This document shows, piece by piece, positions 1 to 49,416 of a DNA stretch of 49,416 bases. Position numbers and translations under genes: made by a program. This DNA comes from Deltaproteobacteria bacterium (lineage in GTDB: Bacteria; JAEEML01). The notes under the pieces were generated by a model. It ran no database searches. It was given only the letters and a program-made list of their open reading frames with translations, and was not told the origin of the DNA. Location: positions 1-49,416 of the forward strand of contig JAEEML010000004.1 of assembly GCA_016283195.1 (NCBI GenBank). Direction: 5' to 3'. Each line of letters opens with the position of its first letter. Position 1 is the first letter of the stretch.

Positions 1-527
1 AAAACCACGGTATTGCAGGTTAAAAGCATAGCTCTTTTAGGATGGCCGGCCGAGCGAAAAACGGCATTTTGTCCATAGTAAATATGGGTGATGATGTTGC
101 CGTAGAGAATAATCTCCATATATTCTCGCGAATAGGGGAGAGTATCGGGACTGGCGCCAAAAAATATGAGAATGGGATCCAAAAAGATGAGGGCGATGAT
201 GGCAAAGAGGCCGCCAATGATAAAATTGAGCACCATGACATTGCCCAAAATGCGCCTTGCCGTGTCGTAATCCTTTTCGCCCAGTTTCACGGAAACCAAA
301 GTGGCAGCTCCCACACCAACTAAAGTGCCAAAGGCGGCTGAAATATTCATAAAAGGAAAGGTGAGAGCGATGGCGGTGATGCCAAGGGCCCCTACTCCTT
401 TGCCGATAAAAAAGGTATCGGCGATGTTATAGAGGGATGAAGCCATCATGGCGATAATGGCCGGGATGGCAAATTTCCATAATAATTTCTTTATGTTCTC
501 GGTTCCGAGATAGAGAGGTAAGCTCAT
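1..527 (-). CDS. MATE family efflux transporter (MepA-like), N-terminal part; runs off the window edge
   Basis: Missing from the ORF track because no stop lies in the window. Manual translation from ATG at 527: MSLPLYLGTENIRKLLWKFAIPAIIAMMASSLYNIADTFFIGKGVGALGITAIALTFP...; the 'LYNIADTFFIG' motif and hydrophobic pattern are typical of MATE. Confidence 0.9.
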   Translation of the reverse strand, partial: MSLPLYLGTENIKKLLWKFAIPAIIAMMASSLYNIADTFFIGKGVGALGITAIALTFPFMNISAAFGTLVGVGAATLVSVKLGEKDYDTARRILGNVMVLNFIIGGLFAIIALIFLDPILIFFGASPDTLPYSREYMEIILYGNIITHIYYGQNAVFRSAGHPKRAMLLTCNTVV

Positions 528-763
528 TTTTACACACTATAAATATATATAATTAAATAGAGGCAAGCACATTATAAAGAGGCGCATTAGGCACCTGGCC
601 CGCTCCGCAAGCTATATATGCCAAAAGACAAGCTATGGGCAAGTCATAAGCCTGGCGCCCGGTTAAAAAATAGCGCCTTTGAAGAAATGGTGATTATTTA
701 CTGACTTTTTTCACATTATGGTGTAAGAGGCTAGGGGCTTTGGATATGAGAAAGGAAAGCTCA

Positions 764-1846
764 ATGAAAAAGAATTTCTGTTTTTACTGCTCTTTGATTT
801 TTTTGACCACGTTGTTTACCGGGGCTTGTAACCGTCCCTGCCCGCCTGTTGCTCCGGCTAAAGAGTGCCCGGTGGTGAGCGATGCTAAAGAAAAGCCTTT
901 TTACGCCAAGGTCAACGGCCAGACCATTGAGCTTAAAGGCGAACGTTTAAATGCGGAAATAAAAGAAGAAATTGAGCGCATGGAGAAAGAACATCAGCAA
1001 AAAATGTTTCAAATGCGCTCTTTGGCTTTAAGCATGGCCATAGATGATGAGCTCCTAAAAAATGAGGCCCAAAAAAGGGGCACTACGCTTGAGGAGATGG
1101 TAAAGAACGATTTTATGGTTAAAGCTCCGCAGCCGACGGACGAAGAAATTAAGCAATTTTATGAGGATAACGGCCTTGATGCTCAGGGTATTCCGCTTGA
1201 TCTCATAAAAGAGCGCATTGGTGCCATGCTCTGGCAGAGAAAGCTGGATGATGTGCGTGATGAATTGGTCTCAAAACTGCGCAAAGAGGCCAAAATAGAA
1301 TACTTTATGACCCCGCCGGTTATAGAAAAAGAAAATATCCCCCTGATGGATGCCTCCTCTTGGGGTGATGCGCAAAAAGCCAAAGTAATTATTGTGGAAT
1401 ATTCCGATTTTGAGTGCCCGTATTGCAGCCGGGCCTCAGCGGTTATTGATAAAGTTATTCCCAGTTACGGTGATAAAGTTCTAAGAATTTTCCGCCATTA
1501 TCCGCTGCCCATGCACGAGCACGCTAAGGAGGCAGCTCAAAGTGCCGAGTGTGCCAGTAGGCAGGGTAAATTCTGGGAAGCACACGACATCCTCTTTAAG
1601 AATCAAACTAAATTAAGTGCTGAAGAAATAAGCGCTTATATGCAAAAAATCGGCCTTAATATGGATAGTTACAAGGCTTGTTTAACTTCCGGCGCAGCTG
1701 ATAAAATCATCGAGCGCGATATAGATAGCGGAGCTGAACTAAAGATTGACGGCACGCCGACTATTTTTGTTAACGGTATGCGTTTTGAAGGTATGCCGGA
1801 TGAATCGATGCTCATAGCTTATATTGAAGCTGAATTGCATAAGTAG
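764..1846 (+). CDS. Lipoprotein with SurA/peptidyl-prolyl-isomerase-chaperone-like N-terminal region and C-terminal DsbA-type thioredoxin domain
   Basis: AAAGGA RBS before ATG 764; lipobox-like FTGAC; EYSDFECPYC active site, RHYPL, cis-Pro motif GTPTIFVNG. Confidence 0.85.
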   Translation: MKKNFCFYCSLIFLTTLFTGACNRPCPPVAPAKECPVVSDAKEKPFYAKVNGQTIELKGERLNAEIKEEIERMEKEHQQKMFQMRSLALSMAIDDELLKNEAQKRGTTLEEMVKNDFMVKAPQPTDEEIKQFYEDNGLDAQGIPLDLIKERIGAMLWQRKLDDVRDELVSKLRKEAKIEYFMTPPVIEKENIPLMDASSWGDAQKAKVIIVEYSDFECPYCSRASAVIDKVIPSYGDKVLRIFRHYPLPMHEHAKEAAQSAECASRQGKFWEAHDILFKNQTKLSAEEISAYMQKIGLNMDSYKACLTSGAADKIIERDIDSGAELKIDGTPTIFVNGMRFEGMPDESMLIAYIEAELHK

Positions 1847-1879
1847 CCGATAATAAAGAATTTTGCTTGCGGAATACTC

Positions 1880-2977
1880 ATGGAAATATCCTGGTGGAAC
1901 GAAATAAAGCCGGAAATTCAGGCGGAGCTTTCGGCTCTTAATTTTGACCCGGTGGCCATGGAAGAACTTAGGCAAAAAGTTCTTTCCGGTGAGTATTCCC
2001 AAAAGGCTAATTATTGCCGTCCGCCGCCTGTTCCTCCCGAGGCTGAGCACCTGGCTTATTTTCCGACCAGAGAGAGTGCCAGTTATCGCTATTTTTATGA
2101 GCTGGGAATTAAGGCTCTGGCAGCCGGCCGGGTAGGCGTGGCTATTTTAAACGGCGGCATGGCTACTCGCTTTGGCGGGGTGGTGAAAGGGGCGCTGGAG
2201 GTAAATCGTGAGCGCTCTTTTCTGAAAATGAAAATCGACGATGTGCGTCTCTGGCAAGAGCGCTTAAATGTCAATATTCCCGTATTTATTATTAATAGTT
2301 TTGCTACCGATGCCGCCACCAAAGAGCACCTTTTAGGTGAAAAAGAGGTAAAAATAAATTACCTTAAACAAGGTGTGGGTTTGCGGCTTTCGCCTGCGGG
2401 TGAGATATTTTGGCCGGAACCGGGGCGGCCGAGTTTATATGCTCCCGGGCATGGCGATATGCTTAGAGCCTGGCTTGGCAATGAGGAGGCCATGGCTTGG
2501 AGCCGGGCGGATGACCATATTTTACTCATTGGCAATGTAGATAACATCTATTACACAATAAATCCTGTTATTATAGGGATATATATCAGCCAAAACCGGC
2601 CGCTTTTGGCCGAAATGGTGGAAAAAAGGCCCGGCGATGTCGGCGGCGCTCCGGCTTGGTACAATAATAAATTACAAACTATCGAAGGCTTTAGATTTCC
2701 GCCGGATTTTGATCAAGAACAAATTCATGTTTTTGCCACCAATAGCTTTGTAATAAAAGCCAGTGAACTCACCATAGAGCGGGAGTTTACCTGGTTTTAT
2801 GTTTTAAAAGAGGCCCATGGGCGAAAACTCTTGCAACTCGAAAAACTGATAAATCAGCTAACAGCCTATATTAACACAACTTTTTTGGTGGCTCCGCGCC
2901 TGGGAGAAGATGGGCGCTTTTTCCCGGTGAAAACGGCTATGGATATGGATAAAGCCCGTAAATCATTCTTGGCATAA
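1880..2977 (+). CDS. UTP--sugar-1-phosphate uridylyltransferase (eukaryote-type UGPase/UDP-GlcNAc pyrophosphorylase family)
   Basis: LNGGMATRFGGVVKG nucleotide-binding loop, PGHGD, NVDN, F.PVK motifs. Confidence 0.8.
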   Translation: MEISWWNEIKPEIQAELSALNFDPVAMEELRQKVLSGEYSQKANYCRPPPVPPEAEHLAYFPTRESASYRYFYELGIKALAAGRVGVAILNGGMATRFGGVVKGALEVNRERSFLKMKIDDVRLWQERLNVNIPVFIINSFATDAATKEHLLGEKEVKINYLKQGVGLRLSPAGEIFWPEPGRPSLYAPGHGDMLRAWLGNEEAMAWSRADDHILLIGNVDNIYYTINPVIIGIYISQNRPLLAEMVEKRPGDVGGAPAWYNNKLQTIEGFRFPPDFDQEQIHVFATNSFVIKASELTIEREFTWFYVLKEAHGRKLLQLEKLINQLTAYINTTFLVAPRLGEDGRFFPVKTAMDMDKARKSFLA

Positions 2978-3065
2978 AAAGCCGCTTTTGTTATAAAGTG
3001 GGGGCAGTTTTCCCCGCCTTGTCTTTCAAGAAAACGGGAATTAGTAAAAATAAAGGAGAAAAAAT

Positions 3066-4733
3066 ATGCTTAAAGGGCATCCCATAGGGTTATTGGTAGC
3101 GAGTCTTGCCAACATGGGCGAGCGTTTCGGTTATTATACCATGCTGGCCATTTTTTTGCTTTTTGTGCAGGCCAAGTTTGGTTTTTCGGCGGCGACAACC
3201 GGCCAGTTTTACGCCATCTTTTTGGCGGCTGTTTATTTTATGCCGGTTTTCGGCGGTATGCTGGCCGATAAGATTGGCTTTGATAAATGTGTTATTACCG
3301 GTGTTTCCATTATGTTTGCCGGTTATGTGCTTTTGGCTATTCCCACCGCCGCTAGCACGCTCGGCATGGTGATGATGATAGCCGCTCTTCTTTTGATTGC
3401 CCTTGGTACCGGCCTTTTTAAAGGCAATTTACAGGTTTTAGTTGGCAATCTCTATGACGATCCTAAATATGCCGCCAATCGCGATTCGGCTTTTAGCCTC
3501 TTTTACATGGCTATTAATATTGGCGCCATGTTTGCTCCTTCGGCAGCTACGGCCATCACCAATTACTTTTTGGGGCAAAACGGCCTCACTTATAATGCCA
3601 ATGTGCCGCCGCTGGCTCATCAGCTTTTAAATGGCACTATTACGCCGGAAAACAGCAGTAAATTAGCTGAGATAGCTGCCAGTATGAATAATTCCGGCGA
3701 CCTTTCGACTTTTGCCTCTTTCTACCTGGAAAAGCTGGCTACAGCTTATAATTTGGGCTTTGCCGTGGCTTGTGTTTCGCTCATCTTTTCCATCACCATT
3801 TATTTAACTTGCCGTAAAACGCTCACCGGCACCGCCGCCAAAAAAGCCGATAAAGAGAGTGCTAGCCAAAATGCGGCCGCTCCCGAACTCACTCCGGCCC
3901 AAACCAAAGAGCGCATGGTGGCGCTCTTTATGGTCTTTGCCGTGGTTATCTTCTTTTGGATGGCTTTTCACCAAAACGGCTCTTCGCTCACTTTCTTTGC
4001 CCGCGATTACACCGAAAGCCAGGTAAGTGGCCCCTTAAAAGCCGGCTTTAATATTTGGATTTTGGCAATACTGGCCGCTGCCGTTTATACTATTTTTGCT
4101 TTTATTAAAGCCACTGCCGCCAAAGGGCGGATTATCTTTGGCCTGGCCACTTTAGCTCTTCTTGGCGGCGCTTATGCCCTCTTTGCCGGCATGGCTGAGA
4201 GTATCCATATTTTACCGCAAGAATTTCAACAATTTAACCCATTTTTTGTGGTGGCTTTAACTCCCATTTCCATGGCTATTTTTGGGGCACTTGCCAAAAA
4301 AAATAAAGAGCCCTCGGCGCCTAAAAAAATCGGCCTCGGTATGTTTGTGGCTGCTCTCGGTTACCTGGTGATGATGGTGGCTTCCATGGGGCTTATGGCC
4401 CCAAGCGAACTTAACGGCACTGTTTCACCGCAGCTTGTCACCCCGACTTATCTCATTTCCACTTATTTGGTGCTCACTTTTGCCGAACTTTTGCTCTCGC
4501 CTATGGGCATTTCTTTTGTCTCTAAAGTGGCTCCGCCCAAATATAAAGGCATGATGATGGGCTTTTGGTTTGCCGCCACCGCCATTGGCAACTATCTTTC
4601 TTCCATTCCTTCTCTGCTTTGGAACAATGTGCCGCTCTGGGTCAACTGGACAATTCTAATGGCTCTTTGCGTTATTTCCGGTCTTGTGATGTTTGCCATG
4701 CTCAAGAAGCTGGAAGCAGCAACAAATAGCTGA
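3066..4733 (+). CDS. Proton-dependent oligopeptide (POT/PTR) MFS transporter
   Basis: ERFGYY, GTGLFKGN, FYMAINIG, ELLLSPMG motifs; many TM segments; AGGAG RBS. Confidence 0.92.
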   Translation: MLKGHPIGLLVASLANMGERFGYYTMLAIFLLFVQAKFGFSAATTGQFYAIFLAAVYFMPVFGGMLADKIGFDKCVITGVSIMFAGYVLLAIPTAASTLGMVMMIAALLLIALGTGLFKGNLQVLVGNLYDDPKYAANRDSAFSLFYMAINIGAMFAPSAATAITNYFLGQNGLTYNANVPPLAHQLLNGTITPENSSKLAEIAASMNNSGDLSTFASFYLEKLATAYNLGFAVACVSLIFSITIYLTCRKTLTGTAAKKADKESASQNAAAPELTPAQTKERMVALFMVFAVVIFFWMAFHQNGSSLTFFARDYTESQVSGPLKAGFNIWILAILAAAVYTIFAFIKATAAKGRIIFGLATLALLGGAYALFAGMAESIHILPQEFQQFNPFFVVALTPISMAIFGALAKKNKEPSAPKKIGLGMFVAALGYLVMMVASMGLMAPSELNGTVSPQLVTPTYLISTYLVLTFAELLLSPMGISFVSKVAPPKYKGMMMGFWFAATAIGNYLSSIPSLLWNNVPLWVNWTILMALCVISGLVMFAMLKKLEAATNS

Positions 4734-4760
4734 TTATAATTATTATTTTTGAGGCAATAA

Positions 4761-5843
4761 ATGGCAGGACGCCGCAAAAAAGTTGAGGACGAAGAATTTA
4801 TCATGGAGAGCGACAGCGTTTTCGGACGCGGCGATCTCTCTGCTGAACTGGAGCCCTTGGAACTCGATGAAGAGCTTTCGCTCCGGCCCAAAAAATTTAG
4901 CGAATATATTGGCCAGGAGGAGCATATTCGCAATTTAAAAGTCTATGTCACAGCGGCCGGGCAGCGCGGCGAAGCCCTTGATCATGTGCTCCTTTCCGGC
5001 CCGCCGGGCCTTGGCAAAACCAGTCTGGCTCATGTTATTGCCAATGAGCTGGGAGTTACTATTCATTCCACTTCCGGGCCGGCCCTTGAAAAGAAGGGCG
5101 ATTTAGCCGGCCTTTTGACCAAACTGGCCGAGCGCGATGTGCTCTTTATAGATGAAATTCACCGTTTGCACCCGGCGGTGGAAGAAAATCTCTACCCGGC
5201 GATGGAAGATTACGAGATGGATTTGGTGCTGGATAGCGGCGCCCATGCCCGTTCTTGCAAAATTCCTTTGAATCACTTTACCTTAATTGGGGCCACCACC
5301 AAGAGCGGCATGCTGACCGGCCCTCTGCGTGACCGCTTTGGCGTTATTTTGCGCCTCGATTACTATAGCCACCAGGCTCTTGAAACCATTGTGCGCCGCA
5401 GTGCTGATATTTTGCAAATTCCCTGCACGCCGGAAGCCGCCCATGAAATAGCCACCCGCTCGCGCGGCACGCCGCGTATTGCCAACCGCCTGCTCCGCCG
5501 CCTGCGCGATTTTGCCCAGGTGGAGGGCAATGGCACTATTGATCTCGATATTGCCACTATCGGTCTTACCCGTTTGCAAGTTGATAAAAAGGGCCTCGAC
5601 CAGCTGGATCACCACTTTTTGCTCTCTATTATTGACAAATTCGGCGGCGGGCCGGTGGGGCTCGATACCCTGGCCGCTGCTATTGGAGAAGATAAGGGTA
5701 CCATCGAGGATGTGGTGGAACCCTATCTAATTAAAGAGGGCTATATCCAGCGCACGCCGCGTGGCCGTATAGCCATGGAAACGGCCTATGCCCACTTTGG
5801 CCGCGAGATGAAAAGCCACACCAAGCAGCGAAAACTTTTTTAA
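4761..5843 (+). CDS. ruvB: Holliday junction branch migration helicase RuvB
   Basis: [43 protein letters not shown]...RTPRGR. Confidence 0.98.
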
Positions 5844-5887
5844 TTTCCAGTAAATATAATATTTCTTATCGAATCTTAATTTTTTGC

Positions 5888-5917
5888 TTGACATTTAGCA
5901 AGACACCCAAATATGGT
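5888..5917 (+). promoter_or_regulatory. Putative sigma70 promoter of the Cys-rich lipoprotein gene
   Basis: TTGACA (5888-5893), 18-nt spacer, TATGGT (5912-5917), in AT-rich intergenic DNA. Confidence 0.5.
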
Positions 5918-5949
5918 AGCTGCCAATTACTAACTTGTTGGAGTTACCA

Positions 5950-8421
5950 ATGAAGAAGCTATGTTTCCTGATATTGCAATTGGTTTTTTGTTTTTCTTTT
6001 GCTGCTTGTAGTGAGCCGCAAACTCCTAACGGCGAAAGCGAAATAGCTATAGGCTCGGCATGTAAAGATACACCCGAGTGCGTAGAAGGGGCTTTATGTG
6101 TTGAAGGTGTTTGCCACTCCGTTTGCAAAAATCCTGATGAATGTGCCCAAGGCGAAGGCTGCCATGAAGGTGTTTGCCAAAAATGTTATAATGACGATGA
6201 ATGTAAGGGCGGTTACGCCTGTGATGTAAAGCGCGGCATTTGCGGAGCTCATTGCGAAGAAGATAAAAACTGCAGCAAATGGCATTATTGCACAGATGGC
6301 GGAGTTTGCGCCAAAAGAGGCGGCCGCGGTGAGGCCTGCAAAAGTGATCATGAGTGTTATGGCCGGCCTTGTGTTGATGGCGTTTGCTGTGAAGATAGCT
6401 GCACCGATAGCTGTATGGCTTGCAATATGCCTGGCGATGAGGGCTACTGTATGCCTGTGCGCATGGGGCAACTTGATGATGCTGGTTGCCCGGGGGAAAA
6501 GGCCTGTTCCGGTAATAATAACGATTTAGGCCACATGGCCTGCGATGGCCACGGCCAGTGTGATTATTTTGTGAGTGATAGAAACTGCGGCGACTATTAT
6601 TGCGTAAGCGGCGACAGCGTTAGCGATGAAGACGCTAGCTGCGCTGCAAGTTGCAAAGAACATAGCGATTGTCGCAACGGAAAAGTTTGCCATAATGGTA
6701 GTTGTATTTCCAAATTACCTTTGGGCGGTGCTTGCGAAGGTGATTTTATGTGTGTGATAGGAGGAATGTGCGTTAATGGCATTTGTTGCGATAACAAATG
6801 CGATGTTGATTGTAAATTCTGTAATAAAGAAGGGCACTGTCAGCCGGTGGCCGACGGCGAAACTGATGGCGCTTGCGATGGCTCGCAACTGGTTTGCCAC
6901 GATGGTGATGGGCAATATTTTACCAATCTTTGTGATGGGAAGGGAGCTTGCTCGCAACTGGTCAATAAGCAATGTGGTGGCGGATATCTTTGTAACGGCA
7001 ATGAGGCCAGTTGTTATCAAGATTGTTTGACCACCAACCTCTGCCAGGTGGGCTTTTATTGTGATACCAATAGCGAAAGCCCTACTTACGGTTCCTGTTT
7101 GGCACTGCATGAGCAAGGAGAAATTTGTGACGGCAGCAATATTAAATGTGCCGCCGGCCTTTTTTGTGTCGATGGCTATTGCTGTGATACCCAGTGCGGA
7201 GGCCTCTGTGAGGCCTGCAATGTACCTGGTAAGGAGGGTACTTGCAGCGCGGTAGTAAATAGCCTGGATGACAGCTGCCAGGGTGATAAATGCGTTTTTG
7301 ATGGCGAGGATCAGCAATATATGCACTATACGCTGGGTTGCGATGAAAACAGCACCTGCGCTGGCCTTTTTATGCAGGAGAGCTGTGGTAATTATGATTG
7401 TGCAGTAAGCAATAAATGTAACACTGGTTGCAAGGTAACATGCGAAAATAACACCATTATTGAAAATGGATGCAATGGGAGTAACAGTGATATTTATTGT
7501 AAAGCTCCAGACGGTACACCGGCTTTTGTTTGCGGTGCTATAAGCGATAAATTCACCGATAACGGTACCTGTGTTTATAGAGAAAAAAACGGCACATCCT
7601 GCCTGGCAGGGCGGGAGTGCCAAAGCGGAAATTGTGTGGATGGCACCTGTTGCAATGCCAGTACTTGCAAAACTACCTGCAGTGAAGGTAATCAATTAAC
7701 TCTACGTAACTGTGGCAGCGGCCAGTGCGAGATTTCCGCGACTGTTTCCTGCACCGGCCATTTGCGCTGTGCCGATGCCAATTCCTGTAAAGATAAATGT
7801 ACCGTTGATGGTGATTGCCTGGATGGCTACTACTGCGACGGTAATAATATTTGCCAGAAAAAACTCGATAACGGTGCTGAACCGGCTATGAACATGGCTG
7901 GATTAGCGGCTGTTACCTGTACCTCAGGTTTTGTCAGCGATGGTGTTTGCTGCGATAAAAAATGCGACGGAGCCTGCGAATCATGTGCTTTAGAGCATTT
8001 TGTCGGCACTTGCAAAGCTCTGGCTGATGGTACGCAACCGGAAGGATGCCAATCGGAATGTGGAGAGGCATTTCAAATTGGACATGCCGCAGGGTCTTAT
8101 ACGCCAGTTATTATATATTACAGTTTGCTAACTAAGAGAAAATGCCAAAGTGGGGTGTGTCAATCGGAAACACTCGATAGATCGGTGTATGCCTGTCTGC
8201 CGGATTTAAGCGGTTACTATACTTCGTGTTCTGCTACTGGACGCAGCGGAATAAGGCTCATACAATATGGGCCACTTGGAGAAGAAGAACTAAGAGAGAG
8301 AGCCGGTGAAATGTGCCATGCCAATTATAGTTGCCATGATGGAACCTATGGGATAGGTACGATGAGTTTTGCCGGTGGTACTGAAAGATATGAACATTAT
8401 TCAGACGGTGTTTGTTATTAA
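5950..8421 (+). CDS. Large cysteine-rich repeat surface lipoprotein
   Basis: GGAG RBS then ATG 5950; lipobox FAAC; five copies of a C-V-(D/N)-G-x-C-C core within repeated Cys-rich modules. Confidence 0.8.
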   Translation: MKKLCFLILQLVFCFSFAACSEPQTPNGESEIAIGSACKDTPECVEGALCVEGVCHSVCKNPDECAQGEGCHEGVCQKCYNDDECKGGYACDVKRGICGAHCEEDKNCSKWHYCTDGGVCAKRGGRGEACKSDHECYGRPCVDGVCCEDSCTDSCMACNMPGDEGYCMPVRMGQLDDAGCPGEKACSGNNNDLGHMACDGHGQCDYFVSDRNCGDYYCVSGDSVSDEDASCAASCKEHSDCRNGKVCHNGSCISKLPLGGACEGDFMCVIGGMCVNGICCDNKCDVDCKFCNKEGHCQPVADGETDGACDGSQLVCHDGDGQYFTNLCDGKGACSQLVNKQCGGGYLCNGNEASCYQDCLTTNLCQVGFYCDTNSESPTYGSCLALHEQGEICDGSNIKCAAGLFCVDGYCCDTQCGGLCEACNVPGKEGTCSAVVNSLDDSCQGDKCVFDGEDQQYMHYTLGCDENSTCAGLFMQESCGNYDCAVSNKCNTGCKVTCENNTIIENGCNGSNSDIYCKAPDGTPAFVCGAISDKFTDNGTCVYREKNGTSCLAGRECQSGNCVDGTCCNASTCKTTCSEGNQLTLRNCGSGQCEISATVSCTGHLRCADANSCKDKCTVDGDCLDGYYCDGNNICQKKLDNGAEPAMNMAGLAAVTCTSGFVSDGVCCDKKCDGACESCALEHFVGTCKALADGTQPEGCQSECGEAFQIGHAAGSYTPVIIYYSLLTKRKCQSGVCQSETLDRSVYACLPDLSGYYTSCSATGRSGIRLIQYGPLGEEELRERAGEMCHANYSCHDGTYGIGTMSFAGGTERYEHYSDGVCY

Positions 8422-8482
8422 TTAAAATTTAAATAAATCAATAAAATATTATTTATTTTAAATTCACTAAAAGGAGTGAAAA

Positions 8483-9853
8483 ATGGTGGATTTTATCAAA
8501 AATCAGCAGAAATGCGGGAGAGAAGAGCAATTTTATTGGAACACTTTTGAGCCGCAAGCGAGCCGGCCATCAGTAGCAAAAACGGCAGAAAAAGAGATAG
8601 GCACTAAGACGGCCGATAAGTCTATGCCGGCTAAAGAAGTTGACACTATGCAAAGAGTGCGCGGGCAAAATAAGAAGACAAGGCATAGCGGATTAACCAG
8701 AAAATATATCCCTACCATTAATAGCCTGGCTAGAGCCTCCAAAGCGGCCGCGCCCGATTTAAGCGAGCTGCAAAGTCAGCTAAAGACTAAGCTTTCGGAG
8801 AATGATTATGCGGCTATATGCCAGAGTATTAGCCTTTTTCCTAAAGAAGAACAAGTAGAAATACTTAATAAAATTAATGAATTAAGTAAAAATTGCGGAG
8901 ATGTTGGGGAGAATATAAATTTTTTTGTTAAGGTTAAAAAATGCGAAAAAATAAGCCAAATTCTCCGCCATGAACTTGGCAAATTAGATGAAAGAAATTT
9001 AATGTTTTATTTGGATAAAGGGCCGCATTTTACCGCAGAAGCAGTTAAAGATATTTTTAAAAAACAAAATAATATAGCTTATTTTGCCGGCCTTGATGAA
9101 GCTGTTTTAAATACACTTACCGGTGAAGTGCTCAGCGATATAACAGGCAAAGAGGCGGCAGATATTCAGGTTGCCAATATGGTGAGCGGCATCAAAATGG
9201 CTCTTGCGGCTAGGATTACCGATAAAGTTTTAAAACAAAATGCGGAGCTTGAGAAAAATAGCGGCACTTACGGAGCGGCGCTTGATCCCAAAATATTGGT
9301 GCTGGCTCCTCTGGAAACGGCGCTGGTTTTGGAAAATCTCGGTGCTAGCCCCGGCGACGTGCTGGTAAATTCGGTGGTAGAGGCCTATAAAGAGCGCGAA
9401 GGGCTTGATTTAGCACTAAAACTTTATAGCAACTTGTTGGCTAATATTACCACCGCTTACATGAATACGGCACTTAAAAGCGGCAAAGCACTGGTAAATA
9501 ACGGCAAAAAAGCTATGGCTTTCGGCACAACGTTTTTAAAAAATTTAAGGAGCGGCACTCAGGAAAAACCAGCCGATGAGCTTTCAAATATTTGCCTCAA
9601 AACGCTTACCGATACCATCAAAGGCACATTTATTCCCGGGGCAACTGCGGTAACCGGCTTGTTAGAAAGTTTTATGCAAAGGGAAGTCGCCGAAAATACT
9701 GCTGAAATAAACATTAAAAATGAGCTGGAAAAAGCGCAGGCCGATGTTAATTTAATTAAATCCGTTATCAATTTGAGCAGCTTTTTTGTGAGTGTCGGCA
9801 AAGAAAAAATAAGTGCCAAAATGAGCGATAAGATTGATTTTACAGCAAATTAA
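8483..9853 (+). CDS. Hypothetical protein (helical, no signal peptide, low-complexity N-terminus)
   Basis: 456-aa ORF with AAGGAG RBS; no motif recognised. Confidence 0.7.
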   Translation: MVDFIKNQQKCGREEQFYWNTFEPQASRPSVAKTAEKEIGTKTADKSMPAKEVDTMQRVRGQNKKTRHSGLTRKYIPTINSLARASKAAAPDLSELQSQLKTKLSENDYAAICQSISLFPKEEQVEILNKINELSKNCGDVGENINFFVKVKKCEKISQILRHELGKLDERNLMFYLDKGPHFTAEAVKDIFKKQNNIAYFAGLDEAVLNTLTGEVLSDITGKEAADIQVANMVSGIKMALAARITDKVLKQNAELEKNSGTYGAALDPKILVLAPLETALVLENLGASPGDVLVNSVVEAYKEREGLDLALKLYSNLLANITTAYMNTALKSGKALVNNGKKAMAFGTTFLKNLRSGTQEKPADELSNICLKTLTDTIKGTFIPGATAVTGLLESFMQREVAENTAEINIKNELEKAQADVNLIKSVINLSSFFVSVGKEKISAKMSDKIDFTAN

Positions 9854-9864
9854 GTTAAATCAAA

Positions 9865-10818
9865 TTAAGCGATTTTATTAACTGTATTAATGGCTTTGCC
9901 TTCATCGCGGAAGATTTTCAGCATGCGGATGACCTCTTCGGCCACGGCATCCTGGGCCTGATCGGTGGAAGCGCCGATATGGTGTGTGCCATAGACGCCG
10001 GGGAGAGAGAAAATTTCATGGCTATAAGCGCCCTCTTTATCTTTCGGCTCATTGGGCGGCACATCCATAGCTACTCTTAGGCCGTCTTCTTTTACCGCTT
10101 TCATCACGGCGTCGATATCAAAGAGCTCAGCGCGGGCGGCGTTAATAATGAGAGCGCCCTTTTTCATTTTGCTCAAAAATTCGCTATTTACCATTTTTTC
10201 CGTTTCGGGGATGGCCGGAGCGTGCAAGGAGATGATATCGGCATTTTTGATGACATCATCCTGGCTCATCATCTCGGCGCCGAACTCAGCACCTTTTTCT
10301 TTGGAAACAAAGGGGTCTGAAGCGATGATTCTCATGCCAAAAGCTTTAGCCCGGGCGGCCACTTCTTTGCCGATGGCGCCAAAGCCGATGAGGCCGAGCG
10401 TTTGCCCTTTAAGGCCGGCTGCTTTTGAGTAGCCCTTTTTGTTCCACTTGCCGGCTCTAAGATCGGCCACGTTATCGGGAATGTGGCGATCCATAGCCAA
10501 AATGAGGCCCATGGTGAGCTCGGCCACAGCTACCGAGTTTTTGCCCGGAGTATTGGCCACATGAATACCTTTGGCTGTAGCTTCTTTGACATCTATGGTG
10601 TTGGTACCGCTGCCGGCACGGATAATCATTTTGAGGGCGTCGCCGCTATCTATCACAGCTGCCGGTACTTTGGTGCTGCGCACAACGAGCACATCAAAGC
10701 CCTTAACCGCCGCATCGAGGCCGTCTTTCAAAGTTGGGCGATAATCCACATCAAAGCCCGCTTCTTTCATTTCGGCAATGCGCTTATCCGGAAACTTGTC
10801 AACCACCAGTACCTTCAT
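9865..10818 (-). CDS. D-isomer-specific 2-hydroxyacid dehydrogenase, D-3-phosphoglycerate dehydrogenase-like, no ACT domain
   Basis: AAGGAG RBS before ATG 10818 (MKVLVVDK); VRST, RAGSG.NTID, NTPGKNSVAVAE, GFGAIG Rossmann loop, HIGAST. Confidence 0.88.
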   Translation of the reverse strand: MKVLVVDKFPDKRIAEMKEAGFDVDYRPTLKDGLDAAVKGFDVLVVRSTKVPAAVIDSGDALKMIIRAGSGTNTIDVKEATAKGIHVANTPGKNSVAVAELTMGLILAMDRHIPDNVADLRAGKWNKKGYSKAAGLKGQTLGLIGFGAIGKEVAARAKAFGMRIIASDPFVSKEKGAEFGAEMMSQDDVIKNADIISLHAPAIPETEKMVNSEFLSKMKKGALIINAARAELFDIDAVMKAVKEDGLRVAMDVPPNEPKDKEGAYSHEIFSLPGVYGTHHIGASTDQAQDAVAEEVIRMLKIFRDEGKAINTVNKIA

Positions 10819-11008
10819 TTCTTTTGCTCCTTTTAAAAGCTGCACCGTGCAGCATATCGGCCCATAAGAGTGGCGCATAAGGCGGGATAAGTCAACCGGA
10901 ATAGCCGTTTTTTGCGTTTTTAAAGTAAAAAAGAGTTTCAGCGCATTATAGAGTTTGGACTAAGCTGCCGATATGCTATAGAATATGTGGTTTTTTTGGG
11001 AGCCTGAC

Positions 11009-14000
11009 ATGGGTAAAAGAAGCACCTTTTTAATTATATTAGTATTCTCAATTTGTCTTGCCGGCTGCGGCCCCAAAGAATTTATGGGCTTAAAGGCCAG
11101 CGATCTTTTTCCCGAGCTAAGTAATGCTCCGGGGACTTTCAGAGAACCTGTGACCGTTTTGAGTACGCCGGCCAATGAACTCTCGGCCGTTGTTTCGCCG
11201 CTTGGCGACTCACTGCTTTATGTCTCCGATGAGCAGGGCAATACTAATATTTATCTGAGCCCCATTCGCGGCAATGGTTATACACAGCTCACAACCCAGA
11301 GCGCTGATGATTTGGAACCGGCCTTTTCGCCGGATGGCGCGCTTATTGCCTATGTTTCCATGGAAGAGGATTCCAAAGGCGATATTTGGCTGATGAAAGC
11401 TAACGGCAAACGCAAAAAACGGCTCACTTTTCGTGAAACCGCCGACAGAACGCCTATTTTTTCTCCCGATGGCCGCTATATTTATTATGTAGGGCGGCGC
11501 GGTGTAAAAGATATTGCTACTATTTATCGCGTGCCGGTTAAGGGCGGCAAAAGCGAAGATTTAGGCCCCGGTTTCGACCCGGCTCCTCTCTATGACGGCC
11601 AATATTTAATTCATACCGTTTTTGATGAAAATCACCATCCGCGCCTGGCTGTGCGAAATTTGCAACATGGCGATAAAAAAAGCACTTATTTGACTAAAGG
11701 CGATTATTTGGAAGGCTTTCCCCGTGTTTTTAGCGGCCAAAAATATCACCACCTGGTATTTAGTCGTTTTTGCGACGACACCAACGGCGACGGCCTGGTT
11801 GACGGTGACGACCGCCCCAGCCTCTGGCGCCTTGATATAACCATTACCGATAGCGGCCTTAAATATGGCGAGCCCTTTCCGCTCACTACCGGGCAAACAG
11901 CGGAAATATTTGGTTTTATTAGCGGAAATGTGCTCTTTTTTACGGCAACTGATAACGACCACGAAATAAAAGCGCTGCCGATAGACGGCGTTATTTCCCG
12001 CGAAGTAAACGACGAGACCATCTATGCTCTGGCCCTGGCCAGCCATAAGCCAGTGGTGCGGCGCACGCTTTTGCGCTACTTGGTGAGCCGTGGCGGAGTG
12101 CCGGCCGGCCGCGCCCGCTACGAACTTGCTAAAGAGCTTTCGGAAAATGAAGAATACGATATGGCCCTTAAAGTCCTGAGAGCGGCCATTGACTCAGCTC
12201 ATGATGAGCCGGATTTTGAAAAAGTGCTCATTTTGGAAGAATACCGCATTACGGTTTTTAAAGAGGAAAAAGAGCTAAGTGGCGGTAAAGTGCATAGCTA
12301 TTTAAAGGATAGACTCGAGAATCTGCCCAATATTCATCAGGAGAGCCCGGAGGATTCCCTGGCTGTTGCGGCCCGCTATGCCACTATAAAAGCCGAGCTT
12401 TCATATAAAGTTGGTGAGCGCTCTAATCTGGTGAAAAATTTAGAAAATCTTTTAGCTAAGAAGGATGTTCCGCTGGAAGATGTGGCGCGGGCCAGGCGCG
12501 TTTTGAGTAACTTGGCTCTCTCTTTGGGGCGCTTGGATGAAGTTAAAAATCTGGAATTTAATGTTTTGCGCCTTAATGCCCAGCTGGATTATCATAAAAA
12601 TAAAGCGGTTAATGTGCTTTTAAATAATATGCCGGCTGCTGAAACTCCGGCCGATTATTTGCAAAATTTGGCCGACGGTGCCAGCGATATTCCCCTTTTG
12701 GCTACCAGCGCGCGTTTAAAACTGGCTGATTATTACAAAGAACGCACCTTTATGGCTTTAGCTGCTGCCGAATATGAAAAAATACTCACGGCTTATCCGG
12801 CCGAAAAGGCCGAAGCGGTAACAGCCCTGCGTGAACTGGCCAAAATGGCCGAAGATAGCGGCGATAGGGCGGCTGCTCTCGATTATTGGGAGCGCATTGT
12901 CAGCGATTACTCTACAGAGTGGCAGGAAGTAAAAGAGGCCAGAAGTTCCATTTCGCGCCTGGCCCTTTTAAACGCCAAAGCCGAAGAAAATAAAGGCAAT
13001 ATAAAAGCGGCGCTTGAAAATTACCGCCGCATGATAAAAGCCGATGAAAACTCCATTATTGCCCATAGACACTTAATAGCCCTCTCGGCAAAGCTGGGTA
13101 CCATAAACGAAACTATTGCCTCTTACCGGGCAGAGGTGGCCAAAAATCCCGATAAAGCCGCCTATGTCTATGGTCTTGGCCTGGCCTTAACCTGGCAAAT
13201 TCCTTTAAAAATCGACGAAGCTGAAAAGTATGTGAAAAAGGCCAAAGCACTGGATCCGCGCCTGGCTGAGGCCTATTTGACTCTGGGCTGGATAGAGGAG
13301 CAGCGCTACAATAAAGATCCCTTTGGCGACCATTTGGAAAAGGCGGTTGACCATTATATGACAGCCCTAAATGAAGGGGCGCTGAGTGAAACCGTAGCCG
13401 ATGCCAAACAAAATATCGGCAATGCCTTTTTTCTCATGGGTAAAGATGATTTGGCTTTTAGTAATTACTTAAGCCGCGAACTGGATCCCGAGCCTTTTTC
13501 CGGCATAGAAAGCGAACTTATCTTTCGTGAGCGCTTTGGGCGCGTGGCTCTCCGAAAAGAATATTTTGATGTGGCCTTAACCGAGCTTAATGACGCCGAA
13601 CGCCTAAGCCGCGATATTAATTACCCGAGGCGCGGCGAACTTTTAATGCTTTTGGGCTTTTCGGCTTATGCTCAGGAAAATTACGACAAAGCCGCCAAGT
13701 GGTATCAAAAAGCGGCCGAAACTTTTACCGCCGCCGCCCGTTACGACAAAGCGCTTACTGCCCGCCGCGCAGAGGGCTATGCTTTGGAACTGGCCGGAAA
13801 ATATCAGGAAGCCGAAGAAGTGCTCGGCGAAAGTTTGGCCATGCTGGCCCGCTATGGCGGCGCTCCCAGCCATAAATATGCGCTTTTGGAATTTGAGATG
13901 TCGCTCGAGAGCAATAATGTCACGAGAGCCCCATACGGTTTTGACGCCGCCGGCGAAGAGGAACTTTTGCGCCATAGGCTGGCTACTATTTTTGGCCGTG

Positions 14001-17000
14001 AGGGGCGTCTTGATGAAGCTCTTAACCACTATGAGCGCAAGCTGGCTCTTTTGGAGAAAGCCAAAAGTAATCGCCATGTGGCCGAAGCGGTCGATGACGA
14101 GCTCATTTATACCTATAATCAGCTTGGTGTTTTGCGCATTTTGCTAGGTGAACTCAAAGTCGGTGAGGAATTTTTCCTCAAGGCTTTTACCCTTGCCGAG
14201 CAGGAAGAATATCTCAATTTCGGCGGCAAACTGGCCGCAGCTAATAATCTCCTTAGTTTACTGCGCTACGGCCTGCCGCTATCTGCCGAACTGGAAAAAT
14301 CGCTTAACGAATTTTGGGAGAAATATCACGATAATTGCCGCCGGGAACTTCGAAAGCCTTGCAATAAATTTTTAATAAGTATGGCTAGTTATGAGCTCTC
14401 TAAGGTGGGCGGCCGGGATAGCGGAGAAATTAACGGCGGCGCTAAGATTATTGAGAAATTTATGCAAGATACCGCGCTTATTAGCCGGGCCTATAAAAGG
14501 GCCAAAGAGGTTAACGCCATAATTAATGATGCTGCTACCGAGGGCGCCGCTGTAGCGGATTACGGCGATTACAGTGCGGCCGCCGATAATATCAAAGCTC
14601 ATGGAGAGGCGCTTTCCGGCAATTTGGAAGAAGCCAGAAAAATTAGCTTAAAGAGTATTAAAACAGCTTCGGCAGCTATGAAATGGCGCCTTATTTGGGA
14701 CCGCTATTTCTGGGATACCGAAGAGCGGGCAGCACTTACTAAAGAGCTTCTTGATGAATTGCTTAAAGGCGGCCAGGCCATGGGTAGAGCCAACCTCTGG
14801 AGCCATGATTTCCGCGAAGCTCTTTCCGCTATCTTTAGTACTCTTGGTGATGAAGATGGCAAAAAACTCTTGGAACTTGCTAACTTATGGCGTTCTCTGC
14901 AATTAAAAACCACTCCTTGGGGAGGCAGCGCCGCCATAGCCGGTAAAGCGTTTAATGCGGCCGAACTGCTCCTAAAACTTAACGGCAGTGCTTATATTTT
15001 GGAGCAAAATTTGCTTGGTAAAGAGCTTTTGCTTATTGCTTACGGCGAAAATATTTTCAAATTTTATGGCGAAAAAAAGGCCGCCGAGGATTGGCTTAAC
15101 GAAAAACTTACCGCTTATGAGGGGCAGGTTTTTTATTTGGATACTTTGAGCCAAGACGGCGAAAAAACGCTGAAAAATGCTCTTATGAAGCGCGAAAATA
15201 TTTTTACTCTTTTAGCCATTAGTCCGGCGCATCTTTATAAAGCTTTAACGGCGCAAACTTTTTCTACCAGAGGACCGCTTTATATCGGAGGCGAGACAAT
15301 TAACGGCCTAAAGGGGCTAAATACTCTGGCTGGCGTGAAGGACTTAAAAGAGCAAAAAGATCAAATATTTTCGCGTGAATATGTGATTGTTGATATACCT
15401 CTTACCGTCTCTTTGGACGGCCAACCGCTTTATATTGGTGCAGATGGTAAATTAAGTGCCTATCGCCCGGCCGCCTTGCGCACACCGCTCATAATTTTTA
15501 ACCGTTTATATAAACTCGATGACCTTTGCAATACCGTGAAAAACGGCACCTATTTGGCCGGAAATATCTGCCTGCCTTTGGCGCCGGATTTTGTAAAAGC
15601 GGTTAATGAGCGGCTTGGCGCTGATGCCGATCGCCTGGCCGAAGCGCGCCTAGTGGCTGCCTCTATGGAGCAAGGAGCGGCATTGGTAGCGGTGACCAAA
15701 GAGCAAAGTTTGCCGCGCCTGGCCGGTGAGCTCGATGCCGTCACCGATGATTTAAAGAAAGAATCGCCGGGAAAAATATTAACAGAGAAAATAAATGATA
15801 AAATTAAATTAAATATTTATGGAGCTATAGGTCTTGATGGCGCCGCCGGAAAGAAGTTGGCCGAGAGCGAGTACAAAAAAGCGGCCGGCGAGGGTAGTAA
15901 ATATTATAAAAATAAAATTTGGGCTGCTGCCACCGAGCCCTTTATCGAAGCTACCGCCGCTTTGGATTATCAGGGAAAATCATCAGCCAGTGTGCGCAAC
16001 TTGCTCTCTCAGGTTTATGGCAACCTGGGCGAAGTGGATAAGGCTATTGCCGAGCAACAGAGTGTGCTTGATGAATATATCAGAGAGAAGAAGTCGGCTA
16101 ATATTGCCACCTCCATGCGCATTTTAGGCAAACTTTATCGCGATAAAGATAACATTGTAGCCGCCGAACTGTTTGAAAAAGCGGCAAAAGAGTTTAATAA
16201 ATTAAATAAAAAAGCCGATGAAGGTGATTCTTATATTTTGGCCGGTAAAGCCTATAGTGCCGTTGGAGCTTACGATAAAGCGCTTAACGCTCACCGGCGG
16301 GCTCTGGCGATTTTTATAAAACTGGATAATAATCGCCAGTACGAAGCCAATCGCTATATAGGCATAATTTATGAAAATAATTACAGTAATTATCGCAGCG
16401 CCATGAATTCTTATAATGCTATTTACAGCGCCGCTTTGAAAAAGGGCGACGAAAAAGAGGTGCGCACCGTTTTGGTGGATTTGACGCGTGTGGCCCGCAG
16501 CCAGGGTAATTACCAAAAAGCTCTGGAACTGGCCGGCCGGGCTTTAGCCAGCTTGCCGGAAAACGAAGAAAAGGCCAAAGCGGAAATTCTTTTGGAAATG
16601 GCTAAAATTTATTGGTATCGCGGCGAATATCGCCAGGCGCTTTTAACCGATGGTGAGGTGCTTGATATAGCGCAAAAGTTAGGTAATATTTTCCTTGAGA
16701 TTCAAGCAGTTTCCCTAAAGGGACTCATTGCCCGCAATCAAGGTGATTTAGATAATGCGGCTATCTTTTTGGAGCAGGCGCTCAATATGGCCGAGCGCAC
16801 CGGCCGCCAAGGCGAGGTGGCCAATCAGCTCAATAATCTGGGGATTGTTTACCGCGAACAAGGCAATATCAAGGAGGCTATAGAGACTTTTAATCACGCC
16901 TTGGCACTTGATGAAAAAATGAATAATAAAGAAGGCATAGCTTTTGATAAGCGTAATCTTGGCGTAGCGCAAACCGAGGCCGGTGATTTAAAAAATGCCG

Positions 17001-18580
17001 AAGAGAACCTTTTGGCTTCTTTAAAAGTCAGCCAAAGAATTAGTAGTAAATTCAACGAACTTGAGTGCAGATACGCTCTCGGCCAGCTCTATGAAAAGCA
17101 AGGTGATAATAAAAGTGCCAGAGAGTATTACCAAAGTGCCAGTACCTTGGGGCAAAAGATTTCTGTGGCCGATGTAGAATGGCGCGCCCTCTATGCTCAG
17201 GCATTGCTTGATATTGGGGCCCAAAAAACAGCTGCCGCGCGGGAAGAACTATTGCAAGCGGTGACAATAGTGGAAGGTATTGGGCGTAGCGGCGGCAAAG
17301 AGCGCACTCCGACGCGCGAAGAGCTCTATGGTACTTTGGTGGCTCTCTTGCTGGAAGAGGGGGAAGCTGCCCTGGGCCTGGAATTTTTTGAGCGCTATAA
17401 AGAGCGCAGTTATCTTGATTTTGTCAGCGGGCGCGATATCGGTTTGCAAAAAGAGGAAGGTTATGCAATTTGGGAAGAAATAGAAGGGCTTTCCGCCGGT
17501 GACCAGAATAGCGATACTAATCCTGCGGAAATCGCTACCCGCAAAAATGAGCTGAAAAACGAACTACTGGCTAAAAATTATCGCCTGGCGGCCAATCTTT
17601 TTGTCGATGGCTCCTCACTGGATTTAGGAGCTCTCACCTGGCCGGAAAAGAGCGCCTTCTTGGCTGCCTTTTTAACGCCCCAGGGCGTAGCTCTCTGGTG
17701 GTGGGATAAAAGCGGCGGCCTTACGGCGCGTCTCATTAAAACCGATATGAAAAAATTCCGTACCACTATTAATAATATACCGAAATTACTAAATAATTTT
17801 GTGCCAATGGAAGAAGAGCTCACGCAAATAAGCGAAATTATTCTGGCTCCCTTTGCCGCCAAATTGCCGGAAGTAAAATCTTTGGCCTTTGTGCTTGAGG
17901 GGCCGCTGGCCGCTCTGCCGGTGGCCGCTCTTAGTTATAAGGGCAAAAGCCTTTTAAAACGTGATATTGCTACTTGGCTGGTGCCTTCTCTTAAGCTGGC
18001 GGTGAAGGAAAGCGCGGCTTTGGCGGTGCCAAGTGTTCTTTTGCTGGCCGGAAGCGGCCCGGAGGTTACACCCTATGCTAAGCTTGAGATTAAAGCCATA
18101 GCGGCAGAGCACAAAAAACTAAGTGAGCAGCTAAACGGCTTTGAGCCCAAAAGGCAGGGCATAGCGCGCGGCAATGTTCTCCATTTGGCCGGCCACACTG
18201 TGGTTGACAGCCAGGACCCTCTGGCCACCATTATTCGCATAGATGATAAAAATAGCCTTACATTACAGGAGCTTTTACAAAATGGCCATTTGCCGCCGCT
18301 TTTGGTGCTGAGCTCCTGCGCTACCGCTGCAGGCGGTGAGGGGCCCTGGCTAAATATTCGCAAAGCCTTTTTACTGGCCGGCAGCAAAACTGTAGTGGCC
18401 AGCAATTCGCGTGTTTCTGATTTAAGTACTGGACTTTTAATGAAATATTTTTATCGCCACTGGCTAAAGGATGGTGAGCCGATGCTTTTAGCCTGGCATG
18501 AAGCCCAAAAACAGGTAGCGGAAAAATATCGCCACCCGGCCCACTGGGCCTCTTTTAACCTCGCCGGCCGGCCGGAATAA
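11009..18580 (+). CDS. Giant lipoprotein: TolB/PD40 beta-propeller, TPR arrays, C-terminal CHAT (caspase-like) domain
   Basis: GGGAG RBS before ATG 11009; lipobox LAGC; P.FSPDG repeats; TPR repeats (e.g. QLNNLGIVYREQG); CHAT motifs LHLAGH, LVLSSC, AFLLAG..VVAS, HPAHWASF. Confidence 0.85.
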   Translation: MGKRSTFLIILVFSICLAGCGPKEFMGLKASDLFPELSNAPGTFREPVTVLSTPANELSAVVSPLGDSLLYVSDEQGNTNIYLSPIRGNGYTQLTTQSADDLEPAFSPDGALIAYVSMEEDSKGDIWLMKANGKRKKRLTFRETADRTPIFSPDGRYIYYVGRRGVKDIATIYRVPVKGGKSEDLGPGFDPAPLYDGQYLIHTVFDENHHPRLAVRNLQHGDKKSTYLTKGDYLEGFPRVFSGQKYHHLVFSRFCDDTNGDGLVDGDDRPSLWRLDITITDSGLKYGEPFPLTTGQTAEIFGFISGNVLFFTATDNDHEIKALPIDGVISREVNDETIYALALASHKPVVRRTLLRYLVSRGGVPAGRARYELAKELSENEEYDMALKVLRAAIDSAHDEPDFEKVLILEEYRITVFKEEKELSGGKVHSYLKDRLENLPNIHQESPEDSLAVAARYATIKAELSYKVGERSNLVKNLENLLAKKDVPLEDVARARRVLSNLALSLGRLDEVKNLEFNVLRLNAQLDYHKNKAVNVLLNNMPAAETPADYLQNLADGASDIPLLATSARLKLADYYKERTFMALAAAEYEKILTAYPAEKAEAVTALRELAKMAEDSGDRAAALDYWERIVSDYSTEWQEVKEARSSISRLALLNAKAEENKGNIKAALENYRRMIKADENSIIAHRHLIALSAKLGTINETIASYRAEVAKNPDKAAYVYGLGLALTWQIPLKIDEAEKYVKKAKALDPRLAEAYLTLGWIEEQRYNKDPFGDHLEKAVDHYMTALNEGALSETVADAKQNIGNAFFLMGKDDLAFSNYLSRELDPEPFSGIESELIFRERFGRVALRKEYFDVALTELNDAERLSRDINYPRRGELLMLLGFSAYAQENYDKAAKWYQKAAETFTAAARYDKALTARRAEGYALELAGKYQEAEEVLGESLAMLARYGGAPSHKYALLEFEMSLESNNVTRAPYGFDAAGEEELLRHRLATIFGREGRLDEALNHYERKLALLEKAKSNRHVAEAVDDELIYTYNQLGVLRILLGELKVGEEFFLKAFTLAEQEEYLNFGGKLAAANNLLSLLRYGLPLSAELEKSLNEFWEKYHDNCRRELRKPCNKFLISMASYELSKVGGRDSGEINGGAKIIEKFMQDTALISRAYKRAKEVNAIINDAATEGAAVADYGDYSAAADNIKAHGEALSGNLEEARKISLKSIKTASAAMKWRLIWDRYFWDTEERAALTKELLDELLKGGQAMGRANLWSHDFREALSAIFSTLGDEDGKKLLELANLWRSLQLKTTPWGGSAAIAGKAFNAAELLLKLNGSAYILEQNLLGKELLLIAYGENIFKFYGEKKAAEDWLNEKLTAYEGQVFYLDTLSQDGEKTLKNALMKRENIFTLLAISPAHLYKALTAQTFSTRGPLYIGGETINGLKGLNTLAGVKDLKEQKDQIFSREYVIVDIPLTVSLDGQPLYIGADGKLSAYRPAALRTPLIIFNRLYKLDDLCNTVKNGTYLAGNICLPLAPDFVKAVNERLGADADRLAEARLVAASMEQGAALVAVTKEQSLPRLAGELDAVTDDLKKESPGKILTEKINDKIKLNIYGAIGLDGAAGKKLAESEYKKAAGEGSKYYKNKIWAAATEPFIEATAALDYQGKSSASVRNLLSQVYGNLGEVDKAIAEQQSVLDEYIREKKSANIATSMRILGKLYRDKDNIVAAELFEKAAKEFNKLNKKADEGDSYILAGKAYSAVGAYDKALNAHRRALAIFIKLDNNRQYEANRYIGIIYENNYSNYRSAMNSYNAIYSAALKKGDEKEVRTVLVDLTRVARSQGNYQKALELAGRALASLPENEEKAKAEILLEMAKIYWYRGEYRQALLTDGEVLDIAQKLGNIFLEIQAVSLKGLIARNQGDLDNAAIFLEQALNMAERTGRQGEVANQLNNLGIVYREQGNIKEAIETFNHALALDEKMNNKEGIAFDKRNLGVAQTEAGDLKNAEENLLASLKVSQRISSKFNELECRYALGQLYEKQGDNKSAREYYQSASTLGQKISVADVEWRALYAQALLDIGAQKTAAAREELLQAVTIVEGIGRSGGKERTPTREELYGTLVALLLEEGEAALGLEFFERYKERSYLDFVSGRDIGLQKEEGYAIWEEIEGLSAGDQNSDTNPAEIATRKNELKNELLAKNYRLAANLFVDGSSLDLGALTWPEKSAFLAAFLTPQGVALWWWDKSGGLTARLIKTDMKKFRTTINNIPKLLNNFVPMEEELTQISEIILAPFAAKLPEVKSLAFVLEGPLAALPVAALSYKGKSLLKRDIATWLVPSLKLAVKESAALAVPSVLLLAGSGPEVTPYAKLEIKAIAAEHKKLSEQLNGFEPKRQGIARGNVLHLAGHTVVDSQDPLATIIRIDDKNSLTLQELLQNGHLPPLLVLSSCATAAGGEGPWLNIRKAFLLAGSKTVVASNSRVSDLSTGLLMKYFYRHWLKDGEPMLLAWHEAQKQVAEKYRHPAHWASFNLAGRPE

Positions 18581-18584
18581 GTCG

Positions 18585-19349
18585 ATGTTTAGCTCGAATA
18601 GTCTTAAATACCCAGTAATTATGGGTATTTTAAATATTACGCCCGATAGTTTTTCCGATGGCGGCCTTTATATGGATGTGCCGGCGGCTTTGGCCCAAAT
18701 TTCCGCTATGCTTGAGGCCGGGGCTACTATTATAGATATCGGTGCCGAAAGCAGCCGCCCGGGGGCCGAAACTATTAGCGCCGCCGAAGAGGAGCGGCGT
18801 CTCCTGCCCCTTTTGGAAGCGTTGCCCCAAAAGCGGAATTACCTTATTTCCATAGATACTTATAAAGTAGAAACAGCGCGCCAGGCTCTGCGACTCGGAG
18901 CAGATATTATCAATGATATTCATGGGATAGATGTAAATAAAGATATGGCAAAGACCATTTCCGCCCATGGAGCCGGCTGGGTTATTATGGATTATAAGCC
19001 CCTGATTAATCTTTTAGAGGCTGTGGAACGCATGCGGGCAGCCGTTAAAAAAGCTTTGGCTCTGGGGCTCAAAAAAGAGCAGATTATTATAGATTTTGGC
19101 CTGGGTTTTCACAAAAACTCCGCTGATAATCTGGCTTTAACAGGCGCTATTCCGCTCTATAAAAAACTTGCTTTGCCCATTTTATATGGCCCATCGCGCA
19201 AGCGCTTTTTGGGTGAGCTCAGCGGCGAAAGCACGCCGACCGGGCGCGATGAGGCCACAGCGGCTGTTTGTGCTCTGGCCTGCGCTTTGGGTGCCGATAT
19301 CTTTAGAGTACACAATGTGCCTAAAGTAAAAGCGGCCTTATGTAATTAA
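18585..19349 (+). CDS. folP: Dihydropteroate synthase
   Basis: MGILNITPDSFSDGG, IDIGAESSRPG, SIDT, SRKRF, RVHNV. Confidence 0.96.
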   Translation: MFSSNSLKYPVIMGILNITPDSFSDGGLYMDVPAALAQISAMLEAGATIIDIGAESSRPGAETISAAEEERRLLPLLEALPQKRNYLISIDTYKVETARQALRLGADIINDIHGIDVNKDMAKTISAHGAGWVIMDYKPLINLLEAVERMRAAVKKALALGLKKEQIIIDFGLGFHKNSADNLALTGAIPLYKKLALPILYGPSRKRFLGELSGESTPTGRDEATAAVCALACALGADIFRVHNVPKVKAALCN

Positions 19350-19426
19350 ATACTTGCCAATAACCGGCCGACTGACAAAAATACAGCTTGCCGATTGCTT
19401 AGGCAAAAAGCTCAAGGAGTAAATTA

Positions 19427-20632
19427 ATGGCTTTTAAAAAACTTAATTCTTCCAAATACATGGGCGAATTATTAAAAAATTATTTTGCCAGCCTTTTTCT
19501 TGATGACGGGCGGCCTGTCGCCTGGTGTAGCAGCGTGGGGCCGGTGGAATTGCTGCGCGCTATGGGGTTTAAAGTCTTTTTCCCGGAAAACCACGCTGCT
19601 ATGATTGGCTCCTCCAAAACGGCCCATGAACATATTCCGAGCTGTGTGGCTAAAGGCTATGCGCCGGAAATTTGCAGCTATTTAACATCCGATATCGGCT
19701 CTTTTTTAGATGGCTTTTGCGCTCTTGAAAAAGCTTTTGGTTATAAAGAATTACCGCGCCCAAGTGTTATAGTTTACCAAACTAATCAATGCCTTGATGT
19801 AGCGGAATGGTTTAAATGGTACGGCCGCTATTATAAAGTGCCGGTCTTTGGTGTTGATAGCTTTAGGCAACTTATGAGCGTTGACGAGAGCGCAATAGGC
19901 GCTATTGTGCATCAGCTCAAAAATCTGGCGGATAATTTAGCCCCCATAGCCGGAAAATCCCTTAATATGGCGGCCTTAAAAGAGAGTGTGGCTATTTCTA
20001 AAGAGGGCAGTATTTTTTGGCAAAAAGTGCTTAACGCGGCAGCCGCCCATCCGGCGCCTTTAACCTTTTTTGATGCCATCACGCAAATGGCGCCGGCAGT
20101 GGTTATGCGCGGCACCAAAGAGGGAGCGGATTATTATAAAACCCTCTTAAGTGAGCTTGATGAGCGCGTAAAAAGCGGAGTGGCCGCTATAGACGGCGAA
20201 AAAGTGCGCCTCTACTGGGACGGTATGCCCATTTGGCCCAAAACGCGCCTTTTAGCCGATTTTTTTGCCGAGCGCGGCGTAAATATTGTGGCTTCAACTT
20301 ATGCTAATTCCTGGATTTTTTCTGCTTTGGATCCGGAAAAACCTTTGGAGTCTATGGCTAGAGCTTCCTTGGAGCTCTTTATCGATCGCGATGAAGAATA
20401 TAAGAGCGCCTATATCAGCCGCATGGTTGATTTTTTTGGCGCCCAGGGGATTATCTTTCACGATTGCCGCACCTGTCCCAATAATTCCAATAATCGTTAC
20501 GGCCTGGCTGAGAGGATGAAAAACAAAAAAATTCCCACAGTTACCATTCAGGGAGATATGAATAATTCGCTGCTCTTTAACGAAAACCAGACAGTAACCA
20601 TTTTGGAAGCCTTTTTGGAAAATATAACATAA
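19427..20632 (+). CDS. 2-hydroxyacyl-CoA dehydratase subunit (HgdA/B, FldB/C, benzoyl-CoA reductase-like family)
   Basis: VAW...GPVELLRAMG..V.FPENH, EICSY, NQC, RLYWDG.P.W, C-terminal LEAFLE. Confidence 0.85.
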   Translation: MAFKKLNSSKYMGELLKNYFASLFLDDGRPVAWCSSVGPVELLRAMGFKVFFPENHAAMIGSSKTAHEHIPSCVAKGYAPEICSYLTSDIGSFLDGFCALEKAFGYKELPRPSVIVYQTNQCLDVAEWFKWYGRYYKVPVFGVDSFRQLMSVDESAIGAIVHQLKNLADNLAPIAGKSLNMAALKESVAISKEGSIFWQKVLNAAAAHPAPLTFFDAITQMAPAVVMRGTKEGADYYKTLLSELDERVKSGVAAIDGEKVRLYWDGMPIWPKTRLLADFFAERGVNIVASTYANSWIFSALDPEKPLESMARASLELFIDRDEEYKSAYISRMVDFFGAQGIIFHDCRTCPNNSNNRYGLAERMKNKKIPTVTIQGDMNNSLLFNENQTVTILEAFLENIT

Positions 20633-20657
20633 AACATAAAGATAAAAGGCGCCGCTC

Positions 20658-23018
20658 ATGTTGGATGAATTTGCCGAAATCACTACCCCGAAAGCAGAAG
20701 AAATACCGGAAAAACTCCCGCTGCTGGCCGTTAGAGATTTGGTGGTTTTTCCGCTTATGATTGTGCCGCTCCAGGTGACGCGGGCTTTTTCGGCCCGAGC
20801 TATCCGCGAGGCTATGGCCGGCAATCGCCTCATTATGGTGGTAGCGCAAAAGGAAGCTCAGGAAAATGAGCCGGCGGCCGAAGAGCTTTATCATACAGGC
20901 ACAATATGCGTAATTATGCGCCTTAAAGAGCAGGATGAAGCCAGCGCCCAGGTGCTTTTGCAAGGCCTTTTAAAAGCAAAAATAAATGATATCAGTGAGT
21001 TAAACGGCCATTATCAGGCGGCTGTCGAACTTTTGCCGGAGGAAGAAAGAGGCCCGGAAAATTTGCAGGAAGAGGCGCTTTTAAGGGCGATACATGAAAA
21101 TATGCACACCTTTGCGGCCCTTAAGCCCAAGCTGATTGGCGCCGATATTATGCCGGTGATAGATACTTTAAGCGATGCCGGTAAATTAGCCGATTTAGTA
21201 GCCGCCTATTTAGGGCTCAATGTGGCTCAGGCCGAGGAGCTTTTAAGAACTGCCGATTCTTGGAGGCGTCTATTAAAGGTTAATGAGCTCTTAAGCCGCG
21301 AAATAGCTGTGCTCTCTTTGCAAAACGAGATGCAACATCAGATAAATGCCGAGCTGAAGTCCAGTAGGCGCCAATATATTTTGGAGCAGGAGCTGGAGCG
21401 TATTAAAGAAGAACTCGGGCAAAAAGATTTGGATGCCGCCGGTGAGCTTAGGGAGCGCCTGAATAATATGGACCTCCCGGACGAAGTGCAACGGGATGCC
21501 GAAAAAGAGCTTAAATTACTTGCCAAGATGAATGCCGCCTCGGCGGAATATAGTGTAATATATAATTATATAAACACTTTGATTGATTATCCCTGGTTTA
21601 TTACCAGCTGCGATAATTTAGATATCCCCCATGCCAGGAAGGTTTTAAACAGCCGCCATGCCTATTTGGAAGCGGCCAAAGAGCGCATTTTGGAATATTT
21701 GGCCGTGCGCAGCTTAAAAGGGCAAAAAGCGGGAGCTATTCTTTGCTTTGTCGGCCCGCCGGGTGTGGGCAAGACCTCTTTAGGTTATGCCATAGGGGCA
21801 GCTCTCATGCGCAAAGTGGTGCGCATTGCTCTGGGTGGCGTTAGTGACGAAGCCGAAATAAGAGGCCATAGGCGCACCTATGTGGGAGCTATGCCCGGGC
21901 GCATTGTTGAAGCAATGATGCAGGCCGGCACCTCAAATCCCTTAATTATTCTCGATGAGATCGATAAACTGGCCATAGGTTCGGCCGGCAACCCGGCGGC
22001 CGCCCTTTTGGAAGTACTTGACAGCGAGCAGAATAAGGCTTTTCGCGACCACTATTTTAATGTGCCGGTGGATCTTAGTTCCGTAATTTTTGTGGCCACA
22101 GCCAATCAGCTGGATACCTTGCCGCCGGCCTTGCGCGATCGGTTGGAAATTGTGGAATTTTCCGGTTATAGCCTGCCGGAAAAGGTGGAAATAGCCCGGC
22201 GCTTTATTGTGCCGGAAGCTTTAAAAGAAAGCGGCCTTTCCCCCAAAGATTTGCTCTTTTCACCGGCCATTTTGCGCCTTATTATCAGCAATTATACCAA
22301 AGAGGCAGGTTGCCGCTCTTTGAAAAGAAAAATCAGTGCCATTTGCCGTAAACAAGCGCTTTTTCTGGCCGAAGAAAAGCATCCCATAAAGCGCCTTTCC
22401 GCAGCCGGACTCACCTCTCTTTTGGGGCCGGCTCCTTTTGCCGCCGATGAGCGGGAAATGCATAGCCAAATCGGCGTAATTAAAGCTCTCGCCTGGACGC
22501 CGGCCGGCGGTGAAATTCTCTATATCGAAGCAGCGGCTATGGCGGGCAAAAGCGGCCTTATTTTAACCGGCCAGCTTGGCAATATTATGAAAGAGAGCGC
22601 ACAAATTGCCCTTACTTTTGTGTGCAGCCACGCCGCTGAGCTCTCTATTGCCCCCGATTTTTTTGAAAAGCACGAGATTCATATTCATGTGCCGGCGGCA
22701 GCTATGCCCAAAGACGGCCCCAGTGCCGGTTTGGCTATGGCTATTTGCCTGGCCTCTTTGGCCGCCGGGCGCCCGGTGAGTGCGAATTTGGCGGTGACCG
22801 GTGAAATATCCCTGCGCGGTCGCATTTTGCCTGTCGGCGGCATAAAGGAAAAAATTCTGGCTGCCAGGCGCGCGCAAATAAAGAAAGTGCTCTATCCGGC
22901 GCCAAATAACAGCGATATTAAGAAGATATTTGCTTTTGAGCGCCGCCCGGCCGGGCTTTTTGCCGTAGATGATTTGCTTAAAGCTATAGGAATGGCTTTT
23001 GAAGATATAAGTGAATGA
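20658..23018 (+). CDS. lon: ATP-dependent protease La
   Basis: LPLLAVRDLVVFP N-domain, GPPGVGKTS, DEAEIRGHRRTY, LDEIDK, PKDGPSAG (catalytic Ser), GGIKEK (catalytic Lys). Confidence 0.96.
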   Translation: MLDEFAEITTPKAEEIPEKLPLLAVRDLVVFPLMIVPLQVTRAFSARAIREAMAGNRLIMVVAQKEAQENEPAAEELYHTGTICVIMRLKEQDEASAQVLLQGLLKAKINDISELNGHYQAAVELLPEEERGPENLQEEALLRAIHENMHTFAALKPKLIGADIMPVIDTLSDAGKLADLVAAYLGLNVAQAEELLRTADSWRRLLKVNELLSREIAVLSLQNEMQHQINAELKSSRRQYILEQELERIKEELGQKDLDAAGELRERLNNMDLPDEVQRDAEKELKLLAKMNAASAEYSVIYNYINTLIDYPWFITSCDNLDIPHARKVLNSRHAYLEAAKERILEYLAVRSLKGQKAGAILCFVGPPGVGKTSLGYAIGAALMRKVVRIALGGVSDEAEIRGHRRTYVGAMPGRIVEAMMQAGTSNPLIILDEIDKLAIGSAGNPAAALLEVLDSEQNKAFRDHYFNVPVDLSSVIFVATANQLDTLPPALRDRLEIVEFSGYSLPEKVEIARRFIVPEALKESGLSPKDLLFSPAILRLIISNYTKEAGCRSLKRKISAICRKQALFLAEEKHPIKRLSAAGLTSLLGPAPFAADEREMHSQIGVIKALAWTPAGGEILYIEAAAMAGKSGLILTGQLGNIMKESAQIALTFVCSHAAELSIAPDFFEKHEIHIHVPAAAMPKDGPSAGLAMAICLASLAAGRPVSANLAVTGEISLRGRILPVGGIKEKILAARRAQIKKVLYPAPNNSDIKKIFAFERRPAGLFAVDDLLKAIGMAFEDISE

Positions 23019-23020
23019 AA

Positions 23021-24184
23021 TTACCAGCAAATCTTGCCAGCGGGGAAGTCGGCCGGCAAGGTGTATTTGGCTTTGTTTATAATGACACCTTCAGCTGGGT
23101 CTATACAATCTGCAGATGCACTTAAAGGTGTACAATCTTCCTTGGTATTGCATTTTTTGAAACGCATACAATAGCCATTGAGATCATCATTATTATTGGT
23201 TGCGCCATCTTTATGGAAATAGCCACAGGCCCTTATAGTGCCTTCAGGAATATCTTGGCAGTTTATATCTGTTGAACCGGGAGCGCAGAGGCAAGTGGCA
23301 TTTTCTTCGCATAACACTCGGCACGTACCGTGCACGCGATCAAGGCTGTCATAACCGGCGTAATATTGCCCGGCATCAGTGTCTTCTATAGCGCCATCGA
23401 AGAATATGTCATCGAGAAGACATATAGCGTCGGTATTTTGGTCATCGCTACAGGCAATAAGATTGCCATCACAGTAGCTGCCTTCAGTACGCGGTTTGGC
23501 AACAGCGCACATTCCGATACCGTCCACACCGGCTACAGGGACGCAACTCATGGTTTCTTTGTTTATTCCCCAAAAAGCGAAATCAAACATTGATGCGGTT
23601 TGGGTATCGGTACTGAGATCGGTTGGAGCAGGGCAAGTATTCTCTTGAGCGCTGGTATTACATACTGGAATACAAAAACCCATCATCTTGAGTGGATCAT
23701 CTGCGCCGGCATCGTTAAAGAAGTATTTGGCATACCAAACGGAACCTTTGTCTAGGCGGTTATCGTACCCTTCGGTACAAATGGCACCTTCTCCGCATTG
23801 CATAGGCAAGCCATCGGCTACACAAAAGGCGTAATTGGGTATTGGATCCACACAAACGCCGGCGAATTCATAGGTTTTTGTCTCTTTAGCCTTGCCGCAG
23901 AGCATACCATCCGGACAGTCGGCAGATACTGTACAATTTTGCATACATAATGCAATTCCGTAGGCTTCAATTTCGGTGCATGTCAAACCATCTTTGCAAG
24001 GATTTTTCATGCTGGGGGTACACTCGGCGCCAAACTCGAGTTTAGTGGTTGTTGTTTGATCGGGCGGCACATAGCCCGGATCCTTCTGTGTTGGCTGTTT
24101 GTTGTTCTCGTTAGGTTTGTCACCACACGCGGCGCTACCCAGTAACAACGCTGCTCCTAGTGCTAAATAAACTAGCTTTTTCAT
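23021..24184 (-). CDS. Cysteine-rich lipoprotein
   Basis: GGAGGA RBS; lipobox SAAC; Pro/Thr/Gln linker followed by dense Cys modules. Confidence 0.8.
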   Translation of the reverse strand: MKKLVYLALGAALLLGSAACGDKPNENNKQPTQKDPGYVPPDQTTTTKLEFGAECTPSMKNPCKDGLTCTEIEAYGIALCMQNCTVSADCPDGMLCGKAKETKTYEFAGVCVDPIPNYAFCVADGLPMQCGEGAICTEGYDNRLDKGSVWYAKYFFNDAGADDPLKMMGFCIPVCNTSAQENTCPAPTDLSTDTQTASMFDFAFWGINKETMSCVPVAGVDGIGMCAVAKPRTEGSYCDGNLIACSDDQNTDAICLLDDIFFDGAIEDTDAGQYYAGYDSLDRVHGTCRVLCEENATCLCAPGSTDINCQDIPEGTIRACGYFHKDGATNNNDDLNGYCMRFKKCNTKEDCTPLSASADCIDPAEGVIINKAKYTLPADFPAGKICW

Positions 24185-24366
24185 TGTATCCTCCTACAAA
24201 TACATCCCACTTAAGGGGTAACGGGCGACATGCCCGCACTAGATCTTTAATTTAATGACATATTGCGGTTGTATGCAATAAAAATATTTGTTGCTATTGC
24301 AAAATTTTATAGAAATTCCGTTTTTTTTATTATATAGTGCAACTTTGTTTTTTTGACGGAGCCGTT

Positions 24367-25482
24367 ATGCCCAAATTAACACCTCTTATTCATTGGCTCA
24401 CCCCAACGCGACTTGTTTTAACGATTTTAGCTGTGATTTTTCTTGGGGCTTTATATTATTTGCGTTTTACACTTCTCCCTTTTTGGCTGGCTCTCTTTGC
24501 TGCTTATGCGCTCTCACCGCTTATAGATAAATGGCAAAAAAAGGTAGGCCGCGGCGGCGCTATAGCTATTTTAATGGGCATGGTACTCATTTTCTGTACT
24601 TTGCTTTTGCTTTACCTCATCCCGGCTATCAGCGGTGAAATAGCTCTGCTCCGCACCCGCATGCCGACTTATTTTGCCGCTCTTAAACAATTTAATCAGG
24701 GCACCATTAATACTTGGTTTGAAAACACTTTGCACATGAGCACGCCTTTTTCTTTCAGCGCTATTGAAAGTATGCTGGAAGGGCAGATGGAAGCTGTGCT
24801 GGCCAAAGTGGCAGCTCTAGTCAACGGCGGCCTGCGCTCGGCTATCGCCGGCACTGTGGGCGCGGTGCAGCTTTTGCTCGATGTATTTCTCTTTTTCTTC
24901 TTTTTAACGGCGCTTCTGGCCGACTTTCCCAAAGTAAAACGCCTGGTTATGGAGTGTGTCCCACCGCGCTACCGGGAGAAAACAGCCGCCTGGGGCGGTA
25001 TGGCCAATGAGACGCTTTCGCACTTCTTTCGCGGGCAATTTACCGTGGCTTTTATTTTAGCCGCTTGTTACAGCCTGGGGCTTTCGCTTTTAGGTGTAGA
25101 TATGGCTATCTTTTTGGGGCTTATGTCCGGTCTCCTCTTTTTAGTGCCGTATGTGGGGCTGGCTATTGCTGTATCCTCTTCTCTGGCTCTCGCGTTTTTA
25201 AATTTTTCCGGCTTTGGGCAAATACTCGGCATTGTCCTGCTTTATGCCATTATGCCGCTTATTGAGACGCTTGTTTTAACCCCGCGCATTACCGGCTCCA
25301 AGCTGGTTCTTTCACCGGCTATGGTGATTTTATCTATTCTCATTTTTAGCGGTCTTTTTGGTTTTATCGGCCTTATTTTTGCTCTCCCCGCTGCCGCACT
25401 TCTCAAAATTGTGGTGCAGGAACTCTTTGTTAAATACAAAAATTCCGGCTATTATCTCGGAGAAGAGCAATCTGCCTCCTAA
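24367..25482 (+). CDS. AI-2E family (PerM/TqsA-like) transporter
   Basis: AYALSPL, FFRGQF, PYVG, LTPRITG..L.LSP, LFGFIG.IFALP motifs; start taken at the ATG after GGAG. Confidence 0.88.
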   Translation: MPKLTPLIHWLTPTRLVLTILAVIFLGALYYLRFTLLPFWLALFAAYALSPLIDKWQKKVGRGGAIAILMGMVLIFCTLLLLYLIPAISGEIALLRTRMPTYFAALKQFNQGTINTWFENTLHMSTPFSFSAIESMLEGQMEAVLAKVAALVNGGLRSAIAGTVGAVQLLLDVFLFFFFLTALLADFPKVKRLVMECVPPRYREKTAAWGGMANETLSHFFRGQFTVAFILAACYSLGLSLLGVDMAIFLGLMSGLLFLVPYVGLAIAVSSSLALAFLNFSGFGQILGIVLLYAIMPLIETLVLTPRITGSKLVLSPAMVILSILIFSGLFGFIGLIFALPAAALLKIVVQELFVKYKNSGYYLGEEQSAS

Positions 25483-25499
25483 AACCTACGAGGTAAAAA

Positions 25500-26621
25500 A
25501 TGCACATCCTATTTTTAAATCTGGAATTTCCCCCCATCGGACAGGGGGCTGCGGCTCGTCATTATGCCTTTATTAAGGCGCTGGCCAAAGAATACGGGGT
25601 GACGGGCACTCTTATAACTTCAAGCTACGATCGGCAGGATCATATTGAAGAGGCGGCGCCCGGGGTTAAAATGATTCGCCTTAATGTGGGAAAGAAAAAG
25701 CCCTATTTTTGGACAGCCGACGAGGTGGCTCGCTATCTTGTGCGCGCTCCTCTCGCCATCAAAGAGGCGCTCCGCCGGGAACATTTTGATATTTGCCACA
25801 GCTTTTTTGGCTTTCCCTGCGGCCTTTTGGCCTGGCGTATTCGTAAAGAATTGCCCTATATAATCTTTTTAACCGGAGTGGATGTGCCGGGGGAGGGAAC
25901 GCGCCTCTCCAAATTGCAGCCCTTTTTGCTGCCGGTTTACAAAAGAGTTTGGGGAAAAGCCGGGGCTCTGGTGGCTAATAGCGCCGATTTAAAGGAGCGG
26001 GCGCTTAAAGCCTTTCCCGATATGGATATTAAAGTTATTCATAACGGCGTGGATACCGCCATCTTTTCGCCGGCCGAGAAAATAGCCGCCGGCCAGAAGC
26101 TCCTCACAGTGGCCCGGTTGCAAAAGCATAAAAATATCCACCTGATTATTGAGGCTTTAGCCGGGCTTAAAAGTAAATATCCGGAAATCTCCTTTAAAGT
26201 AGTGGGCGACGGCCCGGAGAGCGCTAATCTTAAAGAGTTGATTTCTAAAAATAATCTGGAATCTTCAGTGGAACTTCTCGGCTATAAACAGCGCAGCGAA
26301 ATGCCGGATATATATAGAGCGGCTAATTGTTTTTTACTGCCTTCAGCCTGGGAAGGTATGTCTAACGGCCTCCTGGAAGCTATGGCCAGCGGGCTCCCGG
26401 TGATAGTGAGCGATGTAGGCGGAGCACGGCAACTGGTAAAAGGTAACGGAGTTATTTTGCCGGAAATTAGCGCTGCGGCAATTGGGGATGCTCTTTGTGC
26501 GGTGTATGAGCACAAAGAAAAACCGGCAGAAATGGGGCAAAAGAGCCGGCAGATTGCCGAGACGCTGAGCAGTAAAAAGGCGGCAGAGAAAGTATATGAG
26601 CTTTCAGAGAAGGTCATATGA
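25500..26621 (+). CDS. Glycosyltransferase family 4 (GT-B)
   Basis: EFPP.G.G, VIHNGVD, VARL..HKN, LPS.WEG....LEAMASGLPV. Confidence 0.92.
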   Translation: MHILFLNLEFPPIGQGAAARHYAFIKALAKEYGVTGTLITSSYDRQDHIEEAAPGVKMIRLNVGKKKPYFWTADEVARYLVRAPLAIKEALRREHFDICHSFFGFPCGLLAWRIRKELPYIIFLTGVDVPGEGTRLSKLQPFLLPVYKRVWGKAGALVANSADLKERALKAFPDMDIKVIHNGVDTAIFSPAEKIAAGQKLLTVARLQKHKNIHLIIEALAGLKSKYPEISFKVVGDGPESANLKELISKNNLESSVELLGYKQRSEMPDIYRAANCFLLPSAWEGMSNGLLEAMASGLPVIVSDVGGARQLVKGNGVILPEISAAAIGDALCAVYEHKEKPAEMGQKSRQIAETLSSKKAAEKVYELSEKVI

Positions 26622-27385
26622 AATATTTTATGGGGATTGATATAGGTAGCAGCGCTGCCAAAGGAGTGCTAATAGATGAAACAGGGGCTATAGTAAGCCG
26701 CGCGCTTCTGCCGAGCGGCCTTAATTTTAAGGAAAGTGCCGAGCGCCTAAAAGCCGAGCTCATAGCCGGCTACCCGCCGGCAAAAGAGAGCCAAATATTT
26801 ATTTGCGCTACCGGGTATGGCCGTGCCCAGGCTGCCGCGCAAATGACCAAAACCGAAATTGCCTGCCATGCGCGGGCGGCCTGGGCTGAATTTCCGGCCG
26901 GCGGCACCGTGGTGGATATCGGCGGCCAGGATGCCAAGATAATCTCCTTGGGGCAAGACGGCAAAGTGCTTGATTTTAAAATGAATCGCTCCTGTGCCGC
27001 CGGCACTGGCTCATTTTTGGAAGAGCTTTCGCGCCGGGCCGGGCTGGATCTCGCCGCGCTGCCCCGCCTGGCCAGGGAGAGCCAAAATGATTTGCATTTA
27101 AACTCTTTTTGCACGGTATTTGCCGCATCGGAGCTCATCTCCCTGGCCAGGGAGGGGGCAAAAGTTCCCGATTTGGTAAAAGCCGCTTATAAAGCCGTGG
27201 TGGAGAGAGTGCGGGAACTTGCCCCCTTAAGGGCCCCGCTAATCTTTTCCGGCGGCGTCATCTTTTATCATCCTATGATAGGTGAGCTCTTAGCCGCCGG
27301 AAAAGATTACACTATTCTAAAAGATGCCCAATTTTGCGGGGCCCTCGGGGCAGCGCTCTTTGCACGCAGCGGGCAAAACCTATGA
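26618..27385 (+). CDS. Acyl-CoA dehydratase activase (HgdC/FldI-type ASKHA ATPase with 4Fe-4S)
   Basis: GIDIGS, ATGYGR, TEIACH, DIGGQDAK, MN.SCAAGTGSFLE, CTVFA. Confidence 0.92.
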   Translation: MKYFMGIDIGSSAAKGVLIDETGAIVSRALLPSGLNFKESAERLKAELIAGYPPAKESQIFICATGYGRAQAAAQMTKTEIACHARAAWAEFPAGGTVVDIGGQDAKIISLGQDGKVLDFKMNRSCAAGTGSFLEELSRRAGLDLAALPRLARESQNDLHLNSFCTVFAASELISLAREGAKVPDLVKAAYKAVVERVRELAPLRAPLIFSGGVIFYHPMIGELLAAGKDYTILKDAQFCGALGAALFARSGQNL

Positions 27386-27822
27386 CTATTTTTGCCGCTA
27401 AGAAGTGGCTCATTTTGTTAGGTGTAGGCGCTATCGACTTTGTTCTGGCTATAGTGCTTATGTTTTGCCTAAATGATTATAGCGGCTTATTACTATTTGT
27501 TTTTATTGTGGAAATTGTGGTGGCACTCGTCTTTGGCATTATTTTGCTGAACCGCTACGCTAAAGATTTTGTAGCCTATTATTTTGCGATAAAAAAAGGC
27601 GAAAATGTCACTTTTGCTGCGAGCGTAAAGGCACTTCTTTTTCTTTTGGGCTATTTTTTGGCTATGCCCGGCCCGCTCTCTTTTCTTTTGGGGCTGATTC
27701 TGCTGCTACCGCCTACGCGGGCCCAAATTGCCCGTTTTTTAACCGCACGTTACACCAGGGCCGAAGCGGTGATTATTGATGTCGCTTTAGGCGGTGATAG
27801 TGAGGAAGGAGAGCTCAAATGA
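27382..27822 (+). CDS. Small membrane protein, FxsA-like
   Basis: ATGA overlap with the activase stop; hydrophobic helices; PG.LS..LGL.LLLPPTR and C-terminal VIID motifs resemble FxsA. Confidence 0.6.
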   Translation: MTIFAAKKWLILLGVGAIDFVLAIVLMFCLNDYSGLLLFVFIVEIVVALVFGIILLNRYAKDFVAYYFAIKKGENVTFAASVKALLFLLGYFLAMPGPLSFLLGLILLLPPTRAQIARFLTARYTRAEAVIIDVALGGDSEEGELK

Positions 27823-29682
27823 GGCTCCTTTGCCGGCAATATCCAAGTAGCGGATGCTGCCCTGATTATCGCCGATAAGTTGCAAAGTGATGGAGAGCCC
27901 CAGGCCGGTGCCGCCCTTTTTGGTGGAGAAGAAGGGGTCAAAAATAGCGGCCCGCTCTTTTTCCGGCACACCGGAGCCTGTATCAGAAATAGTAATAAAT
28001 ACGCGATCTTCTTTGGAAATTGTTGCAATACTTATCAGCCCGCCGCCCGGCATGGCCTCCTTGCTGTTGCGCAAAATATTCAAAAGTGCCTGGCGGATTT
28101 GCCCGGGATCCACTTGGATAAAAGGCTTTTCGGCCAAAAGCTTTTGCTCCACGGTAATGTGGCTGTTTTGCAGCTCGGCACTATAAAATGAAATGGTTTC
28201 TTTAATAATTTCATGTATATCTGCTTTGACTTTTTCGGGCATGGGCAGGCGGGCCAAATCGAGATAACGCTCGGTGATTTCGGTGAGCAGGGTAACCTCT
28301 TTTTGGATGGAAGCCAGTAAGGCAGCGGCTTCTTCTTTATCGCCGTTTTCGCCGATTTCATCATTTAGAAGGTCGCTGTTTAAGGCAATGGAACTTAAAG
28401 GATTTCTTATTTCGTGCGCCACTTGCGCCGCCAGACGCCCCACCGTTGCCAGCCTTTCGTTTTCCAGCAAGCGCCGGCGCATGGTGTTGGTGGCCGAGAC
28501 ATCATCAATTAGCAAAATAGTTCCGTATAATTGCCCGGTTTCGGTGGTATAAGGAGAGATGACGATATTTAAAAAGCGTTTCGGAGCCTCCGGAAAGTTC
28601 AGAATCAGATTATCAACTTTTTGTAAATTCCGCGTTTTTATTACTGTTTTAAGCGCTAATTCCAATTCGCTGCGCCGGTCTAAATTGTGCCACCAGGGGA
28701 GTGATTTCAGCGGCTTTTCCTTTTCTTTATCGCCCAAAAGCAGAAGCTCCCTAGCTGTTTGATTGGCGGAGAGCAAAACACCTTCTTTATCTACCATGAC
28801 CATGCCCAAGCGAATATTATTAGCCAGAGTTTCATGGTAAAGGCGCAAAAGAGCCAGTTCATGGCGCAGGCGCTGACTTTGCTCTTCGGCTGCCGAAAGG
28901 CGGTTTTTTAGGCCCTCGGCTTTTTCCGCTTCCGCTTGCTCTTTGTTTTGAAATTCTGCTAATTTATTGAAATTATACTTGTATTTTTTACTTAACCGCC
29001 AAAGGGGCAAAAGAATTAACAAAAAGAAAATATTGGTGCCGATGATGATAAAAAGGCGCTTTTTGCCATCTTGAGGAGTGAGTGCGGCCTCCGTAAACTG
29101 GGTATAGCGATTTTGCAAAAGCAAAAATCTGGCCGAAAGCTGGCGGATGCGCAAATGGGCGCGCATGGCCACTTTGTTATTTTCGCTGATGAGAGAGGGA
29201 AAATTATTTAAATCCTGCTCATTTGAGGAGATGATGCGCAGTATTTCTCCCAGGTTGGAGATATATTCATCAATGTGGTGAATTATTTGTTCATATTGCT
29301 CTTCAAGCTGATTTTGTCCGCGCGGAAAATATAGAACATCTCCTTGATAACTAGCTAATTTTTCTCGTACTTTTCCCCAGCGCTCCCCGATAGTATTGCT
29401 GGAATTGGCTAGGCGATTACTGAGTTCTCCCAGCTGCACAATGGCGGTATCTGTGTTGGTGTCGAAAAGTTGCAATTGGGCATTGATGTGGGTGCTGAAA
29501 ATTAAATTATCCAGGTCATCTAATATTCTGCCGGCTTCAATGCTCTCTTCGAGGAGGGTAAGTCGGCGCGTTTCTTCAGCTCTTTCAAGTGGGGGTAATT
29601 CCGTAAGCAAGAGATTGGCTATAAGCCAGGCGATGAGCCAGGGAATAAAGAGAAGCAGTACAAATTGCTGGTGTTTCATCAT
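27787..29682 (-). CDS. Membrane-bound PAS-domain sensor histidine kinase (NtrB-like)
   Basis: Two TM segments; PAS-like region; H-box VAHEIRNPL, N-box QALLNILRNS, DTGSG, FDPFFSTK, GTGLGL. Confidence 0.93.
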   Translation of the reverse strand: MMKHQQFVLLLFIPWLIAWLIANLLLTELPPLERAEETRRLTLLEESIEAGRILDDLDNLIFSTHINAQLQLFDTNTDTAIVQLGELSNRLANSSNTIGERWGKVREKLASYQGDVLYFPRGQNQLEEQYEQIIHHIDEYISNLGEILRIISSNEQDLNNFPSLISENNKVAMRAHLRIRQLSARFLLLQNRYTQFTEAALTPQDGKKRLFIIIGTNIFFLLILLPLWRLSKKYKYNFNKLAEFQNKEQAEAEKAEGLKNRLSAAEEQSQRLRHELALLRLYHETLANNIRLGMVMVDKEGVLLSANQTARELLLLGDKEKEKPLKSLPWWHNLDRRSELELALKTVIKTRNLQKVDNLILNFPEAPKRFLNIVISPYTTETGQLYGTILLIDDVSATNTMRRRLLENERLATVGRLAAQVAHEIRNPLSSIALNSDLLNDEIGENGDKEEAAALLASIQKEVTLLTEITERYLDLARLPMPEKVKADIHEIIKETISFYSAELQNSHITVEQKLLAEKPFIQVDPGQIRQALLNILRNSKEAMPGGGLISIATISKEDRVFITISDTGSGVPEKERAAIFDPFFSTKKGGTGLGLSITLQLIGDNQGSIRYLDIAGKGASFELSFLTITA

Positions 29683-29830
29683 ATTAGCCCTTTTTCGGCT
29701 GTTTTGAGCCAGAAGGCAAATATATGAAACAAATTCTTGGACTATTTTGTCAAGATCTCACACATAAACTGGACAAAGCAGAATTTTATTGTAGAGTGGG
29801 AAATGTGTTTTTTATTTAAGGGAGGACACG

Positions 29831-31063
29831 ATGTACGGATCACGGGTTCTGGCAATGGTTCTAGCAGGCGGTACAGGTACCAGGCTTATGCCTTTAACTA
29901 AGGATAGAGCTAAACCGGCTGTGCCCTTTGGCGGGCGCTATCGCCTCATTGATTTTGTACTCTCAAACCTGGTAAATAGCGGATTTTTCAAAATAAAAAT
30001 CTTAACGCAATACAAGGCCGATTCCCTTATTACCCATATTAGCCGCGGCTGGCACCTCTCCACGCTCATCGGTGATTATATTGAAGTTTTGCCGGCGCAG
30101 CAGCGCACCGGTCTCAATTGGTATCAGGGCAGCGCCGATTCCCTCTACCAGAATTTAAATATTGTAACCGATGAAAACCCCGATTATGTGCTCATTTTCG
30201 GTGCCGACCATATTTACAAAATGGATGTGCGCTCCATGCTCGATTTTCACCGCCGCATGGCCGCCAACCTGACTGTGGCTGCTATCCCTGTGCCTACCAG
30301 CGAAGCCAGCGCTTTTGGTTGTATTCAGGTTGATGCCAACTGGCGGATGCTCGATTTTCAGGAAAAGCCGGAAAATCCGCCGGAAATTCCCGGCCGCCCC
30401 GGTTGGACGCTTGTCTCTATGGGAAATTACATCTTTACTACCCCGGCTTTGGTCAGAGCCATTGAGGCCGATGCCGCTCAAGAAGACAGTGCTCACGATT
30501 TCGGCAAATCCATCATCCCCAATATGTTCCGGGAGCAGCCGGTATATGTCTATGATTTTACACAAAATACTCAGCCAGGCATGGGCGAGACGGAGCGCGG
30601 TTACTGGCGCGATGTAGGGAGCCTGGAGTCCTATATGCAAGCCAATATGGATCTTATTGAAGTTTCGCCTATCTTCAATCTTTACAACCAAAGCTGGCCT
30701 ATTCACACCTTCTACCGTCCTCTGCCGCCGGCCAAATTTGTCCACGACAATACCAAAGAAGGGCGCGTCGGTATGGCTACACAGTCGCTGGTCAGCGAGG
30801 GGTGCATTATTTCCGGCGGCAGTATTCACCGCTCGGTGCTCTCGCCTTGCGTGCGCATTAATTCTTATTCCGAAGTTAGAGAATCTATTCTCTTTGAAGG
30901 CGTAAATGTAGGCCGCCATGCGAAATTAAATCGCGTCATTGTGGAAAAGAATGTGCACATTCCGCCCAATACCGAAATCGGCTTTAATAGAGATGAAGAT
31001 GCCCGCCGCTTCCATGTGAGCGACAGCGGCATTGTGGTGGTCACAAGAGACGCCCATTTTTAA
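29831..31063 (+). CDS. glgC: Glucose-1-phosphate adenylyltransferase
   Basis: [63 protein letters not shown]. Confidence 0.96.
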
Positions 31064-31158
31064 GATTTAGGTACATTTTTCAGCTATTCTTAGTTTTATG
31101 ACTTCCAAGACATCTTAATTTGTAGTATAAAAAGAGCGACTTTTGCCGTGAGGGTAAT

Positions 31159-31854
31159 ATGCGCTATAAGTCACTATTTTTATTTGCTTTTATTGGTGTT
31201 TGCAGCTTTACTGCCTGTGTGAGTCCGACGGCTACCCAAAAGGGAGTTTTGGTTTTAAAAGCCGGTTCCGATATCCCGGCCGATGCCGAGCGCACCGATT
31301 TACTCGGGAAAAATGCTCCGGCTGCCGGGCGCATCAATCTTATTGTTGACGGAGCTGATTTAAAGAGCGCTCTTAATACTGTAGCCCAGCTCGGTGGCAT
31401 CAATATTTCCATCGACAAAGAAGTTTGGGGTGATAATATCCGTGCCCGTTTTCTTAATGTTCCCTGGGATTTAGCTCTGGCTTCACTTTTGCAATCGCAT
31501 AATTTGGCTCTTAAAAAAGTCGGTTCTGTTTACCGTGTTGGGCCGCGCGATAAACTCTCTTTGGAGCGCGATAACAATTCCATGGAAGGCGTTGGCAAAG
31601 AGAATATCAAGACCAATTTTATTAAACTCAGCAAAACTCCTGCCGCTGAGGTGGCTCCGGTAGTTAAAGAACTTTTGCTCTCCCCTTGGGGCGTGGTTAT
31701 ACCTTATCCGCCGGCCAATTTGCTCATTATCCGCGATGATGACCGGGTGGTAAACCGCATTAAAGATTTTGTGCAAAAACTGGAAGAAAACCAAGCTTCT
31801 TCCGCTGCATCCGATGACGGATTGCTCTCTCTGGATTCTTTTGACGTACCATGA
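31159..31854 (+). CDS. Lipoprotein with PilQ/secretin N-terminal domains (STN and N domain) but no secretin barrel
   Basis: Lipobox FTAC; 'NVPWDLAL..LL' and 'LLS..G.V.....NLLIIRD......I..FV.KL' match PilQ N-terminal domains; protein stops at 231 aa. Confidence 0.7.
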   Translation: MRYKSLFLFAFIGVCSFTACVSPTATQKGVLVLKAGSDIPADAERTDLLGKNAPAAGRINLIVDGADLKSALNTVAQLGGINISIDKEVWGDNIRARFLNVPWDLALASLLQSHNLALKKVGSVYRVGPRDKLSLERDNNSMEGVGKENIKTNFIKLSKTPAAEVAPVVKELLLSPWGVVIPYPPANLLIIRDDDRVVNRIKDFVQKLEENQASSAASDDGLLSLDSFDVP

Positions 31855-32771
31855 AATTATCTTTACATTCTACCTTCTTAGTTCTTGTAGCCGGCACCTT
31901 TTTTCTTGCTGCCTGCGCCAAAACGGCAACGCTACCTAAAAATGCTTCGGCCGAAGAATACTTCAAAGCGGCTACTACCGATATGGAGCGCCGTCTTTAT
32001 CCGGAAGCGGCCGGCGGCTTTGAAAATGTGCGCATAAAATATCCTTATTCACCACTTGCGCCACTTGCTACTTTGCGGGTTGGTGATTGCCGCCTGAAAA
32101 ACGGTGATCACTTGGAAGCTGTTGAGGCGTATCGCCTCTTTTTGCAATTATATCCGCGCCATGCCGAGGTGCCTTATGCCACTTATCGCATCGGTGAGTG
32201 CCATTTGGCGCGCGCTTCTAAAGATTATTTCTTTATGCCCCCGGCTTATGAAAAGGATTTGGCGCCTGTTAAGCAAAGCGTGAGCATTTTGCAAGATTTT
32301 TTAAAGCGCTATAGTGCTTCTACTTATGTAGAAGAGGCACGGCGTCTTTTGGAAGAAGGGCAGGGGCGCTTGGTACAGCATGAGCTCTATGTGGCTGAAT
32401 TTAATTACAAACGCAAACAATATAATGCCGCCTTTAATCGAGCTATGGGGCTTATTGATGCTTATCCGGAACATAAAGCACATAGCGCAGCTTATCTTCT
32501 GGCTGCAAAATCGGCGCTCGGAATGGATAATTTTTCGGTGGCTCGTTCTATTGCCGGGTTGATTATTAAAGATTACCCAGAAAGCAAAGAAGCTAAAAAA
32601 GCCGCAAAATTATTGGAAAAAATTTCGCGTGGCGAAAAGCGCTTCCAAAAAAAGCAAGAAAAAGAAGCGCAGAAAAAAGGTACTTTAAAAGAGGCCAAAA
32701 ACGTGGCTGATGATCCAGCTTTGAGCGCCGAAGAAACTTCCGACAGCTCCTCAGAAATTTCGGCAGAGTGA
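31851..32771 (+). CDS. bamD: Outer membrane protein assembly factor BamD
   Basis: Lipobox LAAC; YPYS, FL.LYP.H...YA.Y, 'L..HEL.VA.F..KR..Y.AA..R' TPR motifs. Confidence 0.88.
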   Translation: MKLSLHSTFLVLVAGTFFLAACAKTATLPKNASAEEYFKAATTDMERRLYPEAAGGFENVRIKYPYSPLAPLATLRVGDCRLKNGDHLEAVEAYRLFLQLYPRHAEVPYATYRIGECHLARASKDYFFMPPAYEKDLAPVKQSVSILQDFLKRYSASTYVEEARRLLEEGQGRLVQHELYVAEFNYKRKQYNAAFNRAMGLIDAYPEHKAHSAAYLLAAKSALGMDNFSVARSIAGLIIKDYPESKEAKKAAKLLEKISRGEKRFQKKQEKEAQKKGTLKEAKNVADDPALSAEETSDSSSEISAE

Positions 32772-32774
32772 ATA

Positions 32775-34607
32775 ATGAATAGTGATTTTAAGTGTCTTTG
32801 GAGCGAAAAAGCGCTGCTTTTTGATGGCGCCATGGGCACGGAACTTTACAAAAGACACCAGTTTTTAAATGTTTGTTATGAAGAGCTTAATTTCAAGAAT
32901 CCCGCTTTGGTGGAAGCGATTCACCGGGAATATCTGGCAGCCGGCGCGCAGGTCTTAACCACTAACAGCTTTGGTGCCAACAAGCTAAAACTGGCCGCCA
33001 ATTTTTTAGCCGATAAAACTTATGAAATAAATTTTAGAGCAGCGGAACTGGCGCGCCAAGTAGCGGGCCGCGAACACTTTGTTGCCGGCTCCGTAGGGCC
33101 GGCGCAAGCTGCCTCCGGAAGGCCAATAACCAGCGAGGAATTAACTGATATTTTTAAAGAATCCATTAAAGGCCTCATGGATGGCGGCGCCGATTTTATC
33201 ATCTTTGAGACTTTTACCAAAAGAAGCGAAATTTTGGCGGCAGCCAGAGCGGCCACTGCTTTGGGAGCACCATATATTCCTTCTATGGCTTTAACCGAAA
33301 GCGGTTGCTCGCGGGCCGGAGAAACCATAGAGCAATTTTTTGCTTCCTGGCCGCAGGATATAGCCGCGCCGCTCATGTTGGGGCTAAATTGCGGCCTGGG
33401 CCCAAAAGATATGCTAAAGCAGCTGGAAAAACTTTTGCCCATAGCCGGCGCCCTCCCGGTACTAGCGGAGCCCAATAGCGGGACGCCGCAGCTCATAAAC
33501 GACCGCTTAATCTCCCTTACCAGCCCGGAATATCTGGCTACTTATGCCGGTCACATGTTGCAAATGGGAGTAAAAGCCATCGGCGGTTGTTGCGGCGTCT
33601 CGCCTGAGCATATCAAAGAATTGGCTCAAAGTTTAAAGACGCGCCAGGTAAAAAGCATTTCCGTGCTCCCGCCGGCGGCCGCGCCGGCAGCGGCTGAGCC
33701 GCTGCCTCTCCCCCAACGCAGCGCTTTTGCCGCTAAACTGGCCCGTGGCGAGTGGGTCTCCAGTGTGGAAATTACCCCGCCAACAGGTTGTGATTTAAGT
33801 AAATTTTTAGAAAAAGCCGCTCTTTGCCGGGAGGCGGGGATAGATGTTATTAATATTCCCGACGGGCCACGGGCCAGTGCCCGCTGCTCACCTCTGGTGA
33901 GCGCGATTAGCGTGCAAAAGGCGCTGGGGCAGGAGGTCGTCCTGCATCTGGCCTGCCGCGATCGCAACATTATTGGTATGCAGTCCGACCTCCTGGGCGC
34001 GGCCGCCGCGGGTCTTGGCAATATTCTGATAATTACCGGCGATCCGCCGAAAGCGGGCAATTATCCCTTTTCTTCGGCGGTATTTGACATAGATTCTATT
34101 GGGCTCATCGCTATTGCCGCCCGTCTGAACCGGGGCATTGATATCGGCGGCGCCGCTATTAAGCCGCCTACTGCCTTCGCTATAGGCTGCGGCGCCGATC
34201 CTAACCACCTGGACCGGGCGCGGGAGATTGCCCGCTTAAAAGAAAAAATTGCCGCCGGTGCCGATTATGTGGTGACTCAGCCCATTTTTGACCCCAAAGT
34301 GCTGGCCGATTTTCTTAATGCTGCCGGGCCGCTCGGTGTGCCGGTGATTGCCGGTGTCTGGCCGCTGATGAATGCCAAAAATGCGGAATTTATGAATAAT
34401 GAGGTGCCGGGAGTTTCGGTGCCGGAAGCTATAATCGAGCGTATGCGGGCGGCTAAGAGTAAAGAGGAAGCTCACGCTATAGGGGCTGATATTGCCGTAG
34501 AAATCATTGGTGAGATTCGCCATTTAGTGCAAGGAGTGCAAGTGAGCGCGCCGCTTGGCAATACCAAAATGGCCATAGAGGTAATAAAGCGCTCCTCTGT
34601 AGGATAA
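32775..34607 (+). CDS. Bifunctional homocysteine S-methyltransferase / methylenetetrahydrofolate reductase (YitJ-like)
   Basis: DGAMGT, GLNC, GGCCG Zn ligands; C-terminal MTHFR with E..PP, NIPD.P.A, HLACRDRN, TGDPP, TQP. Confidence 0.92.
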   Translation: MNSDFKCLWSEKALLFDGAMGTELYKRHQFLNVCYEELNFKNPALVEAIHREYLAAGAQVLTTNSFGANKLKLAANFLADKTYEINFRAAELARQVAGREHFVAGSVGPAQAASGRPITSEELTDIFKESIKGLMDGGADFIIFETFTKRSEILAAARAATALGAPYIPSMALTESGCSRAGETIEQFFASWPQDIAAPLMLGLNCGLGPKDMLKQLEKLLPIAGALPVLAEPNSGTPQLINDRLISLTSPEYLATYAGHMLQMGVKAIGGCCGVSPEHIKELAQSLKTRQVKSISVLPPAAAPAAAEPLPLPQRSAFAAKLARGEWVSSVEITPPTGCDLSKFLEKAALCREAGIDVINIPDGPRASARCSPLVSAISVQKALGQEVVLHLACRDRNIIGMQSDLLGAAAAGLGNILIITGDPPKAGNYPFSSAVFDIDSIGLIAIAARLNRGIDIGGAAIKPPTAFAIGCGADPNHLDRAREIARLKEKIAAGADYVVTQPIFDPKVLADFLNAAGPLGVPVIAGVWPLMNAKNAEFMNNEVPGVSVPEAIIERMRAAKSKEEAHAIGADIAVEIIGEIRHLVQGVQVSAPLGNTKMAIEVIKRSSVG

Positions 34608-34644
34608 CTAAGTAAATTAAAAGATAAATTAAAGAGGATTAAAT

Positions 34645-35319
34645 ATGTCAAAAGATGCTGTTGTTTTGCTTTCCGGTGGCCTTGATTCCACCACCGTGGC
34701 CGCCATGGCTCTGGCTGAGGGGTACACATTACATGCTCTCTCTTTCCAATATGGTCAGCGCCATCAAGCCGAACTTACCGCCTGCCGCCGCGTAGCCACT
34801 GCCCTGGGGATAAAAGATCACCGCATTGCGCAAATCGATCTCCGCCTCTTTGGCGGCTCGGCTTTAACAGCCGATATTGCCGTGCCTAAAGACAGAGAAC
34901 CGGTTCAGGATATTCCCATTACTTATGTGCCGGGGCGCAATACAATATTTCTCTCTTATGCTCTGGCTTTTGCTGAAGTCACGGGTTCCGAAGCTATATT
35001 TATCGGTGTAAATTCCGTTGATTACAGCGGTTATCCCGATTGCCGCCCGGAATATATTGCCGCTTTCCAAAAAGTGGCTGATTTGGCCACCCGCCACACT
35101 GTTACCGGCCATCCTTTGCAAATAAAGGCGCCTATTCAGTATATGAATAAAGGGGAAATTATCAAAACCGGCCTGGCACTCGGAGTTGATTACAGCATGA
35201 CCATAACTTGCTATGATGCCGATGGCGAGGGCCGGGCTTGCGGCCGCTGTGATTCCTGCAAACTGCGCTTGGCCGGCTTTGCGGCTAACGGCATAAAAGA
35301 CCCGGCGCCATACCGCTAG
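34645..35319 (+). CDS. queC: 7-cyano-7-deazaguanine synthase
   Basis: [30 protein letters not shown]...CG.CDSC.LR. Confidence 0.97.
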
Positions 35320-35340
35320 GCTTTAAGTCAGTGGCCTTTG

Positions 35341-35550
35341 GTGTTCGCAGGCTTGGCGCCCAAATTTTTGGGGCTCAATATGCTTGAAGCGCTGCGCGCT
35401 TTTTGGGGACCTCACCTCCTAACTTATTGGATTTTTATGAAAATCGCCCCTCTCCCAAGCGGCGAGGGGCTCCGCTCATTGAAAGCTAAAACTTATTAGC
35501 TGTTATTTTGTCCTCTCCCCACAGTGTGGAGGGGAGATATGCTTGAATTC
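35341..35550 (-). repeat. ~200-bp conserved non-coding element, copy A (inverted relative to 46359-46557)
   Basis: Reverse complement aligns by eye to 46359-46557, e.g. GGAGCCCCTCGCCGCTTGGGAGA vs GGAGCCCCTCGCTGCTTGGGAGA, and TAAGTTAGGAGGTG in both. Confidence 0.85.
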
Positions 35551-35558
35551 TGCCTGAG

Positions 35559-35574
35559 TGTTTCATGTGAAACA
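35559..35574. promoter_or_regulatory. parS-like ParB-binding site
   Basis: TGTTTCATGTGAAACA, one mismatch to the palindromic consensus TGTTTCACGTGAAACA; intergenic. Confidence 0.75.
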
Positions 35575-35609
35575 AGTTGGCTTATTGCCCGGCGCCTACT
35601 TTGAAAAAA

Positions 35610-36596
35610 TTATGGGCACACGGAAAGTATGCCGGTGGAGTTGATACATAAAGGCCCGCTGGTGCCGCTTGCGGGTAAACTTTCGGGAGCTATACGCACA
35701 TTCAGCAGGTAATCAACTTCTTTTGAACCTTCTGGTTGCCCTTCATCAGTATCAATTTGCATGGAACCCAGACGTTTTATATCCGGTATATAAGTGCCAT
35801 TGGCGTTTTGCAGTACACTGACCTGTAGAAGAGAGCTACCAGCAATTTTAACATAAACTTTTATAATTTTTTTATTATCTTCGTAGCTTCCTTTAACATA
35901 AAAGCGTGTTTTATAATATTTTTCTCTAAATTTTCGGCCATCCAGCTGGGTAAAACGGGCTATAACATGATCACTGGAGAAATTATTAATATCTTGAGGA
36001 ACTTGATATTCTCCGCCTTGAACAAACAGAGTGCCCATTCTATTTTTGCCCTCATTATCGCGGTAAGTTATAAGCAATAAAAAACCGGCATAAGCAGGAT
36101 TAGGATCATTTCCGGGCTTGACTGTAAGTGTTCCTAGTTCATACCAGCCTGAATCCGTAATGACTTGCCTGGACAAGCTATCCGCCGTACCAGCTTTGCC
36201 GGCGCTATCGGCACTTTGGGCATGACCAGCTTCGGCGGCCTGGATGGCAAAAGGCACGGAGGAAACGGCAATGCGCGGAGTCATTTCGTCATCGTCACCA
36301 ACTTTGATGCCCAGTTCGATTTTGTCGGCGGCGACAATTTTATTTTTGTCGACACCGTCTATTGTGAAGTTGTAAAAGCCGTTTTCCACGGTAATATTTT
36401 TAGTAACCGCTTTAATAACTTCGCTGTTACCATCATAAAGAGTGGCCACAATTTTAACCTGTCCGTTCATTAATTCGCCATCTTCCCAGAGCAGGCCGTG
36501 GTGGGTAAAGCTCATGGGGACGGCGGCCATGGCCGATGAAGCTGCCAGCAGAAAGCCAAGAGTGGTAAGTGTCGTTAATAATTTTTTGCTCTTCAT
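35610..36596 (-). CDS. Secreted fibre/adhesin-like protein A (conserved N-domain, variable tip)
   Basis: AAGGAG RBS; signal peptide ending AMA; the first ~125 aa are clearly paralogous to 44901..46298 (AAVP.SFTHHGLLW...ENGFYN...ELGIKVGD..EMTPRIA.SSVPFA); C-terminus unrelated to that paralogue. Confidence 0.75.
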   Translation of the reverse strand: MKSKKLLTTLTTLGFLLAASSAMAAVPMSFTHHGLLWEDGELMNGQVKIVATLYDGNSEVIKAVTKNITVENGFYNFTIDGVDKNKIVAADKIELGIKVGDDDEMTPRIAVSSVPFAIQAAEAGHAQSADSAGKAGTADSLSRQVITDSGWYELGTLTVKPGNDPNPAYAGFLLLITYRDNEGKNRMGTLFVQGGEYQVPQDINNFSSDHVIARFTQLDGRKFREKYYKTRFYVKGSYEDNKKIIKVYVKIAGSSLLQVSVLQNANGTYIPDIKRLGSMQIDTDEGQPEGSKEVDYLLNVRIAPESLPASGTSGPLCINSTGILSVCP

Positions 36597-36614
36597 TTTC
36601 TTCTCCTTTTAGCT

Positions 36615-37277
36615 CTACTTCCAAGAGCCATCGTTTACCTTAACTTCATGGGTGGAATCTTGAGCGCTGCCAGCCATGGAACCGCCTAAAACCTGCACTT
36701 TATAACGGTTGCTGCTGGCTTTGCCGGCAATATTGGTTAGAGTTGCTCCAGCCGGTAATTTTATTGGTGTTTCAGTAACAATTTCAGTGTTTTCCCGGCA
36801 AATATTCCCTTCACAGACTAGACCTTCGGCGCATTTATTTTGCTCATCGCAAGCTTCGCCTTTACCTCGCGGGTTGCTTGCTTTTAGGACACACTTCTTG
36901 TTTTGGCAGGTATAGTTGTCTTGGCAATCAGTATCGTTTTTGCAAGGTTTTTGGCAAATGCCGTCCAGGCATTCAAGGCCGCTTTCGCAGAGTATTTTAA
37001 GATCGCAGCTTTCGCCGTTTTTGCTCCTTGGTGTGGTATTTTTTACGCAGCGCTCATCTAGGCAGGAGGAATCATTAGGACAATCGCTGTTATCTTGGCA
37101 AACTTTTCGGCAAATGCCGTTTTCGCATAATAGGCCGGGCATACAGTCATGCTCGGCATCGCACTGGTCACCCAGTTGCCCGGTATTGCTTGGAGGCACA
37201 GGCTTATCCGGGCAACCAGTAAGCATGGTTAGAGCAACAATGGAGGGAGCAAGAATCAGGCGGGGGAAGAGTTTCAT
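36615..37277 (-). CDS. Cys-rich lipoprotein A, partner of fibre A
   Basis: GAGG RBS before ATG 37277; lipobox LTGC; CxxxxxCxxGLxCxxGxC repeats; C-terminal LPAG..LTN..GKAS..RYKVQ.LGGS.AG...NDG.WK shared with 44226..44882. Confidence 0.8.
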   Translation of the reverse strand: MKLFPRLILAPSIVALTMLTGCPDKPVPPSNTGQLGDQCDAEHDCMPGLLCENGICRKVCQDNSDCPNDSSCLDERCVKNTTPRSKNGESCDLKILCESGLECLDGICQKPCKNDTDCQDNYTCQNKKCVLKASNPRGKGEACDEQNKCAEGLVCEGNICRENTEIVTETPIKLPAGATLTNIAGKASSNRYKVQVLGGSMAGSAQDSTHEVKVNDGSWK

Positions 37278-37411
37278 TCTGCACCTCAAACTTGGTAAGG
37301 CGAACCGATTTTCGCGCTTAGGTCTTTTCAAGACCTAATATACAGGCTAGCCTGTAAAATTTGAAAAAATTTGCGCAATGTCTTCGGAGGAAACTCTGTG
37401 AAGATGGCGGG

Positions 37412-38038
37412 TTACAATAAGCGATAACGCATTTTATTGAGCTGAGCTCTGGCGGCCGGCGACCAGGTAGTGCTGCTATTGGCTACCGGCGACATGACAT
37501 AAGAAGAAGCATAATCATCGTGCTCAACATAAAAAAGATGCGCCAGTTCATGTTGCAAAGTGGAAACAAGCCGCGTCGAATTTAAGAGCGATTCAGTGGA
37601 AAGCGCTATAATTACAAGGTTTTTTTGTGGATAGGCCAGGCCGGCGACATCCAGCCACTCATGATCGCTCTTAATGGCTTGCGGATTTCCGGAAAGTATT
37701 ACCGTAAAATGGCCGGGGCGCTTAGGCGATATTTTGTGCTCTTCACCTATGGGGAGAGGGTGCACTTTAAAGGAATCTATAGTGAAATTTATGCCGGCGG
37801 CTTGAAATTGCTCAAAACTTTCGCTAACAGCGGCTAAAATAACCTCCTGTTGTGAAAAGGCGCTATCACTTATTATATCAACTTTAATGTTCACCGGCTT
37901 ATACGGATTGGCCCAGAGAGAGGCAACTTTGCTGCTGACTATGGCTGAATAGCGTCCGCCGGCCATAAAAGTATCCAGTGTATAAAGGAGCAAGAGCAAA
38001 AGCCCAAAAAAGAAAGTGTGTTGCATTAGCCTTTTCAT
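37412..38038 (-). CDS. Membrane-anchored or secreted metzincin zinc metalloprotease (reprolysin/matrixin-like)
   Basis: HELAHLFYVEH (HExxHxxxxxH) followed by Met-turn YVMSP; N-terminal hydrophobic segment. Confidence 0.75.
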   Translation of the reverse strand: MKRLMQHTFFFGLLLLLLYTLDTFMAGGRYSAIVSSKVASLWANPYKPVNIKVDIISDSAFSQQEVILAAVSESFEQFQAAGINFTIDSFKVHPLPIGEEHKISPKRPGHFTVILSGNPQAIKSDHEWLDVAGLAYPQKNLVIIALSTESLLNSTRLVSTLQHELAHLFYVEHDDYASSYVMSPVANSSTTWSPAARAQLNKMRYRLL

Positions 38039-38209
38039 GATCTACTCCAATGTAGGTCTAAATGCCACTTTTCAGCTTATACAACTACAAGAATATAGCA
38101 AATAAATAGCGATTTTTTTATAAAGTAGTTGAAAATTACCCTGTTTTTTGTCAGATAGCAAAGGACATTTGGCAATTGGCTGCTTTATGATAAGTGGAAG
38201 TGTGTCAAC

Positions 38210-39703
38210 ATGAAAATTATAAAAAAGGCACCTCATATTTTACTTTTTTGCTGCTCTTTCCTGCTGCTCACATCTTGCGGCGGCACCACCTTGGCCCAGC
38301 ATCATGCTAATGTTTATCGGGCCATGGAAAGAGAAGATTGGCCGGGTGCCAAAATCTATGTCGAAAACAATAAAAAAAGCATGTACGATAAGCAAAATGC
38401 CAAATTGCTTTATCAACTGGATAAAGGCTATTTTGCCCAGCATTCCGGCGAACATCAAGAGGCCGCCGCAAATTATGAAAAAGCAGTGGAAATAATAGAT
38501 GATTTATGGACTAAATCCATCCGCAAAGAAATTGGTGCAGCCACGCGCGGCGAGAAGGTCAAAGACTATGCCGGGACAGATTATGAAAAAGTACTCGCCC
38601 ATATATATGCGGCTATAAATTACGCTCTGGCCGGCGATTTGGAAAACGCCCGCGTGGAAGCCAGGGCTGTGAGCGACCGTTTGCAACAATACAATGATCA
38701 TGCCGGCAAGAAAAATACCTATAAAGACGATGCTTTTGCCCGTTGGTTCAGCGGCTGGCTTTTGGAGTCCGAGGGCGATGAACAGGCCTTTAATGATGCC
38801 AAAATAGATTATGAAACTGCCTATGAAATTTATAGCGCCTCCGCCTATAGCGATATTTATCAGAGAACCGTCCCTGCTTTTGTAACAGAAGATTTGCTTA
38901 GAGCGGCCTCTTATGCCGGTATAGAAGATACTATAAAAAAAATAGTTAAAAAAAATTCAAAAGTTAAGTATCTACCGGCCAATGAATTTAAACAAAAAGG
39001 GCAAATTCTTTTTATCCACCAGGTGGGAATGGCGCCAGAAAAAGAAGAGACGGTAGAAACCACCTCGGTGGCCAGAGAAATTTTGCGCGCCGCCGTAAAT
39101 GACATGGAAGCCGATGGGGAAAATCAAAATTCAATGCGGCAATCGGGCCTTAGTGGCAGTTCTTTTTTAAGCGGCGCTTTTGGGGCGGCTGTCGGGCAGG
39201 CCACTATTGCCTATCCGGTGCTCGTTAATAAGCCATATTCGCTGGTTGGCTCGGAAATTGCAGCTGATGGCCAGGTGGCGGAAACTGTCTTAGTGGAGGA
39301 TATCGAAGCTCTGGCTCACAAAATTTACGCCGAAGAATTGCCCAGGATTAAGCGCCGGGCCATGACCCGCACGGTTATAAAAAATATTATGGCCGGTATC
39401 GCGGCTTATGCCAGTAAATCCATTTTGATTAAGGCCCTTAACTTGAATACTAAGCCCACGGTGGCCGATTTTGCGCTTGGTTATGCTCTGGCCGACAGGG
39501 GTTATTACCATGCCGATATTCGCAGCTGGTTTGTTTTGCCCGCTAAATTAAGAGCCGCTAAATTATATCTTGATCCGGGTACTTACACGCTAACGGTGAA
39601 TTATAAAAACCACAGCGGCGCGGTTGTTAAAACCAAAACTTTTGCCGATATTAAGGTAAAAGCCGGGCAGTATATTGTGCTTAGCGACAGAACAGTAAAT
39701 TAA
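38210..39703 (+). CDS. TPR-containing outer-membrane lipoprotein (COG3014-like)
   Basis: Lipobox LTSC; Y.G..YEKV..H.Y.A.NY...G..E.ARVE, ADIRSW..LP motifs. Confidence 0.75.
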   Translation: MKIIKKAPHILLFCCSFLLLTSCGGTTLAQHHANVYRAMEREDWPGAKIYVENNKKSMYDKQNAKLLYQLDKGYFAQHSGEHQEAAANYEKAVEIIDDLWTKSIRKEIGAATRGEKVKDYAGTDYEKVLAHIYAAINYALAGDLENARVEARAVSDRLQQYNDHAGKKNTYKDDAFARWFSGWLLESEGDEQAFNDAKIDYETAYEIYSASAYSDIYQRTVPAFVTEDLLRAASYAGIEDTIKKIVKKNSKVKYLPANEFKQKGQILFIHQVGMAPEKEETVETTSVAREILRAAVNDMEADGENQNSMRQSGLSGSSFLSGAFGAAVGQATIAYPVLVNKPYSLVGSEIAADGQVAETVLVEDIEALAHKIYAEELPRIKRRAMTRTVIKNIMAGIAAYASKSILIKALNLNTKPTVADFALGYALADRGYYHADIRSWFVLPAKLRAAKLYLDPGTYTLTVNYKNHSGAVVKTKTFADIKVKAGQYIVLSDRTVN

Positions 39704-41148
39704 ATTATCTCTTCGGCTTTTTTGGTTTCTTCGGCTTTTTCGGCCTGGAGCTCTTGATAATAATAAATAGCTAAAATTTTTTGGGTTTCCGGCCGGCATA
39801 AAGCAAGCGCACTGCGACGCACGCCCACTATCCAGAGCGGATTTTCGTCTGCATCACATAGAAGTAATTTTTGTGCCCGCTCAGCCGGGGGAATTTTGGC
39901 ATCGGAGAGTATTTTATTTACTTTAACCGGCTTTTTATGGCCCAGTACGGGCAGCGCCAGATTAGCTGGTAAAAGGTCGATTTTAAGTGGCCAGGTGATT
40001 TCCTCTGCGGCCACATATATTAAATTGGCATCACTGGGCGGATTGCTTTTTATTTCTTCCGGCGTAACTTCTTTAATAATAAGCTTGGCATTAGGTAGAT
40101 TATAGCTGCCTGGACCCGGAAGCTTTAGTGTGTTCTGCTGCTTTTGCTCTTCGAATAATTCAGCGATTTTACTAGCTATTTCGCGGCGCTCGGCCAGAAT
40201 CAGCCGGCCGGAGCTTACGGCCAAAACCATATTATCCGCCAGCCACAAGAGGGCGCTTTTAGCGGTAGCCGCTTTAATAAACTCTGCCACTTGCTCAAAG
40301 GAAGGCTGGTAATAATGATTAAGAACTTTTTGAATAGCCAGGCGGGCTACCCGCCTTTGCATGGCCAAATGGAGCTTTTGAAAGTCACATTGGCTTAAAG
40401 TTAGGGGATTATAATTTTGAGCCAGCCGATTAAAGGCCGCCTCGGCCTCTTTGGCCATATAATCTTCTTCGGCGGCAATAATTTGCCCGGAGCGCACCAG
40501 CATAGGTCTTACATCGCGGCCGGCAAATTCCGCCCAGAGGGGCAGTAGTTTTAGTCTAAAGCGATTCCTTAAATAATCCAAATGGTTATTTGAAGAGTCA
40601 CGCACCGGTGAGACCCCTTTGGCGCGGCAATATTCTTCAATTTCTTCGCGGCGCATGGCAAGTAACGGGCGGATAAAGTGCCCTCTTTTGGGGGGAATAC
40701 CGGAAAGGCCCAAGGGGCCGCTGCCGCGCGTTAAATTGATTAAGAGTGTTTCGGCTACATCGTCGGCTTGATGAGCAATAGCCACCAGGTCAAAACCCTC
40801 TTTTTTAAATATAGAATCTATTAATTTGTAACGTAAATCGCGGGCGCGCTCCTGGAGAGCCGGCCCATGCTGCATATTTAGCTTGCCGGTGTAAAACTCG
40901 GCGCCATGCTGTTTGGCCAAATCAGCTACAAATAATGTTTCGCTTGGGGATTCCGGGCGGAGACCATGATCGACATAAATAGCTGCCAGGCGCTTTATAG
41001 CCAGTTTTTGGCGCAAGGCCGAGAAAAGGAGGAAAAGAGCACAAGAATCTGGCCCCCCGCTGACAGCTACTAATACAGAGCTGCCCGGGGGAACCAGTTC
41101 ATGGCTGGCTATAAAGTCTCTAGCCCGCTCTTCAAAGGACGCTGCCAC
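39700..41148 (-). CDS. tilS: tRNA(Ile)-lysidine synthase
   Basis: AVSGGPDS, DHGLR, AR.LRY, AH.ADD.AET, IRPLL, DSSN....YLRNR.R; GTG start overlaps the upstream stop. Confidence 0.95.
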   Translation of the reverse strand: MAASFEERARDFIASHELVPPGSSVLVAVSGGPDSCALFLLFSALRQKLAIKRLAAIYVDHGLRPESPSETLFVADLAKQHGAEFYTGKLNMQHGPALQERARDLRYKLIDSIFKKEGFDLVAIAHQADDVAETLLINLTRGSGPLGLSGIPPKRGHFIRPLLAMRREEIEEYCRAKGVSPVRDSSNNHLDYLRNRFRLKLLPLWAEFAGRDVRPMLVRSGQIIAAEEDYMAKEAEAAFNRLAQNYNPLTLSQCDFQKLHLAMQRRVARLAIQKVLNHYYQPSFEQVAEFIKAATAKSALLWLADNMVLAVSSGRLILAERREIASKIAELFEEQKQQNTLKLPGPGSYNLPNAKLIIKEVTPEEIKSNPPSDANLIYVAAEEITWPLKIDLLPANLALPVLGHKKPVKVNKILSDAKIPPAERAQKLLLCDADENPLWIVGVRRSALALCRPETQKILAIYYYQELQAEKAEETKKAEEII

Positions 41149-41459
41149 TACTCCTCGGCGGCTTTCTTTTTGAGCGAAGCTATGATTCTGGATTTGGCGG
41201 TAATGGGTTTTAATTGCCCCCGCATCTCCAGAGCGCGGCGCTCGATAGCTCTGATCTGGGCGACAGCTTCTGCCGGCATCCCGGGTAGCTCGTCCATCAT
41301 GGTCAGTTCAGCGCTACCGTCTAGCGTGGTTCCGCTGCGCATGCGTACAACATGCTCTTCTTGTGGCTCCAGCATTAAGAGTTCGTCACTATCTTTTTTG
41401 ACTTTCGTCCTAGTGCGAACTTTAGTGCTGGTGGCCGTCTGCACTGTTTGTCTCGTCAT
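41148..41459 (-). CDS. Small protein with a sigma70 region-4-like segment
   Basis: GGAGG RBS before ATG 41459 (MTRQTVQ...); LEPQEEHVVRMRSG...QIRAIERRAL resembles sigma4 LxxRExxVLRMRFG...RIRQIEAKAL. Confidence 0.6.
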   Translation of the reverse strand: MTRQTVQTATSTKVRTRTKVKKDSDELLMLEPQEEHVVRMRSGTTLDGSAELTMMDELPGMPAEAVAQIRAIERRALEMRGQLKPITAKSRIIASLKKKAAEE

Positions 41460-41684
41460 GACAAATATTCCTCCCGCCGGCCGCTTTCTGAGAACAGACT
41501 CAAAAGTCCGGCTCCGGATACTTTCGCATATTATCACAAAATAGCAATTTTTTGGCACTACTCTTTGTGATTTCTTATAAAATATCTTAAGTTGCATTAG
41601 CTTATTGCCAACCGGCAAGTGGTGCTTACTATTAGGGGGCCATGGACGGACTAAAAGCAGTCAGCCCGGTTAAGGGAGGAAAAA

Positions 41685-42647
41685 ATGGCACAGGATTATT
41701 ATAAAACACTTGGCGTGGAAAAAAATGCCAGCGCCGATGAGATTAAAAAAGCCTATAGAAAACTGGCAATGAAATACCACCCCGACCGCGTGCCGGAGGC
41801 TAAAAAAGCCGAAGCGGAAGCCAAATTTAAGGAAATCAGCGAGGCTTATGCCGTGCTCTCCGATGATAAAAAGCGCCAGCAATATGATACCTTCGGCTCC
41901 GATAACTTTAGCCAGCACTTTAGCCAGCAGGATATCTTTAACAATGCTGATTTCAGCTTCTTGGGTGACCTTTTTGGCGGCGGCGGCAGTGATATTTTTA
42001 GCCGCCTTTTCGGCGGTATGGGCGGCTCCGGCCGGCGGGTAAATATCAATTTTGGTGGCGGAGGCGGCGATATATTCAGCTCCTTTAGTGGCGGCGGTTT
42101 TGGCTCTTCGGGGCGGGGAAACGCCGCCGGCTTTGGTCAGGAAGGGCGCAGTCAAAACAGTGCCACTACCGCCACTTTGGCTATCTCTTTTGAAGAGGCC
42201 GCTTTAGGCGCCGAAAAGTCTCTCACCATAAAAGATACGGCCGGCGGGCAAAGAACCATCAAAGTAAAAATCCCAGCCGGTATCGAAAGCGGGCAAAAGC
42301 TCAGAGTAAAAGGCAGCGGCGGGCGGCCGGATATGTATTTGGAAATAAATGTGCAAAAAAGCCCGATTTTTACCCGCGAGGGCAATAATGTCCATGTGCA
42401 AGTTAGAGCCTCTATTTGGGATCTTATCCTTGGCGGCGGAGTGGAAGTGCCGCTCATTGGCGCTCCGGGGCGGCGTATCAAGATAAAAGCCGGTACTCAG
42501 CCGGGTACGGTAATGCGCCTCGCCGGGCTGGGGATTGCGCCCAAGAGCGCGAGCCCCGGCGATTTGCTCGTGACTATAGAGGCGGCTATCCCGCCGCTTA
42601 GTGCGGAGCAAACGGAACTTTGTAAGAAGATAAGGGATAATAATTAA
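41685..42647 (+). CDS. DnaJ-class chaperone lacking the zinc finger (CbpA/class B J-protein)
   Basis: J domain with HPD, G/F-rich region, C-terminal substrate-binding domains, no CxxCxGxG repeats. Confidence 0.92.
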
Positions 42648-43288
42648 ATTTTTTCAAGCAGATCCTCCATGTCGCAGCCTAACGCCAGGGAAAGTTTATA
42701 AATCGTCTGCGCCTGAGCTTTGTCGATGTCGTTTACTCTCTGCTCATAAAGCTGGATGGAGTGCAGCCCCACTCCCGATGCAGCCGATAGTTCCGACTGG
42801 GAAAAGCCCCTGTTTGGGCGGATATTTTTCAAATTCGTGCTGATAGAGCGCTCCGCAATTTTTTTATCCATCGCCTCGATAAAAGCGGTTATGTCCATTT
42901 CGTGATAGACGCTATACATTTTTATTATCTCGGAAAGCGGAACTTTGCCGAAAATTGCCTTAAAACTCTTTGCCGCCTGCCACTGATACTGCGCCAAAGC
43001 CTAGCCTGCCCAGTATTCAGGCGATCGGTTTGGCGAGAACACAGCTTCCGGAAGCTTACGGCCCGGATCGACCTTTTCAACAATGGAGCGAACAAGTTCA
43101 ATTCCCGATTTTCCGGCGATAACCGAAGGGTTTCCACGGCCGAATTTGTCGCTTATGCCGGACACAATAAAGAGCTCGGCAAATTCATCTGGTTTGAAGC
43201 CGCAGCTATTTAGCGCATAATCAAAAGCGATTGCCAGCGAGCTTTCTGCACTACCCAAATAAAGTTCACTGTATGCGCGGATCGCCAT
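42644..43288 (-). pseudogene. XRE-family HTH regulator (DUF3990-associated) with an internal nonsense codon
   Basis: ORFs 43001..43288 and 42644..42997 share a frame, separated by TAG at 43001-43003 (EYWAG*ALAQYQW, probably TGG>TAG); C-terminal HTH SQSELSAASGV...IQLYEQ. Confidence 0.75.
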
Positions 43289-43934
43289 TTTTCATGCCCT
43301 CCCGGATAATATCCATCACAAAAATACTTTTAGCTACTACTAAATGACGAAGTTCATTTTTATAAGCCGCGCGCGCCTTGGCATACGCGCCGTGTATTTC
43401 TGGTAGTAAGTTTCGCACCTTACTGTTTCAGTACCGGCAAAAGTTAGCTGGCCGAAGGCTTTATCCGAAACGAGGGCATACTGAATGCCGAGTTTTCCCA
43501 GGCGCATCGCTTTTTCCAGGCTTGCCAGCGGCAGAGTGTTGTTGATGAAGTCTCTGGCAAAAGAAAAATAGGAGTCGTCTGCGCGGTAGCCAACGATTAC
43601 ATCAAAAGGAGCGGTATCAATAGCGAAGTTGTTTACAAGATATTCCTTGGCCGCCGCCGCAATTGCGTTTTCCAGCGAAAAATTCTGTTTTGCAGCAAGA
43701 TGGCTAGCCAATTCAGAACATTGTAACATTTGTCCTGCATATCGAGCACTTTAAGCCCGCTTTTTCTTAAACTGTATTTATTGACGAAACCATTGCTGTT
43801 TTCTCTGGAGGCCCACTCTTTGGCAACTTCGATCTCCTTGGTGCAGTAGAATCCCTGCCCGTAGTCGTTGTGTTTTTTCCCGGCTGCAAGAGTTGGTTTC
43901 TCAATGATTTTCGTTGAACCATGGATAAAATCAT
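43266..43934 (-). pseudogene. DUF3990-family protein with three apparent 1-bp deletions
   Basis: Reconstructs as MIL[Y]HGSTKIIEKP...DYGQGFYCT...NRIF/SLEN...GYRADDSYFSFA...R[D]AKARAAY...DIIREGMKNGDPRIQ; frame breaks near 43924, 43680 and 43384. Confidence 0.75.
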
Positions 43935-43949
43935 AATGCGGCTCCAATT

Positions 43950-43997
43950 TTGTATCACCATAATGATACAATTTTTTGTATCATTGTGGTGATATTT
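43950..43997. promoter_or_regulatory. Double palindromic operator upstream of the DUF3990/XRE module
   Basis: TTGTATCA-N6-TGATACAA (43950-43971) and TTGTATCA-N6-TGATATTT (43976-43997), together forming a 19-bp inverted repeat with one mismatch. Confidence 0.7.
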
Positions 43998-44125
43998 TTG
44001 TCAAACATGGATGCGGATTAGAGGATATAACAATGTGTGCACTTGTTTTTTGCTGGTGCAAAAGCAGCAAAAAACAAATATTTGCGGGAAAAATGCAAAC
44101 TCTATCACATAATATGTCTTTTTAG

Positions 44126-44152
44126 TTGACTCAAAAAAAAAAAAAATAGACT
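44126..44152 (+). promoter_or_regulatory. Putative sigma70 promoter with an A14 tract in the spacer
   Basis: TTGACT (44126-44131), C + A14 (44132-44146), TAGACT (44147-44152), about 75 nt upstream of ATG 44226. Confidence 0.6.
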
Positions 44153-44225
44153 AATTTATGTTAGATTGTATCAAAACGTCTAACACTGGCATATTTAAGC
44201 CTTTAAACAGGCCGAGGAGGGCAAG

Positions 44226-44882
44226 ATGAGGCGGACAATCTTAGTAATGGGTGTCTTACTCTTACCGTTTTTGTTGAGCAGCTGTTCCGATAAACCGGAA
44301 CAGAATGTGCCGCGTACAAGAGGAGTTAGCGAAGCATGTGACGACACCAAAAATCTCTGTGTGGCCGGGCTATATTGCGACAACGGCAAATGCCGCGAAA
44401 TGTGCAACGAAAATGTTCCCTGCGGCAGTAATGAAAAATGCGTTGATAATCGCTGTTTGCCTTGGAGCAATCCTGGTAGCAACACCGATGAGCCGGGCAG
44501 TAACACTGATAATCCCGGTAGTAACACCGATGAGCCGGGCAGCAATACCGATCTTCCAGGCACGCAATCACTGGGCGATAATTGCGATGCGCAAAATAAA
44601 TGTGCTTCCGGCCTCTCCTGCCTTGGCGGCACTTGTCACCAAAACTGCCAAGATAGCGCAGAATGCCAAACAGGCGAAGAGTGTAGAAACAGTATGTGCC
44701 AATTGCCACAAATAGCCGGGGAAACAAACAAAGTAGCTCTGCCGGCCGGCGGCGGGCTCACTAATATGTCGGGAAAAGCCAGTGATGGCCGTTACAAAGT
44801 GCAAATTTTAGGCGGCTCCATTGCCGGTAGGTCTAAAGACAATAACAAATCAGTGCAACTTAACGATGGCGCCTGGAAATAG
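44226..44882 (+). CDS. Cys-rich lipoprotein B, partner of fibre B
   Basis: GAGGAGG RBS; lipobox LSSC; Cys modules; C-terminal domain paralogous to 36615..37277. Confidence 0.82.
   Translation: MRRTILVMGVLLLPFLLSSCSDKPEQNVPRTRGVSEACDDTKNLCVAGLYCDNGKCREMCNENVPCGSNEKCVDNRCLPWSNPGSNTDEPGSNTDNPGSNTDEPGSNTDLPGTQSLGDNCDAQNKCASGLSCLGGTCHQNCQDSAECQTGEECRNSMCQLPQIAGETNKVALPAGGGLTNMSGKASDGRYKVQILGGSIAGRSKDNNKSVQLNDGAWK
44469..44561 (+). repeat. 21-bp tandem repeat (42-bp higher-order unit) encoding (N/E)PGSNTD x4
   Basis: NPGSNTD EPGSNTD NPGSNTD EPGSNTD LPG. Confidence 0.9.
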
Positions 44883-44900
44883 AGCGCAAAGGAGAAAGCT

Positions 44901-46298
44901 ATGAAAAAGAGTGTATTAACAGGTCTCACAGCTCTAGGGCTCTTGCTTGGAAGTAGTACCTTGGCCAGTGCCGCCGTGCCACTTTCCTTTACTCATCACG
45001 GCCTGCTTTGGGACGGCGATGAGCTGATGAATGGCCAGGTAAATATTACCGCCACCATTTACAAGAGCAAGAGTGCTTCTGCCGTGGCTATTAAGGAAGT
45101 TACCAAACAGGTTACTGTGGAAAATGGATTTTATAACCTCACCATAGACGATATTGATCCGGAAGCCATTATTGCCGCCGATGGCAAAATGGAGCTCGGC
45201 ATTAAAGTTGGTGATGGTAATGAAATGACGCCGCGCATAGCTATCTCCTCAGTGCCGTTTGCTATTTTGGCTGCTCATGCCGATAGTGCAAGTACAGCCA
45301 CTACAGCCGAGACAGCCGGGGGGTTAATTTGTGACCGTTGTGTTGGTGAAGAATTACTTTCTGCCGAACTCGCACAACAATTGGCTAATAGTGGTAATAC
45401 CAGTGGTGACTTAGTGGTTGCTAATAATTCCATTACTACTGAGATGATTCAAAATGGTGCTGTCACCAAGGACAAAGTAAACTTCAATTATGCCGGCTCC
45501 AGCAGCAAAGGTGGTTCGGCTACCAGCGCTGTTAAATTAGATACTGCTACCGCTGGTACTGCGGCAAAGCCTGTTTATTTTACAGGTGGTAAACCGGAAG
45601 TTGTCACCAGCATTGATAGCAGCTTAATCTCTGGTATTAAGCCAGCGAATTTGGATAAAACAGCAATGCTTGACTACCTCTATCCTGTTGGTTCTATTTA
45701 TATTTCTGTCTCTTCTAACAATCCGAGCACCCATCTTGGTGGAACGTGGGAACAAATAAAGGATAGATTTATGCTGGCTGCCGGTACAACATACGCTGCT
45801 GGAAGTACTGGTGGCAGTGCTACTGTCAGTCATACTCATACCGTAACTGGTACTAATTCCGCAGTAACACTCACTTCAAGTCATATTCCTCAGCATACTC
45901 ATACTTTTTCAGGAACTGCCGCTACTATAACCGTAACCGGTGGTAGCCATTCACATACTATATTTGCAAACACTAATGGCAGTCCTGACGGACAGGGTGA
46001 TCATAATGCCAGTACCGGTCCGAATCGCTACTGGAATGGAGCTAAGGTACAAAACCAAAATGGTAGTGTATATTCAAATCCTTATAGTGGTAGTAATACT
46101 TCTAACACCAAACCTCTAACAGATGTTTCAGGTTCTTTGTCTCTGTCAGGTTCTTATACTCCCAAAGGAACACTTTCCTCTTACGGTTCCGCTTCACCAA
46201 GTTCTCATACCCACACTTTTTCAGGCACTGCAGCTTCAACAAGTGTTAGCAATATGCCGCCGTACCTCGTCGTTTATGTCTGGAAACGCACCAAGTAA
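44901..46298 (+). CDS. Secreted fibre/adhesin-like protein B with a phage tail-collar/baseplate-type C-terminal domain
   Basis: Signal peptide ending ASA; N-domain shared with fibre A; C-terminal YPVGSIYIS....P....GGTWEQIKDRF.LAAG...GSTGG...NMPPYLVVYVWKRT with four HxH motifs. Confidence 0.82.
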   Translation: MKKSVLTGLTALGLLLGSSTLASAAVPLSFTHHGLLWDGDELMNGQVNITATIYKSKSASAVAIKEVTKQVTVENGFYNLTIDDIDPEAIIAADGKMELGIKVGDGNEMTPRIAISSVPFAILAAHADSASTATTAETAGGLICDRCVGEELLSAELAQQLANSGNTSGDLVVANNSITTEMIQNGAVTKDKVNFNYAGSSSKGGSATSAVKLDTATAGTAAKPVYFTGGKPEVVTSIDSSLISGIKPANLDKTAMLDYLYPVGSIYISVSSNNPSTHLGGTWEQIKDRFMLAAGTTYAAGSTGGSATVSHTHTVTGTNSAVTLTSSHIPQHTHTFSGTAATITVTGGSHSHTIFANTNGSPDGQGDHNASTGPNRYWNGAKVQNQNGSVYSNPYSGSNTSNTKPLTDVSGSLSLSGSYTPKGTLSSYGSASPSSHTHTFSGTAASTSVSNMPPYLVVYVWKRTK

Positions 46299-46358
46299 TA
46301 TTTAGCAATACAGTTAGTGTCCAAATGCTATGGTAGCCTCACCACGAAAAATACTTGT

Positions 46359-46557
46359 AAATTCAGGCATATTTCCCTTTCACACTGTGGGAGGGGACAA
46401 AACAACAGCTGATAAGTTTTATGTTCCAATAAGTGGAGCCCCTCGCTGCTTGGGAGAATGGCGATTTTATTAAGAAATTCACTAAGTTAGGAGGTGGGCC
46501 TGCGCAGCGCTCTCGGCATGTCGAGCCAAAAAATTTGGGCGAACCACCAGCGAAAAC
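46359..46557 (+). repeat. ~200-bp conserved non-coding element, copy B
   Basis: Aligns to the reverse complement of 35341-35550; same position and orientation relative to its fibre gene as copy A. Confidence 0.85.
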
Positions 46558-46580
46558 AGGAGGACTAACTGTCTCACCAC

Positions 46581-46642
46581 TGTGTCACCTGACACACTTT
46601 GGCACACTTTTGACACACCTGACACACTTTTGACACACTTTG
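46581..46642. repeat. Array of short TGACACAC(TTT) direct repeats plus one inverted copy
   Basis: TGTGTCA-CC-TGACACACTT TGGCACACTTT TGACACACC TGACACACTTT TGACACACTTTG; period 9-11 bp. Confidence 0.85.
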
Positions 46643-46764
46643 TTAAAACCACACAAAATGCGTTAAAGACTCATAATTACAACTGGTTATATGCTTTTTG
46701 AAGTTTGGCACGCAATTTGCATTCAGATTGGCCGGCCAGACTATCTGGCAAAAAGGAGCTATTT

Positions 46765-47865
46765 ATGCGCATTCGAGTTACTAATGATGTCATCTTTCGT
46801 GCCCTCTTTGGCAACCCGGCCCACAAAGAGGTTCTCCTGGCCCTTATCAATGCTGTTTTTGACGACAGCGGCTCGGAACTCATTAAAAGTATCGAGATTA
46901 TCTCGCCTTATAACCTGCCGGAGGTCTATAGCGACAAAGAGAGCATTTGCGATATCAAAGCCATAAGTGAAAGCGGAAAGATTATCGACATCGAAATGCA
47001 GGTTTTGCGAAGGGCCGATTATATCGACCGCTCCCTTTATTACTGCGCCCATAATTTAAGCTCGCAGCTTAAAAGAAGCGAATCTTATAGCGAACTGCAC
47101 CAGGTAATCTGCATCAGCATTTTGGATTTTGACCTCTTCCCCGACGATGAAGAGCCGCACCACACCGCCCAGATGGTGGACCGCATAACCGGCGAGCCCC
47201 TAAGTGAAAAGATGACTATTCACTTTCTGGAGCTCCAAAAAGCGGAAAAATATGCTAATATTACGGCCGAACTTGCCGCCTGGGTGCGCTTTTTTGCTCA
47301 TGCGCACGAGGAGGATTACATGGAGAGCGCGGTTTCGGCCATCGGTGAGGCCCATAGCTTTTACCTTGAACTACTGAACAACACCAAGCTGGTGGGAATT
47401 GCTGCCGATCGTGAACGGGCCTATCGTGACTGGATATCGCTGATTAAGAATAAGGAAAAGGATGATAAGAGAATAGCCGAAGCTAAGCAGGAAATTGCCA
47501 AAGATAAGCGGGAAATAGCCAAAGATAAGCAGGAAATAGCTGAAGCCAAGAAAGAAATAACTGAAGCCAAGGAAGAAATAGCTGAAGCTAAGGAAGAAAT
47601 AGCCGAAGCTAAGGAAGAAATAGCCGAAGCCGAGCAGAAAATAGCCAAGGATAAGCAGGAGATAGCCAAGGACAAGAAAGAACTGGACTTAATTCGTATT
47701 CAGCTTGGGCAGGGACAAGCTGAATTGAAAAATCAAAAACAGCTTGTTTACGATCAAGGAAAACATGAGAAAGCCGTGACTCTGGCCAAAAAATTCATGG
47801 CTCTAGGCCACAGTAAAGAAGAAGCCGCGAAATTTGCGGAAATTGATGTGAAATTGCTTGATTAG
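46765..47865 (+). CDS. Rpn family recombination-promoting nuclease / PD-(D/E)xK putative transposase
   Basis: AAGGAG RBS before ATG 46765; NDVIF..LFG, K.SICDI.A, IDIEMQ, RSLYY, ISILDF, IHFLEL.K; C-terminal coiled coil and helical tail. Confidence 0.9.
   Translation: MRIRVTNDVIFRALFGNPAHKEVLLALINAVFDDSGSELIKSIEIISPYNLPEVYSDKESICDIKAISESGKIIDIEMQVLRRADYIDRSLYYCAHNLSSQLKRSESYSELHQVICISILDFDLFPDDEEPHHTAQMVDRITGEPLSEKMTIHFLELQKAEKYANITAELAAWVRFFAHAHEEDYMESAVSAIGEAHSFYLELLNNTKLVGIAADRERAYRDWISLIKNKEKDDKRIAEAKQEIAKDKREIAKDKQEIAEAKKEITEAKEEIAEAKEEIAEAKEEIAEAEQKIAKDKQEIAKDKKELDLIRIQLGQGQAELKNQKQLVYDQGKHEKAVTLAKKFMALGHSKEEAAKFAEIDVKLLD
47470..47679 (+). repeat. Ten 21-bp tandem repeats encoding heptads EIA(EA/KD)K(E/Q)
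   Basis: RIAEAKQ EIAKDKR EIAKDKQ EIAEAKK EITEAKE EIAEAKE EIAEAKE EIAEAEQ KIAKDKQ EIAKDKK. Confidence 0.9.
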
Positions 47866-47965
47866 TCAGTAATAATTGCCCAGCGGTGCCTAGCTTAAGA
47901 ATAGCGCGATTCGCCAGCCTGCGGCGCCCTTACCCCACGAAAAATGGAAATTATAGCCGCGCACC

Positions 47966-47989
47966 CTCTCTGTTTTTACAAATAGAGAG
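47966..47989. terminator. Stem-loop downstream of the rpn gene, possible terminator
   Basis: CTCTCTGTTT-TTAC-AAATAGAGAG, 10-bp stem with one G-U pair; no clear U tract. Confidence 0.35.
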
Positions 47990-48095
47990 AGTCTATTTGA
48001 TTGAATTTATATGATTTTGCGGAGCTGCCCAGCAAGCTGAATCCGGGCGGTGTTCTGACCCCCAAAATTTGGACACCTTAACTTGAGGTGCAAAA

Positions 48096-48470
48096 ATGCT
48101 AAGTCAGTATATGAAAGAGTTGCGGGAAGAGATTCTAAAAGAGTATGAATTAGGAGTTTATGGTTACCGGTTGCTAGCGAAGCGGTACGGACTAAAGCGA
48201 GATACCGTCAGGGATTGGGTTAGAGCAGCTCGCAAAAAAGGAAACACAGTGGGAAAGCCAAAAGCAAAACTTAACAGGGAAAAGCCTAAAGATATAAAGC
48301 AAATGACTCGTGAAGAGCTTGAAGAAGAGCTTGATCTATCCAGGCATGCTGCTGACTTTTGGGAGTTTTACGCCAAGGAGCTACTTGAACAAATAAAAGA
48401 AGAAAGTAAAAAAAAGTGCAATTGGAACTCTCGACAAATACTGTCAACAAAAGAAAGTAAGCGTCAATAA
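48096..48470 (+). CDS. IS3 transposase OrfA (HTH)
   Basis: GYRLLAKRYGLKRDTVRDWV helix-turn-helix, leucine-zipper-like region, A8G run at 48408-48416. Confidence 0.8.
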   Translation: MLSQYMKELREEILKEYELGVYGYRLLAKRYGLKRDTVRDWVRAARKKGNTVGKPKAKLNREKPKDIKQMTREELEEELDLSRHAADFWEFYAKELLEQIKEESKKKCNWNSRQILSTKESKRQ

Positions 48471-49376
48471 GATGTGTAAGGCTGTTAAAATTCCTCGTTC
48501 ATCTTTTTATTACAACCGGATGTCGACAGCGCATCGGGAAGCCAAGGATAAAGAAGTTCTGGAAGCAGTAATGCAACTTAATCCGTTGGAAATAAAAAAG
48601 GCTGGAGCGAAGCATAAAGCGCAAATTTTGAAGAAACAAGGCAAAGTAGTGAATCATAAGCGGCTAGCCAGAATTTGCAAAGAAGCCTAGAAACCACAAA
48701 CAGGCGACGCAAGTTTCCTAAAAACTATTATCAAATCTTAAAAGAAAACGAGAAAAATCTACCTAAAAACGAATTGAATCGTGATTTTAAGGCTTCTGAA
48801 CCGCTAAAGAAATTATGTACCGATGTTTCATATTTCAAAGTTAAAGAAGGTTGGCTTTATCTGAGTCCGATTTTGGATTTGCATGATCAATCGATAGCGG
48901 TTTATAAAATATCGCCTAATATAGACAGTAAACTCGCATGCGATACGCTCTCAGAGTTAGTTACCAAATACAAATTGCAGGATGCCATGATTCATTCTGA
49001 CCAAGGTGCGATTTACAAAGACAAAACTTACCGCAAATTCTTTAAAAACGCTGAAACAACAAGCGCTTCAGAAAGTAATAATTACGTGCCGACAGATAAG
49101 AAACTACCGGATAAAAATGATAAAAAGTATCAAAAAGCTTTAAAGCAAGCCAAGAAGTGCAATCTCATACAGAGTATGAGCCGCAAGGGTAACTGCTGGG
49201 ATAATGCCTGTATAGAACGATTCTTCGGAAGTATAAAATCGGAAACCGACTACTATGAAACACTTAAAAATGGATTACTTACTTATAAGGAAATGGAAAA
49301 AGTAATTACCGATTACATCGAATATTATAATAAGTTACGAATTCAGAAAAAGCTCAACTGGTTGTCCCCCTGTTGA
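48415..49376 (+). pseudogene. IS3 transposase OrfB (DDE integrase core), frameshifted near 48685
   Basis: MC..VKIPRSSFYY, VNHKR..RI, then a frame change; N.LNRDF....P...LCTDVSY, HSDQG, QSMSRKGNCWDNACIERFF, YIEYYN..R. Confidence 0.82.
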
Positions 49377-49416
49377 ATTTGGAGAAAAACAATGCTACTA
49401 AATGTTGTCCAAAAAA

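Follow-up and report, generated by a model that had tools for sequence, protein, structure and literature searches.

Lipoprotein-coupled operons of a gut bacterium encode candidate MAT-type surface adhesins

Introduction

What is encoded by two inverted copies of a lipoprotein–fibre gene pair whose fibres begin alike and end in unrelated tips, and how might such fibres be held on the cell? The question is raised by a window of 49,416 nucleotides, the whole stretch of DNA analysed here (contig JAEEML010000004.1, assembly GCA_016283195.1), from an uncultured deltaproteobacterium whose genome contains 113 FISUMP-domain matches and whose sequencing runs are labelled gut or sheep metagenomes. The initial annotation had proposed a modular receptor-binding system analogous to that of Bdellovibrio, where MAT fibres were reported in 2024 as prey-recognition adhesins (Caulton et al. 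2024, PMC10769870). In the available text of that paper, all 21 MATs carry a conserved β-rich domain of ~130 aa after the signal peptide, their tips are swapped, and the surface element bound by the MAT N-domain is given as unidentified; the available portions of a 2025 review and a 2026 review name no MAT anchor.

Results

Two inverted lipoprotein–fibre operons

The open reading frames place a lipoprotein gene before a fibre gene in each of the two inverted cassettes that had been described, cassette A on the minus strand (from position 37277 downwards) and cassette B on the plus strand (from position 44226 upwards), and each probably forms a two-gene operon. Lipoprotein A (36615-37277, minus strand) comprises 220 aa when read from the ATG at 37277, with a possible TTG start at 37331, and lipoprotein B (44226-44882, plus strand) comprises 218 aa; both contain Cys-rich modules and a C-terminal domain, here called lipC (36618-36782 on the minus strand in A, where it forms the last 55 residues; 44715-44879 in B), and B also has a PGSNTD repeat linker. 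Lipoboxes read from the translations (LTGC in A, LSSC in B, and similar ones in the paralogues) mark these proteins as bacterial lipoproteins. Lipoproteins A and B align over 204 columns at 35% identity (BLASTP, E 2e-29), and the common C-terminal domain that had been noticed in them is evident from 59% identity over the final ~49 residues, which end in NDGSWK (A) or NDGAWK (B). Lipoprotein A additionally matches the Pfam families DUF7107 (37 bits, cut-off 24.6) and EB module (28.7 bits, cut-off 24.3).

The short spacer between the genes is conserved as claimed, being 18 nt long in both cassettes (36597-36614, minus strand, and 44883-44900, plus strand) and reading AGCTAAAAGGAGAAGAAA in A and AGCGCAAAGGAGAAAGCT in B, that is, the sequence that follows the stop codon together with an AAGGAG ribosome-binding site. 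The signal peptide and N-domain that come next occupy residues 1-125 of fibre A (36222-36596 within 35610-36596, minus strand) and residues 1-127 of fibre B (44901-45281 within 44901-46298, plus strand). The two fibres are 69% identical over 106 residues (22-127; E 2e-44) up to the motif SSVPFAI, beyond which they have no significant similarity, as expected from the earlier description of a common N-terminal region followed by complete divergence. The five features shared by the cassettes are not due to chance.

A 19-member family distantly related to Bdellovibrio MATs

Open reading frames with this N-domain number 19 in the genome, of which 14 are complete (304-760 aa) and five run off the end of a contig. 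Every member has a Sec signal peptide, and in the 19-member alignment an AxA-type cleavage site precedes VP(L/M)SFTHHG (mature N-terminus AVPMSFTHHG in fibre A). Searching with a profile of all 19 N-domains retrieves 733 representatives at E<=1e-10 and 17,212 at E<=1e-3, with the match nearly always at the N-terminus of the protein.

When compared with the NCBIfam model NF053851 (Bdello_MAT_N), 16 of the 19 N-domains match at E<=10, the best at 5.6e-6, with scores of ~16-21 bits among the matches listed (fibre B: E 3.1e-4, 20.6 bits); a search of the genome with the NF053851 profile at E<=0.01 gives no match. Among 77 distant relatives scanned, which have collagen-like, fibrinogen-like and AgmC-like C-termini, 58 match the model at E<=1e-3 with a top score of 52.2 bits, and neither they nor any N-domain of this genome reach the curated 60-bit cut-off. 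These profile matches point to an N-domain that belongs to the same superfamily as Bdello_MAT_N and lies outside that subfamily model. The fibres are thus probably distant homologues of Bdellovibrio MATs and not merely analogues, on evidence that is weak and transitive because the NF053851 matches stay far below 60 bits; the MAT-type plan of a constant base and a variable tip, as initially proposed, stands, and its description as an analogue probably needs revision. The AF2 model of the N-domain is a confident β-sandwich (pLDDT 84.7, pTM 0.71), whose neighbours in the PDB are only generic Ig-like sandwiches, none of them a specific relative.

Phage-like and orphan tips

Beyond its N-domain, fibre B continues into a neck with a CxxC motif, a shaft and a tip (45282-46298, plus strand). 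The tip itself (45666-46292) matches Pfam PF21939 Gp10_C over model positions 1-139 (E 5.7e-19, 69.9 bits, gathering cut-off 27), which bears out its designation as phage-like; it also matches PHROG tail families and the structure of T4 gp10 (PDB 2FKK, E 5e-4), with which its conserved YPVGSIY and PPY..VY.W motifs align. Fibre B may accordingly be trimeric, to judge from the homology of its tip to trimeric T4 gp10. The tip contains four HxH motifs; in T4 gp12 and gp37, such motifs bind metal on the three-fold axis. The genome has seven Gp10_C matches, the paralogues scoring 71.5-105.8 bits; among the 14 complete fibres, five are above the cut-off, one is borderline and eight have no Pfam family.

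Fibre A, which has no Gp10_C match, consists after its N-domain of a linker and an orphan tip (residues 126-328; 35610-36221, minus strand). No Pfam or PHROG family was found above threshold for this tip, nor any homologue or paralogue, and its model lies mostly below pLDDT 50. It may be a globular domain joined almost directly to the base, and since a shaft is absent, "fibre" may be the wrong word for this protein. Across both N-domain clades, tip and shaft segments occur in differing combinations, which is mosaicism of the MAT type.

lipC and the fibre base travel together

The genome holds ten copies of lipC, nine of them encoded immediately upstream of a fibre gene at gaps of 3-31 nt, of which five are exactly 18 nt with a ribosome-binding site. 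All nine pairs fall within one N-domain clade of 11 genes, none of the eight genes of the other clade has a lipC partner, and two extra lipC-fibre pairs are present on related metagenome contigs. In pairwise comparisons, lipC identity rises with N-domain identity (Spearman 0.60 for 36 pairs, 0.70 for 28 pairs), in contrast to the identity of the stalk, the part of the lipoprotein ahead of lipC, which gives 0.14 with the N-domain and 0.11 with lipC. At the DNA level, the leader and stalk of cassette A are 83% identical to the C109/C88 cassette, with its lipC and N-domain nearest to those of B, and cassette B shares 81% identity with the C3 paralogue along 1191 bp, a match that stops 8 bp past the N-domain. 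By these comparisons, lipC and the N-domain are a jointly inherited unit, on either side of which stalk and tip are exchanged, a joint inheritance that could result from mere adjacency of the DNA.

Such adjacency is at the heart of an alternative in which lipoprotein and fibre are co-transcribed and otherwise independent, lipC tracking the N-domain because the two lie less than 0.5 kb apart and were duplicated together. It would fit a genome rich in Cys-rich lipoproteins, two further ones being encoded in the window itself (5935-8421 and 23021-24184), as well as a lone lipC lipoprotein without a fibre gene (C79) and the 10 of 19 fibres that lack a lipC partner. Against it stand the nearly invariable position of lipC genes immediately ahead of a fibre gene, with just the ribosome-binding-site spacer in between, and the breakpoint inside the lipoprotein gene, which splits the stalk from lipC and leaves lipC with the N-domain of its neighbour.

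The predicted complex of lipC and the N-domain bears on the same alternative from both sides: its ipSAE of 0.59 (0.59, 0.60 and 0.59 in three runs) compares with 0.00-0.01 for the controls, and the prediction, with a partner pLDDT of 52-54 and a contact agreement of >=86%, was graded as weak support. Of the 157 solved complexes that calibrate this score, 116 reached the mark, as did 2 of the 215 mismatched pairs, values of <=0.60 being seen in only 18 of the passing solved complexes and in both passing mismatches; predictions in the band of 0.59 turn out wrong more often than right, except where the pairing was already likely on other grounds. Weighing these points, we consider independence of the two proteins unlikely, if still a serious contender. 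The role of anchor or assembly partner that had been suggested for the lipoprotein is weakly supported by the tight operon linkage, the position of nine of ten lipC genes, their co-inheritance with the N-domain and the complex score, and the anchoring step as modelled has somewhat less than an even chance of being right.

A lipoprotein that contacts the N-domain could also be a transient export or assembly helper of the pilotin or chaperone kind instead of a permanent anchor; the gene order, with the helper first and tightly coupled, and the predicted contact would fit equally well. A structural comparison with the N-domain does yield secretin pilotins (5wec, Z 7.3; 2yjl, Z 6.7), in a score range that signifies a common arrangement, but these matches are generic Ig-like sandwiches, and the combination of a lipid anchor, a Cys-rich stalk of variable length, a repeat linker and a small end domain resembles a spacer arm, which a chaperone would not need. 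We therefore regard the helper role as rather improbable and retain mounting of the fibre by lipC as the preferred reading.

An anchoring role of lipC would be confined to this lineage: no lipC was found in the 40 other genomes searched, seven of which have N-domain homologues, and in 14 distant homologous fibre genes inspected there is neither an adjoining lipC nor an upstream lipobox ORF. The ten fibres of this genome without lipC must be mounted in some other way.

The downstream element is a dispersed repeat

The DNA behind the two cassettes is, as had been observed, similar over about 200 bp (78.9% identity over 194 bp; 35357-35549 versus 46360-46541), the similarity beginning 71 and 73 bp past the stop codons of A and B. 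The repeat copies extend over 35341-35539 (minus strand), with two GC-rich hairpins of which one is terminator-like, and 46371-46561 (plus strand). Conserved hairpins are visible in the alignment of the two copies; the copy-A region folds more stably than shuffled sequences (z -3.3), and the copy-B region, at -0.7, does not stand out. A comparison with Rfam gave no match. Genome-wide, the repeat occupies 78 loci after merging, at 65 of which the 3' end of some gene lies no more than 400 bp away, and because each copy is one of such a family the element is a dispersed intergenic REP-like repeat and not a third part of the cassette, as it had been taken to be.

The initial annotation had further suggested that this element and the N-domain DNA, by flanking the tip, allow tips to be exchanged through homologous recombination. 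The abrupt loss of similarity where the N-domain ends and the presence of common tips in both N-domain clades agree with such exchange, as does a repeat copy within about 360 bp of 4 of the 14 fibre genes whose 3' flank is assembled, where ~1.3 would be expected for purely intergenic placement (a hand estimate). Yet ten of these 14 fibres are without the element, most of its loci lie beside unrelated genes, one of the four fibre-associated copies is in the opposite orientation (C47), and copy A shares 87-88% identity with copies on contig C132 and only 79% with copy B. Moreover, contigs from four public runs, which show presence only, reveal no other tip joined to the N-domain where it ends, and one contig, diverged to 94% identity, retains the same junction between N-domain and tip A. 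The element does not behave as a dedicated 3' recombination site, and exchange of tips between two such flanks is improbable.

That the genes are remnants of tail fibres from a prophage or tailocin and not cellular adhesins, as the matches of tip B and five other tips to T4 Gp10_C and PHROG tail families might suggest, is scarcely credible given Sec signal peptides and a cellular MAT-like N-domain in all members, 19 copies scattered among housekeeping genes (queC, tilS, lon, uvrA-like) and neighbouring ORFs that, inspected by eye and in part scanned against families, include no phage structural genes.

Discussion

In summary, the cassettes are best read as MAT-type surface adhesin operons in which lipC mounts the fibre, recombination acts at two points and the downstream repeat is unrelated, an account to which we assign a probability of about 0.6; the gene family, its architecture, linkage and breakpoints and the nature of the repeat, taken alone, are considerably more secure. 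According to this account, the fibre would be exported via its Sec signal peptide and consist of a compact β-sandwich base of ~90 residues, common to the 19 genes, and an exchangeable binding tip, which in B would be a trimeric, His-rich domain of the T4 gp10/gp12 kind. The lipoprotein would combine a lipid anchor, a Cys-rich stalk, a low-complexity linker and the 50-residue lipC at its C-terminus, and binding of lipC to the base would fix the fibre to the outer membrane, with the stalk determining how far it stands off. Recombination would diversify the family at two places, the stalk–lipC border and the point where the base domain ends, so that lipC and base are kept as one co-adapted module, with the ~200-bp downstream sequence an ordinary dispersed repeat outside the system. 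Trimer formation, surface display, binding of lipC to the base and adhesin function are what we infer from this arrangement.

The locus offers a candidate for how a MAT-type base is mounted, namely a small C-terminal lipoprotein domain that is translationally coupled to the fibre, is co-inherited with its base across recombination breakpoints and is weakly predicted to bind it. More tentatively, and with the odds somewhat against it, lipC could be a dedicated outer-membrane receptor for the base and the first identified mounting partner of the superfamily, in a portable two-gene module of three exchangeable parts (stalk length, lipC/base lock and tip) that is gained or lost as a unit between strains. 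The expansion of MAT-type fibres to 19 genes in a gut bacterium without sign of predation, together with >17,000 representative relatives of the base domain, indicates that the MAT architecture serves bacteria generally as an adhesin platform and is not confined to predators.

Comparison with known systems places the parts of the locus as follows. The repeat resembles REP/BIME-like elements in being short (about 100-200 bp), equipped with GC-rich hairpins, present in many copies and located mostly close behind genes or between convergent ones, and differs in that its sequence family is genome-specific and made up of modules, many copies being partial. Tip B and at least four paralogous tips match the C-terminal domain of T4 gp10 (PF21939; PDB 2FKK), itself related to the gp11/gp12 tips, above the gathering score; here the domain is carried by a secreted cellular protein and not by a phage baseplate. 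With respect to the MATs of Bdellovibrio bacteriovorus HD100, the N-domain scores below 60 bits against NF053851, the complete proteins are shorter (304-760 aa versus ~1000), the host, an uncultured gut bacterium, gives no sign of being a predator, and about half of the genes have a coupled lipoprotein gene, an arrangement that the available sources do not describe for Bdellovibrio. The Peptidase_S74 chaperone-protease domain was not found in the 14 complete fibres (Pfam, E<=0.01 or 0.001); it is also missing from the NS74 subgroup of MATs, so this difference is compatible with membership of the MAT family. Both systems share a signal peptide followed by a conserved β-rich N-domain without a specific structural relative in the PDB, a multigene family of comparable size (21 members in Bdellovibrio, 19 here), and variable C-terminal tips, some with phage-like folds, that have been swapped in evolution.

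Two inverted lipoprotein–fibre cassettes

Cassettes A and B are inverted gene pairs that both lie within the window. On the minus strand, the gene for lipoprotein A (36615-37277) precedes that for a secreted fibre protein of 328 aa (fibre A; 35610-36596); on the plus strand, the gene for lipoprotein B (44226-44882) is followed by that for a secreted fibre protein of 465 aa (fibre B; 44901-46298). The lipoproteins are 35% identical overall (E 2e-29) and 59% identical across their final 49 residues, and the two genes are separated in cassettes A and B alike by an 18-nt spacer with AAGGAG. Residues 22-127 of the fibres, which include a shared base domain (N-domain) that follows the signal peptide, are 69% identical (E 2e-44); downstream of residue 127 the proteins are unrelated, and 3' of the cassettes the DNA is again 78.9% identical across 194 bp. 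Alignments, spacer and downstream DNA thus bear out every feature that the initial annotation described for both cassettes.

The neighbouring genes are housekeeping ones that by eye resemble queC, tilS and a dnaJ-like gene. Behind cassette B lie a PD-(D/E)XK transposase-family gene (PF12784; 46705-47865) with a long tail of KEIAEAK-type coiled-coil repeats, and two or three frames (48096-49376) that by eye resemble an IS3-type transposase, so that mobile-element genes flank this cassette. A DUF3990 gene on the minus strand (43340-43971) is split into two overlapping ORFs covering model positions 5-91 and 90-152, a split probably due to a frameshift in a pseudogene or to an assembly error. The window also encodes two further large Cys-rich lipoproteins (5935-8421 and 23021-24184), the first of which weakly matches lipoprotein A (27% over 163 aa).

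A family of fibres with a common base

The N-domain is found in 19 ORFs on 17 contigs of this genome (3.22 Mb, 190 contigs), 14 of them complete (304-760 aa) and five cut at contig ends; contig C34 carries an additional 5'-truncated frame with a Gp10_C tip, perhaps the remainder of a cut gene. All members have a signal peptide, ending right before a near-invariant VP(L/M)SFTHHG. In an AlphaFold2 model (pLDDT 84.7, pTM 0.71; 148-row alignment), residues 28-112 of the N-domain form a compact beta-sandwich, after which comes a helix. Foldseek found no match to this model in the PDB at E<=1e-3, BFVD gave a single match (3e-4, TM 0.41), and the VIA wide search reached a best Z of 7.8, with every match a generic Ig-like sandwich; the neighbours of the predicted fold would thus be generic Ig-like only.

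About 10-35 residues past the helix, 13 of the 19 fibres have a CxxC motif (e.g. LICDRCV, LQCAGCV; 45360-45380 in fibre B), which may serve as an inter-chain disulfide or metal site within the neck of a trimer. Fibre A has no such motif after the helix; its tip comes after a short linker, leaving it without a shaft.

The N-domain tree separates groups of eight and 11 genes, a split whose support is weak (54/95). Upstream of four genes of the lipoprotein-free clade (C33, C47, C58 and C121), a motif at 40-110 bp consists of TTGAC(T/C), TAGACTA/TAGAATA about 17-20 nt on, and then TGTTAG..(C)TGC; by eye it looks like a clade-wide promoter and leader. Another fibre gene (C77:13195-16030) adjoins genes that by eye resemble type IV pilus pilT and pilB; a possible interplay between type IV pili and the mosaic adhesive trimer (MAT) fibres of Bdellovibrio is raised in the MAT paper (PMC10769870).

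A lipoprotein domain linked to the fibre base

In the upstream lipoproteins, a lipobox is followed by between one and four Cys-rich modules (in lipoprotein A, DUF7107 and an EB module), a low-complexity linker of PGSNTD or PGDNTD repeats, and a C-terminal domain of ~50 residues, lipC. The linker of lipoprotein B (44470-44560) has four 7-residue PGSNTD-type repeats and its paralogues three or four, or PGDNTD variants, a pattern suggesting that the length of the stalk, the part before lipC, may vary by repeat slippage.

A lipC profile matched 10 times in this genome and in none of 40 others. Nine of the 10 copies immediately precede a fibre gene, one of these lipoproteins straddling two contigs (end of C109, start of C88), and the copy on C79 stands alone; related metagenome contigs hold two more lipC–fibre pairs. 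On the N-domain tree, where the lipoprotein label needs three changes, linkage to a lipoprotein is found for 0 of the group of eight and 9 of the group of 11, the exceptions being C68b, second in tandem after a lipC–fibre pair, and C124. No lipoprotein gene precedes the C124 fibre; 30 bp downstream of it, a lipoprotein of >1302 aa (C124:3-3908, minus strand) is made of laminin/teneurin-type EGF repeats and, its C-terminus being cut by the contig end, could conceivably carry a lipC. Among 14 distant N-domain genes inspected in other genomes, none had an upstream lipobox ORF or a nearby lipC. A word-index protein search with lipC, insensitive to remote relatives, returned proteins of this genome alone; a PDB profile search found nothing and the best Atlas score, 0.75, was uninformative.

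When N-domain residues 22-125 (147-row alignment) were modelled together with lipC (10-row alignment), three runs gave ipSAE values of 0.59, 0.60 and 0.59, against 0.00, 0.01 and 0.00 for controls, with a partner pLDDT of at least 52 and a contact agreement of at least 86%; the tool's own verdict is "weak support". In its calibration, 116 of 157 solved complexes and 2 of 215 mismatched pairs attained the ipSAE mark; values up to 0.60 came from only 18 of those solved complexes, yet from both mismatches that passed. Since the genetic linkage of lipoprotein and fibre means that the prior for binding is not low, we give the reading that lipC binds or anchors the predicted base domain slightly less than an even chance.

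Modular inheritance of the cassettes

Cassette B and its paralogue on C3 share 81% DNA identity along 1191 bp that begin upstream of the lipoprotein gene and end at window position 45289, 8 bp past the N-domain; beyond, their DNA is unrelated. In cassette A, leader and stalk (37351-36941) match the C109/C88 cassette at 83% identity, and the nearest relative of lipC, spacer and N-domain (36740-36244) is cassette B, at 68%. For pairs drawn from nine cassettes, identity in lipC correlates with identity in the N-domain at a Spearman coefficient of 0.60 (36 pairs; 0.70 for the 28 pairs with complete stalks), against 0.14 for stalk and N-domain and 0.11 for stalk and lipC; as the pairs are non-independent, these figures are descriptive only. 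Taken together, DNA breakpoints and identity correlations argue that lipC and N-domain are a unit that stays together across the gene boundary, with stalk and tip exchanged on either side.

Whole cassettes are also gained or lost as units. On the related metagenome contig L060, a ~2.8-kb cassette (2611-5394) comprises a lipoprotein split in two ORFs, a fibre and a FISUMP lipoprotein; the corresponding site of this genome, between flanks that are 84-87% identical, holds ~160 bp with short tandem repeats (C69:2287-2450). This difference is a whole-cassette presence/absence polymorphism. Inversion between the oppositely oriented cassettes A and B was considered and rejected, the DNA they share being just 68-79% identical and no strand change being present at any of the six joints listed from public-run contigs.

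Divergent tips

Tip B matches Pfam Gp10_C (5.7e-19; 69.9 bits, cut-off 27), PHROG tail families and the T4 gp10 structure 2FKK (E 5e-4), and contains four HxH motifs. Four other complete fibres have Gp10_C above cut-off and one is borderline, and in eight of the 14 complete fibres no Pfam family was found in the tip. Gp10_C tips occur in both N-domain clades, and shaft and tip segments recur in differing combinations.

For tip A, no Pfam, PHROG or NCBIfam family scored above threshold, and neither a PDB sequence match nor a paralogue in this genome was found. The word-index search, with the same insensitivity to remote relatives, returned the protein of this genome alone; Atlas gives only weak leads, to viral hypothetical proteins (scores 0.81-0.86), and pLDDT is <50 across most of the tip in the AlphaFold2 model. 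The label 'phage-like', which the initial annotation applied to both tips, has no basis yet for this one. Four public runs were searched, whose low-depth contigs include no listed piece spanning the whole stretch; one diverged contig, 94% identical (30 differences over 492 bases), retains the junction between N-domain and tip A, so that a diverged strain has the same pairing.

A dispersed repeat downstream of the fibres

The similar DNA 3' of cassettes A and B had been proposed as a conserved third cassette part. Iterated nhmmer searches with this element returned 159 matches that merge to 78 loci on many contigs, 65 of them <=400 bp from some gene's 3' end and 11 beside FISUMP genes, which make up ~3% of crude gene calls. 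Four loci lie behind fibre genes, namely those of cassettes A and B, C164 and, in opposite orientation, C47; of the 14 fibres whose 3' flank is assembled, 10 lack the element, and copy A resembles two copies on C132 (87-88%) more than it does copy B. The element has two GC-rich hairpins, one followed by a T-run, and no Rfam match at E<=1 was found in 33000-49416, so that it belongs to no known RNA family. It is a generic, REP-like dispersed repeat, and its presence behind both window cassettes is at most a mild enrichment.

Two smaller repeats were also seen. Units of 10-11 bases in tandem (CACAC, T-run, G, A or G) are present at nine genomic sites, one just behind cassette B (46593-46633) and one at the empty C69 site, and the hairpin GTTTCACATGAAAC occurs three times, behind fibre A (35560-35573), at the C69 site and on C87.

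Relation to mosaic adhesive trimer fibres

When 1.84 billion representative proteins were searched with a profile built from the 19 N-domains, 17,212 matched at E<=1e-3 (733 at E<=1e-10), almost always at the protein N-terminus. The C-termini of distant relatives are collagen-like, fibrinogen-like (GGGWT) or AgmC-like. The word-index search with the N-domain, too insensitive for remote relatives, returned proteins of this genome alone; a related-locus scan of genome contigs found nothing, and one of metagenome contigs gave nearly all own-genome contigs plus four related ones.

The NCBIfam family NF053851, Bdello_MAT_N, carries the title "mosaic adhesive trimer family chimeric fiber protein". 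It matches 16 of the 19 N-domains at E<=10 (best 5.6e-6) and, at E<=1e-3, 58 of the 77 more distant relatives scanned (best 52.2 bits), none of the 19 domains or 77 relatives reaching its curated cut-off of 60 bits. From these sub-threshold matches we read the N-domains as belonging to the same superfamily as Bdello_MAT_N, outside the Bdellovibrio subfamily. Genes of the N-domain type, likewise sub-threshold for NF053851, are present in 24 of 26 genomes of one small phylum, up to 12 apiece. Matches above cut-off were found neither in these 26 genomes nor in four genomes of a second phylum, where there were none of any strength, nor in the family's 14 control genomes.

The genome has 113 matches to the FISUMP domain (TIGR02145) and, in a search run without a positive control, none to the fibro-slime family. 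Its Lon protein is at best 48% identical to those of 200 sampled genomes, and all genomes offered as relatives are at the 'same domain' level; the public runs in which parts of the window occur carry gut or sheep metagenome labels. In this gut bacterium, which shows no signs of predation, the fibres are new members of the MAT-like superfamily of chimeric adhesins.

All 21 MATs have a beta-rich conserved domain of ~130 aa after the signal peptide, and their tips were swapped during evolution, according to the MAT paper (PMC10769870). The parts covered of a 2025 and a 2026 review name no MAT anchor, and a tight coupling of lipoprotein and fibre, with lipC travelling with the fibre base, was not found described in the literature searched.

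What the first reader, a model, noticed from the sequence alone, without database searches (positions are those of the whole stretch)
45330..46298. Phage tail-fibre/collar module grafted onto a Sec-exported protein, with no prophage around it
Seen: after the conserved N-domain, fibre B carries NYAGSSSKGGSATSAVKLD...AG....PVYF.GGKP, then YPVGSIYIS...GGTWEQ...NMPPYLVVYVWKRT with four HxH motifs (SHTH, QHTH, SHSH, SHTH). By eye the DNA here shifts to T/A-ending codons and loses the GCC/GGC style of the flanking genes. Established: HxH motifs coordinate metal in T4 gp12/gp37-type needles, and the YPVGSIY...PPY..VY.WKR domain occurs in phage collar/baseplate proteins. Inference: a phage receptor-binding tip was captured fairly recently for cellular use.
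Basis: partly seen in the sequence, partly recalled or inferred. Interest (0 to 1): 0.7.

Follow-up and report, generated by a model that had tools for sequence, protein, structure and literature searches.

The report
Phage-tipped secreted adhesive fibre family
This gene encodes one of about nineteen exported fibre proteins in an uncultured gut bacterium that share one base domain and carry swappable tips, here a tip of the kind phages use on their tails, so it is probably a cell-surface adhesin like the fibres the predator Bdellovibrio uses to grip other bacteria.

Summary
ORF 44901-46298 (465 aa) has a Sec-type signal peptide, a conserved ~120-aa N-domain, and then a shaft and tip with phage relatives. 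The tip matches Pfam Gp10_C (5.7e-19). It has four HxH motifs, a count reached by 69 of 100,000 shuffles. GC3 drops from 0.46 in the N-domain to 0.29 in the tip, which is the lowest 1% of the genome. No phage structural genes lie nearby.

The gene is not a one-off graft. It is one of 19 paralogs sharing the N-domain, and all seven Gp10_C domains in the genome appear to sit on such fibres. The N-domain is a distant relative of the Bdellovibrio MAT (mosaic adhesive trimer) N-domain. Direct matches stay under the NCBIfam cut-off, but 86 of 113 profile relatives match that model.

No close phage donor was found. Whole-tip identity is at most about 40%, so "recent capture" is unproven.

Two new details emerged:
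- Nine fibre genes follow a dedicated Cys-rich lipoprotein gene. Predicted binding has weak support (0.42 against 0.00 for controls).
- Four cassettes share a promoter-like element with a poly(A) spacer of 14-15 bases, which may make expression phase-variable.

This scan has noted MAT-like fibres before on other DNA.

The parts
44126..44152 (+). Promoter-like element TTGACT-C-A14-TAGACT, with the A14 tract at 44133-44146. It is a candidate phase-variable promoter of the cassette.
   Evidence: The same element lies upstream of 4 lipoprotein+fibre cassettes, with A14, A14, A15 and A11TA4. Three of the genome's five A/T runs of 12 or more bases are these. Function was not tested.
44159..44185 (+). 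Conserved hairpin in the 5' leader (UGUUAGA...UCUAACA).
   Evidence: RNAalifold on 4 cassette leaders, two of them identical: 10 pairs, of which two keep pairing through a change on both sides. The evidence is thin.
44226..44882 (+). Cys-rich lipoprotein gene (218 aa, lipobox LLSSC, 17 Cys, PGSNTD repeats, conserved C-terminal ~60-aa module), 19 nt upstream of the fibre gene.
   Evidence: The C-terminal module occurs 10 times in the genome, 9 of them directly upstream of a fibre gene. Pfam gives only weak EB and DUF7107 matches.
44901..46298 (+). Fibre B gene, 465 aa plus stop codon.
   Evidence: ORF list. It is one of 19 N-domain paralogs in the genome.
44901..44972 (+). Signal peptide, residues 1-24 (MKK, hydrophobic core, ASA|AVP).
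   Evidence: Read from the sequence. All 19 paralogs have a similar leader ending just before the conserved VP(L/M)SFTHHG. No predictor was run.
44973..45329 (+). Conserved N-domain, residues 25-143: a beta-sandwich followed by a helix.
   Evidence: Alignment A1 of 19 paralogs. AF2 model with mean pLDDT 84.5, strands to about residue 115, helix at 119-140. No specific PDB fold match. Sub-threshold matches to NF053851 Bdello_MAT_N.
45330..45650 (+). Junction and shaft, residues 144-250. It starts with C144-x-x-C147 (the protein's only two Cys) and includes the YAGSSSKGGSA...PVYFTGGKP motif.
   Evidence: The CxxC is conserved in most paralogs. The segment recurs in other paralogs in other combinations and in viral contigs (L126, L161, L134).
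45651..46295 (+). Tip, residues 251-465: a Gp10_C-type domain with a long HxH-rich insert.
   Evidence: Pfam PF21939 5.7e-19. PDB profile hits: cyanophage A-1(L) long tail fibre 8kec 2.9e-8, 7z47 2.2e-7, T4 gp10 2fkk 4.6e-7. In the AF2 monomer model the core is confident and the insert is not.
45831..45839 (+). HxH motif 1 (H311-T-H313).
45894..45902 (+). HxH motif 2 (H332-T-H334), at least 90% conserved among 63 tip relatives.
45948..45956 (+). HxH motif 3 (H350-S-H352).
46206..46214 (+). HxH motif 4 (H436-T-H438).
35610..36596 (-). Fibre A, a second family member in the window (328 aa). Its N-domain is 65% identical to fibre B's; its tip is unrelated.
36615..37331 (-). Cys-rich lipoprotein gene paired with fibre A, 19 nt upstream of it.

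Best explanation
Fibre B is a member of a lineage-specific expansion of MAT-like (mosaic adhesive trimer-like) surface fibres.

Proposed mechanism:
- The protein is exported by Sec and its signal peptide is removed.
- The conserved N-terminal beta-sandwich plus helix holds the fibre at the cell envelope. In this subgroup it probably does so through the Cys-rich lipoprotein encoded 19 nt upstream.
- The helix, the CxxC junction and the phage-like shaft bring three chains together.
- The C-terminal Gp10_C-type tip, stiffened by HxH motifs that probably bind metal on the three-fold axis, binds a surface glycan or glycopolymer on another cell or particle.

The genome keeps about 19 such genes with one constant end and exchangeable shafts and tips. 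This gives a repertoire of binding specificities.

Shown here: the architecture, the paralog family, the phage affinity of the tip, the composition break, and the absence of a prophage. Inferred: trimer formation, surface display, metal binding, the ligand class, and the role of the lipoprotein.
For: Family:
- 19 N-domain matches in the genome by tblastn and by profile. Each follows a signal peptide.
- The C-terminal parts differ. 6 of the 14 paralogs not cut by a contig end carry Gp10_C; the other 8 have no significant Pfam tip domain.
- Shaft segments recur in different combinations among paralogs.

Link to MAT:
- Caulton et al. [quoted passage not shown]
- NF053851 Bdello_MAT_N matches 12 of the 19 paralogs at E <= 0.1, with 12.5-24.9 bits.
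- A profile of the 19 N-domains finds 20,712 representatives at E <= 1e-3.
- Of 113 of the top 150 hits scanned, 86 match NF053851 at E <= 1e-3, best 53 bits.
- The tips of those 113 include Peptidase_S74 (6), collagen (5), fibrinogen/COLFI (5), Gp10_C (2), Collar (1) and lectin-type domains. This is the same mosaic logic.
- The N-domain model is a confident beta-sandwich plus helix (pLDDT 84.5) with no specific PDB relative. The paper says the same of the MAT N-domain.

Tip:
- Gp10_C 5.7e-19.
- Solved relatives are phage tail-fibre and baseplate proteins.
- Annotated phage relatives are tail proteins, and 'antireceptor' in Lactobacillus delbrueckii phages. In phage LL-H, host-range mutations map to the C-terminal part of the antireceptor (PMC3870949, passages).

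Mosaic history:
- The C82 and C3 cassettes are 97-100% identical in DNA over the promoter region and the lipoprotein 5' end, about 92% through the lipoprotein gene, 63-77% in the N-domain, and 50% or less beyond it.

Lipoprotein:
- 9 of its 10 C-terminal modules in the genome lie directly upstream of fibre genes.
- Complex prediction gave weak support: score 0.42, best control 0.00. The mark was reached by 116 of 157 solved complexes and 2 of 215 mismatched pairs. At 0.60 or under it was reached by only 18 of the 157, and by both mismatches that passed. Runs agree in at least 62% of contacts; partner pLDDT is at least 47.
Against: - No paralog reaches the 60-bit NCBIfam cut-off, and a whole-genome search with NF053851 found nothing. 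Its control rang nowhere either.
- I never compared the N-domain with real Bdellovibrio sequences.
- Trimer formation was not modelled. The monomer model of the tip is poor (pLDDT 61.8), and Foldseek gave no match at E <= 1e-3.
- The fibres here are short (304-760 aa among the 14 not cut by a contig end) against about 1000 aa typical of HD100 MATs (Discussion).
- None of the 19 carries Peptidase_S74.
- How a Sec-exported fibre would cross the outer membrane is unknown.
- The lipoprotein C-terminal module was not found in 5 of 5 other genomes that hold N-domain relatives. Ten fibre genes lack it.
- The organism's lifestyle is unknown.
- No expression data were obtained.
Confidence: 0.72

Rival explanations
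1. Recent one-off capture: a phage receptor-binding tip moved into this cellular gene not long ago, and the rest of the family is incidental.
For: - GC3 of the shaft and tip (0.30) lies in the lowest 1% of the genome, while the N-domain is normal.
- The most similar own-genome tip (C164, about 40% identical) has an ordinary GC3 of 0.53. Low GC3 is therefore not a property of the tip family.
- The cassette lies beside transposase genes.
- Relatives of the shaft and tip occur in viral contigs.
Against: - No close donor was found: at most about 44% identity over the tip among 5.8 billion proteins, 24-35% in phage records, and 31-38% over the whole tip in IMG/VR.
- Fibre B sits alone on a long branch in an unresolved tree.
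- 14 of 17 paralogs show the same drop in GC3 after the N-domain, whatever their tip.
- All 7 Gp10_C domains in the genome are on fibre-type ORFs. Six have the N-domain; the seventh is cut at a contig start.
Confidence: 0.2
2. Remnant of a degraded prophage, tailocin or contractile injection system, whose tail-fibre gene survives alone.
For: Tail-fibre-type tip. IS and transposase genes lie downstream. There is a weak Foldseek row for a Photorhabdus eCIS tail fibre, E = 3.8.
Against: - A signal peptide does not fit assembly of a phage-type particle in the cytoplasm.
- The N-domain is shared by 18 other chromosomal genes.
- None of the 17 neighbouring ORFs matches a phage structural family.
- The N-domain motif was not found in viral contigs, though only one peptide pattern was searched.
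Confidence: 0.04
3. A secreted, not surface-held, binding protein, for example a soluble lectin-like agglutinin or the targeting part of a bacteriocin-like system.
For: There is no recognisable anchor (no lipobox, no sorting tag) in the fibre itself. Ten fibre genes have no lipoprotein partner.
Against: - The conserved N-domain across all paralogs argues for a common attachment or assembly function.
- There is no toxin or enzyme domain.
- The adjacency to the lipoprotein gene and the weak predicted interaction point to retention at the cell.
Confidence: 0.08

Closest known systems
MAT (mosaic adhesive trimer) fibres of Bdellovibrio bacteriovorus, non-S74 subgroup (e.g. Bd2439, Bd2740); Caulton et al. 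2024, PMC10769870
   Same: A signal peptide, then a conserved beta-rich N-domain of about 120-130 aa with no PDB relative, then a variable fibre and tip. There are about 20 paralogs per genome, tips are swapped between paralogs, and the parts are phage-like.
   Different: - The N-domain scores only 12.5-24.9 bits against NF053851, whose cut-off is 60.
- The fibres are much shorter (304-760 aa among the 14 not cut by a contig end).
- None has an S74 domain.
- A Gp10_C tip is not among the tips listed in Supplementary Tables S1 and S3.
- Half of the genes follow a dedicated lipoprotein gene.
- The host is an unplaced gut bacterium, not a known predator.
Pfam PF21939 Gp10_C (C-terminal domain of T4 baseplate protein gp10, PDB 2FKK) and the cyanophage A-1(L) long tail fibre (PDB 8KEC)
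   Same: Conserved YP(V/I)G(S/T)IY...G.W start and PY..VY.W.R end. 8KEC also has a run of HxH motifs in the aligned insert.
   Different: The insert here is longer: 209 residues are matched to a 139-position profile. T4 gp10 itself has no HxH in the aligned stretch. Here the domain sits on a secreted cellular protein.
Antireceptor (tail-fibre adsorption protein) of Lactobacillus delbrueckii phages such as PMBT4, Ld3, Ld17; Gp71 of LL-H (PMC3870949)
   Same: The tip aligns to the annotated antireceptor genes: 31.5% identity over 68% of the query for PMBT4. In LL-H the C-terminal part sets adsorption specificity, and the receptor is lipoteichoic acid.
   Different: Identity is low. I did not check that the aligned part is the specificity-determining region, and LL-H itself was not among the listed hits.
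HxH metal sites of the T4 gp37 needle tip (PDB 2XGF) and gp12. That the motifs bind metal is recalled, not taken from a call.
   Same: Repeated HxH in a Ser/Thr/Gly-rich fibre segment.
   Different: There is no significant sequence or fold match to 2XGF: Foldseek E = 5.6 on a poor model. Metal binding is untested.
Phase-variable promoters with a homopolymer in the -35/-10 spacer (Mycoplasma hyorhinis vlp poly(A); Neisseria opc and porA). Recalled, not read here.
   Same: TTGACT, then C plus a run of A, then TAGACT upstream of surface-protein cassettes. Spacer lengths are 15, 15, 16 and 17 nt in the four copies.
   Different: No tract-length variation within a population was seen. The contigs laid were cut at the tract. 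Promoter activity is untested.

Membership tests
MAT superfamily (Caulton et al. 2024) | Conserved beta-rich N-domain of ~130 aa immediately after the signal peptide. | tested here: met
   All 19 paralogs share the architecture. AF2 gives a beta-sandwich plus helix, pLDDT 84.5.
MAT superfamily (Caulton et al. 2024) | Sequence homology of the N-domain to Bdellovibrio MAT N-domains (NCBIfam NF053851, cut-off 60 bits). | tested here: inconclusive
   Fibre B scores 20.6 bits. 12 of 19 paralogs match at E <= 0.1, all under the cut-off. The link is indirect: 86 of 113 profile relatives match NF053851 at E <= 1e-3, best 53 bits. A genome-wide search with the model found nothing, and its control also rang nowhere.
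MAT superfamily (Caulton et al. 2024) | Many paralogs with one conserved end and diversified, exchangeable tips. | tested here: met
   19 paralogs. Gp10_C tips on 6; the others are different. Shaft segments are shuffled between paralogs. An identity gradient runs along two cassettes.
MAT superfamily (Caulton et al. 2024) | Intertwined trimeric fibre. | not tested
   Only monomer models were made.
MAT superfamily (Caulton et al. 2024) | Surface exposure on the cell. | not testable with these tools
   Needs microscopy or surface proteomics.
Pfam PF21939 Gp10_C | Score at or above the gathering cut-off (27 bits) over the whole profile. | tested here: met
   69.9 bits, profile positions 1-139 of 139, residues 256-464.
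T4 gp37/gp12-type metal-binding needle | HxH motifs that coordinate metal ions on the three-fold axis. | tested here: inconclusive
   Four HxH motifs are present and one is conserved. There is no significant match to 2XGF. Metal coordination cannot be tested here.
Prophage or tailocin tail module | Neighbouring phage structural genes (tube, sheath, baseplate, tape measure, capsid). | tested here: not met
   None of the 17 neighbouring ORFs matches a structural PHROG. Pfam shows housekeeping genes, an HTH protein, DUF3990 and transposases.

The most novel reading that the evidence does not exclude
In this lineage, the surface element that holds MAT-type fibres on the cell (still unidentified in Bdellovibrio) is a dedicated Cys-rich outer-membrane lipoprotein encoded just upstream. 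Each lipoprotein+fibre cassette would be switched on and off through a slippery poly(A) tract in its promoter spacer. The cell would then display a changing subset of phage-derived binding tips, drawn by recombination from an AT-richer (phage) gene pool.
Probability: 0.22. Interest if true: 0.72.

Novelty: new variant of a known kind. Interest (0 to 1): 0.5.

Why it matters
MAT fibres were described in 2024 as the way Bdellovibrio recognises many kinds of prey. How they are held on the cell is still open.

This genome shows the same design in a distant, uncultured gut bacterium, with three differences:
- short fibres;
- a phage baseplate/tail-fibre tip type not listed in the paper's supplementary tables;
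- a candidate anchoring partner that could be tested directly.

If the tips bind surface polymers of other gut bacteria, the family would mark cell-to-cell attachment (predation, epibiosis or co-aggregation) in an organism about which nothing is known. It would also give a set of natural, modular binding domains.

The steep fall in identity and in GC3 along the gene is a clear record of module exchange between phages and cellular adhesins.

Tried and rejected
- **Genome-contig scan, N-domain.** 28 pattern matches, none confirmed.
- **Viral-contig scan, N-domain.** A1 gave 2 pattern matches, none confirmed. Both scans rest on a single peptide pattern, so they show little.
- **Word-based protein search, residues 1-150.** It found only 4 proteins, which by their contig lengths are this genome's own paralogs. 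The full HMM search was needed to find relatives.
- **NF053851 over the whole genome.** No match, and its control rang nowhere.
- **Foldseek.** For the tip, the best rows were the KP1 baseplate cup and T4 gp10 at E = 5e-3 to 1e-2, none at 1e-3 or better, on a model with pLDDT 61.8. For the N-domain there were only generic Ig-like sandwiches.
- **Tip tree.** 63 rows, 224 columns: 34 of 59 inner branches open, fibre B in no supported clade, and the own-genome tips neither joined nor separated with support.
- **Taxonomy.**
  - All 40 'relatives' offered are labelled 'same domain'.
  - The best foreign RuvB match is 81% (one metagenome protein); the rest are 67% or less. Named hits are Myxococcota and 'Deltaproteobacteria', and Myxococcota and Bacteroidales.
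  - Earlier notes calling the genome Fibrobacter or Treponema could not be confirmed, although the genome holds 114 Fib_succ_major matches.
- **Expression and tract variation.** No RNA holder was listed. The laid runs were short, low-depth contigs cut at the poly(A) tract, with no insertions or deletions reported.
- **Protein Atlas on the N-domain.** Only unnamed clusters.
- **Lipoprotein C-terminal module in other genomes.** 0 of 5 genomes that have N-domain relatives, and none in their 8 loci.
- **sigma-70 scan.** It did not list the cassette promoter, because the scan requires a 16-18 nt spacer and this one is 15 nt.
Full report
**1. What is there**

The finding's coordinates (45330-46298) are residues 144-465 of a 465-aa ORF at 44901-46298 on the + strand.

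- The protein begins MKKSVLTGLTALGLLLGSSTLASA|AVP. By eye this is a Sec signal peptide with an A-x-A site. No predictor was available.
- HxH motifs lie at residues 311, 332, 350 and 436. Four or more occur in only 69 of 100,000 shuffles of the 215-residue tip.
- The tip matches Pfam PF21939 (Gp10_C, the C-terminal domain of T4 baseplate protein gp10) at 5.7e-19, 69.9 bits against a cut-off of 27, over the whole profile.
- It also matches PHROG tail-protein families down to 1.6e-17.
- By single-sequence search the only solved relatives are T4 gp10 entries, E = 5e-4.
- A profile of 63 tip relatives also reaches the cyanophage A-1(L) long tail fibre 8KEC (2.9e-8, aligned through a run of HxH motifs), 7Z47 (2.2e-7) and T4 gp10 (4.6e-7).
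- In that alignment H332 and H334 are at least 90% conserved.

**2. Composition**

- GC3 is 0.46 in residues 1-143, 0.34 in 144-250 and 0.288 in 251-465. The 37 ORFs of the window average 0.48 with sd 0.06.
- With the genome's codon usage (1052 ORFs of at least 350 codons) and the tip's own amino acids, the expected GC3 is 0.54, z = -7.8. The N-domain is unremarkable, z = -1.4.
- Only 22 of 2371 length-matched windows from long ORFs are as low as the tip.

**3. Surroundings**

- The window carries ordinary chromosomal genes, including ruvB, lon, folP-like, queC, tilS, a dnaJ-type gene, glgC-type and bamD-type genes.
- Upstream of the cassette lie an HTH gene and a DUF3990 gene that reads as two overlapping ORFs.
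- Downstream lie a PD-(D/E)XK transposase-family gene and an IS3-type element at the contig end.
- None of the 17 neighbouring ORFs matches a phage structural family.
- "No prophage around it" therefore holds for the window.

**4. It is a family, not a single graft**

- The first 150 residues have 19 matches in the 3.22-Mb, 190-contig genome, both by tblastn and by profile. One of them is "fibre A" in this window (35610-36596, minus strand).
- Each has a signal peptide followed directly by VP(L/M)SFTHHG and a ~120-residue conserved domain. In most, a CxxC follows.
- Five copies are cut by contig ends.
- The C-terminal parts differ. Six carry Gp10_C. The other eight that are not cut by a contig end have no significant Pfam tip domain.
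- The genome holds seven Gp10_C domains in all. The seventh is on a frame that runs off a contig start. As far as can be seen, none belongs to a prophage.
- BLASTP among the C-terminal parts shows shaft segments shared in different combinations.
- Comparing the fibre B cassette with its closest paralog on contig C3, DNA identity is:
  - 97-100% over the upstream region and the start of the preceding gene;
  - about 92% through that gene;
  - 63-77% in the N-domain;
  - 50% or less beyond it.
- In 14 of 17 paralogs long enough to test, GC3 is lower after the N-domain than within it.

**5. What the N-domain is**

- Pfam has no model for it: none of the 19 paralogs and none of 113 relatives has a significant match there.
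- NCBIfam NF053851, [quoted passage not shown], matches 12 of 19 paralogs. The scores are 12.5-24.9 bits, far under its 60-bit cut-off. A whole-genome search with the model found nothing.
- A profile of the 19 N-domains, searched against 1.84 billion representatives, finds 20,712 proteins at E <= 1e-3, 1,589 at E <= 1e-10 and 22 at E <= 1e-30.
- I scanned 113 of the best 150. The rest were left out, mostly for the size limit. 86 match NF053851 at E <= 1e-3, best 53 bits; none reaches the cut-off.
- Their C-terminal domains include Peptidase_S74 (6), collagen (5), fibrinogen/COLFI (5), Gp10_C (2), phage Collar (1), F5/8 type C (2), K1-lyase_C (2), CBM60, Lcl_C and Fib_succ_major.
- The AF2 model of the N-domain is confident (pLDDT 84.5): a beta-sandwich followed by a helix. 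It has no specific PDB relative.
- All this fits the description of MAT fibres by Caulton et al. [quoted passage not shown] I read passages, the Discussion, and Supplementary Tables S1, S3 and S4.
- A gp10-type tip is not among the tips those tables list.
- I did not compare directly with Bdellovibrio sequences. I file this as a distant, MAT-like variant, not a proven member.

**6. Was the tip captured recently?**

- Evidence for foreign origin is the composition break. In addition, the most similar own-genome tip (C164, about 40% identical) has a normal GC3 of 0.53.
- Against recency, no close relative exists in any collection searched:
  - Full-length hits in 5.8 billion proteins are only the genome's own paralogs. 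Foreign hits cover the tip alone, at roughly 33-44% identity over 44-60% of the query.
  - Phage records give 24-35% identity over about 65% of the query, annotated as tail protein, tail fibre or antireceptor.
  - IMG/VR gives 119 relatives, with whole-tip identities of 31-38% and higher values only on short segments.
- Some viral contigs also match the shaft, so the whole of residues ~150-465 is phage-like.
- The tip tree is unresolved.
- My reading: there is a long-standing exchange of modules with an AT-richer pool, probably phages. The date of this particular tip is open.

**7. The neighbour gene**

- Nineteen bases upstream lies a 218-aa Cys-rich lipoprotein gene, 44226-44882.
- Eight fibre loci have such a gene 19-32 nt upstream on the same strand. 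A ninth is cut by a contig start.
- An HMM of the conserved C-terminal ~60 residues hits 10 places in the genome. Nine of them lie directly upstream of a fibre gene.
- Complex prediction on the N-domain (66-row alignment) and that module (9 rows) gave weak support.
  - The score was 0.42 and the best control 0.00.
  - The mark was reached by 116 of 157 solved complexes and 2 of 215 mismatched pairs.
  - At 0.60 or under it was reached by only 18 of the 157, and by both mismatches that passed.
  - The runs agree in at least 62% of contacts, and the partner's pLDDT is at least 47.
- The module was not found in 5 of 5 other genomes that have N-domain relatives.
- The pairing is therefore real in this genome. 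Binding is a hypothesis.

**8. The upstream element**

- Four cassettes share CTTTTTAGTTGACTC-A(n)-TAGAC with A14, A14, A15 and A11TA4.
- This gives spacers of 15, 15, 16 and 17 nt between a TTGACT and a TAGAC(T/C) hexamer.
- The genome has only five A/T runs of 12 or more bases. Three are these. The other two sit in the same kind of element upstream of other signal-peptide genes.
- A conserved hairpin follows in the leader (only four sequences, two of them identical).
- This looks like the slipped-strand promoter switches known from other bacteria (recalled, not read here). No length variation could be observed.

**9. Verdict**

The best explanation is a MAT-like secreted adhesive fibre with a phage Gp10_C-type tip, belonging to a 19-member mosaic family (confidence about 0.7). 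The organism is unplaced.

MAT-like fibres are known in print and have been noted repeatedly by this scan on other DNA. I therefore rate this a new variant of a known kind, of moderate interest. The lipoprotein partner and the poly(A) promoter are the parts most worth testing.

Noticed in passing
window 44126-44152; also G000 C3:45849, C22:1283 (minus strand), C122:3161, C99:~561, C169:~7419, C128:14671: Promoter-like elements made of TTGAC(T/A), a run of 13-15 A (interrupted in C122 and C128) and TAG(A/G)A lie upstream of genes for signal-peptide proteins. All five A/T runs of 12 or more bases in the 3.2-Mb genome are of this kind. This is possibly a genome-wide set of phase-variable surface-protein promoters.
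   Followed up: partly
whole genome G000: There are 114 matches to the Fib_succ_major (FISUMP) domain, PF09603. This is a very large expansion for a 3.2-Mb genome, yet RuvB is at most 67% identical to any named organism's, and the nearest are Myxococcota. Earlier notes of this scan call the genome Fibrobacter, Treponema or 'gut bacterium'. The placement is unresolved.
   Followed up: partly
window 43340-43971 (minus strand): The DUF3990 family is split over two overlapping ORFs: 43633-43971 matches profile positions 5-91 and 43340-43729 matches positions 90-152. This suggests a frameshifted gene. It lies next to a small HTH gene (42644-42997).
   Followed up: no
window 46705-47865 and 48096-49376: A PD-(D/E)XK transposase-family (PDDEXK_2) gene with a long KEIAEAK-type repeat tail, and an IS3-type element (HTH plus rve) of low GC at the contig end. 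The fibre cassette lies in a mobile-element-rich edge of the contig.
   Followed up: no
window 10985-18580: A 2531-aa protein with PD40 repeats, many TPR repeats and a C-terminal CHAT domain (caspase-like protease).
   Followed up: no
window 5935-8421 and 36615-37331, 44226-44882: DUF7107 and EB-type Cys-rich modules recur in an 828-aa protein as well as in the fibre-linked lipoproteins. tblastn with the lipoproteins finds many further Cys-rich relatives across the genome.
   Followed up: partly
G000 C68:39572-40905: One cassette holds a lipoprotein gene followed by two fibre genes in tandem, with a 12-nt gap between the fibre genes. The second fibre gene is cut by the contig end.
   Followed up: no
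fibre B residues 144-147 (window 45330-45341) and the same column in paralogs and distant relatives: A CxxC pair at the N-domain/shaft junction is conserved in most paralogs and in distant relatives such as P0141, P0147 and P0262. In a trimer it could form inter-chain disulfides or a metal site.
   Followed up: no
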